Assembly: GCA_944373145.1 (NCBI GenBank) | Contig: CALWAL010000001.1 | Location: 64,105 to 128,104, forward strand | Origin: an uncultured Bacilli bacterium | GTDB taxonomy: Bacteria; Bacillota_I; Bacilli_A; RF39; UBA660 | DNA: 64,000 nucleotides | Reading direction: 5' to 3' | Shown: positions 1 to 64,000 of the stretch, piece after piece | How positions within the stretch are numbered: the first letter of the stretch is position 1 | Layout of the letters: each line of letters opens with the position of its first letter | The notes under the pieces: generated by a model | Database searches by the model: none | Told to the model about the DNA's origin: nothing | Seen by the model: only the letters and a program-made list of their open reading frames with translations | Made by a program: the position numbers and the translations under genes

Positions 1-759
1 TCCCCATAAACATAAGCTACAGCTCCACCATCGTTAGTTGCAGCATGATTAATATTAGTGTCATTTAAAAGAGTACTAGCATCTTCGTTATTATAAATTA
101 AACCATATTTATTACTATAATGATTTTTGATTGTTGAATTATCAACAATTAATTCACCATTATTATATATAACCCAAGCAGTTGCTTCAGCACCTAATTT
201 TGCACTAAAAAATTTATTTAGACTTGTTGAAATTTGAGCAATTTCAAAAGATTCTTCATCAAAATTCCATTCATTTCCTAAATCTAATGTTAAATTTTTT
301 AAAGTTAATTTAGATTGATTATCAACATAAAACAAACGTCCTGTAAACCAAGCATTGTAAGAATCTTTTCCTCTAATTAAGCTAAATTTAGACTGGCCGT
401 CGATAATAACATTCTTATTACCTGTAATTTTTACTTCCTCACTGATTTTCACATTTCGCAATAACTTAATTGTATATTCTTTCCCTTCTGGCAAAGATTC
501 CACCGCGCTTGCTAAATCAGTATAATAGTATATTTTTCCATCAACATTAACTGATACTTTTGCTAAAGTTGCACTAATAATATTAGAAGTTGAACTTTTC
601 ATCACATTTTTATACACTTCATTACCAAACAAAGTATTACTAATCGAAGTGCTTCCAGACTCTACAATACTTCCGTATTTAAAAGAAGAAACAGATGAAA
701 GATAAGCAAACATAAATCCACAAATAATAGAATAAAAAGCTATTTTATTATGATTCATA
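1..759 (-). CDS. Partial CDS: N-terminal signal/TM segment (MNHNKIAFYSIICGFMFAYLSS) followed by a Ser/Thr/Asn-rich extracellular region, possibly a beta-helix surface protein. It continues beyond the window start.
   Basis: Own translation of the minus strand from ATG at 757-759. An in-frame stop lies upstream at 781-783 and a GGTGA RBS about 14 nt upstream. The ORF is absent from the track because it runs off the window edge. Confidence 0.45.
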
Positions 760-1076
760 TGTTTCAAAATATTCACCATATCACTTCCTATCATATATTA
801 TACTAATACAATTTTACTTTTTTTATCGATTTTTGTCAATTATCTCAAAGAACACAAAAAAACAATTATCATATAATAAAACAGGTGGTTTTATGCATTG
901 GTGGCGGAAACGTGGTTGTTGGTATATTGGTCTTTTAATATTTTCCATTTTATTATTTTATCAAATAATAATTACCTTCATTTTTCTAACTAGATTTAAC
1001 TTATTCCTTTTATTTTTATTTTGTATTTTTATTTTTTGTTCATTCTTTCGGATATTTTGGTGAAAAAAAAGCAAGT

Positions 1077-1940
1077 TTAACTTGCTTTTTGCATGCACTC
1101 AATAAATGTCCCTGTTTTGTCTATATATTCTAATTGTCTGTTAACCACTATAGTATTATGGTATTCATCGTCATTTAATTCAATCTTATTAGGAATACTA
1201 ATCAAAATATAAAAAAGCTCCAATTCATTGTTCTTTAATGGATATTTATTATGATAACTTTTCATTATTTCTTCCCAAACAAAATCGCAATAAGTCTCTT
1301 TATACAAATGATAAATATCAAATACTGGCGAAGAAAATTTAGCTTGATTCCAACTAATTAGTTTATTATTTATATAATGATTTAAAGATAAATTATTATG
1401 AATAATTGATTGCCGCATTTTTGTATTATTTTTATTTTCTTCATACCATTTCTTCAAATGATATTCACAGTAACTAATCGCATTATATATTTGTGTAATA
1501 TGTCGAGCTAAAAAATAAGAACTAGGACTCATAAATATTTCACTCTCAATTGTATCCATTAAATTATCATAATAATTTTTAACATCAGCAATTTCACTTA
1601 ATAAAGTTTCATAAATATCTTGAAAATCATATTCATTAACACTTTTATAATAAGTCGTTTTAGCATGTAATAAGGAAACTAGAGAAACTAAATCTAAAAT
1701 TTTTTCTTCATCTGGTCTTTTTATCTCTTCTTCAAAAGAAGCTATTTCATAGCCATCTTTAACGACTGTATTAGGATAATAATCAAAATTACGTTGATTT
1801 AAATACTCATAAATAGGATGGTCATTTTTTTTAACAACATATTTATGTTCACCATCACAAACAATATAGACTTTGCCTTCTTTTTGATATTTTTGGGGCT
1901 TAATATTTAATTTTCTTAATAAATCATTTATTTTTTTCAT
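1077..1940 (-). CDS. Hypothetical protein, possibly a CotS/YutH-like kinase-fold spore-coat protein.
   Basis: 287-aa ORF. It has a degenerate HxxLxxxN segment (IHNNLSLNH) reminiscent of APH/CotS-family catalytic loops. It overlaps the upstream LysM gene by 17 nt, which suggests an operon. Confidence 0.3.
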   Translation of the reverse strand: MKKINDLLRKLNIKPQKYQKEGKVYIVCDGEHKYVVKKNDHPIYEYLNQRNFDYYPNTVVKDGYEIASFEEEIKRPDEEKILDLVSLVSLLHAKTTYYKSVNEYDFQDIYETLLSEIADVKNYYDNLMDTIESEIFMSPSSYFLARHITQIYNAISYCEYHLKKWYEENKNNTKMRQSIIHNNLSLNHYINNKLISWNQAKFSSPVFDIYHLYKETYCDFVWEEIMKSYHNKYPLKNNELELFYILISIPNKIELNDDEYHNTIVVNRQLEYIDKTGTFIECMQKAS

Positions 1941-2532
1941 TTGGAATTATTAATTTATCACCAATATTCAATTCATTAATAACATTATACTTACTTAATT
2001 CATCTAAACTCAATCCATATTTGTCAAGTATTGATTCAATCGTATCCCCTTCTCTTACAATGTAAACCCTATATGTCATATAAGCTTCCGCATAATCTTC
2101 TTTAAAAATAACTTTTTCACGTTCTTCACTTTTATCTTCTAAAATATCCTCTTTAGTTGTTTCCACGATTTCTGCCTCCCTTATATCTTCTTCTACTACC
2201 TCTTCATTTATCAGCTTTTTAACTTTTAAATCATCAACTAATATATCGATTGAAAGAGCTAATTTATTTGGTTCTACTATCTCATAATAGAAATCGTCTA
2301 CTTTAATTGTTGAACCATTTGTATCATACTCATCTTCTAAATATCCAAGATATGGAATATCAAAATGAAACGATTCATTGCGTGAGACAGTTAGATATTC
2401 TCCCTCAATAACAAAATTACCTTTAATTTTTAAATTATCAAGTTCTAATTTATCATCTACTGAAATACTAACAATTTCTTCAATGCTGTTATTAAAGGTA
2501 ATCTCTTTTTTAAATGATATAATTTTATGCAT
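1924..2532 (-). CDS. LysM-domain protein with an acidic N-terminal region and a C-terminal LysM.
   Basis: C-terminal YIVREGDTIESILDKYGLSLDELSKYNVINELNIGDKLIIP matches the LysM consensus. Confidence 0.55.
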   Translation of the reverse strand: MHKIISFKKEITFNNSIEEIVSISVDDKLELDNLKIKGNFVIEGEYLTVSRNESFHFDIPYLGYLEDEYDTNGSTIKVDDFYYEIVEPNKLALSIDILVDDLKVKKLINEEVVEEDIREAEIVETTKEDILEDKSEEREKVIFKEDYAEAYMTYRVYIVREGDTIESILDKYGLSLDELSKYNVINELNIGDKLIIPNEKNK

Positions 2533-2626
2533 ATAATCTCTCCTATCACTAAAAGGTATGCAAAAAAAAAGATTCTATGAATCTTTTTAATTTATTAATT
2601 AATACTAACAATTTTTTGCAATTACC

Positions 2627-3403
2627 TTAAGTATTTTTTTCAACTTTTTTCTTAATTTTAGTATGTAATTTCCAAAATTTTTTATCTTTAATTATTGCTT
2701 CATCTTCATCATCTAGCTCAAAAATACAATCATCATCCGGTTTTCCTTGATATTCTTGTAATAACAAATCATTATTTTTCAAAATATATCTTAATCTTGA
2801 TAAATATAATTTATCTCTTAATAGTGTCGGATCTTCTCTCAATAAATGATTAGTTGCTAAAAGATATTCTAGACTTAATACTAAATCTTCACTTATATCA
2901 AAAGCAAACTCTTCATCATCAATCAGTGTAGAATGTAAAAACAAAATTAAATATTCTAATTCAGCTACTGAACTTAAAAGTAATTCTTCCGATTCTGGAT
3001 TAACAGCATACAAAACATGATGGTGTATTCGCTCCATAAAATTTTCAAAATAAGAATTAATCATTGACGGATATAAAGGATACGGAGGTTTTCCTTTTGA
3101 AACATTTAAAAGAGCAATAATTTCATTACAAAGTTCTACCCTTTCAGAATGTGTATCATCAAAACTAAAACGACATAAATTTAAATATTCATAAATATTA
3201 TTATTAGCTTCAAGTGGTAAAGATGTCTCTTGAGTATAGGCTTTAATTAAATCACGTAACATCTTTAGAAGTTCTACTGAAGTATAATCAATACCTAATT
3301 CTTGAGCCATTCGCAATGTTTCTTTTAAATCTTTTGTTACTAAAATAGTTTTTAGAAACTTCATATAAAAAATAGTCGCATCTTTTTCTTTTAATAAATC
3401 CAT
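2627..3403 (-). CDS. Hypothetical protein.
   Basis: 258-aa ORF with no recognisable motif. Operonic with the next gene downstream of lon. Confidence 0.4.
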   Translation of the reverse strand: MDLLKEKDATIFYMKFLKTILVTKDLKETLRMAQELGIDYTSVELLKMLRDLIKAYTQETSLPLEANNNIYEYLNLCRFSFDDTHSERVELCNEIIALLNVSKGKPPYPLYPSMINSYFENFMERIHHHVLYAVNPESEELLLSSVAELEYLILFLHSTLIDDEEFAFDISEDLVLSLEYLLATNHLLREDPTLLRDKLYLSRLRYILKNNDLLLQEYQGKPDDDCIFELDDEDEAIIKDKKFWKLHTKIKKKVEKNT

Positions 3404-3405
3404 AA

Positions 3406-4137
3406 TTATCCTTTTATTTTCAGATATAATTTTTTATCTTCACGCTTAAATCTTATTTGGCCAAGATAAGTATTTTCATGTGTTAAAGTAAATCTCTTTA
3501 AAGGATTACGATATTTTTTATGCACTGATTCCTTTGCTTCTAATGTTTCTAAAACTCTGTTTTTAAAACTTTCACTTTGCAATATTGACGGATATTTAGT
3601 TGTCAAATATCTAACACTTTCTGCAAATTGTGGCGAAGCTATAAATGGTAATTGACGCTTCTTATATTCTTCATCTGATAACTTGCTATATGTATATAAA
3701 ACACCCAAATCACTAGCTATACTACTTCTAATATCATCAGCCATCAATAAAAGTCTTTCATCAGAATAAAATTTTTTATTGTTTCTTCTTAAAGCTAGTT
3801 CTTGACGATAAAACTGAATGATATTTTTATCTAAGTCTTCTTCATTTAGCATTCTAATAATATCAGGATAAAATTCGTAATGAGCATCTAAACTATAAAA
3901 TGATAAGCCAAATCTATTAATAGAATTGGCATATATATAAATATTACTTTTACTATCTCTAGAAAGATATCCTTTATTTCCATATTCTAGAAAATGCATA
4001 CAAATGTCATTTAGCAAATCTGGTAAAACATCTTCAAAAGTTTTAAATATCTCTTCTAATAGACCTAATAATTCATTAATATTTTTCGTAAACATAATAG
4101 CACGTGCAATAGCCTCACTATAATAATTTTCTTTCAT
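3406..4137 (-). CDS. Hypothetical protein.
   Basis: 243-aa ORF immediately after the lon stop (start overlaps at 4137). Confidence 0.4.
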   Translation of the reverse strand: MKENYYSEAIARAIMFTKNINELLGLLEEIFKTFEDVLPDLLNDICMHFLEYGNKGYLSRDSKSNIYIYANSINRFGLSFYSLDAHYEFYPDIIRMLNEEDLDKNIIQFYRQELALRRNNKKFYSDERLLLMADDIRSSIASDLGVLYTYSKLSDEEYKKRQLPFIASPQFAESVRYLTTKYPSILQSESFKNRVLETLEAKESVHKKYRNPLKRFTLTHENTYLGQIRFKREDKKLYLKIKG

Positions 4138-6455
4138 TAATTTGTTGTTTCCTTTCTAATTTCATTAAAAATTTCCATATAATTATTTACAGGGATAAAT
4201 TTTAAATTAGCCGTTATATCTTTTGATAATTCCTCAACATCTCTTAAATTATCATAAGGTATAAAAATTTTTTGTATATTATTTCTAATAGCACCTAAAC
4301 ATTTTTCGCGTAATCCACCAACCGGTAAAATATTACCTCTTAAAGTGATTTCGCCCGTCATAGCAATATGATTATCCATTTTAATATTGGCAAAGGCACT
4401 AATAATTGATGTTACTAATGTAACACCAGCACTAGGTCCATCTTTTACAACTGCACCAGCAGGAATATGAATATGTATGTCATTCTCACATAATAAACGA
4501 TAATCAATATTAAATTTATCACAATTAGATTTAATGTAGCTAAGTGCTAAAGTAGCACTTTCCTTCATCACATTGCCCAAAGATCCAGTTAAAATTAATT
4601 TCCCCGTTCCTTTATAATAATTAACTTCTATTGGTAATACTTCTCCACCATAAGGCGTGTAAGAAAGAGCACTAACAACACCAACTTGATATTCATTAAT
4701 ATTACTTAAAGAAACAAAACGTTTTTTTCCTAAATATTTTTCTAAATTATCTACACTTAATACGGGTTTAAATTTCTTCTTTGTTGTTACCAATTCAGTT
4801 ACAATTTTACGAATTACTTTTGCCAATTGACGTTCTAATTCACGAACCCCAGATTCTTTTGTATAATATTTAACAATATCTAAAATAACTTTATCATAAA
4901 CTTTTAGATATTCTAAACCATGACTTTTACACAACTTGGGAATTAAATATTTTTTAGCAATATCTTGCTTTTCATATTCTGTATATCCTTCAATTTCAAT
5001 TATTTCTAAACGATCTAGTAAAGGAATTGGAATTGTATCAGTTGAATTAGCTGTTAAAATAAAAAGGACATTGGACAAATCATATTCAAGTTCTAGATAG
5101 TTATCACGAAATGTTTTATTCTGTTCAATATCTAATACTTCCAATAATGCACTTGTTGGATCACCTTTAACACCTTTAGTTAATTTATCAACTTCATCAA
5201 TCAAAAAAACAGGATTATTGCTATTAGCTTTCTGCATACCTTCAATAATTCGGCCAGGACTAGCTCCTAAATAAGACTTACGGTGACCAACAATTTCAGC
5301 TTCGTCATCTACTCCGCCAACCGATATTTTTACAAAATTACGTTTAATACTTTTAGCAATACTATAAGCTAAAGTTGTTTTACCAGTTCCTGGCGGTCCT
5401 ACTAAACAGATAATTGGCGAATTCAAAGATTTACTATGGTTTTTAACAGCTAAATATTCAATAATTCGTTCTTTAACGCTATCTAAGCCATAATGCGAAC
5501 AATCTAAATTATATTTTACTCTTTTTAAATCAACAACATCTTTAGTAGTCTTATTCCACGGTAAGCTTAATAAAGTGTCAATATAATTACGTACTAATCC
5601 AACCTCCGGAGAAGATGGTGGTAAAATTTCGTAACGATTAATCTCTAAATTAATTCTATTTTTGACATGTTCAGAACAAATAAGTTCAGATAACCTAATA
5701 CGTAATTTTTCAATTTCTTCATCATGAAGACTAATATCACCTATTTCTTCACGCATCACTTTAATTTTTTCACGTAATATATAATTTTTTTGATTTTCTT
5801 CCAAAACATCTTTAACTTTAGCATCTAATCTTTTTTCTATTTCATATAAAGCTTCTTCTTGGTAAATATCTTCCAAAATCATTTCCGTTCGTTTCATTAC
5901 CTTTGAACATTCTAAATATTCTCTTTTACGCTCAATTGTTAATGGCAAATTGTTTACAATAATATCTGTCATAGCACTCACCGTCGAAGCACTATCAATT
6001 TGAGCAATAACACTATTGCTAATCGTTGGAATTAGTTTAATATATTGATCTAATTCTTTTCTTAATTTTCTTATAATCGCAATATTTAACTCTGATTCAA
6101 TTAAATCATCTTGAATCATTTCAATATTACCAAAAACAATACTAGAAAAAGGCGTCATATATTCAGCACTAATTGCTCTAATAATTCCTCTTAAAAGAAC
6201 ACGAGTCTTCCCGTTAGGTAATTCTAATTTGCTTTCAATTTGCGCTAAAACCCCGATTGAAGGAATATCAATGAGTTCAGGTGTTTCTTCCAGCGCATCT
6301 TTCTGAGTTACAACAAATATTTTTCCATTTTCTTGTTGTTGCGCAACTTCGATAATCTCTTTATCAAAATAGCTATCAACTTCTAATCTTAAGTCGTTTT
6401 TTGGAAGTAGAATTAATCCTTTTAAAACAAGTACTGGTAACTTATATCTTTGCAT
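4137..6455 (-). CDS. lon: ATP-dependent Lon protease (LonA).
   Basis: LON N-domain. Walker A GPPGTGKTT. Catalytic-serine region PKDGPSAG in the C-terminal protease domain. 772 aa. Confidence 0.93.
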   Translation of the reverse strand: MQRYKLPVLVLKGLILLPKNDLRLEVDSYFDKEIIEVAQQQENGKIFVVTQKDALEETPELIDIPSIGVLAQIESKLELPNGKTRVLLRGIIRAISAEYMTPFSSIVFGNIEMIQDDLIESELNIAIIRKLRKELDQYIKLIPTISNSVIAQIDSASTVSAMTDIIVNNLPLTIERKREYLECSKVMKRTEMILEDIYQEEALYEIEKRLDAKVKDVLEENQKNYILREKIKVMREEIGDISLHDEEIEKLRIRLSELICSEHVKNRINLEINRYEILPPSSPEVGLVRNYIDTLLSLPWNKTTKDVVDLKRVKYNLDCSHYGLDSVKERIIEYLAVKNHSKSLNSPIICLVGPPGTGKTTLAYSIAKSIKRNFVKISVGGVDDEAEIVGHRKSYLGASPGRIIEGMQKANSNNPVFLIDEVDKLTKGVKGDPTSALLEVLDIEQNKTFRDNYLELEYDLSNVLFILTANSTDTIPIPLLDRLEIIEIEGYTEYEKQDIAKKYLIPKLCKSHGLEYLKVYDKVILDIVKYYTKESGVRELERQLAKVIRKIVTELVTTKKKFKPVLSVDNLEKYLGKKRFVSLSNINEYQVGVVSALSYTPYGGEVLPIEVNYYKGTGKLILTGSLGNVMKESATLALSYIKSNCDKFNIDYRLLCENDIHIHIPAGAVVKDGPSAGVTLVTSIISAFANIKMDNHIAMTGEITLRGNILPVGGLREKCLGAIRNNIQKIFIPYDNLRDVEELSKDITANLKFIPVNNYMEIFNEIRKETTN

Positions 6456-6523
6456 TAACCCACCTCCGACATATTGATGTTTATTATATTACAAAAAAAT
6501 ATGTTTGTAAATAAAAAAAGGAT

Positions 6524-7144
6524 TTATTTTATCCTTTGAAATTTACAATATTTTTTTAAAGAACATTCATCACAATTAGGCTTTTTAGCTTTACAATGAT
6601 AACGACCAAATAAGACTAATTGATGATGCAGTCGCGCCAAAGAATAGCCTTTAAATTTTTTAGTTAATTTTTTTTCAATCGTTAAAACATCATCGTCTGC
6701 TTTGGCCAAGCCTAACCGCGCGCTAACTCTGCTAACATGTGTATCAACGGCAATACAATTCTCCCCATATAAGTTTGATAAAACAACATTAGCCGTTTTA
6801 TGACCAACACCGTTTAATGATTCCAAATATTTACGGTCATTAGGAACAATTCCTTTTTGTTTTTTTACCAACGAGTTAGCTATCTTCAGTAAATTATTAG
6901 CTTTAACGTTATATGTACCAATAGGTTTAATGATTTCAATAATATCTTCTTTTTTTGCAAGAGCCAAAGCATCAATAGTTGGATATTTATTAAATAAAAT
7001 ACTAGTTACCTCGTTTACTCTTTTATCAGTAGTTTGAGCACTTAACATAACAGCTATTAATAATTCATAATCATGATTATAATTAAGTTCACATTGAGCA
7101 TTAGGATATAATTCATCTAAATAATCAATTATCTTCTGTATCAT
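6524..7144 (-). CDS. nth: Endonuclease III (DNA glycosylase/AP lyase).
   Basis: HhH-GPD region (LNGVGHKTANVVL). C-terminal 4Fe-4S cysteine cluster CKAKKPNCDECSLKKYC. Directly downstream of dnaD, as in B. subtilis. Confidence 0.88.
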   Translation of the reverse strand: MIQKIIDYLDELYPNAQCELNYNHDYELLIAVMLSAQTTDKRVNEVTSILFNKYPTIDALALAKKEDIIEIIKPIGTYNVKANNLLKIANSLVKKQKGIVPNDRKYLESLNGVGHKTANVVLSNLYGENCIAVDTHVSRVSARLGLAKADDDVLTIEKKLTKKFKGYSLARLHHQLVLFGRYHCKAKKPNCDECSLKKYCKFQRIK

Positions 7145-7766
7145 TTAACCAGTCGTAATCAAATAATTCTTTATTTTCCTTATTGCGTTTAAAAGATTTG
7201 CGATTACGCTCCACATCTTCTTTATTTTTTATTCCTTTTTTAGCCCATTCAAAAATAATACGATCAATATATCTAAAATTACTAACTCCATTATAAACCG
7301 CTTCTTTAAGTGCTAAAAGAATTAGTTCTTCACTATAACCATTATCTAACCAACTATTAATAATTTCATATTCTGTTGGTGATAAACCTCTTCCTAATTC
7401 TTTTGAGTAAGAATCAAAAATATTTGATTCTTTATTATTTGTATCTTTTTTCATAATTAAAAAAGCCAATTTTTCATACATTAAATCTAAATTAATAACT
7501 TCATTGCGAATATTATTAACCTTAATGATTTCTATACTTAAAATACCTTTTTCAACTAAATTATTAATAACTTCTAAAACTTTCTTGACATCAATATTTA
7601 AATCGTTACTAATTTTTTTAGGATTATAATTAGTATCATTATCATTTAAAATATATATAATAACAATTAATTCTAATTCATTAACATCTAATTTTTGATA
7701 ATTAAATAGTAAAATTTGCGGTATTTGATAGCATTTTGTTTTTAACACTTCTAAGATTTGATTCAC
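7125..7766 (-). CDS. dnaD: DnaD-domain replication initiation/primosome protein.
   Basis: C-terminal DnaD-type domain (YIDRIIFEWAKKGIKNKEDVE). The dnaD-nth adjacency is conserved in Bacilli. Confidence 0.65.
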   Translation of the reverse strand: MNQILEVLKTKCYQIPQILLFNYQKLDVNELELIVIIYILNDNDTNYNPKKISNDLNIDVKKVLEVINNLVEKGILSIEIIKVNNIRNEVINLDLMYEKLAFLIMKKDTNNKESNIFDSYSKELGRGLSPTEYEIINSWLDNGYSEELILLALKEAVYNGVSNFRYIDRIIFEWAKKGIKNKEDVERNRKSFKRNKENKELFDYDWLNDTEDN

Positions 7767-7828
7767 ATAACCACCTCGTTATTACTATTATACCTTATTT
7801 TAAACAATTAAAAAAGGCTTGATGCCTT

Positions 7829-8572
7829 TTAATATTTTTGCCCACAATTTTGACAAAATTCATCTGTTGGATTTTTCTTTGGTTGGCCACAATTCTTACA
7901 TACAACGGCAACTTGAGCTACAGGCGTTACTGGCGTAACTGGTGATACTGTTGGCACTGGTTGTACTGGTGTAACTTGTTGTACTGGTGTTACTGGAGCT
8001 TGTGGTTGAGCTGAAGTTACTGGTACAACTGGTGTTACTGGTTTAGATGGAACTAGTTTTTTTAATTCGTCCATATTTTCCATAACATATAACACAATTA
8101 AAGCTATTCCACCTAAAAGCATTAACCAAAAACCAAAAGATAATCCTTCAAAACTAAAGTCTTGAGCTGCAAGAAGTGTAAGTGGATACCAAAAACCAAT
8201 TCCAGCCGCTAATAACGAAAAACTTTTAGCCTTATTAAAGAAATATGTTAAAGCAGCAATTACACCAAAAAGTGCTAAAAGAATTGCCGAAAACTTACCA
8301 CTTTCCCAAACACTAACTGATTCAGTGATTCCAAAAAACGAAATAGAATAATATGGGATAAATACTGCAAGAGCTATTAAAGCACCTGCTCCTACTCCTA
8401 CCCACTTCATAATTTCCTTTTTATCCATTGGCTTTTTTGGAGTAACTGGCATAACGGGTGTCATTGGTGCAACAGGCGTAGCTGGAGCTACAGGCATAAC
8501 AGGAGCTACAGGTGTTACTGTTTGTTGTGGAATTCCACTTGGCACTTGATTATTAAAATTATTTTCGTTCAT
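7829..8572 (-). CDS. Pro/Val/Thr-rich membrane protein with a C-terminal double CxxC zinc ribbon.
   Basis: PVxPV repeats at both ends. Several TM helices in the middle. C-terminal CKNCGQ...CQNCGQ. Confidence 0.5.
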   Translation of the reverse strand: MNENNFNNQVPSGIPQQTVTPVAPVMPVAPATPVAPMTPVMPVTPKKPMDKKEIMKWVGVGAGALIALAVFIPYYSISFFGITESVSVWESGKFSAILLALFGVIAALTYFFNKAKSFSLLAAGIGFWYPLTLLAAQDFSFEGLSFGFWLMLLGGIALIVLYVMENMDELKKLVPSKPVTPVVPVTSAQPQAPVTPVQQVTPVQPVPTVSPVTPVTPVAQVAVVCKNCGQPKKNPTDEFCQNCGQKY

Positions 8573-8621
8573 ATTACCTTCCTCTACTTTCTTTTATAAG
8601 ATGATTATATCATATAAAATA

Positions 8622-9689
8622 TTATTTATCAATATCATAATTACTTAGTTTTCTTAGATAAAAAAGAATATTTTCACGTTTGTTAACCAATTTTCGATTC
8701 AAAATTTGTAGCTCTAAATTTTTATAAATAATACTTGGAAAAATTGATGTATTATTAATAATATCAGCATATGTAATATCAATATCACTTCTAGTTTTAA
8801 TTGGTAATTGCTGATATCTTTCTTCAATATGAAAATCCTTGTTTAAAATATCAGAGACTACTTTTAAGATTTGTAAATCATAGCGGTACAAATCATAATC
8901 TGTAATATTTTTTTTTGCTATAAATTTTTTTATTATCTTTATAATGTTAATTTCTATTTTACTAAATCTATATTTATTAGAATATTTTATTTGAGCCCAA
9001 ATGCCTAGATTATTAGATACTTCAACTACATTATTTAATTCAATCTCTAAAAAAGATAACAGATTATATTTTTTTAATAAATATATGCCACGGCTATTAA
9101 ATATTTTATCTAATTCTTGTTTTTTTCTAAAAAAAGATAACTTTTTAATTAGTGAAGCATTTGAAATTATTGCTTTCTCCAATTCATAATCGATTTTAAA
9201 ATTTAACACACTAGCAAACCTGATTGCCCGTAAAATTCGTAAAGGGTCTTCTTTTAATTTCTGATAAGGATCTCCTATTAATTTAAGTAATTTATTTTTT
9301 AAGTCACATTGACCATCTAATAAATCAACGTATTCTCCATCGCAATTAAGGCAAATTGCATTTATAGTAAAATCACGACGCATTAAATCTTCCAATAAGT
9401 TATCAGTATAGCCAATAAGTGGTGTTCTAACACCTTCATATGCAATATCTTTTCTAAAAGTGGTAATTTCTAACCTTAAATTTTTATACAATACAACAAC
9501 AGAGCCATAATTATCATCAAGTTTAACTTTAAAAATCTGCTCTAAATCTTCTTTTTTAGCACTTGTACAAATATCATAATCTTCATTAACAATTCCCAAT
9601 AATAAATCTCGAGGATAGCCACCAACAACATAAGCTTCATAACCATAACTATTAATTAGCTTTAGGGCTTCTTTTAGAATGTCATTCAT
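8622..9689 (-). CDS. cca: CCA-adding tRNA nucleotidyltransferase / poly(A) polymerase family.
   Basis: GGYPRDLLLG...DYDI nucleotidyltransferase motif. Start moved to MNDILK (ATG at 9687-9689), which has an AGGAGG RBS 4 nt upstream. Confidence 0.8.
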   Translation of the reverse strand: MNDILKEALKLINSYGYEAYVVGGYPRDLLLGIVNEDYDICTSAKKEDLEQIFKVKLDDNYGSVVVLYKNLRLEITTFRKDIAYEGVRTPLIGYTDNLLEDLMRRDFTINAICLNCDGEYVDLLDGQCDLKNKLLKLIGDPYQKLKEDPLRILRAIRFASVLNFKIDYELEKAIISNASLIKKLSFFRKKQELDKIFNSRGIYLLKKYNLLSFLEIELNNVVEVSNNLGIWAQIKYSNKYRFSKIEINIIKIIKKFIAKKNITDYDLYRYDLQILKVVSDILNKDFHIEERYQQLPIKTRSDIDITYADIINNTSIFPSIIYKNLELQILNRKLVNKRENILFYLRKLSNYDIDK

Positions 9690-9726
9690 AATACCTCCTA
9701 AAAAAATATGGGAGTTCCCCATATTT

Positions 9727-9975
9727 TTATAAATATTCTGATATAACTTTTGGAAGACTTTCTTTCAAATCTTCATTAAATTTAACAATTAATACTTCTA
9801 ATAAATCTGGGTCAATAACCTCAATTATTTCGTCATTATTATATTCGGCAATAATATAATTTTGAATCTCTTCACGATCTATTAAATAAACATATTTTTT
9901 CTTTTTTTCTTTAACGATTGAAACTACTGTATATTTTTTTCCATCGCTTAAAGTCCATGTAGATCCTTGTTCCAT
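9727..9975 (-). CDS. Small acidic protein, DUF1292-like.
   Basis: YTVVSIV...YVYLIDREE...IIEVIDPDLLE pattern typical of DUF1292. Start chosen at MEQGS, directly after the stop of the upstream gene. Confidence 0.4.
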   Translation of the reverse strand: MEQGSTWTLSDGKKYTVVSIVKEKKKKYVYLIDREEIQNYIIAEYNNDEIIEVIDPDLLEVLIVKFNEDLKESLPKVISEYL

Positions 9976-9976
9976 A

Positions 9977-11545
9977 TTATCGACGCCCCTTTTTAATTTC
10001 TTCAACTTCCTCAATTGCTTGTTCCATATCCTCTATGTCTTCTATTTCTTCATTTAAACCGTTTATTTTTTTGCGATGTTTTAAATATTTTACAAAAGCC
10101 ACAAATGAAGTACCCATACCTGCTAATAAGGCAGTGAATTTACCAACATCTGGTAAAATTCCACTTAAACCTAAACTGCCATTACCTAATTGACTTAGTG
10201 CTGTAACACAATTTTTTGAAGCTGTAAGTGGATCAACTTTAAAAATAAGTGCTAAAACTGCAACTGGAATAAATCCTGCTCCAATTAAAAGAAGTGCTAA
10301 AGTCTTTTTCTTTTCTATTTTTTCTACTTCTTTTTCTTTTTTTATAATTTGTAAACGTCTTTGAACTAATTGTGTTGTTTCTTTATCAACCGGATCATGA
10401 GGTTCAATAAAACCATCACCATCTTTATTTAATGACGAAATATCTGGGCTCCGTGGGATTAATTCTTCAATTACTTCCTCCGATTGCGCTGGTTCCTCTA
10501 CATGTAATGTTGAACCGTTTTGATAAAGTTCTAATATCTCATCATATGGCAAATTATAAGCCGGTCTTAAAATATCAAAAGTTCTTTTCAAACATGAAAT
10601 TGGATAATGTAAATCTAAATCCTTTAATTTTTTAACTCGTTCTTCAAGGGAAATATCTTTTATCATTAAAATTTTATAAACCCTTTTTTCATCTTGCTCT
10701 AAGCGGTATAAACTATAAGCAATATCATCCACTTCATCTGCTTTTTTCATCTTATTTAAATAATCAATAATAAATGTTGAATCAAATACATCTTCATCCA
10801 TTAATTTTTGATAAATTGTATGTGCTAATTCTTGATTGTCATCAATACCTTTAAACCTTTCAATAAAAAATGGTTCATATTTTTTATAAAATAAATTAAT
10901 TACTTCATCGATGATTTCTTCATCTAATCCCGAATCATTCAATGCGTAACGTAAATGACCAAAAGATAAAAAGTTTTTTGTATAATAATTGATTAGATCG
11001 TTTGCGACACCTTCAATAATCCTATCTCGATTTGTGCTATTTACATACGAACTAAATCTTGAGGTTGCAACTGAACGATTAATAAAAATTCGATAAAATT
11101 CTTTAACTTTATTACTACTATCTAGAACGCCAGCACTTATGGCTTGTTCAACTCCATTAATAATTTCACTAAAAGGCATTTTCCCTAATTCATACAAACT
11201 TTTAGCAATCTCAAAATCACTCTTATCCTCGCTTTTAGCTTGCTTTAAACAAGCAACTATTTTACTAAGGCGTTGATTTTGCTCTTGTCTTTCTTTATCT
11301 TTTTTTCTTTCTATGGAAGCTTTAGCTGCCAATCTTTGTCGTTCCCTTGCAATAATATAATCGCATATAGCTTTAGGTTCAAATTGTCCACCAGTGGCAA
11401 TATTTAAATTAAATGACTCGGCAATTTTACGAGAAGCATCACGCGAAATCAAAATTCTCCCATCTTCAGCTTTTACAAAATCTTTTTCTGGATTTATATA
11501 TTTAAGCAAAATTTCCTTCTTTTGATCATTTGTTAAATTCATCAT
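9977..11545 (-). CDS. Hypothetical 522-aa protein with a C-terminal hydrophobic hairpin, probably membrane-anchored.
   Basis: Long ORF with a Lys/Glu-rich coiled region and C-terminal TM segments (LALLLIGAGFIPVAVLALIF ... ALLAGMGTSFVAFV). Confidence 0.5.
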   Translation of the reverse strand: MMNLTNDQKKEILLKYINPEKDFVKAEDGRILISRDASRKIAESFNLNIATGGQFEPKAICDYIIARERQRLAAKASIERKKDKERQEQNQRLSKIVACLKQAKSEDKSDFEIAKSLYELGKMPFSEIINGVEQAISAGVLDSSNKVKEFYRIFINRSVATSRFSSYVNSTNRDRIIEGVANDLINYYTKNFLSFGHLRYALNDSGLDEEIIDEVINLFYKKYEPFFIERFKGIDDNQELAHTIYQKLMDEDVFDSTFIIDYLNKMKKADEVDDIAYSLYRLEQDEKRVYKILMIKDISLEERVKKLKDLDLHYPISCLKRTFDILRPAYNLPYDEILELYQNGSTLHVEEPAQSEEVIEELIPRSPDISSLNKDGDGFIEPHDPVDKETTQLVQRRLQIIKKEKEVEKIEKKKTLALLLIGAGFIPVAVLALIFKVDPLTASKNCVTALSQLGNGSLGLSGILPDVGKFTALLAGMGTSFVAFVKYLKHRKKINGLNEEIEDIEDMEQAIEEVEEIKKGRR

Positions 11546-11610
11546 ATCACCTCGGTATCGTTCTATTATATATAAACATTATATCATAAAATTACAAGAA
11601 AGATATAAAA

Positions 11611-11643
11611 AGTGCAAAAAAAAAGTGCATTAATTTAATGCAT
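11611..11643 (-). terminator. Rho-independent terminator after hup.
   Basis: Palindrome TGCATTAAATTAATGCA straddling the hup stop, followed on the minus strand by a long T-run. Confidence 0.55.
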
Positions 11644-11905
11644 CTTTTAATTTAGAACCAGCTTTAACTGTAACTGCAACTCTTGCAGGAATTTCAACAA
11701 CTTCACCAGTTCTAGGATTACGTCCTTTTTTAGCTTCTTTATTTTTTGCAGTAAAAGTTACAAATCCAGTTAAAGCAACTTTTTTATCTGCTCCTTTTAA
11801 TCCTTTAATAACACCGTTCATCATTGCATCTAGTGCACGAGTAGCATCTGCTTTTGTTAACCCTGTTTCTTCTGCTATGTAGTTAACTAAATCTGTCTTA
11901 GTCAT
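11630..11905 (-). CDS. hup: Histone-like DNA-binding protein HU.
   Basis: 91 aa. MTKTDLVNYIAEETGLTKADA ... GFVTFTAKNKEAKKGRNPRTGE is the classic HU/IHF signature. Confidence 0.92.
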   Translation of the reverse strand: MTKTDLVNYIAEETGLTKADATRALDAMMNGVIKGLKGADKKVALTGFVTFTAKNKEAKKGRNPRTGEVVEIPARVAVTVKAGSKLKDALN

Positions 11906-12056
11906 AGACTTACCTCCCTATTTCTATAAGCTATTTTGCTTACATTTTAAGAATATCACAACGCCAATATAAAAGCAAGTTTTTTTATTATTTTTTTTAT
12001 TTTTGCCTTAATTTTAAAGGATTTATGATAATTATTTTATAACTATATTTTTTTAC

Positions 12057-12431
12057 TTAAAATAAATTTGAAAAAACATTGTTATACATTAAAAGTCCAA
12101 TAATTAAAAGAATAACCAATAAAATAATAAGTCCTAAAACATTTTTAAATGTGGCACTAGTTCGGTCATTACCATCTCGTTTAATATAATTTTTATTAGC
12201 ATCATTATCAATAACAGGTTCTATCGGTTTAGAAATTGTTTCCATTTTATCATTTTTGTAAATCGGTTCGGTTTGAATACCAGATTGAGAATCTTGCCGC
12301 ATAAAAGAACTAGTAGCCGGATTAGATAAATCTTCTAAACCAGTATATGGGTCAACATCAACAGGCATTGCACAAGTTCTACAAAAAGTATCTCCTTCAT
12401 GAATAGTCGCTCCGCAATTTTTACATTGCAT
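12057..12431 (-). CDS. Zinc-ribbon protein with a C-terminal transmembrane helix.
   Basis: N-terminal CKNCG...CRTC. C-terminal LGLIILLVILLIIGLLMY. Confidence 0.45.
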   Translation of the reverse strand: MQCKNCGATIHEGDTFCRTCAMPVDVDPYTGLEDLSNPATSSFMRQDSQSGIQTEPIYKNDKMETISKPIEPVIDNDANKNYIKRDGNDRTSATFKNVLGLIILLVILLIIGLLMYNNVFSNLF

Positions 12432-12485
12432 ATTATCTCCTACTTTCTAATTTAATTTTATCACATATTTTAACAAGAAAAAAGA

Positions 12486-13604
12486 CTATTTGTTTTTTTT
12501 CAAATAGTCTTCTATCTTTTTAAATCCATTACCAACTCTTAAATCTGTATTATCTAATTGTTCAAACAATTTCTTTTGATCTCGCGTTAACTTTTCTGGA
12601 ATAACAATGTTAAGTACAACATACATATCTCCTTTATTACCCGTACGTACGTCTTCAATTCCTTTTCCTTTTAAGCGGTGTTTATCACCACTTTCCGTTC
12701 CAGCTGGAATGCTTAATTTAACATTGCCATATAATGTCGGTATTTCCCTTTTACTACCTAAAACTGCTTCTGTTATAGTAATTGGTAATTCTAAATAAAT
12801 ATCATTATTATCACGCATAAATAATTCATGATCTTTTACATAAAATTCTAAATATAAATCTCCATTAGGCCCACCATTAATACCAGGTTCGCCTTTGCCT
12901 GCTACACGTAATTGATTACCAGTATTAACACCGGCTGGTATTTTTACTTCAATATCAGTGTTTTTATGGACTTTACCTGTTCCCTTACACTTAGAACAAT
13001 TTGACTCAAAAGTAATTCCTTCACCATGACAAGTTGGACAAGTCGTTCGTGTCATAAAAGATCCAAATAAAGTACGTTGTTCAGCTGTTACAACACCACT
13101 TCCATGACAAGCACCACATTTTTTTTCACCTTTTCCTCCCTTGCCACCACAAGAAGGACAATCTTCGGCTACATCAACATTAATTGTTTTTTTAGTCCCA
13201 AAAACAGCTTCCTCAAAAGTTAAATTAACACGCATTATGCTATCAGCACCGCGTCTTCTGCGCGTACTAGTAGTCCCACGCCCACTACGGCTACCGAATC
13301 CAAAACTACTACCGAAAATTTCACTAAAGATATCGCCAAAGTCAAAATCAGAAAAATCGTAACCAGCTCCACCATTCATTTGATTAAATGCATCATGGCC
13401 ATATTGATCATATTGTTTTCTTTTAGTCTCATCACTTAAAACCGCATAAGCCTCTTGCGCTTCTTTAAATTTATCGGCTGCTCCCGGTTCCTTATTAACA
13501 TCAGGATGGTATTGTTTTGCTAATTTACGAAAAGCACTTTTTATTTCTTTATCACTAGCATTTTTATCAACACCTAAAATTTCATAATAATCACGTTTGC
13601 TCAT
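12486..13604 (-). CDS. dnaJ: Chaperone DnaJ.
   Basis: J-domain with HPD (YHPDVNK). G/F-rich linker. Four CxxCxGxG zinc-finger repeats. Confidence 0.93.
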
Positions 13605-13616
13605 ACTGCCACCTAC

Positions 13617-15407
13617 CTATATTAATTTTTCTAATTCGGCCAATTTATCATCAAACATCTTGATTGCTTTTTCAATTGGTAACGATGTTGTCATATCAAC
13701 ACCAACACGTTTTAAAATCTCTAATGGGTAATCAGATCCACCGCTTTTTAAAAACTCTAAGTATGCTATTTTTGTTTTTTCATTACCTGCTAAAATATCA
13801 CTAGCAATAGCTATTGCCGCTGATAATCCAGTAGCATATTTGTATACATAAAAAGGCGTATAGAAATGAGGTATTCTTGACCATTCATACCTTATATAAT
13901 CATCACTAACCACATTATCTCCGTAATATAATTTATTAAGTTCATAATATGTGCTACTTAATTCTTCTTCTGTAATTGGTGTACCCATTTCATATTTATC
14001 ATGCATAATTTTTTCAAATTCTGCAAACATTGTTTGACGATAAATCGTCGTACGTACTTTATCTAAGAATTCTGTTAAATATAAAATCTTTTCATTTTTA
14101 CTTTCAGCATGCTGATATAAGTAATCATTTAATAAAACTTCATTAACTGTCGATGCAATTTCTGCTAAAAAGATTGGATAATTGCAATTAAAAGAATTTT
14201 GATACTTATTAGAATAATAACTATGCATCGAATGGCCTAATTCGTGAGCCATCGTACTAACAGAATCAGTTGTATTATCGTAATTTAAAAGCAAATATGG
14301 ATAAGTACCATAGCTACCCCAACTGTAAGCTCCAGATTTTTTACCGATATTTGGATATTTATCAATCCAGCGCTCATCAAAAGCCTTGTTTAAATCTTCA
14401 ATATACTGTGAACCTAAAGGTTTTAAAGCGCCAAAAACTAATTTTTTACCTTCATCAAAAGGAATATTTTTAACTTCATCATCAATAATATCAACATAAA
14501 TATCATACATATGCATTTGATCAAGTCCTAATACTCTCTTCCGCAAATCCATATATCTATACATTGATGGCAAACTTTTATGTATCGAAGCAATTAGATT
14601 ATTATAAACATCAATACTAATATCATCATTATATAAACTTTTTTCTAATGGATTATTATACTTGCGAACTTTACTTAGGAAAAAATCTTCTTTTATTTGA
14701 CCTATATAAGCTGCCGAAATTGTATTTTTAAAGCTTTTAAAATACTCATACATTGCAGAAAACGCCGAAATTCTAACTTCCCTTTTACGACTATTCATAA
14801 GCTTAATATAATTACTATTAGTTACTTCAACTTCGTCACCATTTTCATCAATTATTTTACCTAACTTCATATCAGCATTATCAAAATTATAAAAAACTTC
14901 TGATCCTGTTCCTAAAGCGTTACATGCATTACTAATAAGTTCCTCTTCTTGCTCTGATAAAGTATGTTCTTTGTATCTAAATATCTTTTCTAAGTCAAAT
15001 TTAAACGCTTCTAAATCCTTATTTTCAGATATGTATTTTAAAACTAATTCATAATCAACACTTAAAATTTCAGGAGTACAATATGATAATTGCGTACTTA
15101 TATCCTCAAATAATTTTTCAGCTTTGGCTTTCCTTGCTTTATATTCCGCATTTGTTGTATCAGTATCACATTGCATTTTTGCATACAAATATACCTTATC
15201 ACTTAAAATATTCATTTTATCATAGGCCTTATAAAATTCATATAAAGTCTTATTACTTTCCATAATACGACCTTTATAAGTTAAAACATCATCAACTAAT
15301 TTTGGCACTTCGTTTAATGCTTCTTCCCACGCTTGAGGTGTTTCAAATATGTTTTCTAAATCCCATGTATCTACAACATCAATTTCATTTCTTTTCTTGA
15401 TAGCCAT
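13617..15407 (-). CDS. pepF: Oligoendopeptidase F (M3B family).
   Basis: HELGHSMH zinc motif. M3-type length. Start set at MAIKKRNEIDVVDTWDL, which has a GGAGA RBS. Confidence 0.8.
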   Translation of the reverse strand: MAIKKRNEIDVVDTWDLENIFETPQAWEEALNEVPKLVDDVLTYKGRIMESNKTLYEFYKAYDKMNILSDKVYLYAKMQCDTDTTNAEYKARKAKAEKLFEDISTQLSYCTPEILSVDYELVLKYISENKDLEAFKFDLEKIFRYKEHTLSEQEEELISNACNALGTGSEVFYNFDNADMKLGKIIDENGDEVEVTNSNYIKLMNSRKREVRISAFSAMYEYFKSFKNTISAAYIGQIKEDFFLSKVRKYNNPLEKSLYNDDISIDVYNNLIASIHKSLPSMYRYMDLRKRVLGLDQMHMYDIYVDIIDDEVKNIPFDEGKKLVFGALKPLGSQYIEDLNKAFDERWIDKYPNIGKKSGAYSWGSYGTYPYLLLNYDNTTDSVSTMAHELGHSMHSYYSNKYQNSFNCNYPIFLAEIASTVNEVLLNDYLYQHAESKNEKILYLTEFLDKVRTTIYRQTMFAEFEKIMHDKYEMGTPITEEELSSTYYELNKLYYGDNVVSDDYIRYEWSRIPHFYTPFYVYKYATGLSAAIAIASDILAGNEKTKIAYLEFLKSGGSDYPLEILKRVGVDMTTSLPIEKAIKMFDDKLAELEKLI

Positions 15408-15475
15408 TGTTATCTCCAATCTATTTATATTTAACATTAAAGTTCTAGATTTGTTCTAGAACTTTACAACATTTA

Positions 15476-17299
<1,824 letters not shown>

Positions 17300-17383
17300 T
17301 CAATAATCTTAAAATTAACACAATTGATAAAGATAATATCACACAACCTAAAAATAGTACGATAAATAATTGCATAAAATCAC

Positions 17384-17953
17384 CTATTCGCTTACCTTAA
17401 CCATAGCTGTACGAATAACTTTATCTTTTAACAAATAACCTTTTTGTAATATTTCAATGACCATCCCAGGTTCAACTCCTTCACGTTTTTCTAATAAGAT
17501 CGCATTATGATAAACAGGATTAAATGGGATATTATTAGTGTCAATCATTTTAACATCAAATTTTTCCATTACATTTTGTAAATGTGTATATACCATTTTA
17601 AAACCATCTAAAAATTTTTTCTCTTCATCAGTCAAATTAGTATCCATACTGATTGCTCTTTCAAAATTATCCAAAATTGGTAAAATATCTTTAATTAAAT
17701 CTTCATTACAAAATTTAAGCATGCGATTTACTTCTTCTTCTTTGCGTTTACGATAATTAACCATATCGGCATTTTGTCTAATTAACTTATCTTCCAACTC
17801 ACTTATTTTATTATAAGCATCATTCAACTTATTTTTGTGTTCTTTTTCTTGCTCTTCAGTAATTGCTTCTACTACCTCTTCTGACTTCTTATCTTGTTGT
17901 GATTCGACAACCTCTACCTTAGGGCAAGCCTCTTCTTTAACTTTTTCTCCCAT
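17384..17953 (-). CDS. grpE: Nucleotide exchange factor GrpE.
   Basis: Coiled N-terminus. Position between hrcA and dnaK. Conserved C-terminal beta domain (GMVIEILQKGY). Confidence 0.85.
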   Translation of the reverse strand: MGEKVKEEACPKVEVVESQQDKKSEEVVEAITEEQEKEHKNKLNDAYNKISELEDKLIRQNADMVNYRKRKEEEVNRMLKFCNEDLIKDILPILDNFERAISMDTNLTDEEKKFLDGFKMVYTHLQNVMEKFDVKMIDTNNIPFNPVYHNAILLEKREGVEPGMVIEILQKGYLLKDKVIRTAMVKVSE

Positions 17954-18951
17954 TAGTCCTCCTTACCTATATTATTCATAATATAGTTTAATAATGTTAT
18001 TACTCGATCATATTCCATGCGTTTTGGACCTATTAGAGCAATTGTACCCTCTTCACCATTTACTGTATACTTGGTCTTAATAACGGTTACATCATCATCA
18101 ATATTGTTTTCACTACCAATATAAATGTTAATGCCATTATCCTCTTCTTCAATACTCTTAACTAATTCTTTATCTTCGAACTTGCTAATAATATCGCGAA
18201 TCTTATCCGCATCATTGAATTCTGGTTGCATTAATATATTTTTAGTGCCAGACATCTTAATACTTTCTGCTGTAGTAAAATCATTGAAGGCATTATAGAA
18301 AGCATTATATAAGATTTCATGTTGTTCTACATAAGTTGAAATAATTGGTTTGACTTGGAACTCTAAAAAACTACTAACCTCATCAATTGGAGTTCCAACA
18401 ATTAACTTATTTATTAAATCAACTGTTTTACTAACTTCTTTTGCCTCAACATTACCATCAAGATAAATATTTTTATGATCAACGTGACCTTTATCAGTAA
18501 CAATGATAGCTACCATATTATGTTTATCAATTGGAATAACTTCAACCTTAGAAATCAAGTTATCTTTTGATGTTTTCCCTAAAACAATTGCCGTATAATT
18601 TGTTAATTGCGAAACAATTTCCATACTTCTAGCAATAACATCACTAACAACTAATGATTTATTATTAACAATTGTTTGTAATTTTAACATATCATCACCG
18701 GTTAACTCTTTAGGCTGCATGATATGGTCAACATAATAACGATAACCTTTTTCACTTGGTACACGGCCACTTGAAATATGTTCTTTTTCTAATAGATTAT
18801 AGTCCTCTAACAAACTCATTTCTGCTCTAATAGTAGCACTTGAACAATTCATAATTTCGCACAAAGATTTTGAACTTACTGGGCGAGCAGTTTTAATATA
18901 ATCTTCAACAATTAATTTTAATAAATGTTCTTGTCGATTAGTTAATACCAT
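17953..18951 (-). CDS. hrcA: Heat-inducible transcription repressor HrcA.
   Basis: N-terminal winged HTH (LTNRQEHLLKLIVEDYIKTARPVSSKSL). First gene of the hrcA-grpE-dnaK operon. CIRCE lies upstream. Confidence 0.88.
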   Translation of the reverse strand: MVLTNRQEHLLKLIVEDYIKTARPVSSKSLCEIMNCSSATIRAEMSLLEDYNLLEKEHISSGRVPSEKGYRYYVDHIMQPKELTGDDMLKLQTIVNNKSLVVSDVIARSMEIVSQLTNYTAIVLGKTSKDNLISKVEVIPIDKHNMVAIIVTDKGHVDHKNIYLDGNVEAKEVSKTVDLINKLIVGTPIDEVSSFLEFQVKPIISTYVEQHEILYNAFYNAFNDFTTAESIKMSGTKNILMQPEFNDADKIRDIISKFEDKELVKSIEEEDNGINIYIGSENNIDDDVTVIKTKYTVNGEEGTIALIGPKRMEYDRVITLLNYIMNNIGKED

Positions 18952-19012
18952 TCTTTCACCTTCTTCTAGCACTTCCACTTTTCATGTGCTGACATAATTA
19001 TAGCACCCTGTT

Positions 19013-19039
19013 TTAGCAAAGTCAATAGTTGAGTGCTAA
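19013..19039 (-). promoter_or_regulatory. CIRCE operator (HrcA binding site).
   Basis: TTAGCAAAG-N9-GAGTGCTAA. Relative to hrcA it reads TTAGCACTC-N9-cTTtGCTAA, against the consensus TTAGCACTC-N9-GAGTGCTAA. One half is perfect and the other has 2 mismatches. Confidence 0.75.
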
Positions 19040-19416
19040 TAAATAAAAAAAAAGAATTTTCTTAATTATATTCTACTTTATTGTCCACTGTTTATATTAA
19101 TTATTAAATAAAAATTCAGTTCTTTTTCAATTAAAATATTTATTAAAAACATCACTACTTAATAATTCTACCTAAACAATTACATACTAAATAGTGATGA
19201 TTTATTTTTTATTAGCAACAAATTATCCACATATTATTCCCATATATTATTATTTTCAAATAATTATTTTTTTATTTTACTAAATTCTTTCTATCTTATT
19301 ATAATTATCACTATATCTAAAAAATATGTAATTCAAACAAGATTATATTTACTTTTTTATAATAGATGTAAAAATTAAAATTTATTATTATTTATTACTT
19401 AAATTTAAAAAAGGAC

Positions 19417-19553
19417 TTGACAATTTTATCTTTTTAGATTAGTATATACAGTACCAATTCGAGAAAGCGAATTGGAAGCTAGTATCACACTAGCCAACCC
19501 CTTTTTATTCTTTTATGGAAGCTGTTCTTCAGGGGGGCAGCTTCTTTTTTTTA
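19417..19553 (+). ncRNA. Candidate small RNA gene, copy 1. It has a sigma-A-like promoter (TTGACA-17-TAGTAT), a conserved ~70-nt body with two hairpins, and an intrinsic terminator.
   Basis: Seen directly. -35 at 19417-19422, -10 at 19440-19445. Hairpins CCAATTCG-AGAAAG-CGAATTGG and GCTAGT-ATCAC-ACTAGC. Terminator GAAGCTG..CAGCTTC followed by T8. Confidence 0.5.
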
Positions 19554-19570
19554 CTTTTTTTTAAAATAAC

Positions 19571-19708
19571 TTGACAAATTCTTTTTTTTCAATTAATATA
19601 TACAGTACCAATTCGAAAAAAGCGAATTGGAAGCTAGTATCACACTAGCCAACCCCTTTTTATTCTTTTATGGAAGTTGCCTTTAAATGTGCAACTTCTT
19701 TTTTTGTA
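19571..19708 (+). ncRNA. Candidate small RNA gene, copy 2. Near-identical body with its own promoter (TTGACA-17-TAATAT) and a different terminator hairpin.
   Basis: Body identical to copy 1 except one extra A in the hairpin-1 loop. Terminator GAAGTTGC-CTTTAAATGT-GCAACTTC plus T7. Confidence 0.5.
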
Positions 19709-19736
19709 TTTAAAAGAGTTGGAAAACCAACTCTTA
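19708..19736 (-). terminator. Terminator after tex; appears bidirectional.
   Basis: AGAGTTGG-AAAA-CCAACTCT hairpin immediately past the tex stop, with T-rich flanks on both strands. Confidence 0.5.
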
Positions 19737-21890
19737 TTTTTCAATTAGGGAAAGTGCAACCTTTCCTTTATCTTTATAGATTTCTTCAACATAACAATCA
19801 ACAATATCTCCAACGCTCAAAACTTCTGATGGGTGTTTAATATATTGCTTAGATATTTTAGATATATGTGCTAAAGCATCGTTATGAATACCTATATCAA
19901 TAAAGGCTCCGAAATCAACAACATTACGAACTGTTCCTTGTAGTTTCATTCCAACTTTTAAATCATCAATATTTAAAACATCACTTTTCAAAACAGGTTG
20001 TGGCATTTCATCACGTGGATCACGGTTTGGTTTTTTTAAACTGTCGACGACATCTTCTAAAGTGTAAATGTCTGTATTTAATCTATTTTTATATTCTTCT
20101 AAGTTTATATTGTCTAATTTACTAATTAAGGCTTCAGTTCCAACATCCGATAATTGGCATCCTAATTCTGCTAGTAACTTGTTAGCAATATCATAACTTT
20201 CAGGATGAATCCCTGTTGCATCTAAAATATTAATTCCTTCAGTTATTCTCAAAAAGCCTATTGCTTGTTCGTAAGCTTTATCGCTTAAAAGTTTATTCTT
20301 TTTAATTTCTTCACGTGAATTAATACGTCCAACTTTTTCACGATAAGATATTATTTTTTCTATATTCTTTTTATTAATCCCCGATACATATTTTAAAAGG
20401 GATGAAGATGCAGTATTGACGTTAACGCCAACACTATTAACAGCTTTGGTAACCACAAAATCTAAACTTTCTGATAGTTTTTTACTACTAACATCATGTT
20501 GATATAACCCAACACCAATACCTTCAGGAGGAACTTTAACTAATTCTGCCAAAGGATCTTGTAACCGACGCCCGATTGATACCGCGCTTCTTTTTTCAAC
20601 TGCTAAATTAGGAAATTCATCAATAGCAATTTGAGAAGCACTATAAATAGAAGCTCCAGCTTCTGAAACAATAACATATTTACAGGTTAGATTATATTCC
20701 TTAATCATTTCTGATACTAATTTTTCTGATTCACGGGAAGCTGTTCCATTACCGATTGCTATAATATCTACATGATATTTGTTAATTAATTTAACTACTT
20801 CTTCTTTAGTTTCTTTAATATGCCCTTCTTTATTACTATTTAAAAAAGGTTTCACTACAGTTGAATCTAAATATTTACCATTTTTATCAATTACAGCTAA
20901 TTTACATCCATTAACATATCCGGGGTCAAAAGCTAAAACTACTTTTTCCTTCATTGGTGGCGTTAGCAATAGACTTTCTAAATTTTTACCAAAATTGCTA
21001 ATGGCGGTCTCTTCTCCTTTTTCCGTTAAATCACTTCGAATTTCACGTTCAACCGACGGAAAAATCAAACGCTTATAACTATCCTCAATAGCTTCTTTAA
21101 TTTGTGGAGCACAAAAACTTTCTTTATTTTTTATATTTTTATCTTCTAGAAAATTAATAATTTCATCTTTATTAACATTAATTTTGACCGTTAAAATATA
21201 TTCTTTTTCTCCGCGATTAAGCGCTAAAATCCTATGGGGTTTAATTTTTGATACAGCTTCACTATAAGCATAATACATTTCATAGATTTTTCCTTCATCG
21301 ACAGCATTTTTCTTTAAACTTGATTCAATAATACCAAAACGATACATATTATTACGAATATATTTTCGAAAATAAGCATTGTCAGATATCCATTCTGCAA
21401 TAATATATTTTGCACCAGTAATAGCACTTTCAACGTCTTTTACATTATCATTAATAAATTTTTTTGCCATTTCTTGTAAACTACCTTTTGTTGGGCATGA
21501 CATTATCATTTTAGCAAGTGGTTCTAAACCATTTTTAATAGCTTCAGTAGCTTTAGTTTTTTTCTTTTCTTTGTAAGGCCTATACAAATCCTCAACCTCT
21601 ACCAACTTTTCGCAACTCATAATCTTATCTCTTAATTCATCTGTTAAAAGATCTTTTTCATCAATTAACCTAATAACATCTTCCTTGCGTTTTAATAAGT
21701 TAACTTGGTAAGTATATACCTCCTCAATTGTGCGAATTGCTTCTTCATCAAGATTACCAGTTACTTCTTTTCGATATCGTGAAATAAAAGGGATGGTATT
21801 TCCATCCTCCAATAGTTTTAATGTTGCTTCAATTTGTGTTTCTTTAATAGCTAAGCTATTACTTATTTGTTTAATTAGTAAGTTATTCAT
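19734..21890 (-). CDS. tex: Transcription accessory protein Tex (YqgF/RuvC-like, HhH and S1 domains).
   Basis: 718 aa. N-terminal IPFISRYRKE motif. Central YqgF-like and HhH region. C-terminal S1 domain (VGMKLQGTVRNVVDFGAFIDIG). Confidence 0.9.
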   Translation of the reverse strand: MNNLLIKQISNSLAIKETQIEATLKLLEDGNTIPFISRYRKEVTGNLDEEAIRTIEEVYTYQVNLLKRKEDVIRLIDEKDLLTDELRDKIMSCEKLVEVEDLYRPYKEKKKTKATEAIKNGLEPLAKMIMSCPTKGSLQEMAKKFINDNVKDVESAITGAKYIIAEWISDNAYFRKYIRNNMYRFGIIESSLKKNAVDEGKIYEMYYAYSEAVSKIKPHRILALNRGEKEYILTVKINVNKDEIINFLEDKNIKNKESFCAPQIKEAIEDSYKRLIFPSVEREIRSDLTEKGEETAISNFGKNLESLLLTPPMKEKVVLAFDPGYVNGCKLAVIDKNGKYLDSTVVKPFLNSNKEGHIKETKEEVVKLINKYHVDIIAIGNGTASRESEKLVSEMIKEYNLTCKYVIVSEAGASIYSASQIAIDEFPNLAVEKRSAVSIGRRLQDPLAELVKVPPEGIGVGLYQHDVSSKKLSESLDFVVTKAVNSVGVNVNTASSSLLKYVSGINKKNIEKIISYREKVGRINSREEIKKNKLLSDKAYEQAIGFLRITEGINILDATGIHPESYDIANKLLAELGCQLSDVGTEALISKLDNINLEEYKNRLNTDIYTLEDVVDSLKKPNRDPRDEMPQPVLKSDVLNIDDLKVGMKLQGTVRNVVDFGAFIDIGIHNDALAHISKISKQYIKHPSEVLSVGDIVDCYVEEIYKDKGKVALSLIEK

Positions 21891-21897
21891 ACTTCAC

Positions 21898-22401
21898 CTA
21901 TTCTATACTTTTAGCGTTTAAATTTTCCATCAATTCTTCTTTATACATAAGTCCAGCACGACTAAATACTACATCCCCTTCACTCATAACTAATAAAGTT
22001 GGAATAATAATTTGTGGGTTTTTATAATTCATAACATCCGTTACATCATCTATAACAATGGAATATTGTTCATCATTTAAATCTTGACGATTTAAAATAT
22101 ATACTACAGCTTCACGCTCAGAAAAAGCAATTTTAATTTCTTCTAAAAAAGTTTGACTTATTTCATCTTCTTCATTATAAATCAAAATAGCATAAGTTTC
22201 TGTTTCATATGCCTCTGAACGAAGTTCTAAATATTTGTCATAATCAATATACTCAATAGTTGCTGTTGTTGGTTTAACTTCTTCAACAGCTGGCTCTTTT
22301 TTTTCGTCATCCCGTGCTATAATCAAATATATAATACTTCCTAGTAATACAGTCGTAACAATAAAAAAGATAATTTTATTTCTTAATCTCATCTTAATCA
22401 C
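21898..22401 (-). CDS. Membrane-anchored protein with a thioredoxin-like C-terminal fold that lacks the CxxC motif.
   Basis: N-terminal TM (IIFFIVTTVLLGSIIYLII). C-terminal IIPTLLVMSEGDVVFSRAG resembles the thioredoxin PTLLxFKxGxxV region. No cysteine pair. Confidence 0.4.
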   Translation of the reverse strand: MIKMRLRNKIIFFIVTTVLLGSIIYLIIARDDEKKEPAVEEVKPTTATIEYIDYDKYLELRSEAYETETYAILIYNEEDEISQTFLEEIKIAFSEREAVVYILNRQDLNDEQYSIVIDDVTDVMNYKNPQIIIPTLLVMSEGDVVFSRAGLMYKEELMENLNAKSIE

Positions 22402-22445
22402 CGATTATATTATATCATAAACAATCTTTTTTTACATCACTATAA

Positions 22446-22470
22446 CAAAAAAAAGCTTTTGAAAAGCTTT
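22446..22470 (-). terminator. Rho-independent terminator closing the T7SS gene block.
   Basis: AGCTTTTGAAAAGCT palindrome followed on the minus strand by T8. Confidence 0.65.
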
Positions 22471-23463
22471 CTATTTTCCAAAGTTAAAAAATCCTTTTTT
22501 CTTTTTTGGCTTATCTTCTTTTTTTGGTTCTTCTTTAACATCGGGAAGATCAGTTATTTCTACTTCATCAACCTCTTCCTTTTTTGATTTACCTTCTTCA
22601 ATGTTAATTTCGTCTTCTACCGCTTCAAAAGCATCATCTTTTGGTTCATCAATAACCCCCGGGGCCTCAACATCTTCAAAGATTGAATCTTCATTATCTA
22701 AAATAACCATACCATTTTCATCAAATTTAACATCCACATTTTCTTCAACTGCTGTTGATCCTTCTGTTCCATCAGCTACAACAACGCCATTTTCATCGAA
22801 TTGATAATTTTTTAAAGTTTTAGACTCTTTTTTATCTTCAATTACAACACCGTTTTCATCAAAAACATAACGTGGTTCCTCAATTTTATCATTTTGATTA
22901 TTCGTTTCCTTATCGGCCACCACAATACCATTTTCATCAAATTGGTAGTTTCCTGAAGTTTTAGATTCTTTTTTATCTTCAATTACAATACCATTTTTAT
23001 CAAAAACATAACGTGGTTCCTCAACTTTATCATTTTGATTATTCGTTTCCTTATCAGATGCTACGACCTCAGAAGCTAACTTATCAGCTACTACAACACC
23101 GTTTTCATCAAATAAATATCCGCCATTTGCTTTTGGTGATAAAACAACATCAACCGTTTCATCTAACCTATTTTCATTATCAACTTCAGATTTTACGGAC
23201 TTTAACTCTACTGGTAAAGAACTAATAAAAATTTTAGACTCTTCATCTTTATATCCATAAGAATATAATTCAATAATATCGCTATGATTAAAATAATTTA
23301 TATCTTGGTTTTTGCTAAAGCCCTTTGGAAATGGCACACCAATATAATCATATCCTTGATTTTTATAACCTATAATAACTTGTTTATTATTTAAATTTTT
23401 AACAACACACACTGAGCCAAGTGGTAAAAACTTTAACTCCATAATCTCCCTCTTTTCCTTCAC
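22471..23463 (-). CDS. DUF4176-domain protein with about 6 C-terminal FDENGVV repeats.
   Basis: N-terminal FLPLGSVCVVKN...VIIGY...DYIGVPFPKG matches the DUF4176 pattern common in Firmicute T7SS loci. Repeated Y(Q/V)FDENG(V/I)V(V/I)(A/E)D units follow. Confidence 0.6.
   Translation of the reverse strand: MKEKREIMELKFLPLGSVCVVKNLNNKQVIIGYKNQGYDYIGVPFPKGFSKNQDINYFNHSDIIELYSYGYKDEESKIFISSLPVELKSVKSEVDNENRLDETVDVVLSPKANGGYLFDENGVVVADKLASEVVASDKETNNQNDKVEEPRYVFDKNGIVIEDKKESKTSGNYQFDENGIVVADKETNNQNDKIEEPRYVFDENGVVIEDKKESKTLKNYQFDENGVVVADGTEGSTAVEENVDVKFDENGMVILDNEDSIFEDVEAPGVIDEPKDDAFEAVEDEINIEEGKSKKEEVDEVEITDLPDVKEEPKKEDKPKKKKGFFNFGK
22800..23060. repeat. Intragenic tandem direct repeat: two copies of about 140 bp, roughly 90% identical.
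   Basis: Segments near 22818-22915 and 22958-23056 are near-identical (ttttagaCtcttttttatcttcaattacaa...cgtttccttatc). They encode the repeated 47-aa FDENGVV module. Confidence 0.7.
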
Positions 23464-23468
23464 GTTTT

Positions 23469-24008
23469 TTATTCTGCACTTATAACAACACCATTTTCAT
23501 CAAATTTAATATTGCTAAAAATTGGCCAATCTTTTCCTTCTTCAGTCGTTTCTTTTGATATCGATTGTTCATAGTTCATTTCTTTATGAAATGGATTATT
23601 AACTCCACCTACATCATTAGTGCTTATAACCTTCTCTTGAATTGGTTGCTCTTTTTTTTCTGTTTTAGTTGACGGTTGTGCAAAAATTACTACACCGTTT
23701 TCATCAAATTCAAAATTAGTAAAGACATTATTATTTATTGTTTTATTCTCTTGTTGACTATTTAATTTTTTGTTCAATAACTCAAAATCAGCATTTTTAT
23801 AACCCATATACTCAATTGTTAATATGTCTCCATGATTAAAACAAATACGATTTGATCCTAAAGTTCCTTCTGGATAAATACACCCTTGATAATCATATAA
23901 TTTTACTTTTTCTGTATAATCAAGTGCAAAATACCCCATAATCATGACTTTACGATTGCTCGCTTTAATTGTACATATAGAGCCAATAGGCAAAAATTTT
24001 TGATTCAT
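23469..24008 (-). CDS. DUF4176-domain protein (shorter paralog, 2 FDENGVV motifs).
   Basis: FLPIGSICTIK...VMIMGY...YQGCIYPEG N-domain. Start moved to MNQKF, which has an AGGAGA RBS. Confidence 0.6.
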   Translation of the reverse strand: MNQKFLPIGSICTIKASNRKVMIMGYFALDYTEKVKLYDYQGCIYPEGTLGSNRICFNHGDILTIEYMGYKNADFELLNKKLNSQQENKTINNNVFTNFEFDENGVVIFAQPSTKTEKKEQPIQEKVISTNDVGGVNNPFHKEMNYEQSISKETTEEGKDWPIFSNIKFDENGVVISAE

Positions 24009-24115
24009 AACATCTCTCCTACAGTTATTATAAAAATTATATCTAAAAATAATAAAAATTGCAACATATTCATTCAAATGTAACTAAAAAAAGATATAAC
24101 TTTTTAAGTTATACC

Positions 24116-24424
24116 TTAACTAACACTACTACCTCGATCTACAATCTCTTCAATAGCAATCATCGCAAGTGCACTATTAATTTCATCAATAGCTTCATCA
24201 TATTTTCTATTACTTTTATTTAACCAATCACGAATATCAATTAAATTTCTTCGCATTTGATTAATATATTGACAATATTCATTTAAATAGTTTGCATAAC
24301 GAAAATCACCAGGAATAGACATTGTATTATTAACAGAAATTAAATCTTCTAAATTGTCAATCGTTGAATCCAAACTAGGTAATACGTCTCTTGATATATC
24401 AATATTTTTAAAATTCAACTTCAT
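24116..24424 (-). CDS. Small helical T7SS-locus protein of unknown function, possibly a substrate or chaperone.
   Basis: 102 aa, predicted all-helical. Tightly packed (1-nt gap) behind the WXG100 gene. Confidence 0.4.
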   Translation of the reverse strand: MKLNFKNIDISRDVLPSLDSTIDNLEDLISVNNTMSIPGDFRYANYLNEYCQYINQMRRNLIDIRDWLNKSNRKYDEAIDEINSALAMIAIEEIVDRGSSVS

Positions 24425-24712
24425 CTAATCTCTCCTCAATGAATTTATTTCTTTTTCAAAATCATCAGCATCATCTACTAAATGTCTACCCAATTTATAA
24501 ATAGTATCCTTAAATTGAAAATATTGATTTTTTTCAGCATTAGCACGGTTAGCAAACGCTATCGATGCTTCACCAGTCCAAATCTCATGATTAGAAACAT
24601 TTGACAACTTATCAAAAAGAAGTTTAAAATCTTCATTTAGTGATAATGATAATTCCATCATACGATTACCACAATCACGCATTTTTATCGTATCAATTTT
24701 AATTTCTGCCAT
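24425..24712 (-). CDS. WXG100 family protein (EsxA-like).
   Basis: 95 aa. Central W-x-G motif (HEIWTGEASIAF). Helix-turn-helix length typical of WXG100. Confidence 0.75.
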   Translation of the reverse strand: MAEIKIDTIKMRDCGNRMMELSLSLNEDFKLLFDKLSNVSNHEIWTGEASIAFANRANAEKNQYFQFKDTIYKLGRHLVDDADDFEKEINSLRRD

Positions 24713-24721
24713 ATTTCCTCC

Positions 24722-24766
24722 CGATAAAAATTTTAGCTAACAACTGTTAGCTAAAATCTATTTAAT
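24722..24766 (-). terminator. Palindromic hairpin between T7SS small genes; possibly an intra-operon attenuator or terminator.
   Basis: TTTTAGCTAACA-AC-TGTTAGCTAAAA, an 8-bp stem flanked by T and A runs. Confidence 0.35.
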
Positions 24767-25090
24767 TTAATCTTCTTTAGCAGCTTCAGCTAAAGCCCTT
24801 TCTTCATCCTCTATAGCCCTTAAAATGCTATTAATTTTTTGATTAATTGCACTCATAACTTCTGAGGAAAGGAAGTTTTTTTTATCAATACAAGTAGTAC
24901 GCGCCTTTTTTAATTTATAATTATCGGCACTTACTTCATCAATTAGATAATAATCACTAACTTTTAAAGCTCTTTCAGAACTATCTATTACCCGCTCCAA
25001 ATGACGTATTGAATTTTGAACATCATCAGATAAATCGCGATAAGTACGTAATTGTCGATATAAACTTGAAAGGCTTGCCATTATTACCAC
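24767..25090 (-). CDS. Small helical protein (T7SS-associated, unknown function).
   Basis: 107 aa, coiled-coil-like. No WXG motif. Confidence 0.4.
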   Translation of the reverse strand: MVIMASLSSLYRQLRTYRDLSDDVQNSIRHLERVIDSSERALKVSDYYLIDEVSADNYKLKKARTTCIDKKNFLSSEVMSAINQKINSILRAIEDEERALAEAAKED

Positions 25091-25101
25091 CTAATTTCTA
25101 A

Positions 25102-25578
25102 TTATCTTTGTCTTGCGTATCTATCAACAGATTGAGATACTTCTTGACCAGCTGTATTTAAAGTATCGTTCATTGCTGCTTGTTGAGCTTCATAATTATC
25201 TTTAATTTCCATTAAAATATCGGCTAATTTTAATAATTGAGATGTGTAGGCACGACATGCATCCATTACACCACCAATATAAGCTTTACAAGCTTGTTGC
25301 ATACCTGGATCTGCAAATGCCTTACTTGGGTCTGTGTTAACATTTACTTCATTTAAATGATTTTCAATTGCTGCAACAGCACTATCAATTGCTGTTGTCA
25401 TATCGTTAATTTTATTTACATTAATTCCCACAACACTTCCTGGAATCAAAGAACCGATAGCTGCACTAGCTTGACTTTTAATACTATTAAAAGTATTTGA
25501 AATTGCATCAAGTGCATCATTAGCTCTAGCGCCAACCATAGAAGTGAATTGAAGGACCTCTGATTTAATTGTTGCCAT
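25102..25578 (-). CDS. Helical 158-aa protein, possibly EsxB/LXG-like or an atypical WXG100 relative.
   Basis: Ala/Ser/Asn-rich helical sequence. Immediately downstream of a WXG100 gene. Confidence 0.35.
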   Translation of the reverse strand: MATIKSEVLQFTSMVGARANDALDAISNTFNSIKSQASAAIGSLIPGSVVGINVNKINDMTTAIDSAVAAIENHLNEVNVNTDPSKAFADPGMQQACKAYIGGVMDACRAYTSQLLKLADILMEIKDNYEAQQAAMNDTLNTAGQEVSQSVDRYARQR

Positions 25579-25593
25579 TATTTATTCTCCTTC

Positions 25594-25926
25594 CTAAAAT
25601 ATAGATTGGCCACTAATTTCTTCAGCCATTCCAGTGTCTTCTGAATGATAAGTTTCTTCTTGAGCCGCAAGTGTAGCGTTAAAAACTTCTTCCATTTCTT
25701 GAAGTTTAGCTTTTAATGCTTCTGCTGATTCTGATAATTTAGCACAAAATGCATCGCATGCTTGTCCTTGCCATCCTTGTTGTAACGTATCCTTAATAAT
25801 TTCCGTTTGGTCTGTTATAATTCCATTTGTTTCAATAATTGCTGCTGTATTTAGCTCTGCAACATAAGCAGCTGCTCCAGTGGAACTATATCCAATAGTA
25901 ATATCCTCTATTCCTAATCCTCCCAT
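25594..25926 (-). CDS. WXG100 family protein.
   Basis: 110 aa. W-x-G motif (QQGWQGQACDAF). Helical hairpin length. Confidence 0.7.
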   Translation of the reverse strand: MGGLGIEDITIGYSSTGAAAYVAELNTAAIIETNGIITDQTEIIKDTLQQGWQGQACDAFCAKLSESAEALKAKLQEMEEVFNATLAAQEETYHSEDTGMAEEISGQSIF

Positions 25927-25939
25927 AAATTCACCTCCA

Positions 25940-26299
25940 TTAATATTTTTCCTTATATCTCTCTATGGAATTAGATAAGATCTCACCTTTAGCTATTGTA
26001 AAGTTCTTCTTTACAGTATTGTGAACACCATATATACGAGCTTTAACTTTAACTAAATCTTGAGAATAACACAAGATATTTTTATTAACAATTGGAAAAC
26101 TTTGGCGCAACTTGGCAAAAGAATTTCGAAAGTTTGTGCCACATTCACATTCATAAAAAGAAACAGTTCCGTCAACTAAATCTTCAAGTTCTAAAAATTG
26201 AGCTTTAATACGTTCTGCAATCTCTCCAATCTCTAAAACTAAATTATCTAGCTTAGGTTCATTAATTCCAAAAACTTCCTGTTGCTTCACTCTCGCCAC
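25940..26299 (-). CDS. Hypothetical 119-aa protein (T7SS-locus).
   Basis: ORF carrying a CECG motif. No recognisable family. Confidence 0.35.
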   Translation of the reverse strand: MARVKQQEVFGINEPKLDNLVLEIGEIAERIKAQFLELEDLVDGTVSFYECECGTNFRNSFAKLRQSFPIVNKNILCYSQDLVKVKARIYGVHNTVKKNFTIAKGEILSNSIERYKEKY

Positions 26300-26357
26300 T
26301 CCTATCCTATGCTAATCTAATATCTTTACTTAAGTATACCGATTTTTACTTAATAAA

Positions 26358-28079
26358 TCAATATATTTTTTCATTTTGTTTAAGTTTAATATACTCATTA
26401 ATTGAAATCGTCTTATTGCGACTAGTTGTATCATGTTTTTCCTGGATAATTACACCCATATCATCATTTACCCAAGGTATTTCAATAGCGTCATATACTG
26501 TTTCATTTAAAATATTATTAGTCTTTATTTCCATTTTACCATTAAAAGCATTATACGCTGCTTCTATATCATCAATTGATAATCCCAATTCATTAGCTAG
26601 CACTTGGAAAAAAGCACTTTGAATATTTTGATAATAATCTAAAAATGGTTTAATAGTGTCATAACGCGATTCATCTGTATATAGAATATGTGTACTCAAT
26701 GTAGATTCAAGCGTTGATATAAGTTCAAAAACATCTTCTAATTTAACCGATTGACTAGACATCTTACTAATTAAATTATCGTAAAAAGTTCTACTGAAAT
26801 ATTTAGATAAACCTACTTTTAATTCAATTTTTAATTGAACTAATTCCTCATCGCTCATTTCATGTCCTAAGATTTCTTTTTCATACAAACTCATAAAATC
26901 ATTAGGTTCTACTTGAATAATATTAATTGCATATAACACTTTTAAAAGTTCCATTTTCTCTTCTTCTGTATTACAATTAAAAGCCTCGAATAATTTAGAA
27001 ACATCATTTTGAACAGAAATTTGTTCTAATGAATTAACATCAAAATTATCATTTAAGCCATGAACAAATTTCAAAGTGTTTAAGTAACTTATATAATTAG
27101 CGTACGTCGTTGGATCGCTATCGTGTAATTTAGCAGCTAAATTTTCGGCAGCCGCTTCCTCAAACCACCTATTGTAAAGCGAATTTACTTCTAAATCATC
27201 AAATTCATAACAAAAACCATAAGCGGATTTAACGCCTACTTGATCACGATGTTCTGTAGATAATCGTTGAAATAGATGTACTGTCTCGTGGGATAATGTT
27301 ATTAATCCTGCATTTTCATTATTACTGATTGACACCATCATATCTAAATTAGATGGCATAACTGTCATGCAACCATCATCAGTAATTGAAGCATTGGCTC
27401 CTGTCGCTGATTTAAACATACATAAATGTTGAAGATTATAGCTTAAATCTTCTAAATTATAATCCCAACCTTTATTCAACATATCATTTACTGTATCAGC
27501 AATTACTTGGCAATATTCGGCGATATAATTTTTGTCTAGTTCAGTATAAATAGAATATGGATTTTTATCTTTATAAGCTACATTATTTTTTATTACTAAA
27601 TCATATAACTGTTGAGCATCAACATACCCATTAGCCATGATGGGTTGAATAATTCCATCATAAGCAGGAATTTGTAAATATCTTTGATATGCTGTTTCAA
27701 CATCATATAAATCACTATAAGCATAATCAATAGGAATTTGTATAATTTCATTAATTAGCTGTTCAGAAGCACTGTTTGATATGGTTACGCTACTATCAAT
27801 AATGGTTTGATTATAATCATCTATTTCCTTTATCTCATAATCTTCTAGCATTTTTTCAATTTCTAATTCCAAATCGCTTTTTTCTTCCACTACTTCTACA
27901 TAAGTAGGCTGATTAACTTGCGTTTCTGTATTATGCTTAGGGACAATACTGCATGCTGTAAATAATGTTGAAATTGTTAGTGCACCAGTAATAATATATA
28001 ATTTAAATTTATTTTTTTTCGTTCTTTTTTTAGTTTCTTTTCTCTTCAATCTTTCAAATACTTTTAAATTTTTTAACAT
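26358..28079 (-). CDS. Lipoprotein with an HExxH zinc-metallopeptidase-like motif.
   Basis: Lipobox LFTAC after a basic N-terminus. LSHETVHLFQ (HExxH) with a downstream EEAAAE. Confidence 0.5.
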   Translation of the reverse strand: MLKNLKVFERLKRKETKKRTKKNKFKLYIITGALTISTLFTACSIVPKHNTETQVNQPTYVEVVEEKSDLELEIEKMLEDYEIKEIDDYNQTIIDSSVTISNSASEQLINEIIQIPIDYAYSDLYDVETAYQRYLQIPAYDGIIQPIMANGYVDAQQLYDLVIKNNVAYKDKNPYSIYTELDKNYIAEYCQVIADTVNDMLNKGWDYNLEDLSYNLQHLCMFKSATGANASITDDGCMTVMPSNLDMMVSISNNENAGLITLSHETVHLFQRLSTEHRDQVGVKSAYGFCYEFDDLEVNSLYNRWFEEAAAENLAAKLHDSDPTTYANYISYLNTLKFVHGLNDNFDVNSLEQISVQNDVSKLFEAFNCNTEEEKMELLKVLYAINIIQVEPNDFMSLYEKEILGHEMSDEELVQLKIELKVGLSKYFSRTFYDNLISKMSSQSVKLEDVFELISTLESTLSTHILYTDESRYDTIKPFLDYYQNIQSAFFQVLANELGLSIDDIEAAYNAFNGKMEIKTNNILNETVYDAIEIPWVNDDMGVIIQEKHDTTSRNKTISINEYIKLKQNEKIY

Positions 28080-28112
28080 GACAACTCTCCTATCTAAAAA
28101 TATTATATCATC

Positions 28113-28148
28113 AAAAAAAAGAAGCGCAAAATAAATTTACACTTCTTT
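28113..28148 (-). terminator. Rho-independent terminator after the esaB-like gene.
   Basis: AAGAAGTG-loop-CGCTTCTT hairpin followed by T8 on the minus strand. Confidence 0.55.
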
Positions 28149-28401
28149 ACAATAGCACTACACTCGTACCATTACGAATATTTGTATCACGTACCAACGT
28201 ATCAATAGGATAAATTTCACCGTTATTTCGGTCATATAAGTAAGTACGATTAGTTCCTATAAAAGAGCCATTTGTTATTTCATATAAAGATTTATTTAAA
28301 AGATTAATAATATTTCCTATTTTACGATTAACTGGGAAGTAAACATTATAAGTTTGATCAATAGCTGGAACAATTAGTTCTACTAAAACTTTATTTTTCA
28401 T
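28147..28401 (-). CDS. esaB: YukD/EsaB-like ubiquitin-fold T7SS protein.
   Basis: About 84 aa (MKNKVLVELIV...YNVYFP...NGTSVVLL), matching the YukD beta-grasp pattern. GGAGG RBS. The start overlaps the essC stop. Confidence 0.7.
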   Translation of the reverse strand: MKNKVLVELIVPAIDQTYNVYFPVNRKIGNIINLLNKSLYEITNGSFIGTNRTYLYDRNNGEIYPIDTLVRDTNIRNGTSVVLL

Positions 28402-31400
28402 CGTTTCCCTCCTCCACATCTTCAACCATATAACGAATTGTTGTATGTTTTCCACGACTAATAGCAAATCCCATATAAGGGAAATTAGTTTTTCCATCTT
28501 CAGCTGTTATAGTTGATGTATTAATAGCTAATTGCGTTGCAACTCCTTCATCTAACCAAATACCATAAGCTGTATCAATATTAGTTTGATACCAAGGTTC
28601 TGTTTGTAATATTTTGTAAGCTGAATAGCTATCAAAGAAAACATAATAACTATTATTAATAACCGATGAATTGTTAAAAAGACTATTTAAAACGACTCGA
28701 CCATTTGCTGATAATTTTACTTTCATCTCTGATATACCAATAAATATATTTAAAGTTCTTACTTCTTTATCCTTAGCTTTAATAATATCATTATTTAACT
28801 TAATTATTTCACTATCATAGTTATTTTGAATATAATTCACATTGTCAATTCTTTTACTTAAAATGGCTGCAAAATCAATAACATTAATTTTTAAATTATC
28901 AATAAGTGATACCATTTTAATAAAAGTACTTAAGAAACTAAATTTATTATCATCAAATTTATTAAACAAAATAGGAATAAACTTGCTAGCCGTTAAATCA
29001 TAAGCATATGGAGTTTTAGATTCAACTGCATAGCCAATTGGAACATTTGTTAAATCATTTAAGTTATCTTTAACAGAACTAAAATAAACAACTTCTGGTA
29101 CCATTGGAATTTTTTTAGCTCGTACATTATAAGCTTGACTCAACTTTTTAGCTGTATCACGAACCAAATTATTTATTTCTTTTTTTGTTGTAATCAAGGC
29201 TGTTTGAAATTCATATGCCTTACTATCTTTAGCAACTAAACCACGTCCAAAATATTTAGTTGGTAATTGTCCTTTGATAGCACCAACTAAATTACGATAT
29301 TCTGTTTCATTTGGAATTTGCAGACATAATTTATGGCTAAAATTTTGCAACATTCTTAATTTAACTGTACTAGTTGAAATAGACGTAATGATAAATGATA
29401 TTCCATATTTATTGCCATCACGATAAAATGTTTGAATTGATTCAGCTACTCGAGCATAATTTTCTGAAAATATTTCATAATTGTTAATGATAGTAACTAT
29501 TAAAGGTAATTTATTACCGCTATTTTCAATATATTCTTTATAACTACCGCCATAATCAGCCATTAATTCTTTACGACGTTCAATTTCCTCATCAATCATC
29601 ATTAAAATACCCAAAATTTTATCTTGTTCTTCAGTCGTAGCAATTTCTCCTATATGTGGCATTTTATTGAAAGTTTTTAAAGCCTCCGAACCACAGTCAA
29701 TAACATAAAAATTAATCTCATCTGGTGTATGTTCCAAAGAAGCTGACCACAAAATAGTCTGAACAAGATTTTCTTTACCAGCACCAGGTTGTCCCCAAAT
29801 AATAGCATTACCGTTCATTAAATCTAAAGTTAAAATACCTTGTTCTTGTTGTGATGGATTATCATATTCACCAATAACAGGATTAATATGATATGGCGTT
29901 GGTTTATAATGATATTTTTTCTTAATCTCATCTACAAATATTTCTTCTGGAATAGGATCTAGCCAAAGCGTACTTGTCTTCAAATTTTCTTTTTTACCTA
30001 AGTTATAAATATATTTAACGATATTTGTTAATTGATCCCCATAATTAGTATTATCTGTTTCAATTTTAATTAAATCTTTAATGCTTTTTGTAACATTTCC
30101 AACATTATCTATAAAATCTATTGAATCATCAATTTTCTTAATTACTCGATCAGATGGAACATATTTTGCCCCAGCCCATCCTGATTGACCTTTAGCAAAA
30201 TAATCATCATAACCAACTTGCAAATAAAAGCGCCCTGTTTCTTTAATACTAGCCGCTTCTGGGCGTTTTAACATTTCCATACTATCAGCTCGATCTTGAA
30301 CTTTTAAGCATACTTTAAATTTTGAATTACTCCAAATTTGATCATTAACTACACCACTAGGTTTTTGTGTTGCCAAAATAAGATGTACTCCTAATGAACG
30401 ACCGATACGAGCCGTTTGAATCAATTGTTGCATGAATTCAGGTTGTTGGCTTTTTAACTCGGCAAATTCATCACTAATAATAAATAAATGTGCCATTGGC
30501 TCTTTTACTTGACCTTCACGATATAACCGTTGATATTTATAAATGTCGATGGTTGATTCACCTAAAACATCACGAGTTTCATTAAAAATACGTTGCCGTC
30601 TTTTTAATTCTGACTCAATTGAAACTAAAGTTCTATTCATTGAAGCTGTATCTAGATTAGTAATCGTCCCAGCTAAATGAGGAATACGAACACCTAACTC
30701 CTTATTTTCAAATGCTCCAGCCAAGCCACCACCTTTATAGTCAATAAGAACGAATTGTACTTCATATGGATGATAATTAACACACATTGATAAAATATAT
30801 GTAATAATAAATTCTGACTTACCACTACCAGTTGAGCCAGCAATTAAACCATGTGGTCCATGAAATTTTTCGTGAAGATTTAATTTAAACTGTTCACCAC
30901 TTGCGTGAACACCAATCGTTGTATTTAAACTGTTAACAGGATTATTAGTCTGCCAACGATTTAAAACATTTAATTGTTCAATTTTAGAAACATTAAGCAT
31001 TTCCAAAAATGAAATAGAGTTAGGCAAAACGGATATTCCTTCTTTACTTAATAAAGGAATATTATTAACTTTTTGACAAAGATATTCCATATCAGCATTG
31101 TCCAAATATTCTGTTTTAAAAACAATCTGATTACTAGAATTTATATTACTCTCTAAAATACAACCTTCATTATCACCTATCTCAATGAATGACTCGCATT
31201 TAGCCGGTAAATTCTTCATTGTACTTGAAAAAATAGCAATACTAAATCCATAATTGGTATCAGCATATTTCAAAATATTACTAATGATTGGAGCTTCATC
31301 ACTACTCTTATAATCATCGCAAATAATTAAATAATATGGTAAAAAGTTTTTATATTCATCAGTTTTTTTTATGTCTTCAGCTTCACTTTTATCTTTTACT

Positions 31401-33007
31401 TTATTTTCTAATAAATCTTTACGAGTTTTAAATTCACTCTCCAAAAAAGATGAAACTTCTTTTATTTCTTCTGCATTCGTAGCAAAAAAGCGTAAACTTT
31501 TGTCATCATTAAAACAGTATGGTGAATACTTTAAATAGTTCCAACGCGATTGATTTTTTTCATTAGTTAAAATAACTATTTTTAGATCGCCACCACTATG
31601 AAGCGCTAAAAGTTGAACCATCAAACCATTAATATAATCGTTTTTACGATTAGCACTACAAATAAAGGCTGAAATTTTTTTATCGATCAAAGAAATATTA
31701 ATAGGAACATCGACTAATTTTTTATGACGATCGACAATTGTATAAACTCGTTTTAATAAATCATCATCATCTAAAGTAAACTTTTCCTTAGGTGCCACAA
31801 TATGCAATGGAGTGTTAACACTTCCTAATCCTAAGCGCAATTTCAAAAAATCATCATCAGATATGTTCCTTCCCCAAAAATTACGATTATTAACAGAGTT
31901 TATAACGTTAACGCAACCATTAGCGGTTAAACTGTTATCGCGCATAATTTGGGCCTGTTTTTTCATAATCATTATAATTTTTTCTTCTTTTTCATCTAAA
32001 TAATCGTTGTATTTACGAATGCGAAGTTCTTCTCTTTCTGCTCTTTTCTTTTTATGGTAAGCTGATGCCATTTTAGGAATAATTAAACTTCCAACAATCA
32101 TTGCAATACATAAGACAATTTGCGGCAAAGCCGACATGATGGTTCTTGTCCCTGTCATCAATCCGTAACCAACATTATATCCCATAACAAGTGAAGAGGC
32201 TCCCATCGTAATACTACTACCGATTGTCAACCAAAACGGTGTATCTTCTTCTTTTTCGGAAGCTGGTGGAGCATCTATTTCCAATTCTTCTTCTTCAACT
32301 ACTTCTCTAATTCTTGGTGTATGAAAAAAATAATCATCGTCGTCATATAAATCCATTGATTGCTGTTCATCACTAACTGGAGTATATTCTTGATTAGTTT
32401 GAGCAGGTTGATAAGTATAAGCATTCAAGCCTGCCACTGTTACCAATTTATTTGGATTATTAATTTGAATAAAATGTTGCATCCAAACAATTTTTAAACC
32501 TTTAATAAAAATTGTATCTCCGGCATGTAAAACTGCTTTTGTAACGCGATTGCCATTTAAATAAGTAGCATCATTAGCGTTTATAAACCAATTTTGACCT
32601 TCATATGTAATAAGTGCATGACTAGATGCAATGTTATTATTATGGTAACAAATATTGCAATTATTTTCTTTACCTATTAAAAGTTGTTTTAGGCCTTTAA
32701 ATTCTAATTTATAAGTTTCAACCTCAACAGTAGGTAGTGCATATAATACAATATTTTCTTGGCTAGAAACAACTTTCAAGTCATAAGAACCATAATCAAT
32801 TAAAGATGCTTCGTCCGAAAATGTAGAATTGTTTACAACATCAACACTACCATTGCTTTTAATTTTCCACTTACCTTGATCAGCTTCAAACGATAAAATA
32901 CAATCTTTACCCTTGCTCGTTTTATGGTTAACAACGAAAGAATCTTCAATCTTTGAAGGCAATTCATATTTAAATATTTTATCTTCTTCAACTAAAAATA
33001 TTCGCAT
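28391..33007 (-). CDS. essC: Type VII secretion FtsK/SpoIIIE-family ATPase EssC.
   Basis: About 1538 aa. N-terminal tandem FHA-like region. TM segments (ITMGASSLVMGY..., IVLCIAMIVGSLIIP). Three P-loop domains (GSTGSGKSE; GQPGAGKEN; a third degenerate). Start set at the ATG with 8-nt spacing from AGGAG. Confidence 0.88.
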   Translation of the reverse strand: MRIFLVEEDKIFKYELPSKIEDSFVVNHKTSKGKDCILSFEADQGKWKIKSNGSVDVVNNSTFSDEASLIDYGSYDLKVVSSQENIVLYALPTVEVETYKLEFKGLKQLLIGKENNCNICYHNNNIASSHALITYEGQNWFINANDATYLNGNRVTKAVLHAGDTIFIKGLKIVWMQHFIQINNPNKLVTVAGLNAYTYQPAQTNQEYTPVSDEQQSMDLYDDDDYFFHTPRIREVVEEEELEIDAPPASEKEEDTPFWLTIGSSITMGASSLVMGYNVGYGLMTGTRTIMSALPQIVLCIAMIVGSLIIPKMASAYHKKKRAEREELRIRKYNDYLDEKEEKIIMIMKKQAQIMRDNSLTANGCVNVINSVNNRNFWGRNISDDDFLKLRLGLGSVNTPLHIVAPKEKFTLDDDDLLKRVYTIVDRHKKLVDVPINISLIDKKISAFICSANRKNDYINGLMVQLLALHSGGDLKIVILTNEKNQSRWNYLKYSPYCFNDDKSLRFFATNAEEIKEVSSFLESEFKTRKDLLENKVKDKSEAEDIKKTDEYKNFLPYYLIICDDYKSSDEAPIISNILKYADTNYGFSIAIFSSTMKNLPAKCESFIEIGDNEGCILESNINSSNQIVFKTEYLDNADMEYLCQKVNNIPLLSKEGISVLPNSISFLEMLNVSKIEQLNVLNRWQTNNPVNSLNTTIGVHASGEQFKLNLHEKFHGPHGLIAGSTGSGKSEFIITYILSMCVNYHPYEVQFVLIDYKGGGLAGAFENKELGVRIPHLAGTITNLDTASMNRTLVSIESELKRRQRIFNETRDVLGESTIDIYKYQRLYREGQVKEPMAHLFIISDEFAELKSQQPEFMQQLIQTARIGRSLGVHLILATQKPSGVVNDQIWSNSKFKVCLKVQDRADSMEMLKRPEAASIKETGRFYLQVGYDDYFAKGQSGWAGAKYVPSDRVIKKIDDSIDFIDNVGNVTKSIKDLIKIETDNTNYGDQLTNIVKYIYNLGKKENLKTSTLWLDPIPEEIFVDEIKKKYHYKPTPYHINPVIGEYDNPSQQEQGILTLDLMNGNAIIWGQPGAGKENLVQTILWSASLEHTPDEINFYVIDCGSEALKTFNKMPHIGEIATTEEQDKILGILMMIDEEIERRKELMADYGGSYKEYIENSGNKLPLIVTIINNYEIFSENYARVAESIQTFYRDGNKYGISFIITSISTSTVKLRMLQNFSHKLCLQIPNETEYRNLVGAIKGQLPTKYFGRGLVAKDSKAYEFQTALITTKKEINNLVRDTAKKLSQAYNVRAKKIPMVPEVVYFSSVKDNLNDLTNVPIGYAVESKTPYAYDLTASKFIPILFNKFDDNKFSFLSTFIKMVSLIDNLKINVIDFAAILSKRIDNVNYIQNNYDSEIIKLNNDIIKAKDKEVRTLNIFIGISEMKVKLSANGRVVLNSLFNNSSVINNSYYVFFDSYSAYKILQTEPWYQTNIDTAYGIWLDEGVATQLAINTSTITAEDGKTNFPYMGFAISRGKHTTIRYMVEDVEEGNDEK

Positions 33008-33118
33008 ACACACAACTCCTACTATTCTTCTATTATATATAACATATTATATCGAACTTTTTGGACTTTTACAATACATTATTCTTGCGGCAAAAACTAT
33101 TTAATGATATAGTAATTA

Positions 33119-33868
33119 TTGTTAGTTGAACTAACAATTAAGGAGGATTTTATGTTAGAACTTATTGATATTTGTTTTGAGAAAGATAACAAAAAAATAT
33201 TAAATAATATTAACTTAAAAATAGATGATAAAAGTTTTATAGCTATTACCGGCCCTAATGGTTCTGGTAAAAGTACTTTAGCCAAAATTATTATGGGCAT
33301 TGAAAAACCAAATAGTGGCAAAATTCTTTTTAATGGTACCGACATTACAAATTTAAATATTGACGAACGCGCTAATTTAGGTATATCATTCGCTTTCCAA
33401 CAGCCAGTTAGATTTAAAGGAATTACTATTTACGATATTTTAAAGTTAGCATCACACAATAAAAAACTAACTAAGCAAGAAGCTTGTCATGTTTTAAGGA
33501 AAGTTGGAATATGTGCTGAAGAGTATTTAAATCGAGAATTAAATAGTTCTCTTTCTGGAGGGGAACTAAAAAGAATTGAGATTGCTACCGTTTTATTACG
33601 CCAATCAAAATTAAATATTTTTGATGAACCAGAAGCTGGAATTGATTTATGGAGTTTCAATAATTTAATTAATATTTTTCAGAAAATGCATAATGATAAT
33701 CAAGCTTCATTGATTATTACCCATCAAGAACGCATTTTAAATATTGCTGATAAAATCATCTTAATTAAAAATGGTAAAATTGATTATTTTGGGTCAAAAA
33801 AAGCAATCATCGAAAATATATGTGCTAACTGTCCTAACGAAGGAGGCTGTGATTATGAATGTTGCTGA
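33119..33868 (+). CDS. sufC: SufC-like Fe-S cluster assembly ABC ATPase.
   Basis: GPNGSGKSTL Walker A. LSGGELKR signature. Walker B IFDEPEAGID. AGGAGG RBS. Confidence 0.8.
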   Translation: MLVELTIKEDFMLELIDICFEKDNKKILNNINLKIDDKSFIAITGPNGSGKSTLAKIIMGIEKPNSGKILFNGTDITNLNIDERANLGISFAFQQPVRFKGITIYDILKLASHNKKLTKQEACHVLRKVGICAEEYLNRELNSSLSGGELKRIEIATVLLRQSKLNIFDEPEAGIDLWSFNNLINIFQKMHNDNQASLIITHQERILNIADKIILIKNGKIDYFGSKKAIIENICANCPNEGGCDYECC

Positions 33869-34772
33869 TCAAGAATTAATTAAAAATGTAAGTCCATTAG
33901 AACTAAATAAAAGCAATGCATATAATATTCGCAAAAACGGTAAATCAATTGTTCGTAATATTACCGATGATGTTTCAATCATCTCTAAAGAAGATGGAAG
34001 TGGCATTGATATTTATATTAAAGAAAACACCAAAAACGCTTTAGTTTTTATACCCGTTATTGTCACTAAAAGTGGGCTTCATGATAAAGTTTATAACGAT
34101 TTTCATATAGGTAAAAATGCTAAAGCTACTATCATGGCTGGTTGTGCAATAAGGAACAATCAAAATTTAGATGCAAGTCACAACGGCATCCACCGTTTCT
34201 ATTTAGATGAAGGTGCAAAAATTAAATATATTGAGAAGCATTATGCTGAAGGTCATGGTCGAGGTCATAAAAATCTTGATCCAGTTACTGAACTTTATTT
34301 AGGAAAAAACGCTTCGTTAGAAATGGATACTGTTCAAATATCTGGAGTTGATTCTTCAACAAGAGTTACTAAAGGAACACTAGGAGATGGAGCTACTCTC
34401 CTAATATCTGAAAAAATTATGACTGAAAATAAGCAACAAGCTACTACTAAATTTGATATTAATTTAGATGGAAAAGACGCAAGCTGCCATGTTGTTTCAA
34501 GATCAGTTGCAAAAGATAATTCTGACCAACTATTTATTTCAAAAATAAATGGTAATAATAAATGTTATGGTCATGTTGAATGCGATGCAATTTTACAAGA
34601 TAACGGTCATGTTCAAGCGATACCTGAAGTTGATGCTAAAAATATTGATGCTAGACTAATTCATGAAGCTAGTATTGGTAAAATTGCCGGTGAGCAACTA
34701 ATTAAGTTAATGTCACTTGGATTAAGTGCAACAGAAGCTGAAAATCAAATTATAAATGGTTTTTTAAAATAA
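33855..34772 (+). CDS. sufD: SufB/SufD-family Fe-S assembly protein (minimal SufBD).
   Basis: Beta-helix-type repeats typical of SufB/D. Start at ATG 33855 with AGGAGG, overlapping the sufC end. Confidence 0.65.
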   Translation: MNVADQELIKNVSPLELNKSNAYNIRKNGKSIVRNITDDVSIISKEDGSGIDIYIKENTKNALVFIPVIVTKSGLHDKVYNDFHIGKNAKATIMAGCAIRNNQNLDASHNGIHRFYLDEGAKIKYIEKHYAEGHGRGHKNLDPVTELYLGKNASLEMDTVQISGVDSSTRVTKGTLGDGATLLISEKIMTENKQQATTKFDINLDGKDASCHVVSRSVAKDNSDQLFISKINGNNKCYGHVECDAILQDNGHVQAIPEVDAKNIDARLIHEASIGKIAGEQLIKLMSLGLSATEAENQIINGFLK

Positions 34773-34784
34773 GAACTTGTCAAA

Positions 34785-34819
34785 TGAAAAAACGTGAATT
34801 TAATCACGTTTTTCTTTTT
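34785..34819. terminator. Bidirectional terminator between sufD (+) and the P-type ATPase (-).
   Basis: AACGTGA-ATTTAA-TCACGTT hairpin flanked by A and T runs. Confidence 0.6.
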
Positions 34820-37454
34820 TACTACTAATAACTTTATACAATTCAATAATTAATAAAATTGGTAATGAACAAGCTCCTAAAATAAATAAATGTGAAACCG
34901 GAATACTTGTTGTTTCCATAAATTCAGATAACATTGGAACTTCCATAATAATTATTTGTAAAATAATTGCTAAAACAATACTAAAAATAATTAAAGGATT
35001 ATTCCATTTCATTTTAAAGACACTAATTTTTTCACTACGGCAATTTAAAGCATGAATATTTTGCATAAACACCATTAAAGCCATAACATAACCACGTGCT
35101 GATGATACATCCATGTTAATCCATTTAATCAAATATACCCAAACGCCAAATACAATTAAACCAATAGCAAATCCTGCAATTAAAACTTCTTCTACCAATT
35201 TGCGATCAAATAACGAACTTTTTGGATTTCTTGGTTTTTCTTTCATAATATTAGGTTCTTTTTTTTCAAACGAAAGAGCCAAATCTTGAAATCCATCTGT
35301 AACAATGTTTAACCACAAAAGTTGGATTGCTACAAGCGGCATATCTAAACCAAATATAATTGATAAAACGAAAAATAAAACTTCAGCCATTCCACATGAT
35401 ATCAATAGATAAGTTACCTTACGAATATTATTATAAGCACACCGTCCCTCTTCAACACCTGCAACAATAGAATCAAAATTATCGTCAGTAATAATCATCG
35501 TACCAGTTTCTTTAGCAACGTCAGTACCACTTCCCATTGCCACACCAATATTGGCCACTTTCAAAGCTGGTGCATCATTAACACCATCACCAGTTACAGC
35601 CACAAATTCACCCATACGTTTGTATGAATTCACAATTTCTAATTTTTGCAAAGGTGTAACACGTGTAAACACCGTTTTACTTTTAATATATTCATCTAGT
35701 TCTTTTTCACCTTTAGTAATATATTCATCTAGTTCTGTACTGGTAGCTACCATATCATAGCAATCAGCAATATTTAATTCTTGTGCAATTGAATATGCTG
35801 TTAGAGGATGATCACCCGTAATCATAACTACTTTAATTCCAGCCGCTTCAACTTGTTTAATCGCTTCTTTTGCTTCTTTACGAATTGGATCAATAAAAGC
35901 TACCAACCCACAAAAAATTAATTGAGGAATATCGTCAACTGTATAATAATCTTTTAGTTCAAAAAATTGATTTGGACCACAAGCCAAGGCAATAACCCGG
36001 TATCCTAATGCTGCTATCTCTTCATTTTGCTTTAATATTTGCTCATGATTCAAAGGAATAATCTCACCATCGACAACCATTCGATTACAAAAATTTAAAA
36101 TTGTATCGACACTTCCCTTAACTGTAACAAAATCATGATCTTTTTCATGATAAAAAACCGCCGAGTATTTATTTTCTGATTCATAAGGAATCGATCCTGT
36201 TATTTTAATATGAGAAATATCAGTATTTGCTTTATAACCTAAAGCTAGAAAAGCTACATCAATAGAATCACCATAGTGTATCCATTTTTCACCTTCTAAT
36301 TCTAAATGTGCCTCATTATTTAAAACCCCCAATTTGGCAATTATGGCTGCACTCGCATCGAACCCTTCAATCTCACCATCATCATTATACCCTGTACCTG
36401 TAACATGATAAATCTTACCAGATGGTACTATAATACGTTTAGCTGTTTGCTCATTAACTGTTAACGTACCAGTTTTATCACTTGCTATAACAGTACAACT
36501 ACCTAATGATTCAACTGCACTCATTTTTTTTACAATAATATCGCGTTTAGACATCCGGTTACTTCCGATCGTTAAAGCCATAGTAAGGGCTAAAGGAAGC
36601 CCTTCAGGCATAGCTGATACAGCTAAAGCAATAACTGATAAAAATATTTCTTCATAAGGATAATTTTTCAAAAATAATAAAATAATTAAGAAAAATGCTA
36701 AAATTATTATCATTAATGATATTTGTTTTGAAAATTTATCAACTCTAATCGTTAACGGGCTTTTTGCATCATCAGCCTTTGTAACTTCATTAGCAATTTT
36801 TCCAATTTCTGTATTAAGTCCTGTTCCAACGACAATCCCACAAGCACGTCCAGTAATTACTGTTGTCCCAGCAAAGGCCATATTTTTCATGTTACCAATT
36901 GGAATATTAGAATCTAAAACGGATATATGTTTAACACTTGCTACACTTTCACCTGTTAAAGCACTTTCGTCAACCGTTAAATTAGTCGTGCTAAGAAGAC
37001 GCATATCGGCTGGAATTTTACTACCAGAATTTAGTAAAACAATATCTCCCGGAACTAAATCTTTAGCATCGACTTCAACTTGTTTTCCATCGCGAATAAC
37101 CGTTGATATCGTTTTAATCATTTGCTTTAAACTATCAGCATTTTTATGAGCATTCCATTCTTGAATAGTTCCCATAACAGCATCAATTAAAATAATAAAT
37201 AAAATAACTAAAGCATCAACTAACTCTCCAACTAAAAAAGAAAAAAAAGCAGCAAATAGCATAACAATAATAATTGAATCTTTAAATTGAGTAAAAAATA
37301 ATTTTAAAAAGCTATCTTGTTTCTTTTGCGGCAATTCATTTTTTCCATATTGGTTTAAACGTTTATTAGCCTCATTACTAGTAAGACCATCATCAATAGA
37401 TACTTCAAATTTTACTAAAATATCTTCTATTTCTTCACTATGCCAATTACTCAT
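34800..37454 (-). CDS. P-type cation-transporting ATPase, Ca2+ (type IIA/IIB-like).
   Basis: DKTGTLT phosphorylation site. TGDGVNDAPAL hinge. About 10 TM segments. 884 aa. Confidence 0.9.
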   Translation of the reverse strand: MSNWHSEEIEDILVKFEVSIDDGLTSNEANKRLNQYGKNELPQKKQDSFLKLFFTQFKDSIIIVMLFAAFFSFLVGELVDALVILFIILIDAVMGTIQEWNAHKNADSLKQMIKTISTVIRDGKQVEVDAKDLVPGDIVLLNSGSKIPADMRLLSTTNLTVDESALTGESVASVKHISVLDSNIPIGNMKNMAFAGTTVITGRACGIVVGTGLNTEIGKIANEVTKADDAKSPLTIRVDKFSKQISLMIIILAFFLIILLFLKNYPYEEIFLSVIALAVSAMPEGLPLALTMALTIGSNRMSKRDIIVKKMSAVESLGSCTVIASDKTGTLTVNEQTAKRIIVPSGKIYHVTGTGYNDDGEIEGFDASAAIIAKLGVLNNEAHLELEGEKWIHYGDSIDVAFLALGYKANTDISHIKITGSIPYESENKYSAVFYHEKDHDFVTVKGSVDTILNFCNRMVVDGEIIPLNHEQILKQNEEIAALGYRVIALACGPNQFFELKDYYTVDDIPQLIFCGLVAFIDPIRKEAKEAIKQVEAAGIKVVMITGDHPLTAYSIAQELNIADCYDMVATSTELDEYITKGEKELDEYIKSKTVFTRVTPLQKLEIVNSYKRMGEFVAVTGDGVNDAPALKVANIGVAMGSGTDVAKETGTMIITDDNFDSIVAGVEEGRCAYNNIRKVTYLLISCGMAEVLFFVLSIIFGLDMPLVAIQLLWLNIVTDGFQDLALSFEKKEPNIMKEKPRNPKSSLFDRKLVEEVLIAGFAIGLIVFGVWVYLIKWINMDVSSARGYVMALMVFMQNIHALNCRSEKISVFKMKWNNPLIIFSIVLAIILQIIIMEVPMLSEFMETTSIPVSHLFILGACSLPILLIIELYKVISSKKEKRD

Positions 37455-37535
37455 AAATTCTAAGCTCCTATCATAATAGACATTATACTATAAGCTTCTT
37501 TTTATTTCAATTAAAAAAGGAATTATCCGAAACTT

Positions 37536-38333
37536 CTAAATAATTCCTTCATCATGCATTTTATTAAGTGCTAAAGCAATACCATCTTCATTATTACTTG
37601 TTGTTACCAAATCGGCCTCTTTTTTCAAAGCATCAATACCATTTCCCATTGCCACCTTATAACCAACATAATTAAACATATCTAAATCATTTTCATTATC
37701 ACCAAAAGCTATCATTTCTTTTGGGCTAATATTTAATTTGTGGCTTAAACACTCTAATCCTTTGGTTTTAGAATTGCCTAAAGGGATAAATTCAATATTA
37801 TGAATATTGCTAGATGTTATTTCTACCTTAATATCTAATTTTTCTAAATCTTCTTTTGCTTTTCCCACTTCCATAGAATCGCCATGAATAATAATCTTAT
37901 GAACAGTTAAATCAGTTAACAAAAGTTTAGTAAAATCCGCAACATAATATGGTGTATCAGGATTAAATTCAATATAGTTATCACAATATTCATTAGCAAT
38001 AATTCTATCCTCTTCATAAATAAAAGTATACAAATCATATTTACGTCCAAAATCAACAATTTGTTGAACAACAGAAGTAGGCAAAATATCTTTATGAAGA
38101 ACATATCCATTATTTTCTAAAATTAAACCACCATTAAACGATATTGTATAGCATTTATCATGCAATAAATTCAATTCTTCTAAATATTTTTTTACTTTGA
38201 AAAAAGGTTTTGATGTTGTTAAAACAATTTGAATATTTTTAAGATTTTTAAGTGAAATTAATGTTTTAGGGCTGATTTCTTTATGATCATTTAATAATGT
38301 CCCATCACAGTCTAACGCTATTAACTTATACAT
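37536..38333 (-). CDS. Cof-type HAD-IIB family hydrolase.
   Basis: ALDCDGTLL N-terminal motif. GDNENDLDMF C-terminal motif. Confidence 0.8.
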   Translation of the reverse strand: MYKLIALDCDGTLLNDHKEISPKTLISLKNLKNIQIVLTTSKPFFKVKKYLEELNLLHDKCYTISFNGGLILENNGYVLHKDILPTSVVQQIVDFGRKYDLYTFIYEEDRIIANEYCDNYIEFNPDTPYYVADFTKLLLTDLTVHKIIIHGDSMEVGKAKEDLEKLDIKVEITSSNIHNIEFIPLGNSKTKGLECLSHKLNISPKEMIAFGDNENDLDMFNYVGYKVAMGNGIDALKKEADLVTTSNNEDGIALALNKMHDEGII

Positions 38334-38334
38334 A

Positions 38335-39000
38335 TTATTCAGCTACCCAAACACAATATAAGTTCTCTGTTAATTCAATATCTTCTGGTGTAAAAATATT
38401 AGTGATAACTTCACTAGTACTTCCACGACCAACTGCTCTTTTTTCATATAACATATCGCCATTAAAACTACTACGTGAAATATAACTTGTTGTAATTGGT
38501 TTAAAATCAACTTTAAGGCAATCTTGTAAAGTTTTACCAGCGGCTAAAGCAATCATTTCTGCTTGTTCTTTAGCATCTTTATAAGCTAGTCCTAACATAT
38601 TTTTACGACATTCACGCTCATTTTTAATGCCAAAATTAACATACGCTTTAGGTGGGGTAGCTAATTTTGATAATTCTTCAAATATGTGTGCTAATAAAGA
38701 TGCATTATAATCAAATTTCAACATTGCCCCTTGACTATAAATATATCCATCAAAATCATATCTGCGAGTAGCTTCATTGTATTTACGGTCTTCCCTAATA
38801 GTAAAACTTCTAGTTTTTAAATCTTCTTTAGCAAAGCCATTTTTCAAAATAAGATTTTGAATAAAATCTTCGACATTTTTTACTCCTAGTTCTAAAACTT
38901 CTTCATAACTATTGCCTTTCATAATAAAATCAAAATTGATAATTACTTGATCTGGTTTCAAATATGAAATTGCTTTACCTTCAACTATAATTTCCATCAT
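38335..39000 (-). CDS. Hypothetical protein, possibly SIMPL/DUF541-like.
   Basis: 221-aa ORF. Weak resemblance only. Confidence 0.3.
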   Translation of the reverse strand: MMEIIVEGKAISYLKPDQVIINFDFIMKGNSYEEVLELGVKNVEDFIQNLILKNGFAKEDLKTRSFTIREDRKYNEATRRYDFDGYIYSQGAMLKFDYNASLLAHIFEELSKLATPPKAYVNFGIKNERECRKNMLGLAYKDAKEQAEMIALAAGKTLQDCLKVDFKPITTSYISRSSFNGDMLYEKRAVGRGSTSEVITNIFTPEDIELTENLYCVWVAE

Positions 39001-39133
39001 ATCACCTCTATTAAAAGTATATCACAAATATTTTCATAAAAATCAAAAAACAAAAAAATGTCATAATTTAGACATTTTTGTTTAAATATGTAAAATATTT
39101 AAAAGTTATGCACATAGTTGTGTAAAACTCATG

Positions 39134-40291
39134 TTAATTTGCAAATAATACTTTTTCTGACTTATACTGTTTAATAATAACTGTCAAAACGATTACTATT
39201 ACAATTATTGATGAAATAACCATTAATGATAAGTGTAAAATATTTACACTACCAGCTAAAATATCTTCAAATAATAATGTAAAGTTCAAAAATGGTATCA
39301 ATGAAAGTAGCGCAGATGATTCAATATCAATCATAAAAGCAATCATACTTGGAAAAAAAGAAATAAATGTTAATGGTGTTAGTGCGCTTTGAGCTTCTTT
39401 AAAAGTTTTACACTTACTTGCAATCGCAATACATAAACCACTAATTAAGAGCGAATATGAAATAATAGCTACCAAAGAAAAGATAATTCCACTAGTAGGT
39501 AACATCAAATCAACACCTTTATAAATTTCAAATATATCATTAACAAGTGCTAATGAAACAATCATTAAAATTAAGCTTATAATACCTGTAATTATTGAAG
39601 ATAATGATACGCTTAAATATTTTCCAATAATAATTTCTTGACTTTTGATTGGAAAAGTTAATAGTGTTTCTAGTGTTCCTCTTTCTTTTTCTCCGGCTGT
39701 TGTATCAGTTGATGGATAAGTAGCTGATATTGTTATTGCCATAATAATAAATAAGAAAGCGTAAGTGGTAATATAGCTAGCATAAAAATTATCTTTTTCA
39801 GTTAAATTTTTTTCAATCGTAATAATATCTAGAACTTCACTACTATCTACATTATTATTTTCCAAATAATCAGCTTGTAATGCTTCCTTATAAGCTGTAA
39901 AATACGTTTCAACTAGACTAGAAGCATAACTACTAGTTTCATTAGCTTCACCATTTAAAATATATTTATTATCTTCTTTTGTAACATATAAATCAACTAA
40001 ACCGTCACGATAATCATTTATTAACTCATCCTCGCTCATCTCTACGACATCAATATTCATCAAAGAGGCCAAATCTTTTTCTTCATCACTTAGTTCATAG
40101 CTAAAGCCAATTTTATTATAAGAAGTCACTGGCATATTAATTTGTGATTCAAATAAAGCAGACATTCCAAAAATTAGCAACGGAATCATAATAGGAATAA
40201 TTAACATCATTGCTAAAGACTTCGTATCACGAAACATCTCACGCAATTCTTTTTTTAGGATATTTTTAAGATTATTCACCTTTAGCACCAC
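39134..40291 (-). CDS. ABC-2 type transporter permease (NatB-like).
   Basis: N-terminal TM, large extracytoplasmic loop, then 5 C-terminal TMs. Overlaps the upstream ATPase gene. Confidence 0.7.
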   Translation of the reverse strand: MVLKVNNLKNILKKELREMFRDTKSLAMMLIIPIMIPLLIFGMSALFESQINMPVTSYNKIGFSYELSDEEKDLASLMNIDVVEMSEDELINDYRDGLVDLYVTKEDNKYILNGEANETSSYASSLVETYFTAYKEALQADYLENNNVDSSEVLDIITIEKNLTEKDNFYASYITTYAFLFIIMAITISATYPSTDTTAGEKERGTLETLLTFPIKSQEIIIGKYLSVSLSSIITGIISLILMIVSLALVNDIFEIYKGVDLMLPTSGIIFSLVAIISYSLLISGLCIAIASKCKTFKEAQSALTPLTFISFFPSMIAFMIDIESSALLSLIPFLNFTLLFEDILAGSVNILHLSLMVISSIIVIVIVLTVIIKQYKSEKVLFAN

Positions 40292-41027
40292 CTATCAAAG
40301 CAAAAAAAGCATCTCTTAAATTAGTTGTCTTAGTATATTTTCTAATTTCTTCAGGAGTTCCTGTTTTAATAATAACACCTTTATTAATCATAATTACTCT
40401 ATCGCAAATATTTTCAGCTTCTTCCATATAATGCGTTGAATATAAAACAATTTTTCCACGATTACGTTCTTTTTTTATAAAATCTAAAATAATTTGACTT
40501 GAAATGATGTCTAACCCACTCGTTGCTTCATCAAAAATATAATACTTAGGATCATGAATTAAGCATCGCGCAATATTAACTCTTTGAGTTTGCCCTGTTG
40601 ATAAATTCTCAATACGATTGTATAAAAAACTTTCCATTTCTAAAGAATTGGATATTTCTTTAATTCTTTTTTCGGCTTCTACTTTTGAAACATTATATAT
40701 ATCGCAACACATTTTTAATAATTCATAAGCTGATATTGTTTTATATACTTTAGTATTACCAGATAAATAAGCTAAATTTGATTTAATAGTTAACTCATTT
40801 TGTTTGTAATTCATACCATCAAAATCGATAAAACCTTCTGTCGGTTCTAAAATACCAGCAATCATACGAAGTAATGTCGTTTTTCCAGCTCCATTTGGAC
40901 CTAAAATGCCTAATATTTCACCTTCATGAGCTTCAAAACTAATACCATCATTAGCAAAGAATTCTTTCTTTTGACCTTTTTCTTGATATTTTATAAATTT
41001 CTTTTTAACATTGTATACTTTTAACAT
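40272..41027 (-). CDS. ABC transporter ATP-binding protein (NatA-like).
   Basis: GPNGAGKTT, LSTGQTQR and IFDEATSGLD motifs. Confidence 0.85.
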   Translation of the reverse strand: MLKVYNVKKKFIKYQEKGQKKEFFANDGISFEAHEGEILGILGPNGAGKTTLLRMIAGILEPTEGFIDFDGMNYKQNELTIKSNLAYLSGNTKVYKTISAYELLKMCCDIYNVSKVEAEKRIKEISNSLEMESFLYNRIENLSTGQTQRVNIARCLIHDPKYYIFDEATSGLDIISSQIILDFIKKERNRGKIVLYSTHYMEEAENICDRVIMINKGVIIKTGTPEEIRKYTKTTNLRDAFFALIGGAKGE

Positions 41028-41111
41028 ATTTTTTCCTTTCTTACTTATTGAGATATTAATATTATAATAAATTTAAATATATTAAGCAATAAAAAAAGAC
41101 CATATGGTCTT

Positions 41112-41651
41112 TTAATAATTCATTGCTCTTCTTTCAAAATAAGCTTGTGGGTGAGCACATACTGGGCATACTTTTGGAGCTTCTTTACCAATCGCAATAT
41201 GTCCACAATTACGACATATCCAAATGGCATCTCCTTCACTAGAGAAAACTAATTTCTCATTAATATTGCTAAGTAACTTACGATATCTTTCTTCATGTTC
41301 TTTTTCAATTGCTGCAACGCCTCTAAATTTAGCAGCTATTGCTTTGAAGCCTTCTTCTTCAGCTACTCTAGCAAATTCATCATACATATCAGTCCACTCG
41401 TAGTTTTCACCATCAGCGGCATCTTCTAAATTAACAGTTGTTGTTGGAATATCACCATCATGTAATTCTTTAAACCATAATTTAGCATGTTCTTTTTCAT
41501 TATTTGCAGTCTCTTCAAAAATCGCTGCAATTTGTTCGTACCCTTCTTTTTTAGCTTTTGAAGCATAATAAGTGTACTTATTTCTTGCTTGGGATTCACC
41601 AGCAAAAGCGGCCATTAAATTAGCTTCAGTTCTTGATCCTTTTAACTCCAT
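41112..41651 (-). CDS. rbr: Rubrerythrin with a C-terminal rubredoxin-like domain.
   Basis: ExxH di-iron motifs. C-terminal CRNCGH...CPVCAHP. Start at [12 protein letters not shown] with an AGGAGG RBS. Confidence 0.85.
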
Positions 41652-41656
41652 ATTAA

Positions 41657-42028
41657 TTAATCCTCCTTTTTGTTTAAACATACATCACAAGTTCCTACGA
41701 ACTTAACATCATAATCATTAATTTTTCCAGGAACTTTAATTTTATCAACATTAATCAGTTCATCAAAAATATCATAAATGTGATGACATTTAACACAGTA
41801 AAAATGACTATGTTGACGTTTCATTGAATCAAAGCAATCATATGACTCAAACTTTAAACGTTTTATCATTTGACGTTCTGACAATTGATTCAAGATTCTA
41901 TAAACAGTACCTAAACTAATATTAGGAAGTTTTTTTCGACACTCATAGTATATATCTTCTGCATTTAGATGATCATGACTATTGTTTATAATTTCTAACA
42001 CTAATTTTCTTTGTTTAGTCGTTCTCAT
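41657..42028 (-). CDS. perR: Fur-family regulator (PerR-like).
   Basis: 123 aa. HTH ([11 protein letters not shown]). HHxH...CxxC metal sites ([11 protein letters not shown]...CDVC). Operonic with rbr. Confidence 0.75.
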
Positions 42029-42040
42029 TTTAGCTCCTTA

Positions 42041-42057
42041 TTAGTAATGATTACTAA
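42041..42057. promoter_or_regulatory. PerR/Fur-box-like inverted repeat upstream of perR.
   Basis: TTAGTAAT-g-ATTACTAA, a perfect 8-1-8 palindrome. Compare the B. subtilis PerR box TTATAATnATTATAA. Confidence 0.55.
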
Positions 42058-42114
42058 ATATAGTATAACATATCTATGTTTTTTTTCAAGTAATTTTTAA
42101 TAAAAAAAGAAGAA

Positions 42115-43842
42115 TTATTCATCATCTTCTTCCTTTTTCTCTAAAACTTTATATGCTACTTTTCCAACCGCTGTTACAGGCATACTTTTACGATATTCAT
42201 ATTCTGTTGGTACTGCATATTTTGCAATATTAGCACTACAATATTTGCGAATTTTCATTCTAACGATTGGCGTATCTTCAACGCCATCTTTTAAAACAAT
42301 TACAGCTTTTGGTGTTTGACTTTTAATCTTATGTGGTACCCCAACAACTGTACATGAAGCTACATATTCACATTTTGAAATAATATCCTCTAACTCAATC
42401 GGATAAACGTTGTAACCATTAGTTATTATCATTCTTTTTAACCGTGAAGTGTAATGGAAAACACCTTTTTTATCCTGATACCCTAAATCCCCAGTATGTA
42501 ACCAAATTTTACCGTCATGATGCTGAACCAAAGTTTTTTTAGTTTCTTCATCTTCATTAATATACCCCATCATAACTGTTGGTCCACTAATACATAATTC
42601 ACCTACTTCACCAACTGTTTTTTCAATATCACTATTCGGCTCAAAGACCTTAATTAAAATATCTGGATTAGGTACTCCCAAAGAGTCTAATTCTTCATCT
42701 AGAAAAGCCGTACTACTAGCAAAACCAGTAGCTTCAGATAATCCATAACCAATCTTAATATCGGCATCACTACCATGATCTCTTAGATGATTAAGCATCT
42801 CTTGACGAACATTTGGTGGCAAGTAATCGCCTCCTACTACAACTAATTTAATATCTTTGAAAGCTTTTCGCCCTGGATCTTTATCATTAATGGCTAATTT
42901 AAGTAAAGATGGAACAGCTGGGAAGACATTCGGTTTATATTTTTTTAATTCGCGATTGATATTTTTGGTATCAATTTTAGGAACAATTATCAGTGTCATT
43001 CCTGCCATTAGACAAGAATGAACACAAACCGAAAGACCAAACACATGAAAAATTGGTAAAGCGGCTAAAACAGAGTTCCCCGGACGTATATATTTACAAA
43101 CAGCGACAACTTGCCCTGCCATAGCATTAAAATTTAAATTAGAAATAATAATTCCTTTAGGTTTACCTGTTGTTCCCCCACTGTAGATAATGGCAGCAGG
43201 ATCTTCACTACTACGTTTACAATAAGGATCTTCATCAGCAGTATAATTTAAAAATTTTTCCCACGATAACATATCTTTTTCTAAGCGCATATTAACAGCG
43301 TTTTTTATATTATAGGCTAACTTTAAAAAGCCACTTAAACTATTACTTGTTGGTATCATTACAAAATGTTCTACTTTAATATCGCGAGCTTTAGGCATAG
43401 AAACATCAGCACAAAACAGAATAGAACTATTTGTTTCATTTAAAGCTCTTTCAATTTCCTGTGTTGTTGATAACGGATGAACGATATTAGCAATAGCGCC
43501 AATTTTATTAATAGCATATATTAAAGCAAATGACTCTGGTGAATTTGGAAGACATATTGTTACACATTCATTTTCTACAACATCAAACTGTTTTAAAGCT
43601 GAAGCAATCTTATCAACAGAACGTAAAAACTTTTTATAAGTCATTTCTCGGCCATAAAAACGACAAGCAATTCGATTTTCATTTTTAGAAACCGTATCTT
43701 TTAGATGATCATATAAACTTCCCTTAAAATAATTTAGGTTTTCTGGAATATCATTATAATATTTTAACCAAGGCTTTTCTTTATCTTCAAATGGTTTAAT
43801 TTTTTTTAAAATTTTCTTTATATAAGTATTTACAATTCCCAT
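42115..43842 (-). CDS. AMP-dependent synthetase/ligase (acyl-CoA synthetase, FadD-like).
   Basis: AMP-binding motif IYSGGTTGKPKG. GYGLSE. 575 aa. Confidence 0.85.
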   Translation of the reverse strand: MGIVNTYIKKILKKIKPFEDKEKPWLKYYNDIPENLNYFKGSLYDHLKDTVSKNENRIACRFYGREMTYKKFLRSVDKIASALKQFDVVENECVTICLPNSPESFALIYAINKIGAIANIVHPLSTTQEIERALNETNSSILFCADVSMPKARDIKVEHFVMIPTSNSLSGFLKLAYNIKNAVNMRLEKDMLSWEKFLNYTADEDPYCKRSSEDPAAIIYSGGTTGKPKGIIISNLNFNAMAGQVVAVCKYIRPGNSVLAALPIFHVFGLSVCVHSCLMAGMTLIIVPKIDTKNINRELKKYKPNVFPAVPSLLKLAINDKDPGRKAFKDIKLVVVGGDYLPPNVRQEMLNHLRDHGSDADIKIGYGLSEATGFASSTAFLDEELDSLGVPNPDILIKVFEPNSDIEKTVGEVGELCISGPTVMMGYINEDEETKKTLVQHHDGKIWLHTGDLGYQDKKGVFHYTSRLKRMIITNGYNVYPIELEDIISKCEYVASCTVVGVPHKIKSQTPKAVIVLKDGVEDTPIVRMKIRKYCSANIAKYAVPTEYEYRKSMPVTAVGKVAYKVLEKKEEDDE

Positions 43843-43865
43843 AAAATTTTCCTTTCTATGTACTT

Positions 43866-43885
43866 TATGTTACAATTGTAACATA
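43866..43885. promoter_or_regulatory. 20-bp perfect palindrome; candidate TetR operator in the divergent promoter region.
   Basis: TATGTTACAATTGTAACATA lies between the divergently transcribed ligase and tetR genes. Confidence 0.55.
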
Positions 43886-43941
43886 AAATGAAAACTTTAT
43901 ATAGTTATATACTAAAAGTGTGACAAATGAGGTGATTTTGT

Positions 43942-44472
43942 TTGAAAAAAAATAATATTTTTATTAAAGAATGTATTCTTAAAGCTTTGTTACAACTTAT
44001 GGAAGAAAAAGACTTCAAAGATATTAGTATCACGGAAATTACAAAAAAAGCAGGCGTTTCTAGAATGGCTTATTATCGTAATTATTATTATAAAGAAGAT
44101 ATTCTCAACAACTATATGACCGAATTACTTCAAAAATATCAATGTATTCGCGATGAAATTGTTAAAAAATATCCTAATGATAAATATCAAACAATGTTAC
44201 AAGTATTTGAATTTTTTAAAGCTAACGAGCAATTTGTTTTAGGATTAGAAAAATCTAATCTATCTAATATCATTCAAAATAGAATTAATGAATATATTCA
44301 TCAAATTTATCAGACTAATGATGTCGTTTCTAAATATGATGCAATTATTTTTGGTGGAGCTTTATACAATACTGGCAAATACTGGCTAATGAATGGTAAA
44401 AAAGAAAATATTGTTGAAATTACTAAGATATTTGTAGCAAGAATGTTTCCAGAAAGCATAAAAAAAGATTAG
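43942..44472 (+). CDS. TetR/AcrR family transcriptional regulator.
   Basis: N-terminal HTH (ISITEITKKAGVSRMAYYRNY). TTG start with GAGGTG RBS. Confidence 0.8.
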   Translation: MKKNNIFIKECILKALLQLMEEKDFKDISITEITKKAGVSRMAYYRNYYYKEDILNNYMTELLQKYQCIRDEIVKKYPNDKYQTMLQVFEFFKANEQFVLGLEKSNLSNIIQNRINEYIHQIYQTNDVVSKYDAIIFGGALYNTGKYWLMNGKKENIVEITKIFVARMFPESIKKD

Positions 44473-44476
44473 TTAC

Positions 44477-45070
44477 CTAATCTTCAAATATTAAATCTTT
44501 GTTCATTTGATAGTATTGGAAGCAAGAAATCAAAGACATAATTGCCGCAATAAACAATAAGAAACTATCTACTTGAATATTCCATAATTCAAATGGCAAA
44601 TTATTAAATAAAGTTAAAGAAATTCCTGTCATTAAACAAGCTGTTTTAATCTTACCAGATTTAATAGCAGCTACTACTTTACCTTTACTAGCAGCAATCA
44701 TCTTAATTGAATTAACAACACTATCACGTAAAACAATAATAACTGGAATAATTGGATGAATAAATCCTTGAGCCGCTAAAATTATTAAAACGGAATTAAC
44801 TAACATCTTATCAGCAATCGCATCCATCATTTTACCAAAATCAGTTACCAAATTGCGACTACGTGCAATATAACCATCTAAATAGTCTGTAAGCGAAGCT
44901 ATTACAAATAACACACCTACAACTAAATATTTAACATCAACAACTAGTTGTTCATTTATATATAATTGAGGAATCTCAATTCCTAGCATATTAAATGGTA
45001 ATACTAAAATAATTACTATCAATAATGATAATACAATACGAGTTATTGTTATTTTATTTGGTAAATTCAT
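44477..45070 (-). CDS. pgsA: CDP-diacylglycerol--glycerol-3-phosphate 3-phosphatidyltransferase.
   Basis: CDP-alcohol phosphatidyltransferase motif DYLDGYIARSRNLVTDFGKMMDAIADK. Start at MNLPNKITITRI. Confidence 0.85.
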   Translation of the reverse strand: MNLPNKITITRIVLSLLIVIILVLPFNMLGIEIPQLYINEQLVVDVKYLVVGVLFVIASLTDYLDGYIARSRNLVTDFGKMMDAIADKMLVNSVLIILAAQGFIHPIIPVIIVLRDSVVNSIKMIAASKGKVVAAIKSGKIKTACLMTGISLTLFNNLPFELWNIQVDSFLLFIAAIMSLISCFQYYQMNKDLIFED

Positions 45071-45080
45071 TATTCCTTTT

Positions 45081-45593
45081 TTAGTTTTCTTTGTCATAAA
45101 TCACCTTTACATCATATTTTCTTTTTTCATTTATATCATTATTCCTTGTTTGCGGTTCTTCCTTATCCTTTAAATAATTTATCGTTAAAAAAGCGCCAAC
45201 ACATATCACAACTACAATTAGACCAATAACAATTGTTTTTGTTAAACTATTATTATTTTTATTATCTAATGTATATGGTGATATTACCTTATTCTTATCT
45301 TTTTTTTCATGCTTTTTATTAGCTTTCTTGATATCTTCTAACGATATTTTTGAAGTATAATCAAAAACATACTCGTTAAAATCTTCTACCATTTGTTCAT
45401 AATCAAGGCCTAAATATTTAGCATAATCACGAATAAAGTATTTCAAATAAAAAATATCTTTAAAAGCTTCACGATTGCCTTCCTCGATATCTTCTAACTG
45501 TGAAGGCCGTAGTTTCAAATCTTCTGCTGCTTCCTCAATTGAAATACCCATACTTTCGCGTGTTTCTCTTAACTTCTCTCCTATTTCTTTCAT
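45081..45593 (-). CDS. RodZ-like HTH (XRE-type) membrane protein.
   Basis: N-terminal HTH (IGEKLRETRESMGISIEEAAEDL). Single TM (IVIGLIVVVICVGAFL). The neighbourhood pgsA-rodZ matches Bacilli. Confidence 0.6.
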   Translation of the reverse strand: MKEIGEKLRETRESMGISIEEAAEDLKLRPSQLEDIEEGNREAFKDIFYLKYFIRDYAKYLGLDYEQMVEDFNEYVFDYTSKISLEDIKKANKKHEKKDKNKVISPYTLDNKNNNSLTKTIVIGLIVVVICVGAFLTINYLKDKEEPQTRNNDINEKRKYDVKVIYDKEN

Positions 45594-45611
45594 GCGAAAC
45601 CTCAATTCTAA

Positions 45612-45978
45612 AACAATAACATTTCATAAGCCATGTTCTGTACCTATAAGGTGGCAAACATTTATCTACCAATTGCTTGGTCCCTAACTTAGTTCAATTT
45701 CCTTGTTAAAGCTCCCCTACCAAAATTTGGGTTTCTCGCTCGTGGGGTTTACCGCGTTCCACTTATTCTATTTCTAAAATATATCGTCACTATGGCACTT
45801 TTATACCTAATATAACCATATCATAAAGACTTAGGTTACCTCGGAGCCGTTAGCAAATGCTACTAAAGGTTATTTTTTCCCTTTACACGAACACTACAAA
45901 CATCGCAGTTTGTGCGAGCATGGACTTTCCTCTATATATCTATATGTAAATATACAGCGTTTGCCGAAATATTATTCT
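45612..45978 (-). ncRNA. rnpB: RNase P RNA, type B.
   Basis: The reverse complement contains AGAGGAAAGTCCATGCTCGCAC and GTGGAACGCGGTAAACCCCACGAGCGAGAAACCCAAATTTTGGTAGGGGA. Both are near-identical to B. subtilis rnpB. A P1 pairing between AAUAUUUCG (5') and UGAAAUGUU (3') defines the ends. Confidence 0.9.
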
Positions 45979-46355
45979 TTACCATAAATTACTTTTTCTA
46001 AGTTTGACAATCTTCTAAGTAAATCAGCGTTAGCACCACTAACTCCCGAATCATTTTCTTCAATAACATCTAATTTAGTTTTTAAATTACGAACTTCTTT
46101 TTTTAAATGCATATTTTCTTCTAACAATTCTTTCTTATCAGATTCTAACTCTCGAATAATAGATGTCATCTCATCGTAATCTTTAATAATCAAATCTAAG
46201 TAACGATCAACTTCTTGTGGTCGATAACCTCTTGTATCAATTTTAAAATCTTTCTCTAAGATATCTTGACTAGTTAATTCAATACGATCTTTGTACATCT
46301 TTTCCACCTCTTCTTTATTCAATGCTATTATCTCAAAAAAAAGGTTGTTTGTCAA
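45972..46355 (-). CDS. gpsB: Cell-cycle protein GpsB (DivIVA-domain).
   Basis: 127 aa. DivIVA N-domain (FKIDTRGYRPQEVDRYLDLIIKDYDEM). Coiled coil. Adjacent to recU-ponA, as in Bacilli. Confidence 0.8.
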   Translation of the reverse strand: MTNNLFFEIIALNKEEVEKMYKDRIELTSQDILEKDFKIDTRGYRPQEVDRYLDLIIKDYDEMTSIIRELESDKKELLEENMHLKKEVRNLKTKLDVIEENDSGVSGANADLLRRLSNLEKVIYGKE

Positions 46356-46571
46356 ACATACCTTTTACTTTGATGGTAATTTATAAGTATTTAATTTAAT
46401 ATAATTAATATCATTTATCATAGTATCAAACATCTTCATAACATGTTTTTTATTTTTCATTTTATCACCCACATTTAATCTATCATCAGTGCATGTTAAT
46501 AATTGTCGAATTACATACATGAGGTAGCAATTAATTCTATTTTATAGTATAATACTTGATAGGTGAGTGGG

Positions 46572-47159
46572 ATGAACTATCCAAACGGAATTCAAAAAAA
46601 CAGTACAAACAACATTATAAATTATGGAAATCGTGGGATGGTTCTAGAAGATGATTTAAATATTACTAATGAATATTACCGCGAATGTGATATTGCCATT
46701 ATTTATAAAAAACCAACACCAATTACCATTCATAAAGTAAATTATAAATCGCGTGATAATGCTTTTATTGAAAAAGCTAGTTTCAAGATTCCTTCAACAA
46801 CAGACTATAATGGTATATATAAAGGAAAGTATATTGATTTTGAAGCTAAAGAAACAAGAAGCAAAACTAGTTTCCCTTTAGTTAATATTCATGAACATCA
46901 ATTAAAGCATTTAGATAGCATTGTTAGACATGGTGGAATTGGATTTATAATTGTTCGTTTTGTAACTCTTAATAAAACATTCTTATTAATGTGGCAAGAT
47001 ATTAAGGATTTTATTGAAGGTGATACAAGAAAATCAATACCCCTTTCCTACTTTGAAAAAAAAGGAAAATTAATTGAAATTGGGCTTAGACCTAGATTAG
47101 ATTATTTAAAATATATTGAGGTGATGTATGAAAAAGATGAAAAAAGGGATTTTAAATAA
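46572..47159 (+). CDS. recU: Holliday junction resolvase RecU.
   Basis: NYGNRGM...DFEAKET... matches the RecU catalytic core. Upstream of the PBP1A gene. Confidence 0.85.
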   Translation: MNYPNGIQKNSTNNIINYGNRGMVLEDDLNITNEYYRECDIAIIYKKPTPITIHKVNYKSRDNAFIEKASFKIPSTTDYNGIYKGKYIDFEAKETRSKTSFPLVNIHEHQLKHLDSIVRHGGIGFIIVRFVTLNKTFLLMWQDIKDFIEGDTRKSIPLSYFEKKGKLIEIGLRPRLDYLKYIEVMYEKDEKRDFK

Positions 47160-49962
47160 TCCAACCAATGTAGCAATTCTTATTATTAGTGCAATTGCCT
47201 TTATTGTTGGTATATTTGCAATTGGCTTTCTTTGGAGTTTCCTTTTAGTAGGAACCATTGATGTCATATGTTTCTTTCCTGCCATTAAAAGATTTATTAA
47301 AAGACTAATAAAAGAAATAAAAAAGAAAGAAACAAAAGAAAAATCAAAACCACAAAAAATAAAGAAAAGAAAAGAAGAAAAAGTTATTTACGAATATAAA
47401 GTTGATGATGAAATCGTAAGTAGCGAAGAGGTTGATGAAATGAAGAAAGGTTCAAAAAAAGAAAAAAAGAAAAGCAATAAAAAAGCTATTTTAGTTAGAA
47501 TATTCCAATATTTTCTATTATTCTGCTGTGTATGTTTTATCTTTGGATGTATTGCTCTGGGTGCTTTTGCCAAATATATAGTTGATAATGCACCAGAATT
47601 TAATCCAGAAAATTTATATTCTAAAGAACCAACAACTATCCTTTATAGTGACGGTTCAGTAATGGCTACTATTGGATTAGAAAATCGCTCTATTCTAACT
47701 TATGATGAGTTACCAGAAGTATTAATTAACGCTTTAATTGCAACTGAAGATGCCAATTTCTTTCAACATAATGGAGTTGACATTAAACGTTTTATGGTCG
47801 CAGCTTTTAAACAATTACTTGGTCAAAGTGATGCCGGTGGTGCTTCTACTTTAACAATGCAATTATCAAAAAACTATATTGTACAAGACTTAACGGCCAC
47901 AGGATGGCAAGGTATTGTTCGTAAATTTACTGATATTTATATGTCTGTTTTCAAAATTGAAACAACTTATACCAAAGAAGAGATATTAGAGTTCTATATT
48001 AATGCTGGCCAAATTGGTAGTGCTTACGGAGTTGAAGCAGCAGCACAAATGTACTTCAATAAAGGTGCTAAAGATCTTAATGTATCTGAAGCAGCTATTC
48101 TAGTTGGAATGTTCCAAGCGCCAACACGATTAAATCCATTCTACTATCCAGAAAATGCTGAAGAAAGAAGAAAAATGGTTTTATACTACATGCGTCGACA
48201 TGGTTACATAAGTGAAGAAGAATATAATATAGCTCTTAAAATGACCGTTGAAAAAATGGTTGTCGGATCACCAAATTCATCTAATACTAATGATGATATT
48301 GAACCAGAAGCAATGTCAGCTGTTGATACTGTTGTTGCTGAAGTTCAAGAAAAAACCGGTATAAACCCACGTACAACCTCAATGACTATCTATACAACAA
48401 TTGATAAAAAAATGCAAAACCATGTTGGAAATATTATGGTTGGTGATACTTATAAATGGGAAAATAGCAAAGTTCAAGCTGGAGTTGCGGTTGTTGATGT
48501 TGAATCAGGTGCTTTAGTTGCTGTTGGTGGTAACCGTGATACAAGTGGAGCTGCTAACATGAACCATGCTACTGATATTAACTATCAAATTGGTTCAACC
48601 GCTAAACCACTTTACGATTATGGTCCAGCAATCGAATACTTAAATTGGAGCACTGGTACTGTTATCGCTGATGAAAAAGATGTAACATATAGTGATGGTA
48701 CAGAAGTTAATAACTGGGATGGAAAATATAAAAACTTTATTAATATTGCGGAAAGTTTAAAATTATCACGTAATATCCCAGCTTTAAAAACATTCAAAAA
48801 TGTAGATAAAGCCAATATTCAAAAATTTGTTACAAGTTTAGGCCTTAGTCCAGAATCATATCTTCATGAAGCTCATGCTATTGGTGGTTATAATGGTGAG
48901 TCTCCACTATCAATGGCTGCGGCTTATGCTGCTTTTGCTAACGGAGGATATTATACTGAACCATATTCATTTACAAAATTAGTTTACTCTGATACTGGTG
49001 AAACTTATGTTAACAATTCTAAAACTAATCAAGTTATGCATGATTATACCGCTTATATGATTTCTAAAATGCTTCAAGAGGCCGCTTCTTATGGTCTTGA
49101 TACCGGTAAATATTATAATGTTAACCGTGTTAAATACGCTGCTAAAACCGGTACAACTAACTATGATGAAAAAGATTTTGAAAGATTTGATTTACCATCA
49201 AGAGCGGTTAAAGACTACTGGGTAGTTGGATATAATACTGAATATTCAATTGGCATTTGGTATGGATATGATAGTATTCGTGAAGGACATAACATGTTGA
49301 GTAGTTTACAACATGCAAGAATCTTCCAAGCTGTAGCTAAAGGTATTTTCAAAAATAAAGATGATTTTGAAAAACCTGATAGTGTTATTGAAGTAGAAAT
49401 TGAGACTGGTAATGCAACACTAATGTTGCCAAGTAAAAATACACCAAGTAAATATCGTGAAAAAGTATTGTTTGTAAAAGGTACGGAACCTAAAGTTGTA
49501 TCTCCTCGTTTTGATACTCTAGATGCTGTTACTAATTTACAAGGATACGCTGAAAACGGTACAGTTCATCTTTCTTGGACTGGAATTGCACAACCAGATG
49601 CTTTCAATACTACAGTTTTAACAGAACAAAATAAATCAGCTTATGAAACAACAAAAGAATTAAATGCTTATGTTAAAAGTTTAATAAATACTAATAAAAA
49701 AGTGTTGGGAACCCTTGGATATAATATATATGTTCAAAATGCTGACGGTACAGAAACATTAGTTGGTTGGACCGATCAAACTTCTTATGATTTAACTGGA
49801 TATTACGGTGATGTTACGGTTGTTGTTAAATCTTGTTATTCCGTATTTACAAAAAGTGCTTCTAGTGGTGTTTCTGTTACAATTAGTACAGGAACGGTAG
49901 CACCACCAACACCAGATCCTGACCCAACCGATCCTACCGAACCAGTGGAACCAGAAATATAA
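47128..49962 (+). CDS. ponA: Class A penicillin-binding protein 1A (glycosyltransferase plus transpeptidase).
   Basis: N-terminal TM. GT51 motifs (EDANFFQHNGVD; RKFTDIYM). Transpeptidase SxxK (GSTAKP) and KTGT. Confidence 0.9.
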   Translation: MKKMKKGILNNPTNVAILIISAIAFIVGIFAIGFLWSFLLVGTIDVICFFPAIKRFIKRLIKEIKKKETKEKSKPQKIKKRKEEKVIYEYKVDDEIVSSEEVDEMKKGSKKEKKKSNKKAILVRIFQYFLLFCCVCFIFGCIALGAFAKYIVDNAPEFNPENLYSKEPTTILYSDGSVMATIGLENRSILTYDELPEVLINALIATEDANFFQHNGVDIKRFMVAAFKQLLGQSDAGGASTLTMQLSKNYIVQDLTATGWQGIVRKFTDIYMSVFKIETTYTKEEILEFYINAGQIGSAYGVEAAAQMYFNKGAKDLNVSEAAILVGMFQAPTRLNPFYYPENAEERRKMVLYYMRRHGYISEEEYNIALKMTVEKMVVGSPNSSNTNDDIEPEAMSAVDTVVAEVQEKTGINPRTTSMTIYTTIDKKMQNHVGNIMVGDTYKWENSKVQAGVAVVDVESGALVAVGGNRDTSGAANMNHATDINYQIGSTAKPLYDYGPAIEYLNWSTGTVIADEKDVTYSDGTEVNNWDGKYKNFINIAESLKLSRNIPALKTFKNVDKANIQKFVTSLGLSPESYLHEAHAIGGYNGESPLSMAAAYAAFANGGYYTEPYSFTKLVYSDTGETYVNNSKTNQVMHDYTAYMISKMLQEAASYGLDTGKYYNVNRVKYAAKTGTTNYDEKDFERFDLPSRAVKDYWVVGYNTEYSIGIWYGYDSIREGHNMLSSLQHARIFQAVAKGIFKNKDDFEKPDSVIEVEIETGNATLMLPSKNTPSKYREKVLFVKGTEPKVVSPRFDTLDAVTNLQGYAENGTVHLSWTGIAQPDAFNTTVLTEQNKSAYETTKELNAYVKSLINTNKKVLGTLGYNIYVQNADGTETLVGWTDQTSYDLTGYYGDVTVVVKSCYSVFTKSASSGVSVTISTGTVAPPTPDPDPTDPTEPVEPEI

Positions 49963-49991
49963 AAAAACGTTCAATCTTGAACGTTTTTTCT
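49961..49991 (+). terminator. Terminator after ponA; appears bidirectional.
   Basis: AACGTTCAA-TC-TTGAACGTT hairpin followed by TTTTTTCTT. Confidence 0.65.
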
Positions 49992-50179
49992 TATTCTTGA
50001 ATATCTTTTTTTATCTTAAAGCCAATAAATAATATAATTAATAAAACGACTAAGATAACAACAATCACCTTATCGTATATTGATAAATCCAAAGAGGGTG
50101 TTTCACTAAATACAAAAAGATGATAACAATACACTAAAGCAAAACCATATAAAATAAAAAACATTCTTTTTAATTTCAT
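49991..50179 (-). CDS. Possible small membrane protein (62 aa).
   Basis: Two hydrophobic segments. No homology evidence. Confidence 0.25.
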   Translation of the reverse strand: MKLKRMFFILYGFALVYCYHLFVFSETPSLDLSIYDKVIVVILVVLLIILFIGFKIKKDIQE

Positions 50180-50453
50180 ATTCCCTCCGTGTCAGTCGAG
50201 CCTAAAATGTAAGAGCACAACCAAAACTAAAACAATAACTCGCTTTGACGATTTAATATAATAACACATTTTTTTAAAAATGCAAATTCACTATATTATA
50301 TTTTAATAAAATTTCTTTATACCCTTTTTCTGCATTAAATAATGTATAATCAATAATAATGTCATCGTATCACACTCCAAATGCAATAGGTGTTATTATA
50401 CACAAAATATTACATTTGTCAAATTAAAAAAGTTAAACTTAATATTTAACTTT

Positions 50454-51917
50454 TTATATAACAATTGTAAATAAATTTCCAGAACCTTTATTAACTAATT
50501 TACCTAAAGTTTGTTGTAACTTAAATCGAACTCCTTCTGGTAATAGTGATAACTTAGCCTGAATTCCTTCTTTAACCATTTCATCTAAACCACGGCCAAA
50601 TATTTCACTTTTCCAAATATTTTCTTTATCTTTCATTAAATAATCAATTAATTCTTTACTTTGAACTTCAGAACCAATAATTGGTTCAAAAGTCGATTCT
50701 ACATCAACACGAATCATATGAATAGAAGGTGCTACCGCCTTTAGGCGAATACCATAGCGACTACCCTGTTTAATAACCTCGGGTGTTTCTAATTTCATAT
50801 CAGCTAGAGTTGGACTAGCAACTCCATATCCTGTTGTTTTAACCATACTTAAAGCACTTTTAATCTGATCATATTCTACTTTCGCTTCATTATATTCTTG
50901 AAATAAAGCAATAATATCAGCCCTACTATTTACATCAACACCAACAATTTCTTTTAAAATTTGATTATATAACTCATCAGGAGCATGAAGATTAATTGTT
51001 ACAACTCCCGTTGAAGTATTTACCTCAGAAATATATGAACGATTTATATATTCACATGCTTCAAAATGTTTAGTAATTGTATCAATATCTCTTAATTTAT
51101 CAACTTCAACAACACTTTCTTTAATTTTATCAATATATATTTTCTTTAACCAATTATCAGGTTTTAGAGAAGCAATCCAATCAGGCATATTAACCTCTAC
51201 TTCTAAAACTGGGAATTCATATAAAGCTTCTCTTAAAATATTATAAACATCTTTTTCATTTAAATTTTCTACGCTAACTGGCATAACTGGCACATTATAA
51301 CTCTCACGCATCTTATCAGCTAGATTAATCGTATCTGGTAGCATTGGATGAGCTGAATTTAATAATACAATAAATGGCTTACCAATACTTTTTAATTCAC
51401 TAATAACTCTTTCTTCTGCTTCAATATAACTACTACGACTAATTTCTCCAAAAGAAGCATCAGTAGTTACAACAATACCAATACTAGAATGATCTTTAAT
51501 AACCTTCTCTGTTCCAATCTCAGCTGCTTCAACAAACGGTATTTCATCATCATACCAAGGTGTTCTAACCATTCTTGGACCATTTTCATCTTCATAGCCT
51601 TTTGCTCCCTCAACTACATACCCAACACAATCAACTAATCTAACACTAGCACTAAAATCATCAATCTTAATACTAGCTGCATTACTAGGAACAAATTTAG
51701 GCTCAGTTGTCATAATTGTTTTACCTTGAGCTGATTGTGGTATCTCATCTAAACATCTTTTTCTTTCATACTCATCTTCAATATTAGGCACCACTAAATT
51801 TTCAATAAACTTTTTAATAAAAGTACTCTTACCAGTTCTAACGGCTCCTACTACTCCAAGATATAAATCTCCACCGGTTCTTTCCGTAATACTTTTAATA
51901 ATATCTACTTTTTCCAT
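50454..51917 (-). CDS. spoIVA: Stage IV sporulation protein A (spore coat morphogenetic ATPase).
   Basis: MEKVDIIKSITERTGGDLYLGVVGAVRTGKSTFIKKF is near-identical to the B. subtilis SpoIVA N-terminus. About 487 aa. A CATATAT sigma-E-like -10 lies about 30 nt upstream. Confidence 0.9.
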   Translation of the reverse strand: MEKVDIIKSITERTGGDLYLGVVGAVRTGKSTFIKKFIENLVVPNIEDEYERKRCLDEIPQSAQGKTIMTTEPKFVPSNAASIKIDDFSASVRLVDCVGYVVEGAKGYEDENGPRMVRTPWYDDEIPFVEAAEIGTEKVIKDHSSIGIVVTTDASFGEISRSSYIEAEERVISELKSIGKPFIVLLNSAHPMLPDTINLADKMRESYNVPVMPVSVENLNEKDVYNILREALYEFPVLEVEVNMPDWIASLKPDNWLKKIYIDKIKESVVEVDKLRDIDTITKHFEACEYINRSYISEVNTSTGVVTINLHAPDELYNQILKEIVGVDVNSRADIIALFQEYNEAKVEYDQIKSALSMVKTTGYGVASPTLADMKLETPEVIKQGSRYGIRLKAVAPSIHMIRVDVESTFEPIIGSEVQSKELIDYLMKDKENIWKSEIFGRGLDEMVKEGIQAKLSLLPEGVRFKLQQTLGKLVNKGSGNLFTIVI

Positions 51918-52003
51918 ATATGACCTACTTTCTTTCATTAAAATATATGTTTACAATAAAAAGATAGAACAAAAAAAGAAGTACAATCATTAAAGATTGC
52001 CTT

Positions 52004-52831
52004 CTAAAATTTAATTAATAATCTTTGTCCTGCTTTAATTAAATTAGGATTATCTCCAATAATATCTTTATTTTCTTCATATAAATCTTTCCAATATACT
52101 TTATACTTCATCGCTATATCCCATAAAGTATCTCCTTTTTGAACTATATAATATTTATTATCATTGCTTAATATTTCATTAACCAAATCTTGTATCTCAT
52201 TATAATTATATCCTGCTTCTTCTAACCTTTTCTTTCGCATATTTCCATTATCCCATTTTCCTTGAATAACTTCCTTAGCAATTTCATTATTAGATTTTTT
52301 TAAATTATTACTTTTTTCTTCATAGATTTTCCATTCATATGAATTTTTAGATACTTTCACATCTGGATGTAAAAATAACGCTTTAGTTATATCATATTGA
52401 TTATTAATAAGCCAAGCATATGCTTTTACTTTTGGTTGATACTTTCCTTTATACCAACCAATTCCTTTAAATCTTCCTTTTCCTACTGCAATATGAATGT
52501 GACTACCAGTTACATTACCTTTTACTCCAGGTTGATAGTATATTTCACTTTGCTTTATCTTTTTATTAATGTATAAATCTGATACATCATTATCATGTAA
52601 TGTCATAATAGTCATATAATCAATTGTTCCATCAGCATATTCTACTTTATTTAAACTCTCTAACCATATGCCATTACAATTACTATATTTTCTTTTTATT
52701 TTACCAGTAAACGGAGCTTTTAAATATTTTAGTTTTGATATATCAATAGCTAAATCACCATTATGAGAAAAATTGCTATTCATATTTTGACTAATATATA
52801 AAACATCTACATTAAGTATAGCTTTCTCCAT
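52004..52831 (-). CDS. Peptidoglycan hydrolase: M23-like endopeptidase domain plus C-terminal LysM (endolysin-like).
   Basis: SHNGDLAID ... TGSHIHIA align with the M23 HxxxD ... HxH motifs (compare lysostaphin HYGVD ... HLHF). C-terminal LysM (YIVQKGDTLWDIAMKY...AGQRLLI). No signal peptide. Confidence 0.6.
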   Translation of the reverse strand: MEKAILNVDVLYISQNMNSNFSHNGDLAIDISKLKYLKAPFTGKIKRKYSNCNGIWLESLNKVEYADGTIDYMTIMTLHDNDVSDLYINKKIKQSEIYYQPGVKGNVTGSHIHIAVGKGRFKGIGWYKGKYQPKVKAYAWLINNQYDITKALFLHPDVKVSKNSYEWKIYEEKSNNLKKSNNEIAKEVIQGKWDNGNMRKKRLEEAGYNYNEIQDLVNEILSNDNKYYIVQKGDTLWDIAMKYKVYWKDLYEENKDIIGDNPNLIKAGQRLLIKF

Positions 52832-53024
52832 TTAACTTCTCCTGTATTAAATTTAAAACTGCACTTATTCCCATAGCAATCGCACCTACCATCATAGATT
52901 TAACTAGATCAAAATTAGATAAATCTGTAGTTGGTAAAACAACAATGATGCTTGCGATGAAGCCTTCTATAAATGTTTTAAGCACTTTGCCAAGTAACTT
53001 GTCGTTCAATATTTTCTTTAACAT
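52812..53024 (-). CDS. Holin-like small membrane protein (phiLC3-type topology).
   Basis: 70 aa. Basic N-terminus, two hydrophobic helices separated by a PTTDLSNF turn, polar C-terminus. Overlaps the lysin gene start. Confidence 0.5.
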   Translation of the reverse strand: MLKKILNDKLLGKVLKTFIEGFIASIIVVLPTTDLSNFDLVKSMMVGAIAMGISAVLNLIQEKLNGESYT

Positions 53025-53391
53025 CTTCTACCTCCTTTAACTCACTAGGTAATTTATATAATTCATCAACCATATTTTTAGCAAATATATCACCTTCAAA
53101 GTGTTGATAATTCCTATAAATTTCACTAATATTATCTTTCATATAATTAGGACAGTATCCTAATTCCATATATTTTTCATATATTCTAATAATTTCATTT
53201 TTTAGTAATGCTTTTAAGCCATTTTTTAAACTCATATAACCTTTTAACATATAAGCTACACTAGAACTTATAATTGTAAAAAGTATCTCTAACCAATACT
53301 TTAAAATAAACTCAATCATATATATCACCTCTTCAAGATAAAAATGGAGATATCGCTTGATATCTCCGAAATAAAACCTAAAAATTTTCAT
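52978..53391 (-). CDS. Small membrane protein of phage-lysis-cassette type (XhlA/BhlA-like?). The true start is probably the internal MIEFILKY.
   Basis: N-terminal TM (WLEILFTIISSSVAYML) followed by a charged helical tail. Sits directly upstream of the holin-like gene. Confidence 0.35.
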   Translation of the reverse strand: MKIFRFYFGDIKRYLHFYLEEVIYMIEFILKYWLEILFTIISSSVAYMLKGYMSLKNGLKALLKNEIIRIYEKYMELGYCPNYMKDNISEIYRNYQHFEGDIFAKNMVDELYKLPSELKEVEDVKENIERQVTWQSA

Positions 53392-53821
53392 CTATGATGT
53401 ATATAAAATTACTATTATATGGCCATAAAATATGCAATCGATCTCGCCCATTATTAGCAGTTTCATAATAATATAAGCATTTTTCATCTATTCGTGGAAT
53501 ATTTTTTTCTAAATTTAACTCATTCATAAATATTTCATTCAATAAAACTTTTTTTTCTTCTTCAATATACCTCCATTCAAGTTTTAGAAGTTCTTTCTTC
53601 TTATTGTCGTCAGCATATTCATAAACACTATACTTAGTATAATCAGAAAAATAAAATTTCTCCTGATAATATATTACATAGTCAGGCACCGGAATCTTAA
53701 CTTCATACTTTATTTTCATTTTTTCATAATGGCTTAGCATATGATTATTATCAACAGATACGAATAAAATACTAAGACAAATCATAACTAAAACAAATAT
53801 TAAAAAAAGAAATTTTTTCAT
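53378..53821 (-). CDS. Candidate Rhs-toxin immunity protein (membrane-anchored or secreted, 147 aa).
   Basis: Located immediately 3' of the Rhs toxin gene. N-terminal signal/TM (FLFLIFVLVMICLSILFV). Confidence 0.45.
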   Translation of the reverse strand: MKKFLFLIFVLVMICLSILFVSVDNNHMLSHYEKMKIKYEVKIPVPDYVIYYQEKFYFSDYTKYSVYEYADDNKKKELLKLEWRYIEEEKKVLLNEIFMNELNLEKNIPRIDEKCLYYYETANNGRDRLHILWPYNSNFIYIIDENF

Positions 53822-53842
53822 TGAATCACCCTTGAATAATTT

Positions 53843-56800
53843 TTACCATTCATAATTGCATTTGCTAACATCACCAATAATATAAATTGAAAAATCGGTT
53901 TCCCAATAATATGGGGTTAAAATACCCATATCTTGCCACATATACCCCAAATTATTAGCAAATCCAGAAAAAGTACTATCATCTCGCCATTCATCAAAAT
54001 CATATGTATCATATACCTTAACATCAATAAACCAAACATCTTCACACTTTTCTGATTGATAACCATATATTTCAAAATTTGCTTTTCCAACCCCGTTTTT
54101 CAAATTAGATGTTGAAGAAAAATTTTTACTTGAAACAACAGTAAATTTGCCATTTTTACTGTTTTTGATGCCCTTGCTTATTTCTTCATTTATCTCTTTA
54201 GAACTTCCTAACTCGTTGGTTAACTCAATATAAATATCAGTCGACAATTTTTTTCCTTTTCCTTTGGCTGAATGATTCAACATTTTACTAGCTAATTCAA
54301 CCTTTTCAAATTTAGATAAAAAATAATTTCCTATTTTTATTGCTAATTTAGTCAACCATCTAATTCCAAAACCATTTTTATCTATGTTATTAATATAGTC
54401 GTTGCTACAATAAGCATATAAATTTAGGCTCATTATATCTTGATTAGAGGCCATAATACCATCTGCGTTTAAAAATCTACCAAATGTAGTACTGTAATAT
54501 CTACTATTTAAATAATATAAGTTAGTTTCATTATCATAATAGTAACTCCTATATCTAAATGGATTTATAATACCTATATGATTACTATCTGTGATATCAT
54601 TACCATTACTATCTTTAATAGATAATATGTTTCCCCAACTGTCATATCGATATTTAACTATTAAATTACAATTACTATCCAATATTCCTATAATATCTTT
54701 TTGTATATTTTTAACATAATAGTACACATCATTATTATATTTAAAACCTATCAAATCGTCCATACTATTACGTATATAGTATATCACATTATTATTTCTT
54801 TTTTCAAATATAATTGATGTTCCCTCAAGATAATATTCGGTTTTTACTCCATTTACTGTTTTACCAATTCTAATACCATTACTATTATATTTGTAAGTGT
54901 TATTATTATAACTATTTAATTGTCTACCATTTATCCATGTTAATGTATTATTTCCAATTGTTAATGGATTACCTATATCATCATAGGAAATTGTTAAATC
55001 ATTAAATTTAGTTAACTGATCTTTCCAATTAGAATTATTGTACTCATATTTATCTTCTAATTTAATATCATAATTATTCATATCTAGTACTTTTCTATTT
55101 AAGATATTTCCAAATTTATCATAGGTATATTTGATAATTTCTTTATCAATATAATTATTCTCTTCAATTAATTGATTATATTTATCATATCTATACTCAT
55201 TTTCCAAAATGTTATTATGATATATATGTGTGATATTATTTAACTTATCATACTTATATTTATAAATATCATTATTATTTTTTATACTATCGATTAATAA
55301 AGATGTTCTATTACCATTTGTTAAATATGTGTATGTTGTATTAAAAACATTGCTAATATTTCTATTTATTAATCTTCCTAATGAATCATAATTATAATTA
55401 ATACTATTATTATCAAATTCAGTTTTTACAATTGCATCTTCTTTATTTAAAATATTAGTAATACTATTCTGAACGTTATCTAAACTGTGTTCTTTACCGA
55501 TTACATTATCGCAAGTATCATAAATATATTTTACTTCAAATTCATTAAATTTATATAAATTTAATTTTTGTGACAAATCATACGCATATTTATAAATATC
55601 ACTATTAGTTTCTAATTTAACTAGATTACCTTGATTATCATAACTATATTTATATGTATCATTTGATTTAATTATTGTTTTAACTCTATCGAAATTATCA
55701 TATGCATAACTAATAATATGACCATTACCATATGTAGAAGATATCAGATTACCGTTATTTTCTTCATAATGGTTTGTAACTAAAGTAATATTATCTCCAA
55801 TTTTAATTTCTTTAATGTTTAAAAATTCATCATAAACAAAATTATATTCTTTATCATCATCTTTTATTTTAGATAATACATTATTAGAATTATAGGTATA
55901 ATTTATTTTTTTATCACCTTGATTAATTTCAATAACTCTCTTTTTATCATCATAAGTGTAAGAGGTTACTTTTCCTTTAGGATTAGTTATTGAATTTAGT
56001 AATCCAGTCAGTAAATCAATATCATATGTCATTTTGTTTAAATTAGAATCTGTTACACTTTTTATAAATTTACTATCTTCAGTGTATTCAGCACTACTTT
56101 CAATAAATTCATTTTCTATAGTTTCAATGTAAAATTCAAAATTTGGATCCTGTTCTATTAACTCTGATATAAATAGAATATTATTTTCTCTTTTAATATA
56201 TCTAGGCAAATTACTTTCAACTGTATCATTTTCATCGCGATATAATTGGAAATAATAGCTTCCATTTTCTTGCTCTATTAATTTAAATAGTGAATTATTT
56301 AAATTATTTGGAGCTAATACAATCTGATTAGATGTAGCAGTAAAATAATTATCGCCTATTACATTATGATTAATTGTATAATAGCCATTTTCTAATAAGG
56401 TAAATTGCCATAAATCATGATTACACTCCTCATCATCAAAAACAATTGCTTTATTGATATTTTTTAAATAATCATTAGTTCCTTTACATCTAATACGATA
56501 TAAACCATTAGTTATTTCATTTGGAATTTTGTTAACAATTTTAGTAATAATCGGATTGCCAAAACTATCATACTTAATGGTATTATTAATTCCAGTTTCT
56601 GAGATTCCATTTAAAATACGTTCTGACTTTAAATTATCATATTCGTATTTTAAATTTTTTCCTTGCGGATCAGTCATTTTGATCAATTGATTGTTTGAAT
56701 CATATTTAAAATTACTTGTCTCATTTGATAAATTTGATATTGTTGATACGTTACCATTTCCATCATAATTATAATTGATTTCTCTAGGATCTTTAAACAT

Positions 56801-59800
56801 ACAAATATTTGTAATATACATATCGTTAAAATTTAAAGCTTGATTAAATTCTAATGTTATACCATCATAATCTAGCATAGCTACAAAAGTGTAACGATAA
56901 TATTGCCATTCTTCGCATTTAGAATTAATTTTATCTGGCATAAGTATTCCTGTACCCAAATCAGATTCTTCAATGTAATTAAATCCTACACTTACACTAT
57001 TTTGAATACTATCGTATAAATCAATACCTGTTATACCTTCATTTTTATACCAAAAAGATACTTCATAAACATCTCCTGTTTTCCCTTTAATTGGAAAGAT
57101 TTTAGAAATTGTTGAATTCTTAGTCGGTGCCATTGATATTTTAAGTGCTTTATCATCATTATCATTAATTGACACAACATTAAAACATTCACTATTATCA
57201 ATAGTTGTAATTTCAGAGTCCTCTGTTGGGCCACTAGGACTTAATTCACTATATTCACTAGCACTTAATGTCCAATCAGAATATCCTAAAGAAAAGTCGG
57301 AATTAGATAGCATATTATAATTATTTACTATCTCTCCTTCTTCTAATTGAATATCATCAATATAAAAAGTTGTGCTGTCAGGTAATATAAATCTTATTTT
57401 TAAACTAGAGATTGCTTCTTCAGGATAAAAGATAGTTATATCGTGTCGTTTAAATTCATCAGATGCTTTAATAATTTCTTCTTTTACTACACTATCATAT
57501 GATAATGATAATGTTATATTTTGATTATTTTTAATATAAGCACTGAAAGTATAATATTTACCCTTTGATACATTTACTTCTTGATAAAAATTAGAAGTTG
57601 CTTTTAAACTTTTTAAACCATTATTTACATATTCTGTAGATAATGTTAATTCATTTTCTTCTGTTATAAAATTAATTGTATTTTCTTCAAAACTTGTATT
57701 AGATAGTAAATTATTAACATACTTAATTGGCATATATGAGTCAATTACTTTATTTTTATATGGATTGCTTGAATCAACTACTTCAGTCTCCAAATATCTA
57801 TTAGCTATAGAATAAGCACCTTTTAAATTAGTACTATCAATTAGACTACTACTAGATATTAAATTACCATTATTATTAAAAGTCATTGTTTGAACTCTAT
57901 TTTTATTATCTTTAATAGTTGTTGTATTATACGAATATGTCATGTCAAATGATTGACCTAAAGTATCATTAATACTATACTCTGATACTTTTTTAATACG
58001 ATATGGTATTTGATCATAATATTCATATTTTATCTTTAATCCATTAATATCTGTAATATACTCAATTAAAGAATTAGAATTATATGTGAACATAGTTTGT
58101 CCTAATAAATTAGTAATATTAACTAATTTATTATTTTCATGATTTAACGTTACTGTTTCATCGGTACTCACTATAACAATACTATTTTCATTATAAATTA
58201 TATTAATTTCTGAATTATTAGGATCAATTACTTTAGTAATTCTATTGTTATCATCATAAATAACTTGTATTACTTTATTTTCGGTATCAGTAATAATTGA
58301 TAAGTACCCTATATCATTAATAATATTAAACGATGATATATTACCATATTTATCTATCATATTATATTTAGATTCTGCTTTAGTAATTGTTAAATTTAAA
58401 CCATCTTCATCAATATAATTACCTGTCGACTTATCATTTTCATCTAATTGTTCTTGAAAATAGTGAATAGTCCCATCGGCATCTATATATTTTAAATAAT
58501 TTATTTCCTCAGTAGTTTCGCCTTCCTCGGGTATTTGAATTAGTTGATGGTAATTAAATTTATATCCCTTACCAACTCCATAATCATTATCCAAAATAAC
58601 ATCATTAGTGTTATAAATTAAATTCAAACTTACAGTATTCTTTTCGGCGACAGTTCTTCCAATCTGAAATTGCCCTACTAAATTACCATTATAAGTATTA
58701 ATATTAGTATCTCCGATAGAATAACTTTGAGGTATATAATTCATATAACTTTCTAAGCCATTTTGATTTCGATAATGAATTATAAGTGTAGGAGCTAAAG
58801 ATTCATTAACATTAGAAAAAAACGCAGGGTATAATTCATCTTCATATTCTTCATTATGTGATTTTACCATCAATCCATAGTTAGGAGTACCTGAATACCA
58901 TTTTTTAACTAAATTCGTTATATCCATTTCAAGACTTCTTAATTCAACTATTTCATAAGTATTATCCCTAATAATCCAAGCACTTCTAGCTGAATATGAA
59001 TAGTTTTCTAATTTAGGATCATATTTATTGTTCATTATAGTCCAGTTTGCTGTATTCTCATTCCAATCTTGCGTTAGTCTATGAACATCAACTACATTCC
59101 AATCTATTTTTTCCAATGCTAGTGGCCCATCTCCATAATTATATAAGTTTAAGTATGACTTGATAATTTGACTTCCTGTTCCTATAGTTGGCAAATCAAA
59201 TTTTATTAAAGTTCTATTAATTATATCTTGATTATTAATTCGCTCAACACCAGCTTTTAATATATTTTGACTATTTTTATCTTTTCCTGTATCTCCTGGA
59301 TAAATATAAGTGTCATACACTTTACCTTCTTGAGTTGTATTTGTAATTATCGGATCTATGATAACTGGATATGAAGTAAGATTTAACCATTCTTCATCAA
59401 GTACTAAATCTAATAGATATCCTACTTCATTTTGTATCAAATTATAATGAATATTATAATTAATATTTTGATTATTATCTATCATGAACAATGGTTCAAA
59501 AGTAAATATACATTTATCGTTTTCTTTTGCATCTATTTTTTTATCATTAACTACTAAGTTTAAATTAGTTTTAATCAAGAAACTAATTTTATCAATATTA
59601 TTATTTTTTAAAATAATATTTTCTTTTACTTTAGTAGGTAATAATGAATATTCTAAATCAATGCCAGGTAAGATATCTTCATAAATTACTTTTTTATCTA
59701 AAAATTTACCTTTAACATTATTTTGATCGTTTAACTTAATTTCTAAAAAATAGTCATCTTTAATCATTTTCATAAGAAGTAGATTAGTATTTTCCATAAA

Positions 59801-59995
59801 CTGAACAATATAATCATTATTCTTATTTTTGTAATAATTGTTTTCTTTAATAAGAGTATTGTCTATTTCTTCATATTTATTACTTTTTTTAAAGTGGACT
59901 GGATTGCTATATACTTTAGCAATCATTTCTCCGTTTTCTTGTAAAAAATGTTTTTCCTTTTCTTTTCTCAAACCAACTATTTCAATTTCTTTCAT
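53843..59995 (-). CDS. Rhs/YD-repeat polymorphic toxin, 2050 aa, with no signal peptide.
   Basis: Many YD repeats (YxYDxxGN). Rhs core terminus ...NPFRYRSYYYDNETNLYYLNSRYYSTTFGRFLNADG. About 220-aa C-terminal variable domain. DNRLRE-like N-terminal region. Lectin-like internal modules. Strong RBS (TAGGAGG-N6-ATG). Confidence 0.85.
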   Translation of the reverse strand: MKEIEIVGLRKEKEKHFLQENGEMIAKVYSNPVHFKKSNKYEEIDNTLIKENNYYKNKNNDYIVQFMENTNLLLMKMIKDDYFLEIKLNDQNNVKGKFLDKKVIYEDILPGIDLEYSLLPTKVKENIILKNNNIDKISFLIKTNLNLVVNDKKIDAKENDKCIFTFEPLFMIDNNQNINYNIHYNLIQNEVGYLLDLVLDEEWLNLTSYPVIIDPIITNTTQEGKVYDTYIYPGDTGKDKNSQNILKAGVERINNQDIINRTLIKFDLPTIGTGSQIIKSYLNLYNYGDGPLALEKIDWNVVDVHRLTQDWNENTANWTIMNNKYDPKLENYSYSARSAWIIRDNTYEIVELRSLEMDITNLVKKWYSGTPNYGLMVKSHNEEYEDELYPAFFSNVNESLAPTLIIHYRNQNGLESYMNYIPQSYSIGDTNINTYNGNLVGQFQIGRTVAEKNTVSLNLIYNTNDVILDNDYGVGKGYKFNYHQLIQIPEEGETTEEINYLKYIDADGTIHYFQEQLDENDKSTGNYIDEDGLNLTITKAESKYNMIDKYGNISSFNIINDIGYLSIITDTENKVIQVIYDDNNRITKVIDPNNSEINIIYNENSIVIVSTDETVTLNHENNKLVNITNLLGQTMFTYNSNSLIEYITDINGLKIKYEYYDQIPYRIKKVSEYSINDTLGQSFDMTYSYNTTTIKDNKNRVQTMTFNNNGNLISSSSLIDSTNLKGAYSIANRYLETEVVDSSNPYKNKVIDSYMPIKYVNNLLSNTSFEENTINFITEENELTLSTEYVNNGLKSLKATSNFYQEVNVSKGKYYTFSAYIKNNQNITLSLSYDSVVKEEIIKASDEFKRHDITIFYPEEAISSLKIRFILPDSTTFYIDDIQLEEGEIVNNYNMLSNSDFSLGYSDWTLSASEYSELSPSGPTEDSEITTIDNSECFNVVSINDNDDKALKISMAPTKNSTISKIFPIKGKTGDVYEVSFWYKNEGITGIDLYDSIQNSVSVGFNYIEESDLGTGILMPDKINSKCEEWQYYRYTFVAMLDYDGITLEFNQALNFNDMYITNICMFKDPREINYNYDGNGNVSTISNLSNETSNFKYDSNNQLIKMTDPQGKNLKYEYDNLKSERILNGISETGINNTIKYDSFGNPIITKIVNKIPNEITNGLYRIRCKGTNDYLKNINKAIVFDDEECNHDLWQFTLLENGYYTINHNVIGDNYFTATSNQIVLAPNNLNNSLFKLIEQENGSYYFQLYRDENDTVESNLPRYIKRENNILFISELIEQDPNFEFYIETIENEFIESSAEYTEDSKFIKSVTDSNLNKMTYDIDLLTGLLNSITNPKGKVTSYTYDDKKRVIEINQGDKKINYTYNSNNVLSKIKDDDKEYNFVYDEFLNIKEIKIGDNITLVTNHYEENNGNLISSTYGNGHIISYAYDNFDRVKTIIKSNDTYKYSYDNQGNLVKLETNSDIYKYAYDLSQKLNLYKFNEFEVKYIYDTCDNVIGKEHSLDNVQNSITNILNKEDAIVKTEFDNNSINYNYDSLGRLINRNISNVFNTTYTYLTNGNRTSLLIDSIKNNNDIYKYKYDKLNNITHIYHNNILENEYRYDKYNQLIEENNYIDKEIIKYTYDKFGNILNRKVLDMNNYDIKLEDKYEYNNSNWKDQLTKFNDLTISYDDIGNPLTIGNNTLTWINGRQLNSYNNNTYKYNSNGIRIGKTVNGVKTEYYLEGTSIIFEKRNNNVIYYIRNSMDDLIGFKYNNDVYYYVKNIQKDIIGILDSNCNLIVKYRYDSWGNILSIKDSNGNDITDSNHIGIINPFRYRSYYYDNETNLYYLNSRYYSTTFGRFLNADGIMASNQDIMSLNLYAYCSNDYINNIDKNGFGIRWLTKLAIKIGNYFLSKFEKVELASKMLNHSAKGKGKKLSTDIYIELTNELGSSKEINEEISKGIKNSKNGKFTVVSSKNFSSTSNLKNGVGKANFEIYGYQSEKCEDVWFIDVKVYDTYDFDEWRDDSTFSGFANNLGYMWQDMGILTPYYWETDFSIYIIGDVSKCNYEW

Positions 59996-60015
59996 AGTCT
60001 ACCTCCTAGTCAATT

Positions 60016-61191
60016 CTAAGCAACTCTTTTCCATAAAAATTTATCACAGTAGCTATCTATCATTAAATCTTTAGCAAGTGTAATGTTAAACATCAAATAA
60101 TAAGATTTACCACTAGATGTTGAAGTATTATTAAATACATCTATTTGAGTCACTGTACCATTAGAGTATCCAACATTATATACAATTCCTGTATTACTAG
60201 CATCACTATAAGCTAATAATCCAAATAAACTCATACCCAAAGAAACTATTCCAAGATTTGATAAATTAAAGGAACCTAATTCACAACTATTATCGTTTAA
60301 AATTTTATTCACAGTAACTAATTGCCTAACATATAAATTATGTCCAGATCGGCATATATAGCAAGTACTACCTGATACATTAGTACCTGGAGTGAAATAT
60401 GTGGTATCACTAACTGAATTAATTGTTGATTGAAATTCTTTATCTATCAATTCCCATAATCCACCAAAATAGTTTGTTGGATTATTATTAGTATTAGAAG
60501 TATATATACTTCCAACTGGATAAGCATTTAAAATATCAAAAGTTGGATTATTATTACTAGTAATGCTATTAACAACTAAATTTCCATTTGCATCCAAACT
60601 AAACTTATTATTTTTAGATGTAATACAATCAACAGTAGCGTTATTAACTTCTAAATTTAATTTATTTTCTGTTTTAGTAAATGCATCTTTAAAATAAATA
60701 TCTTCTAATGAAAAATCGCCTTTATTTTTATATTTGTGATTTGCATAAATAGCATTGTTTAAAAAATATTTATTCATATCATTGTTTTTAGGATAAATAA
60801 CTTCGATATCAGCACCACTATAATTTGTATAAATATAGTTAGTACCTTCAAATAAACAAACTAATAGAGTATCAACTTCCTCTACTGTTTCATCTAATCT
60901 AGTGACAGTAGTTTTCATTGCAATATCATTATCTTTAACTACTAAATTCATTTTAAATACATCGCTAGACTCACTAAACTGTAAAGCATTACTTAAATTA
61001 AAAATATATTCCCTTCTATTTTCTGTAGGAGTTGTAGAATTTTGTGTATCTACATATACAATTAAATCATTTGAAGTTGGCACTACAGTTGCACTATTTC
61101 TTTTTACTTGTAATTCTAATAATGGTGCATCTAAAGAATCATTAATAACTAATTCTCCTACACCGGTTAATTTTTGATCATCTAAATTCAT
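60016..61191 (-). CDS. Phage tail-collar/tail-fiber-like protein (391 aa).
   Basis: C-terminal AYPVGSIYTSNTNNNPTNYFGGLWELI resembles the phage tail collar domain consensus (PvGtI...P.G.L.CdG). Asn/Thr-rich beta region. No signal peptide. Lies 20 nt upstream of the Rhs gene. Confidence 0.45.
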   Translation of the reverse strand: MNLDDQKLTGVGELVINDSLDAPLLELQVKRNSATVVPTSNDLIVYVDTQNSTTPTENRREYIFNLSNALQFSESSDVFKMNLVVKDNDIAMKTTVTRLDETVEEVDTLLVCLFEGTNYIYTNYSGADIEVIYPKNNDMNKYFLNNAIYANHKYKNKGDFSLEDIYFKDAFTKTENKLNLEVNNATVDCITSKNNKFSLDANGNLVVNSITSNNNPTFDILNAYPVGSIYTSNTNNNPTNYFGGLWELIDKEFQSTINSVSDTTYFTPGTNVSGSTCYICRSGHNLYVRQLVTVNKILNDNSCELGSFNLSNLGIVSLGMSLFGLLAYSDASNTGIVYNVGYSNGTVTQIDVFNNTSTSSGKSYYLMFNITLAKDLMIDSYCDKFLWKRVA

Positions 61192-61573
61192 TTGTTTTTC
61201 CCTCCTTATTAATCAAAAATTTCTTCACTTCACAATTAAGCGGTTGATAGCTAATCAACTCCATAGGGATTCCACCTTCTTGAGTTTCACAAGACTACTA
61301 GAATAGAAGTATCATTATTGCTATTGTTTGTTATCGCATTATTAATAGCTACTTAATATTTATAACCAAGTATTAATCGCAAGCGTACTTGTTAACGTGC
61401 TAGAACAATAGGAATGTACTTAATTGTGTATATTAAATTGTCAAAGAGCATATATAGAGAAGGAATCTTTTATCAATAGTCACTTTAAATGAATAATCAA
61501 AATATAAAAAAAGGTATATAGTGATAATTTTATTCCTTCACTATATACCTCACTAAAAAGCTAAAAGTATAGT

Positions 61574-62032
61574 CTAAAATTTTAAATTTTTTAATATTCT
61601 TTTTAAACCGGCATTTATACTAAACTTTATTGCCATTTTTGTACAGTTCTCAATTTGAGCAATTTCCTCCAAAGTCATTTCTTCAAAATAATATAACTTT
61701 AATCTCTTTTTTTGAACTTCTGGTAATTTTTCTATTTCTTGATAAAGTCTTTCATAAACAATTTTTTCTAATACTATATCTTCTAATAGTTTTTGTTGAC
61801 CTTTAACTTTATGATATAAAATCTCATCACAGTATTCATATGAGACAAGATGGCGATCATATTCGTTCATTTCTTTTATTGTATCTAATTCAAATTGATT
61901 AAACTCTTTATATAATTCATCACTTATTTTTATTGATTGCTTATTACCCCTACTATCTATAAAAGTTAGCAAATGATCAACTTCCAATGTGTATGGATTG
62001 TCCTTTACTTTTCTTCTTTTTGGTAAATTCAT
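61574..62032 (-). CDS. Sigma-70 region-4-like HTH regulator (TcdR/UviA- or Tn916 Orf7-like small sigma-type protein).
   Basis: C-terminal KKRLKLYYFEEMTLEEIAQIENCTKMAIKFSINAGLKRILKNL matches the sigma region 4.2 pattern (compare TcdR ...KLYY...SRQ..NK...ALRKL). No convincing region 2. Confidence 0.5.
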   Translation of the reverse strand: MNLPKRRKVKDNPYTLEVDHLLTFIDSRGNKQSIKISDELYKEFNQFELDTIKEMNEYDRHLVSYEYCDEILYHKVKGQQKLLEDIVLEKIVYERLYQEIEKLPEVQKKRLKLYYFEEMTLEEIAQIENCTKMAIKFSINAGLKRILKNLKF

Positions 62033-62251
62033 TCCTATCCTCCTATCTAATAAAAATCTCTTAATTAGACAGGAGGACTCCTACATTTTCTTTTCATAAG
62101 CACTCCACAAATTTCAACAAAATTAATTTGTCAAGTACAATAAAATATAGATATGCTTATTTCACACCACACGTTAATGGAGTTAACTCTCTTATTTAGA
62201 GAATCAAAAAAAGATAAACTAAATGTTTATCTTTTTCATTAAAAATTTTTA

Positions 62252-62977
62252 TTACCAAGTTCCAGACCAAGTAACACTTGCTTGTGATATCTCATCAAAA
62301 TAATCTAAAACGGAACTATCATATTGAATCCCTGCATTACTAATATTAAAGTTTCGTGCTTGAGTTGTAGTCACTGTTCGAATAGCATGAGAATAGTCAC
62401 CAGAAGCTTGTTGAGCAATAACTGTAGAAGAAGGGTTTCTTTTTTCTACATCAAAATAAAATGTCTGCTCAAGAGATTCTAAATCACCACTTGGAACTTT
62501 AAAAGTTGCTGCCGAACCCGTATCTGTTATTTTTTCATAATATGAACTAATAGTTCTACAATCATCATCCACTGGACAATATGTTTGGCTAAAATGAGTA
62601 GAACCTCTTATGATAACGCTACTATAATGTCCAATACCGATTGTATCATAACTTCTTACTTTAGGAATATTACGCCATTCTAACGTAGCTTTATATCTAT
62701 AATAATTACCATTAGTTAAAAGATAAGTAGTTAGCTTTTTATAAGTAGTTATAGTACTAGTGGAGGCTAATGGCATAATATTTGGATTAAAAGCTTCGTA
62801 TTCCTCCTGAGTAATTTCCTCTGTAATAGCATAATTACTAGAAGCTCTTGTCAAATTAGAGTCATATATTGTTGTCTTAAAATATTTTTCTTCTTTTGAT
62901 ATTTCTTCAAATTTCAAAGCATTTCCAGTGATTGGCAGAGCAAATAATAATGCTAACATAATTAAAATTTTTTTCAT
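62252..62977 (-). CDS. Secreted protein of unknown function (signal peptide).
   Basis: MKKILIMLALLFALPITGNA signal sequence. Thr/Ser-rich. Confidence 0.5.
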   Translation of the reverse strand: MKKILIMLALLFALPITGNALKFEEISKEEKYFKTTIYDSNLTRASSNYAITEEITQEEYEAFNPNIMPLASTSTITTYKKLTTYLLTNGNYYRYKATLEWRNIPKVRSYDTIGIGHYSSVIIRGSTHFSQTYCPVDDDCRTISSYYEKITDTGSAATFKVPSGDLESLEQTFYFDVEKRNPSSTVIAQQASGDYSHAIRTVTTTQARNFNISNAGIQYDSSVLDYFDEISQASVTWSGTW

Positions 62978-63088
62978 AATTTCTCCTTTTCATTATATTA
63001 TTCACCATATGGTTTTGAGAGTATGACCTCTCACTATATACCTCACGAAAAGAAGAAAAGTATATTCTAAAATTCTCAAATATATTTA

Positions 63089-63823
63089 TTATTTGGATTC
63101 AACCAAATATAAATCAAATGAAATATCTTGAATTTTATCATTTTCTTTATATTCAATATATAATATCAAATTATCTAACAATATTAAATCTTCAGAATTC
63201 TTTAACAATTCATCGACATATAATGTATATGTTTCTAAAAAATCACGCAATTTCATTTCTTTGTCAAAATTATATATCTCATTTTTTATTATTTTATCAT
63301 TGGAAAGCAACTTTACATAGTATGATTTAGAACTAATCTCATCTGTTGTTCCTTCATTATAGTCACTGTATTCTATATTTCTTAACACTATAATATTTCT
63401 ATGCGGATTTAATACTACTATCCCCTCTAAATTTAAATTACTATTACTAGAATAAACTTTAAATACTTTATATTGATTATACTTATTAATCGAAAAAAAT
63501 AATATTGAAAGTAAAAGTATAATTAAAATAGCTATTATAGCAGATATTAATATTCTTTTCTTACCTCTATTGTTGTAATACTTTAATGCTTCTATATTTA
63601 TATCTTTTTCTAAATTTCTTTCACCATTCAATAATTCTTTTACACTAATGTCTAATTTCTCACTTAAATCATTAAGAATAGAAATATCTGGTGCATTTTT
63701 TCCAGTTTCCCATCGACTTACAGTTTTATCATTTACCCCAAGCATCTCTCCAAGCTTTGCTTGAGTTAAATCTTTTTCTTTTCTTAAATTTGCTATAAAT
63801 GTTCCTACTTTATTTAAATCCAT
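63089..63823 (-). CDS. Membrane-anchored XRE-family HTH regulator with an extracytoplasmic C-terminal domain.
   Basis: N-terminal HTH (LRKEKDLTQAKLGEMLGVNDKTVSRWETGKNAPD). Single TM (ILISAIIAILIILLLSILFF). About 130-aa outside domain. Confidence 0.65.
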   Translation of the reverse strand: MDLNKVGTFIANLRKEKDLTQAKLGEMLGVNDKTVSRWETGKNAPDISILNDLSEKLDISVKELLNGERNLEKDINIEALKYYNNRGKKRILISAIIAILIILLLSILFFSINKYNQYKVFKVYSSNSNLNLEGIVVLNPHRNIIVLRNIEYSDYNEGTTDEISSKSYYVKLLSNDKIIKNEIYNFDKEMKLRDFLETYTLYVDELLKNSEDLILLDNLILYIEYKENDKIQDISFDLYLVESK

Positions 63824-63840
63824 ACTTCACCAACTATTTT

Positions 63841-64000
63841 CTAATCTTCTCTATCTAAATCTTTAAATACATCATCTTGAAAAAATGTAGAAACCGATGT
63901 TCCAATACCATCGCAAATTCTTATGATAGTTAATATTTTAGGATTTTTACTTCTACCTTCCACAATATGTTGAATGGTACTTTGAGTTAAGCAACACATA
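63841..64000 (-). CDS. XRE-family HTH protein; partial, the N-terminus lies beyond the window.
   Basis: Own translation: ...CLTQSTIQHIVEGRSKNPKILTIIRICDGIGTSVSTFF..., a typical HTH_XRE helix 3-5. Confidence 0.5.
   Translation of the reverse strand, partial: MCCLTQSTIQHIVEGRSKNPKILTIIRICDGIGTSVSTFFQDDVFKDLDRED

Follow-up and report, generated by a model that had tools for sequence, protein, structure and literature searches.

Gene content of the locus

The gene under study is an ORF of 391 aa with an ATG start in the ORF list (60016..61191), located in the window, by which we mean the whole 64,000-nucleotide stretch of DNA that was analysed. It lies on the minus strand, as do all window features described below. 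Its product, referred to here as the fibre, begins with the hydrophilic sequence MNLDDQKLTG... and has no signal peptide. A spacer of exactly 20 nt (59996..60015), as the initial annotation had stated, separates it from an ORF of 2050 aa (53843..59995) that encodes an Rhs protein. Direct reading of the spacer places a GGAGG ribosome-binding site 7 nt 5' of the Rhs ATG, and the short spacing together with this site indicates that the fibre and Rhs genes are closely coupled in one operon.

Residues 1-1876 of the Rhs protein (54368..59995) matched Pfam and NCBIfam profiles for a DNRLRE domain (residues 228-406), a YD-repeat shell (RHS_repeat, E 1.9e-32), and an Rhs-associated core (residues 1784-1875), and the protein also matched solved Rhs cocoons. 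Judged by these matches, the neighbour of the fibre gene encodes a genuine Rhs protein. An N-terminal hydrophobic segment was present in 0 of 29 full-length Rhs homologues, and conservation across these 29 homologues stops at about residue 1876. Beyond it lies a polymorphic, putative C-terminal toxin domain (residues 1877-2050; 53846..54367), for which there was no Pfam or PDB match. The domain is about 20% identical to its counterparts in loci L001 and L004, while the Rhs body is 66-100% identical. Compared with L004 alone, identity is 66-92% to about residue 1800 and about 20% past residue 1880, and the downstream ORF differs. NCBIfam also gave one weak match to GTA_spike_fiber. The Rhs protein may hold carbohydrate-binding inserts of its own, and if it does, an extra receptor binder is not obviously required. 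Many relatives carry an ORF of 116-135 aa between the fibre and Rhs genes, which is absent in the window and matched no Pfam or PHROG family. We considered and did not adopt a role for it as a fibre chaperone; by eye, it has a coiled coil and a helix-turn-helix like that of sigma region 4.

Downstream of the Rhs gene lies a 147-aa ORF with an N-terminal membrane segment (53378..53821), a candidate immunity protein. A variable small ORF is found 3' of every Rhs gene, with a predicted membrane segment in 22 of 28, and at loci with a different toxin domain, unrelated ORFs, most of them membrane-spanning, stand in place of the 147-aa ORF. In L001, whose toxin domain differs, a 98%-identical fragment of the 147-aa ORF is present as an orphan. 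Between the 147-aa ORF and the lysis genes, the sequence contains a terminator-like hairpin (53346..53367). Hairpins occur at the equivalent position in L004, L025, L047, and L051; the feature is not universal and could be due to chance in AT-rich DNA.

The lysis module begins with a 137-aa ORF for a small membrane protein (52978..53391; PHROG 4105, E 4e-10). Its true start is likely Met25, at about 53319, which would give a protein of 113 aa; the gene calls in L001 and L004 are 113 aa long, and homologues occupy the same position in at least 12 loci. It is followed by a 70-aa holin (52812..53024; PHROG 443, holin, E 1.6e-3), at the position of which related loci have an ORF of 65-85 aa, and by a 275-aa endolysin (52004..52831) with CW_7 (E 3.6e-19) and LysM (E 6.4e-13) wall-binding domains in Pfam and matches to several PHROG endolysin families. 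In related cassettes this position is taken by lysins that are not orthologous to it (M23, M23+LysM, M23+PG_binding_1, or GH25+LysM), a replacement pattern that argues for selection on lysis function. As in type 10 secretion, the holin and peptidoglycan hydrolase genes adjoin cargo genes whose products have no signal peptides, and the fibre and the Rhs protein would presumably be released through the holin and endolysin.

Upstream of the fibre gene is a gene for a small sigma-70-family protein of 152 aa (61574..62032), in which region 4 is present and region 2 is truncated. Its matches were to generic sigma-70 region 4 and ECF-type profiles, all below curated cutoffs, and included Pfam Sigma70_r4_2 (E 2.7e-9) and NCBIfam sigma70-ECF (39.9 bits, just short of the cutoff of 42.9). 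The best PDB match was SigW, with residues 35-150 aligned to 68-184 of 187. No TcdR-family model was among the best 25 NCBIfam matches listed, the comparison being with library profiles only. In about 27 related loci a homologue directly precedes the fibre gene, and the sigma-like protein is a candidate for a dedicated regulator of the cassette.

The leader between these genes contains several further elements. Direct reading shows a terminator-like hairpin and T-run, AGGTATATAGTGA...TCACTATATACCT TTTTTTT, just 3' of the sigma gene (61505..61550). The conserved element CTTTGACAATTTAATAT (61430..61446) is also found upstream of fibre genes in L005, L006, L012, L014, and L017, and in the leader sequence it is a candidate promoter -35 region. 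A pemK RNA motif (Rfam RF02913; 61261..61318) lies in the 5' leader of the fibre-Rhs operon and covers the full model length, scoring 47.1 bits (E 4.4e-6; the gathering score is 34.8). Among nine related "type A" loci, eight have the motif above gathering, 80-230 nt 5' of the fibre gene; scores in these eight, at the same relative position, ranged from 43.8 to 61 bits. It was found in none of 7 "type B/C" loci. The literature searched had no text on this motif beyond its Rfam entry. Its place in the cassette gives this orphan RNA motif a defined operon context.

Two ORFs farther upstream are of narrower distribution. A 241-aa protein with an apparent N-terminal signal sequence, by eye (62252..62977), had no family match in Pfam, PHROG, or NCBIfam; its gene is conserved only in L001, L002, L004, and L016, making it a lineage-specific accessory. 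A 244-aa XRE-type helix-turn-helix protein (63089..63823; Pfam HTH_3, E 1e-13), with an apparent membrane segment by eye, is conserved in L002, L004, and L016 and is a candidate lineage-specific upstream regulator.

The fibre protein and the origin of its tip

Residues 1-135 of the fibre (60787..61191) form an N-terminal beta-sandwich domain that resembles distal tail proteins and the monocin tip protein. Short-form homologues have no such domain and still lie 5' of Rhs, so the beta-sandwich cannot be the essential docking element. Residues 158-222 (60526..60720) are the conserved segment that defines the family and carry a shaft repeat, FSLEDIYFKDAFTKT...SKNNKFSLDANGNLVVNSI. They are the most conserved block of fibre alignment A1, in which the shaft repeat is duplicated in P0009, P0015, and P0019, and they are still 50-70% identical in remote homologues of 180-720 aa. 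We propose that this segment serves for trimerisation and for docking to Rhs. In the alignment, the shaft repeat and the collar motif AYPVGSIYTSNTNNNPTNYFGGLWELI (residues 223-249; 60445..60525) are followed by a hypervariable tip, the exchangeable receptor-binding head (residues 250-391; 60019..60444).

The initial annotation had described the protein as ending in this motif, and had labelled it tail-collar-like or short tail-fibre-like. The motif is present, and since 142 residues lie C-terminal of it, "ends in" was imprecise. The label holds in part. A search of Pfam for tail-fibre folds, as had been suggested, gave a significant match to PF21939 (Gp10_C, the C-terminal domain of T4 baseplate gp10) over residues 223-290 (E 1.5e-8), at 36.1 bits against a gathering score of 27, with the fibre aligned to profile positions 5-71 of 139, i.e. 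the first half only. The tail-collar family itself, PF07484, had no match to the fibre at E <= 0.1 in the Pfam scan. By the Gp10_C score the collar motif is more than a chance resemblance, and PF21939 is also the precomputed Pfam label of nearly all homologues among the 120 matches listed. The head is like those of lactococcal and Listeria phage receptor-binding proteins, and assignment to the T4 short tail fibre family is not supported.

A PDB sequence search with the whole fibre gave no usable match, and Foldseek found no significant PDB match to the first whole-fibre model. In that model the tip was left unmodelled because the alignment mixed unrelated tips. The structure predicted from a tip-specific alignment, which the tip required, has the fold of a phage receptor-binding head. 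The receptor-binding proteins of Gram-positive phages (lactococcal bIL170, p2, and TP901-1; gp15 of Listeria PSA) and the collar-type proteins gp10, gp11, and gp12 of T4 have the motif YPVGSIY...NP...FGG.W in common with the fibre, and are also alike in their shaft repeats, C-terminal beta-barrel head, and conserved N-terminus joined to a swappable tip. Unlike them, the window fibre is encoded outside a tail module, and its N-terminal part is specific to Rhs loci.

At the DNA level, window positions 60017-60502 are 91.4% identical to the tail-fibre gene P0286 in L059, the last gene of a contractile phage tail module with sheath, tube, tape-measure, and baseplate proteins. This identity starts within the collar motif, at position 60502. 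For the sister allele in L004, the tip has matches in 955 phage records whose annotation is tail protein. The window and L004 fibres are 93-100% identical to residue 210 and about 20% identical from residue 240, and the break falls just 3' of the collar motif, marking it as the junction of tip-swap recombination. Across the family, N-terminal and tip identities correlate weakly (r = 0.22). The fibre tip is of phage origin and was recently exchanged, and tip and toxin have been swapped independently of each other.

The family defined by the conserved N-terminal part is small (218 representatives among 1.84 billion), and source databases give its members no names. A full-length Rhs homologue starts at most 1.8 kb downstream, on the same strand, in 44 of 49 species-representative loci, or in 40 of the 43 with at least 2.5 kb of downstream sequence. 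The rest are either truncated contigs or remnants that lack Rhs, and none is a tail module; in L043, L049, and L050, part of the fibre gene and the lysis genes persist but Rhs is missing. Remote members (240, 517, and 723 aa) likewise lie 5' of Rhs. All of these loci come from uncultured metagenome-assembled genomes of gut or rumen organisms, dozens of them gut Bacilli. The adjacency that the initial annotation called unusual is therefore the rule for this family, and its proposed check, whether homologues co-occur with Rhs genes in related genomes, came out in favour of pairing. Its suggestion of a domesticated receptor-binding module agrees with the head fold, the DNA identity to a phage gene, and a link to Rhs that recurs in about 45 species-level genomes.

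We also asked how well the fibre would fit as a spare tail fibre, or an alternative one, of use to some phage or tailocin encoded elsewhere in the genome, with the Rhs gene an independent member of the same lysis-timed operon. The near identity of the tip to that of a contractile-tail module, the likeness of the N-terminal domain to distal tail proteins and the monocin tip protein, and the tandem fibre paralogs at two loci speak for this explanation. However, a fibre that docks to a baseplate should share its N-terminal anchor with tail-module fibres, and this N-terminus, found beside Rhs as described above, never occurred in a phage tail module in all contexts that were readable. The phage protein with the same tip has a different, short N-terminus. 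A scan of viral contigs returned a single match, which we rejected as a phage-borne copy, as it was a truncated cassette beside prophage replication genes, and tblastn of the whole fibre against GenBank phages gave only one weak match, to the N-terminal domain. This match (27% identity, E 3e-4), which fell between the tail and lysis genes of a phage from the rodent gut, was too weak to use. The N-terminal family is essentially absent from viral collections, and we regard the spare-fibre explanation as improbable.

Conservation of the cassette

The usual gene order is sigma-like gene, fibre, Rhs, variable membrane "immunity" ORF, two small membrane proteins, and endolysin. Intact ORFs are kept in this order at 34-55% protein identity over about 45 species-level genomes, and the cassettes sit in unrelated chromosomal neighbourhoods among housekeeping genes. 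In the window and related loci, there were no capsid, tail, baseplate, integrase, or tRNA attachment features near the cassette, and no tail tube, sheath, tape-measure, or baseplate genes in it.

These data bear on the possibility that the fibre and lysis genes are what is left of a dead prophage, and that an Rhs toxin-immunity pair landed there without becoming functionally tied to them. The initial annotation had raised a similar alternative, a remnant of the phage whose lysis cassette lies downstream, but the lysis genes belong to the conserved cassette and phage structural genes are absent. In favour of decay, all non-Rhs parts are phage-derived, the G+C content of the cassette (24.5%) is below that of the rest of the window (29%), and degraded versions (L043, L049, and L050) and scars (L001 and L002) exist. 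Against it stand the maintenance of intact ORF order at such divergence in unrelated neighbourhoods, the lack of phage features nearby, and the continuing modular exchange of tip, toxin, and lysin, which implies selection rather than decay. We consider prophage decay highly improbable.

No description of the cassette was found in the literature searched. The arrangements in the S8-PTS paper (PMC9424270) and in the 2012 survey of polymorphic toxins (PMC3482391) are different ones.

A possible mode of action and comparison with known systems

We think it slightly more probable than otherwise that the locus is a cassette for a lysis-released Rhs bacteriocin, built of phage parts and aimed by an exchangeable receptor-binding fibre. 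The sigma-like factor, with the pemK-type RNA leader in the lineage of the window, would switch on one operon for the fibre, for the 2050-aa Rhs cocoon that holds the polymorphic toxin at its C-terminus, and for an immunity protein located in the membrane. Where transcription continued into the three lysis genes, a fraction of the producer cells would open and free the fibre and Rhs, both of which lack a signal peptide. Presumably trimeric, the fibre would join Rhs through its conserved N-terminal part (residues ~1-222). The head (residues ~250-391), acquired from the tail fibres of these bacteria's own phages, would bind a receptor on competing relatives, which we guess to be a cell-wall glycopolymer, and so concentrate the toxin on receptor-bearing cells. 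The toxin probably acts at the envelope, as most candidate immunity proteins are membrane proteins.

A more specific version of this proposal is that the system represents a previously unrecognised class of tail-less "fibre plus cocoon" bacteriocin, in which a trimeric fibre is mounted on an Rhs container, with programmed lysis, a private sigma factor, the orphan pemK RNA in one lineage, and retargeting through tips stolen from phages of the same bacteria. We put this forward tentatively, at somewhat below an even chance. Synteny and modular architecture are the basis for suggesting that the fibre carries or targets the Rhs toxin. Co-inheritance alone would equally hold the two genes together, which counts against the targeting reading.

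Holin-dependent secretion without lysis is documented for PaLoc-type loci (PMC3369941, PMC9527704) and has been proposed for TcdE and the large clostridial toxins. By this precedent, the holin might export the fibre and Rhs from living cells, with the fibre anchoring Rhs on the producer surface for contact-dependent, WapA-like killing. The holin-like proteins of the cassette and the absence of signal peptides from both cargo proteins are compatible with this, as is the fact that Gram-positive Rhs toxins described so far (WapA) are surface-attached contact weapons, an established point touched on in PMC12704120. Nonetheless, nearly every cassette has a complete endolysin with wall-binding domains, and its retention even after non-orthologous replacement points to real wall degradation. 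The tip is of the type that phages use to recognise target cells and is exchanged with phages, and neither the fibre nor Rhs has a wall-anchoring motif in Pfam or NCBIfam. Contact-dependent killing thus seems unlikely to us, though less so than the spare-fibre and prophage explanations.

Returning to the lysis-released bacteriocin, its closest parallels include the Tc (ABC) toxins and the type 10 secretion system of Yersinia entomophaga (PMC10847048), which likewise have a signal-less Rhs/YD cocoon, a separate recognition component, and, next to these, a holin-endolysin cassette by which a subpopulation lyses and releases the toxin. Unlike the Tc systems, the present cassette has no TcA pentameric translocator and no SpvB or beta-propeller TcB part (Pfam and NCBIfam), and it has a candidate immunity gene and a tip shared with phages, which imply bacterial targets. 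The host is also a monoderm, so no spanin is needed. The same parallel raises the option that the fibre-Rhs pair is a Tc-like virulence factor against eukaryotic or host cells, for which the union of Rhs-type cocoon, separate receptor binder, and lysis-cassette release in Tc toxins (PMC10847048) and the gut or rumen source of all loci can be cited. We give this option very little credence: the variable ORF that changes together with the toxin and the orphan copy in L001 are a self-immunity signature of bacterial competition, a bacteriophage tail fibre has the same tip, and Tc-type domains are absent.

The C. difficile PaLoc (TcdR/TcdE/TcdL) and C. perfringens BCN5 (UviA/UviB) resemble the cassette in several ways: the locus is headed by a gene for a small alternative sigma-family protein, the large toxins have no export signals, and the holin or endolysin genes come from phages. 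They differ in that the sigma-like protein here is shorter (152 aa) and was not put in the TcdR group by its best library matches as listed, the toxin is an Rhs protein, and there is an extra fibre gene and an RNA leader. WapA/Rhs and bacterial teneurin-like proteins (PMC12704120, PMC13018210) also combine a YD shell with an N-terminal domain of the DNRLRE type and a polymorphic toxin at the C-terminus, and have a downstream immunity gene, for which the cassette has a candidate; those proteins, however, carry Sec signals and wall or S-layer anchors, with no separate fibre gene or lysis cassette described.

Among bacteriocins, tailocins (R- and F-type pyocins, monocins, and diffocins) also use domesticated phage receptor binders to set the killing range, are chromosomal, and are released by lysis. 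The cassette has no sheath, tube, or baseplate, so its killing cannot be tail puncture. Colicin operons place a toxin-immunity pair 5' of lysis genes, as the cassette does with its predicted pair, here possibly across a terminator-like hairpin; in contrast to colicins, the cassette assigns receptor binding to a second, phage-derived polypeptide and encloses the toxin in an Rhs cocoon.

The delivery of Rhs and other cocooned toxins where there is no type VI or Tc machine is an open problem, above all in Gram-positives, as stated in PMC13018210. The cassette is a candidate answer that combines a small number of components, namely an exchangeable receptor binder from phages, genes for lysis, and a regulator of its own. 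It appears to aim and release an Rhs bacteriocin in a manner not described before, and the "fibre plus cocoon" arrangement, if true, would allow Rhs toxins to be delivered with no need for a secretion system. It also suggests a natural scaffold for retargetable protein antimicrobials. Receptor-binding tips common to phages and a toxin system would link phage host range with bacteriocin range in gut communities.

Fibre and Rhs genes are paired across gut and rumen genomes

The fibre gene (391 aa; 60016-61191, minus strand) and the 2050-aa Rhs ORF that follows it on the same strand (53843-59995) both appear in the ORF list, confirming the adjacency first noted. The 20-nt gap between them is exact, and this spacer (59996-60015) holds a GGAGG ribosome-binding site 7 nt upstream of the Rhs ATG. 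On the minus strand, the cassette opens with two lineage-specific genes, one for an XRE-type helix-turn-helix (HTH) protein and one for a protein of 241 aa. A 152-aa sigma-70 region-4 protein and a 382-nt leader then precede the fibre and Rhs genes, which are followed by an ORF of 147 aa containing a membrane segment, a membrane protein of 113/137 aa (PHROG 4105), a 70-aa holin and an endolysin of 275 aa (CW_7 and LysM domains; 52004-52831). Beyond it lies spoIVA, and a further 10 kb encodes PBP1, RecU, DivIVA, PgsA, Fur and rubrerythrin. The surroundings of the window cassette showed no tRNA, integrase or phage structural gene. The 241-aa protein (62252-62977, minus strand), apparently secreted and without a family match, and the XRE-type protein (63089-63823, minus strand), with an apparent membrane segment, are kept only in the closest relatives and in the related locus L016, and could together act as a sensing module of the cassette.

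Scanning one genome per species gave 49 loci, every one of them in a metagenome-assembled genome from gut or rumen and most of them labeled Bacilli, Erysipelotrichaceae or Tenericutes; the few Bacteroidota labels are suspected binning errors. The fibre is paired with Rhs in these related genomes too: at 44 of the 49 loci, the same strand carries an Rhs homolog, with an alignment that begins at its first residues, starting no more than 1.8 kb downstream. Where at least 2.5 kb of downstream sequence is present, the pairing holds at 40 of 43 loci, and the three exceptions consist of fibre fragments only, followed by lysis genes. The recurrent order (34-55% protein identity) is sigma-like gene, fibre, in some loci a 116-135-aa ORF, Rhs (2030-2130 aa), a variable ORF, two small membrane proteins and a lysin, set among varying, unrelated housekeeping genes (e.g. 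spoIVA, ileS, spoVG, rlmN, rpsI). Intact cassettes conserved across ~45 species contradict the phage remnant that the initial annotation had offered as its second option, and we regard a decaying prophage as very improbable.

The fibre N-terminal family is very small, with 218 representatives (E <= 0.001) among 1.84 billion proteins, and its remote members of 240, 517 and 723 aa likewise precede Rhs. It is absent from viral collections, the sole apparent exception being a partial cassette that adjoins prophage replication genes. In this IMG/VR contig (L055, 64-1133), a short fibre and a 158-aa piece of the Rhs N-terminus abut genes resembling, by eye, phage recombination and replication genes; it is as if a prophage had inserted into a cassette or next to one, or the viral contig had taken in host DNA. 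Some genomes hold two cassettes (L040 and L049, contig CAYTKH010000003.1; L041 and L047, same assembly), and in one such pair the second copy has lost Rhs, although its sigma-like gene, its lysis genes and part of the fibre are kept.

Phage origin and exchange of the fibre tip

Based on an alignment of 25 homologs, the fibre consists of a conserved N-terminal region, a collar motif, a tip and a conserved tail. The N-terminal ~222 residues are strongly conserved and close in a shaft-like repeat, SKNNKFSLDxxGNLxVNSI, which is present two or three times in some homologs; the tip is hypervariable (93-147 residues), and the tail reads (F/Y)xWKRxA. Two-thirds of the tips contain HxH repeats, and the window's is of the minority type without them. 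The tip bears a likeness to the TP901-1 and p2 receptor-binding proteins and to adenovirus fibre knobs and reovirus sigma-1.

The motif behind the original tail-collar assignment is present (residues 223-249), but it is not the fibre's very end, because 142 residues come after it. Likewise, the assignment held only in part: Gp10_C (PF21939) matches residues 223-290 above its gathering score (E 1.5e-8), which places the fibre in that family, but the tail-collar family itself gave no match in the Pfam scan. The motif's resemblance to phage proteins is not due to chance, and the fibre works like a phage receptor-binding protein, although, with no tail module around it, it lacks the context that defines a tail fibre. 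We rate as quite unlikely a spare fibre that would serve a phage or tailocin with genes elsewhere, since in the loci examined the N-terminal anchor never occurred in a tail module.

The tip is of phage origin. A tip-only search returned two 187-aa proteins (80-85% identity), one of which, P0286, is the final gene of a phage tail module that encodes head-tail adaptor, tail terminator, sheath, tube, chaperone, tape-measure and baseplate proteins. The P0286 gene is 91.4% identical in DNA over window positions 60017-60502, from within the collar motif through the stop codon, and the DNA comparison found nothing in common outside this interval. The sister fibre allele in L004, a close relative, keeps 93-100% identity as far as residue 210 and falls to ~20% thereafter; 955 GenBank phage records, mostly annotated as tail protein, match the HxH-type tip of this allele at no more than 46% identity. 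Among 112 family members, N-terminal and tip identity correlate only at r = 0.22, and many pairs combine near-identical N-termini with unrelated tips, and many others do the reverse. Together, the P0286 identity, the L004 divergence and this correlation indicate, at the sequence level, that the window tip is a bona fide phage receptor-binding module, actively exchanged with the collar motif as the exchange site. The domesticated receptor-binding module first proposed is well supported.

In two related loci (L027 9983-12135, L034 9352-11378), one Rhs gene is preceded by two tandem fibre paralogs, whose tips differ in L034, as if one cassette could hold two receptor specificities.

Toxin domain, lysis genes and leader

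The window neighbor is a true Rhs protein, with RHS repeats, a DNRLRE domain and an Rhs-associated core (1784-1875), and it matches solved Rhs cocoons. Across 29 full-length Rhs proteins, conservation stops at about residue 1876 (...NNIDKNG); the final 174 residues are unrelated even where allele bodies share 66-100% identity, and the ORF 3' of Rhs changes along with them. At least one membrane segment is predicted in 22 of the 28 ORFs downstream of Rhs. The immunity signature and the phage-shared tip both contradict a host-directed Tc-like toxin, a reading to which we give hardly any credence. Tips and toxins are swapped independently; a close relative, L001, has a fibre 98% identical to the window's and a different toxin domain. 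The first 300 Rhs residues (59096-59995) are 100% identical to those of L001 and the remaining body only 66-94%, so with the 98% fibre identity, the fibre gene and the 5' end of rhs appear to travel together as one recombination block, and the Rhs body is probably a mosaic.

Upstream of its cassette, L001 keeps part of the window's 147-aa ORF at 98% identity (5776-6168; residues 58-147), fused to the start of a response-regulator gene. The related locus L002 has a corresponding fragment (about 1739-2373), and pieces of the genes for the small membrane protein and the lysin come after it. Such fragments have the look of scars left by a cassette that was older or displaced, or of an orphan immunity gene that was kept; the L001 fragment resembles orphan immunity genes known from other Rhs systems.

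The export logic of the cassette is evident: lysis genes are present, and an N-terminal hydrophobic segment is found in none of the 29 Rhs proteins. Lysins at the cassette ends are non-orthologous between loci (M23, M23+LysM, M23+PG_binding_1, GH25+LysM, CW_7+LysM), with replacement seen at a kept position in L005, L006, L013, L019, L027, L039 and the window (52004-52831), which points to selection for the lysis function and not passive inheritance. A contact-dependent variant, with export through the holin and no lysis, seems unlikely to us. A terminator-like hairpin (53346-53367, minus strand), directly after the candidate immunity ORF and 5' of the lysis genes, is reminiscent of the terminator before the lysis gene of colicin operons. 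Equivalents occur in L004 (11649-11680), L025 (18207-18223), L047 (18042-18068) and L051 (18039-18065); the hairpin is missing from some loci and could be a chance product of AT-rich DNA.

The operon leader contains a pemK RNA motif (Rfam RF02913; 61261-61318, minus strand; 47.1 bits versus a gathering score of 34.8). For one leader type, 8 of 9 related loci (L004 3596-3653, L007 9843-9900, L009 6106-6184, L010 9841-9920, L011 9849-9906, L016 9847-9913, L021 7113-7178, L023 2391-2468) have the motif 80-230 nt 5' of the fibre gene; among 7 loci of other types, none has it. RF02913, which we take to be an orphan cis-regulatory candidate, gains a defined operon context here, between the sigma-like gene and the fibre gene. 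Loci lacking the pemK leader, of type B (L005, L006, L008, L012-L014, L017, L027, L031) and type C (L019, L020, L026, L029, L033, L036, L038), have the extra 116-135-aa ORF between fibre and Rhs, by eye a coiled coil plus a sigma-region-4-like HTH, for which Pfam and PHROG gave no family. Other conserved strings stand 5' of their fibre genes (GTCTAGTGAAAnTCCAGTA...TTATGATGAAGCTGTTAAAG in type B, TCTAGCGnTTnTCnAGTG...CATATAAATAnTTGTAGCA in type C), and the strings together with the extra ORF suggest that regulation is designed differently in these loci. Another string, CTTTGACAATTTAATAT, contains TTGACA and occurs in the window (61430-61446, minus strand) and upstream in L005, L006, L012, L014 and L017; common to leaders otherwise differing in type, it is a candidate common promoter element.

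Proposed mechanism and known systems

These observations are consistent with an Rhs bacteriocin released by lysis, in which a dedicated regulator would switch on the fibre, Rhs and immunity genes, and read-through to the lysis genes would let a fraction of cells lyse and release both signal-less proteins. The family-specific N-terminal part would keep the fibre, presumably a trimer, attached to the Rhs protein, and the phage-derived head would attach to a surface receptor of related bacteria, with receptor chemistry and toxin activity both putative. Counting against this proposal, short-form fibres without the N-terminal sandwich still precede Rhs, a few remnants are Rhs-less, and Rhs may have carbohydrate-binding inserts of its own, judging from one weak GTA_spike_fiber match and our reading of the sequence.

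The cassette works like Tc toxins with type 10 secretion release (PMC10847048), PaLoc or BCN5-type loci with a sigma factor and holin (PMC3369941), colicin operons and tailocins. However, it has neither the TcA nor the TcB part of Tc toxins and no tailocin tail genes, and no recognizable signature of the TcdR group, known from PaLoc-type loci, appeared among the 25 best NCBIfam matches. A 2012 survey of polymorphic toxins named tail-fibre repeats only as segments of the toxin polypeptide itself, and set these toxins apart from colicins because they are not lysis-reliant (PMC3482391). For shell toxins, a 2026 paper on teneurin-like proteins describes delivery without obvious machinery as unresolved (PMC13018210). 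We found no description of the fibre-Rhs-lysis combination in the open-access literature searched, and the cassette suggests that Rhs polymorphic toxin systems include a conserved variant, apparently undescribed in that literature.

Follow-up and report, generated by a model that had tools for sequence, protein, structure and literature searches.

What controls a large Rhs toxin gene that shares an operon with lysis genes? The question arises near one end of the window (the whole 64,000-nucleotide stretch analysed here), where a sequence-only reading had placed the regulatory head of a toxin operon, made up of two XRE regulators (one membrane-anchored, with an outer part of about 130 residues), a secreted protein of 241 residues and a small sigma-like protein. 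The window has a GC content of 28% and encodes spoIVA; its closest relatives are labelled as uncultured gut Bacilli. All four head genes, which lie on the minus strand, are borne out by their open reading frames and domain matches, and the arrangement recurs in other genomes with proteins only 42–60% identical, a recurrence that rules out chance. What the earlier reading missed is a canT/pemK-type RNA, the part of the locus best anchored in experiment, in the 380-nt gap just below position 61574, before the fibre and Rhs genes. The features of the head, in the direction of transcription, are these.

63841–64000, minus strand: 3′ part of a gene for a small XRE (HTH_3) regulator, cut by the end of the window
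63089–63823, minus strand: membrane-anchored XRE regulator, 244 residues (Pfam HTH_3, hydropathy)
63031–63079, minus strand: duplicate (84% identical) of the sequence block found 3′ of the sigma-like stop codon; lies between the membrane-XRE and secreted-protein genes
62252–62977, minus strand: secreted protein, 241 residues (signal-like N-terminus, predicted all-β Ig-like sandwich)
62206–62238, minus strand: terminator 3′ of the secreted-protein gene, 13-bp hairpin and U-run (dG −11.6, z −3.1)
62037–62078, minus strand: 15-bp hairpin that sequesters the ribosome-binding site (GGAGG) of the sigma-like gene (dG −22.4, z −4.9)
61574–62032, minus strand: regulator with sigma region 4 only, 152 residues (Pfam, profile, predicted structure)
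61505–61551, minus strand: terminator T1, 14-bp hairpin and U7 (dG −17.4, z −4.8)
61439–61444, minus strand: near-invariant TTGA(C/A)A block, 12 nt 5′ of the outer helix of the RNA
61233–61426, minus strand: canT-like structured leader RNA, nine helices (Rfam RF02913, covariation, homology to Tn916 canT)

The XRE fragment at the window end matches HTH_3 (E 6e-4) over the 52 residues present, and the gene is complete in the identical contigs L001 and L003, where it encodes a 79-residue HTH_3 protein. The block copy at 63031–63079 is specific to the lineage of the window; the pairing that masks the ribosome-binding site of the sigma-like gene is conserved family-wide in an alignment of 31 loci. 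A scan of the head for sigma-A promoters gave counts no different from those in shuffled sequences. The strict criteria of the terminator scan missed AT-rich terminators, which folding later revealed.

The operon that follows the head contains the features listed below.

60016–61191, minus strand: first gene of the operon, protein of 391 residues with a Gp10_C domain (phage baseplate/tail-fibre type)
53843–59995, minus strand: Rhs-repeat protein, 2050 residues, whose variable C-terminal end is a putative toxin
53378–53821, minus strand: protein of 147 residues with a hydrophobic N-terminus, unique to the lineage of the window
53346–53367, minus strand: internal intrinsic terminator between the 147-residue and holin-like genes, 9-bp hairpin and U-run (z −4.4)
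52978–53391, minus strand: holin-like small membrane protein, longest reading frame 137 residues, called as 113 residues from 53319
52004–52831, minus strand: endolysin-like protein, 275 residues, with CW_7 and LysM (endolysin PHROGs)
51970–52005, minus strand: hairpin and U-run between the endolysin gene and the chromosomal spoIVA

From its gene position, the 147-residue product is presumably an immunity protein. The holin candidate, which hydropathy and the gene calls of L003 also support, matches only PHROG 4105, a family of unknown function (E 4e-10), and the related island L090 carries a Phage_holin_6_1 gene (Pfam); no catalytic domain was identified in the endolysin-like protein. The internal terminator puts toxin and immunity on one side and holin and endolysin on the other, a layout that fits lysis gated by anti-termination, and an equivalent hairpin and T-run lies 5′ of the holin gene in L010, in L017 and in the extra holin copies of L003, an island that also holds orphan Rhs C-terminal fragments. 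The order sigma-like, fibre-like, Rhs is found in seven other lineages (L008, L009, L010/11, L017, L031, L041 and L071), and the members linked to Rhs operons form one clade in the tree of the sigma-like protein. The idea of a conserved regulatory head is thus upheld by its synteny with fibre and Rhs genes; a lack of synteny with Rhs or holin genes, named beforehand as grounds for giving the idea up, does not apply.

Is the 152-residue protein a sigma factor? It matches Sigma70_r4_2 at residues 94–146 (E 2.7e-9, 37 bits against a Pfam cut-off of 25.7) and Sigma70_r4 (31.1 bits against 24.1), the helix-turn-helix that recognises the −35 element and binds the β-flap in sigma factors, and no match to the Pfam model Sigma70_r2 was found even at E ≤ 1, as expected from the earlier description of a region 4-type C-terminus with no clear region 2. 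A profile search of the PDB aligned the family at positions 42–155 only, corresponding to region 3/4 of FliA, and region 4 of SigE superposes on the predicted model with an r.m.s.d. of 1.2–1.4 Å. The N-terminus is predicted to form three β-strands and a long helix and is conserved across the family (PKRRKxKDNPYTL, the three strands, the long helix and NEYDRH), followed by an ECF-type region 4; fold searches with this domain returned region-4 matches only, so its fold was not placed. The best NCBIfam match, TIGR02937, scores 39.9 bits against a cut-off of 42.9, and all specific sigma models score 20–33 bits against cut-offs of 126–343, aligning through their C-terminal part only. The earlier proposal made this protein a TcdR-like alternative sigma factor, with the membrane XRE and secreted proteins as its anti-sigma or sensor partner. 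Its ECF-type region 4 and the position of the genes 5′ of a toxin/holin operon with which they are syntenic speak for the proposal, as does the precedent of PaLoc, with TcdR, toxins, the TcdE holin and the lysin remnant TcdL. Since region 2, the domain for core binding and −10 recognition, is absent by sequence, profile and structure, however, the protein is not a sigma factor of the TcdR/UviA/BotR/TetR type, and we regard the proposal as a whole as distinctly unlikely.

The supposed anti-sigma partner argues in the same direction. The 244-residue protein has HTH_3 at residues 10–64 (Pfam, E 1e-13) and a single strongly hydrophobic stretch within residues 86–116 (Kyte–Doolittle 3.35; membrane segment about 91–112), preceded by RGKKR, which places positive charge on the N-terminal side. 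No family match was found for its roughly 130 C-terminal residues, and a Pfam scan at E ≤ 1 gave just XRE-type HTH families and chance-level matches, with no anti-sigma domain (zf-HC2, RsgI_N or similar). The protein thus appears to be a membrane-tethered one-component regulator, a cytoplasmic XRE HTH followed by one predicted membrane segment, and HTH match and hydropathy agree with the predicted topology given earlier. The 241-residue protein carries a hydrophobic signal-like segment at residues 3–23, consistent with the predicted secretion, together with invariant C134/C140 and GDYxH. It has no match in Pfam, NCBIfam or PHROG, and its predicted fold, a generic β-sandwich, offers no functional lead; it showed no homology to the outer part of its membrane XRE neighbour.

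These two genes constitute a separable, always adjacent module, the membrane-XRE gene lying directly 5′ of the gene of the secreted-protein family. The pair also occurs in L008, L010/11, L012 and L071; it is found without the sigma-like gene in L090, L092 and L094, and the sigma-like gene is found without the pair in L009, L017, L031 and L041. An obligate sigma/anti-sigma partnership of the 152-residue and membrane XRE proteins is therefore unlikely, because the membrane protein has a DNA-binding HTH and no anti-sigma domain and because the modules occur apart. What recurs beside such operons is rather a sensor-like pair, and its relatives adjoin ABC/FtsX transporters.

By sequence similarity, the 152-residue protein is one of a large family that resides in integrative mobile elements of gut Bacillota, with 188 clusters at E ≤ 1e-30 among 1.84 billion representative proteins and relatives encoded at 363 genomic loci. 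Its usual home is the recombination end of these elements, near PemK/MazF toxins and serine or tyrosine recombinases: an opposite-strand XRE gene typically lies upstream, and a small open reading frame, a PemK/MazF toxin, DUF6870 and large serine recombinases or a tyrosine integrase lie downstream. The sequence-only reading had itself named kinship with an ICE regulator as a finding that would speak against it, and the family does normally sit in integrative elements. Distant relatives adjoin tet(O) and a recombinase. Phage and plasmid collections yielded only partial relatives of 24–45% identity, and the two that were examined adjoin tet(O).

The RNA below the head gives a more specific lead. 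The Rfam pemK motif (RF02913) matches at 61318–61261 on the minus strand with 47.1 bits against a gathering cut-off of 34.8 (E 2e-7 to 4e-6), and the model built here (R1) matches as well. Exactly one match, on the strand of the sigma-like gene, was found in 78 of 86 sources, with none in L012, L074 and L085 and a sub-threshold one (15.6 bits) in L029; islands lacking the sigma-like gene gave no match, nor did the 30%-identical relatives beside tet(O). Of 75 loci, 71 have the motif begin 200–312 nt 3′ of the sigma-like stop codon; insertions account for the rest. Covariation supports a nine-helix structure of 52 pairs, with 98.7% pairing (84.7% in shuffles); 40 of the 52 change on both sides, a number reached in none of 500 shuffles and compared with at most 14 in slid controls. 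The pemK motif is thus the core of a larger RNA, and the Rfam model spans only three of its nine covarying helices. The RNA of the window keeps 51 of the 52 consensus pairs, its outer helix joins 61426–61418 to 61241–61233, and the GGUG..AUG-like 3′ end is conserved. The 5′ arm of T1 has a sequence (AGTGAGG..) that is kept throughout the family and moves together with the RNA.

The conserved TCATCAAATAC block had been considered as a −10 box paired with TTGAMA as the '−35', a promoter reading that was dropped since covariation places TCATCAAATAC in the 5′ strand of the outer helix. The TTGA(C/A)A block may itself be a promoter element or a 5′ tail of the RNA, and most loci have no convincing sigma-A promoter between T1 and the RNA.

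Does the name of the motif point to its function? Rfam classes it as cis-regulatory, and it lies in the 5′ leader of downstream genes, with the conserved 3′ end just described, as would suit an element that regulates one gene in cis, for instance a riboswitch or a translational control element. Nevertheless, the same RNA precedes unrelated cargo (pemK–recombinase operons, fibre–Rhs operons and the xis–int genes of Tn916), no pemK gene lies downstream of it in the window, and its Tn916 counterpart is by experiment a processive anti-terminator (PMC11658703); we therefore hold a gene-specific role to be most unlikely. The literature searched does not discuss a function of the pemK motif or link it to canT: the main text of Weinberg et al. 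(2017) does not mention it, and the other matches are benchmark uses.

The identity with canT follows from several coincidences. In Tn916 on pCF10, the pemK model matches at 2823–2923 with 55 bits and our own model matches the same site with 68.6 bits; the match lies within the 452-nt fragment that is active as canT and also within an inactivating 162-nt deletion. The inactivating canT(S3) mutation, in which TGC replaces ATA at nt 283 counted from the orf8 stop, alters the first three bases of the motif. Tn916 aligns along the whole extended RNA, outer helices included, and carries the TTGAAA block at the start of the active fragment. On the strength of this alignment the leader of the window is a homologue of canT, a processive, cis-acting and orientation-specific anti-terminator that works without other Tn916 genes (PMC11658703), and by analogy the leader would be expected to have the same activity. 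A motif listed since 2017 with no function is now tied to the experimentally defined anti-termination of canT, and canT gains a covariation-based structure, where its discoverers had stated that they were unable to derive one.

A head made of mobile-element parts might be an inert remnant of an integrated element or prophage, with the operon driven by a promoter of its own. Besides the normal home of the family, the decayed and duplicated fragments further upstream in the island of L003 and the GC content of the island (24.8% against 29.1% in the flanking chromosome) are in keeping with this. Against it, all reading frames are intact, gene order is kept among the divergent lineages, compensatory changes in the RNA, nearly all of whose pairs survive in the window, are present across the Rhs-linked clade, and the RNA remains directly 5′ of the fibre gene after a transposase insertion in L071. 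A remnant is, in our view, very unlikely.

The near-constant linkage of gene and RNA at a fixed distance raises the possibility that protein and RNA act as partners: a basic arm at the N-terminus of the protein would bind the nascent canT-like RNA and region 4 would dock on the β-flap of the polymerase, so that together they confer terminator resistance in the manner of λ N/Q. The invariant PKRRKxKDNPY arm is rich in arginine and lysine, no fold relative is known for the N-terminal domain, and in Tn916, too, the gene of the region-4 protein lies 5′ of canT on the same strand. Yet canT anti-terminates in a reporter that has no other Tn916 gene (PMC11658703), and T1 and the RNA stay joined in L071 and L005, where insertions part them from the protein gene; the linkage may thus reflect only a shared regulatory unit, and we consider a direct partnership doubtful.

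Our preferred reading, which we judge more likely than not, is that a Tn916-type cassette (Orf9/Orf7/canT) derived from integrative elements controls the fibre–Rhs–immunity–holin–endolysin operon. By analogy with Orf9, the XRE proteins would keep the system off. The 152-residue protein, whose gene is boxed in by terminators and has a hairpin-masked ribosome-binding site, would be a region-4 DNA-binding regulator that, once made, activates transcription entering the leader, as proposed for Orf7/Orf8. The leader (61426–61233), homologous by computation and with an activity extrapolated from the Tn916 experiments, would act as a cis-acting processive anti-terminator. Polymerase that has transcribed it would ignore terminators and hence pass 53367–53346 to reach the holin and endolysin genes. 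Transcripts starting anywhere 3′ of the leader would end after the toxin and immunity genes, short of the lysis genes, so that the regulatory head alone would command toxin release by lysis. The membrane XRE and secreted proteins, probably a membrane-tethered one-component sensor and its extracellular partner, may supply the signal input, the weakest step of the scheme.

Several observations count against this scheme. T1 separates the sigma-like gene from the RNA, which leaves the entry of transcription into the leader unexplained. The resemblance to Orf7 is confined to region 4 (hhalign probability 92.5%, E 5e-7, over 60 region-4 columns, with the N-terminal parts unaligned). Orf8 shows no similarity to the family profile or the N-terminal domain, and no reading frame for a small HTH protein of Orf8 type, nor any other, lies between the sigma-like gene and the RNA. 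Related islands work with only part of the cassette: L012 and L074 have the sigma-like gene with no detectable RNA, as do the relatives beside tet(O), and L090 has the membrane XRE and secreted proteins with neither sigma-like gene nor RNA.

If the cassette works as proposed, mobile-element switches can be co-opted to govern a lethal operon. A terminator in front of holin and endolysin that only leader-primed polymerase can pass would let cells, by simple means, make toxin and immunity protein and remain unlysed, and would confine Rhs release by lysis to those cells in which the switch has been thrown. A bolder and rather improbable extension treats the canT-type RNA and the region-4-only protein as the two halves of a portable switch, taken over from integrative elements as a gate for suicidal toxin release. 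The N-terminal domain of the protein would then be a new RNA-polymerase- or RNA-binding module that starts or loads an anti-terminating complex at the unconventional, near-invariant T1–TTGAMA junction, and the orphan pemK motif would gain a function across hundreds of elements. In any case, many proteins annotated as sigma factors in gut Bacillota lack region 2 and are almost always encoded just 5′ of a canT/pemK RNA, a pairing that makes the long-unclear role of Orf7-type proteins testable.

Comparison with known systems places the locus between several of them. Among RNAs, the closest catalogued counterpart is RF02913 itself, a candidate cis-regulatory RNA of Weinberg et al. (2017), whose curated threshold the window exceeds at 61318–61261. 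The put RNA of phage HK022 and EAR of the Bacillus eps operon are likewise structured leaders that make polymerase resistant to terminators over long operons (PMC11658703), a likeness that is functional only and follows from the proposed role. The membrane-tethered DNA-binding domain recalls BcrR of Enterococcus and ToxR–ToxS and TcpP–TcpH of Vibrio, as does the predicted export of the product of the neighbouring gene, which resembles the partners of membrane-bound transcription factors. BcrR adjoins bcrABD, much as relatives of the pair adjoin transporters. The likeness is one of description alone: BcrR has four membrane segments and ToxR and TcpP have winged-helix domains, whereas the protein of the window is a single-pass XRE protein.

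With the group-5 factors TcdR, UviA, BotR and TetR the locus shares a small region-4 regulator at the head of a locus for a large toxin, a holin and a lysin. Those factors are complete and have region 2, in contrast to the 152-residue protein. In type 10 secretion (the Tc toxin of Yersinia entomophaga, TcdE/TcdL of C. difficile) a large signal-less toxin lies beside a phage-type holin and endolysin, as the putative toxin of the window lies beside candidate genes for both. The window differs in its Gram-positive Rhs protein with a phage-fibre-like partner, and the literature searched describes no transposon-type anti-terminator RNA in control of type 10 systems. The Y. entomophaga toxin is released by a specialised subpopulation (PMC10847048).

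The closest parallel is the regulatory region of Tn916, in which orf9 (an XRE repressor), the sigma-like orf7, orf8 and the canT RNA precede xis–int. Repression by Orf9 and activation by Orf7/8 are described in a review (PMC5812530); the activator role is an old model and not a mechanism that has been demonstrated. The two loci agree in order (XRE regulator, small region-4 protein, long structured RNA, controlled operon), their RNAs are homologous over the full length (pemK core, outer helices and TTGAAA block), and region 4 of the 152-residue protein aligns with Orf7. They differ in that the N-terminal two thirds of that protein are unrelated to Orf7, in that the window lacks Orf8, and in that the family of the window has a conserved terminator between protein gene and RNA; the XRE genes of the window are also co-oriented, one of them membrane-anchored and paired with a secreted protein. 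Finally, the cargo of Tn916 consists of excision and conjugation genes, whereas that of the window is an Rhs toxin and a lysis cassette at one fixed place in the chromosome, flanked by the iPGM and spoIVA genes.

The regulatory head of the island (61574-64000) consists of four open reading frames, all on the minus strand:

63841-64000, minus strand: XRE gene, cut by the window end; whole, it is a 79-aa HTH_3 gene in L001 and L003, metagenome contigs identical to the window
Minus strand: XRE protein of 244 aa, with HTH_3 at residues 10-64 (E = 1e-13)
Minus strand: secreted protein of 241 aa; its N-terminus is signal-like, and it matches no family
61574-62032, minus strand: sigma-like protein of 152 aa, with Sigma70_r4_2 at residues 94-146 (E = 2.7e-9)

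The 244-aa XRE protein contains a single strongly hydrophobic segment within residues 86-116, with RGKKR just before it, and no family match was found for its C-terminal ~130 residues. A 49-nt direct repeat (61538-61586 and 63031-63079; 84% identical) also occurs here. The repeated unit is the block 3' of the sigma-like stop codon, including the 5' arm of the terminator after this gene (T1), and its second copy, found only in the window's lineage, sits between the membrane-XRE and secreted-protein genes.

The sequence-only reading had described the 152-aa protein as containing sigma region 4 only, and this description is borne out. A domain scan gave no region-2 match, and the NCBIfam sigma models all scored far under their cut-offs, aligning through their C-terminal parts only. 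A profile of 42 family sequences matched PDB sigma factors solely in region 4 and the linker, and in the AlphaFold model (pLDDT 81) the region-2 position is taken by three short β-strands and a long helix. Full-length relatives (~156-160 aa) share an invariant N-terminal PKRRKxKDNPYTL arm, a FELDD..NEYDRHIEH helix and a region 4 consisting of LPxxQKRRxKxYYF and the HTH.

The usual home of this family is the regulatory/recombination end of integrative elements. It is a large family: searching 1.84 billion representative proteins with its profile gave 188 clusters at E ≤ 1e-30, a number that rises to 1086 at E ≤ 1e-10, and a genome scan located 363 loci encoding relatives, in gut Bacilli, Lachnospiraceae and Oscillospiraceae. 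Open reading frames were called and clustered in 87 loci. Most of these have, behind the sigma-like gene, a small ORF, genes for a PemK/MazF toxin and DUF6870, and then recombination genes, either for a tyrosine integrase or for large serine recombinases (one or two). On the upstream side of the sigma-like gene, an XRE gene is often present on the opposite strand. Relatives with 30% identity occur in an S. suis element and an E. faecalis plasmid, in both cases flanked by tet(O) and a recombinase.

Scanned against Rfam, the island gives a single significant match, to RF02913 ('pemK RNA'), which scores 47.1 bits where the gathering score is 34.8. It occupies minus-strand positions 61318-61261, within the 380-nt gap between the sigma-like and fibre genes. 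Six of eight loci of the Rhs type, and 15 of 20 of the mobile-element type, have the motif at the equivalent position. Our own covariance model, built from 18 pemK matches, gave exactly one match in 78 of 86 sources, every time on the strand of the sigma-like gene; four of the eight sources with no match are contigs that stop too soon. In 71 of 75 loci the distance from the sigma-like stop codon to the start of the motif is 200-312 nt; the other four have insertions.

Alignment revealed an intergenic layout common to the family, in which T1, a terminator of hairpin and U-run with a 5' arm conserved in sequence, is followed by a near-invariant TTGA(C/A)A block and then by a structured RNA that extends well beyond the Rfam motif at its core. 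For this RNA, RNAalifold predicted nine helices and 52 pairs from 22 diverse sequences, with 98.7% of cells paired compared with 84.7% in shuffles. Both sides change in 40 pairs, a number reached by none of 500 shuffles, and slid controls gave at most 14. The window RNA (61426-61233, minus strand; outer helix pairing 61426-61418 with 61241-61233) retains 51 of the 52 consensus pairs. T1, the TTGA(C/A)A block and the RNA remain one unit where insertions part them from the protein gene (L071 and L005, two other loci carrying relatives). The L071 insertion, between the sigma-like gene and the unit, is a PD-(D/E)XK transposase gene (10578-11513), despite which the T1-TTGACA-RNA unit is intact and directly upstream of the fibre gene. 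The 5' arm of T1 (61551-61525 in the window, with equivalents in many loci) contains a Shine-Dalgarno-like GAGGAA/GAGGTA followed by GTG/ATG and a mini-ORF of 3-4 codons that ends in the hairpin loop. Conservation of the sequence of this arm, and not of pairing alone, is unusual for a terminator.

The orf8-xis intergenic region of Tn916 encodes canT, a cis-acting, orientation-specific, processive anti-terminator that most likely acts as RNA and remains active when other Tn916 genes are missing and the promoter and terminator are heterologous (Wirachman & Grossman, PLoS Genet 2024, PMC11658703). Its structure was not derived by these authors, and neither pemK nor Rfam is mentioned anywhere in their paper. 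In the Tn916 sequence used here (the copy from pCF10), positions 2823-2923 match the pemK model with 55 bits and our own model with 68.6 bits. The pemK match lies within both the 452-nt active canT fragment (2666-3117) and the inactivating 162-nt deletion (2769-2930), and the inactivating S3 substitution (ATA to TGC, nt 283 past the orf8 stop; 2823-2825) falls on the first three bases of the motif. The entire extended RNA of the family can be aligned with Tn916, including the two outer helices and the TTGAAA block, which in Tn916 sits at the start of the active fragment. It follows that the window RNA is a homologue of canT.

Downstream of the head, the minus strand carries five genes. They encode a phage-type Gp10_C protein (391 aa), Rhs (2050 aa), a 147-aa protein and two lysis-type products, one holin-like and one endolysin-like; chromosomal spoIVA comes after the endolysin-like gene. 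In L003 the whole island lies between the iPGM gene and spoIVA, and its GC content is 24.8%, compared with 29.1% for the flank. The flanking chromosome (44477-51938) encodes SpoIVA, a class A penicillin-binding protein, RecU, a DivIVA-domain protein and an HTH_25 (RodZ-type) protein, a content that indicates a spore-forming member of the Bacillota (28% GC) as the host. The N-terminus of the 147-aa protein encoded after Rhs (53378-53821) is very hydrophobic (Kyte-Doolittle 3.18), and the other Rhs islands contain no relative of this protein; such features are to be expected of a toxin-specific immunity protein, its putative role. Pfam matches of the endolysin-like protein (52004-52831) are to cell-wall-binding domains only (CW_7 and LysM); its N-terminal ~170 residues, presumably catalytic, match PHROG endolysin families only. 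L003 extends past the window's 64000 end, and there (1487-7527) orphan C-terminal pieces of Rhs (70-75% identity with residues 1722-1880 of the protein) are arrayed with small genes of unknown function, three additional pieces of the holin gene (96-100% identity) and a piece encoding the N-terminal part of the endolysin. The array resembles displaced toxin/immunity/lysis cassettes stacked on the upstream side of the regulators.

Fibre-like and Rhs genes after the sigma-like gene are a minority cargo, found in the window's own lineage (L001-L004) and in L008, L009, L010/11, L017, L031, L041 and L071. The Rhs proteins of these loci are 42-51% identical to that of the window, and holin and endolysin genes come next where the contig extends far enough. 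In a neighbour-joining tree of the sigma-like protein (no bootstrap values), the Rhs-linked loci form one clade, within which L005 (integrase-linked) and L012 (variant cargo) are nested. In the variant islands L012 (9989-15146), L074 and L027, fibre and Rhs are replaced by a ~800-aa protein with PG_binding_1 and an Rv2525c-type glycoside-hydrolase-like domain, and an endolysin is again present. The canT-like RNA was not detected in these three islands; in L012 a T1-type block is immediately upstream of the holin and endolysin genes.

The membrane XRE and secreted proteins are not an obligate partner of the sigma-like protein. In every context examined (the window lineage, L008, L010/11, L012, L063, L071, L090, L092 and L094, with L005 and L076 as distant pairs), the secreted-protein gene lies directly 3' of the XRE gene, the product of which is 224-264 aa, or 361-363 aa in the distant pairs. 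The downstream partners vary and include the sigma-like/canT unit, a holin/CHAP-lysin/fibre/Rhs operon (L090) and ABC/FtsX transporter genes, so the two genes constitute a separable module. In L090 (6545-16741), from another genome, a divergent XRE gene accompanies the pair, and the genes immediately after these encode a holin (Phage_holin_6_1), a lysin with a CHAP domain, a fibre protein with Gp10_C and an Rhs protein of 2099 aa. The toxin gene here comes after the lysis genes, and the sigma-like gene and a canT-like RNA are both absent. The 241-aa protein has 41 relatives, none annotated, and its model (pLDDT 90.5) is an Ig-like β-sandwich with generic structural matches only; comparing it with the XRE protein's outer domain revealed no similarity. 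The pair has been linked more than once to Rhs/lysis operons, and a sensing role would fit.

Folding located four terminators in the window:

62238-62206, minus strand: terminator after the secreted-protein gene
61551-61505, minus strand: T1, after the sigma-like gene
53367-53346, minus strand: terminator between the 147-aa and holin genes
After the endolysin gene, minus strand: terminator

A hairpin and T-run of different sequence also precede the holin gene in L010, L017 and every extra holin copy of L003. The GGAGG site of the sigma-like gene is buried in a 15-bp hairpin (ΔG -22.4, z -4.9), and pairing over this site is conserved across 31 loci. The simplest reading of these homologies, structures and terminator positions is a switch. 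The head would normally be silent, owing to XRE repression, the flanking terminators and the masked ribosome-binding site; the region-4 protein, once made, would activate transcription entering the leader, and the canT-like RNA would then render polymerase resistant to terminators, allowing it to reach the lysis genes. All other transcripts would end once past the toxin and immunity genes. Because T1 precedes the RNA, it cannot be suppressed by it. Either T1 leaks or is under regulation, or transcription starts at an unconventional promoter in the interval from T1 to the RNA.

In the literature searched, we found no description of the pemK motif as canT, of the nine-helix structure, of the near-obligate pairing between this region-2-less protein family and the RNA, or of such a cassette driving an Rhs-plus-lysis operon whose lysis genes lie behind a terminator. 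The cassette is not of the TcdR type, a precedent named in the sequence-only reading: region 2 is absent, and the cassette would work like the Orf9/Orf7/canT region of Tn916. There, Porf7 is repressed by Orf9; Orf7 and Orf8 act as activators of their own transcription, and that transcription continues into the genes downstream (reviewed in PMC5812530). The order of elements in Tn916 is the same as here: the XRE repressor gene orf9, the sigma-like orf7, (orf8) and then canT. Region 4 of Orf7 matches the family with an hhalign probability of 92.5%; however, the N-terminal two thirds of the family do not align with Orf7, and Orf8 has no counterpart here. The RNA is common to the two systems by descent, and their modes of working are probably alike.
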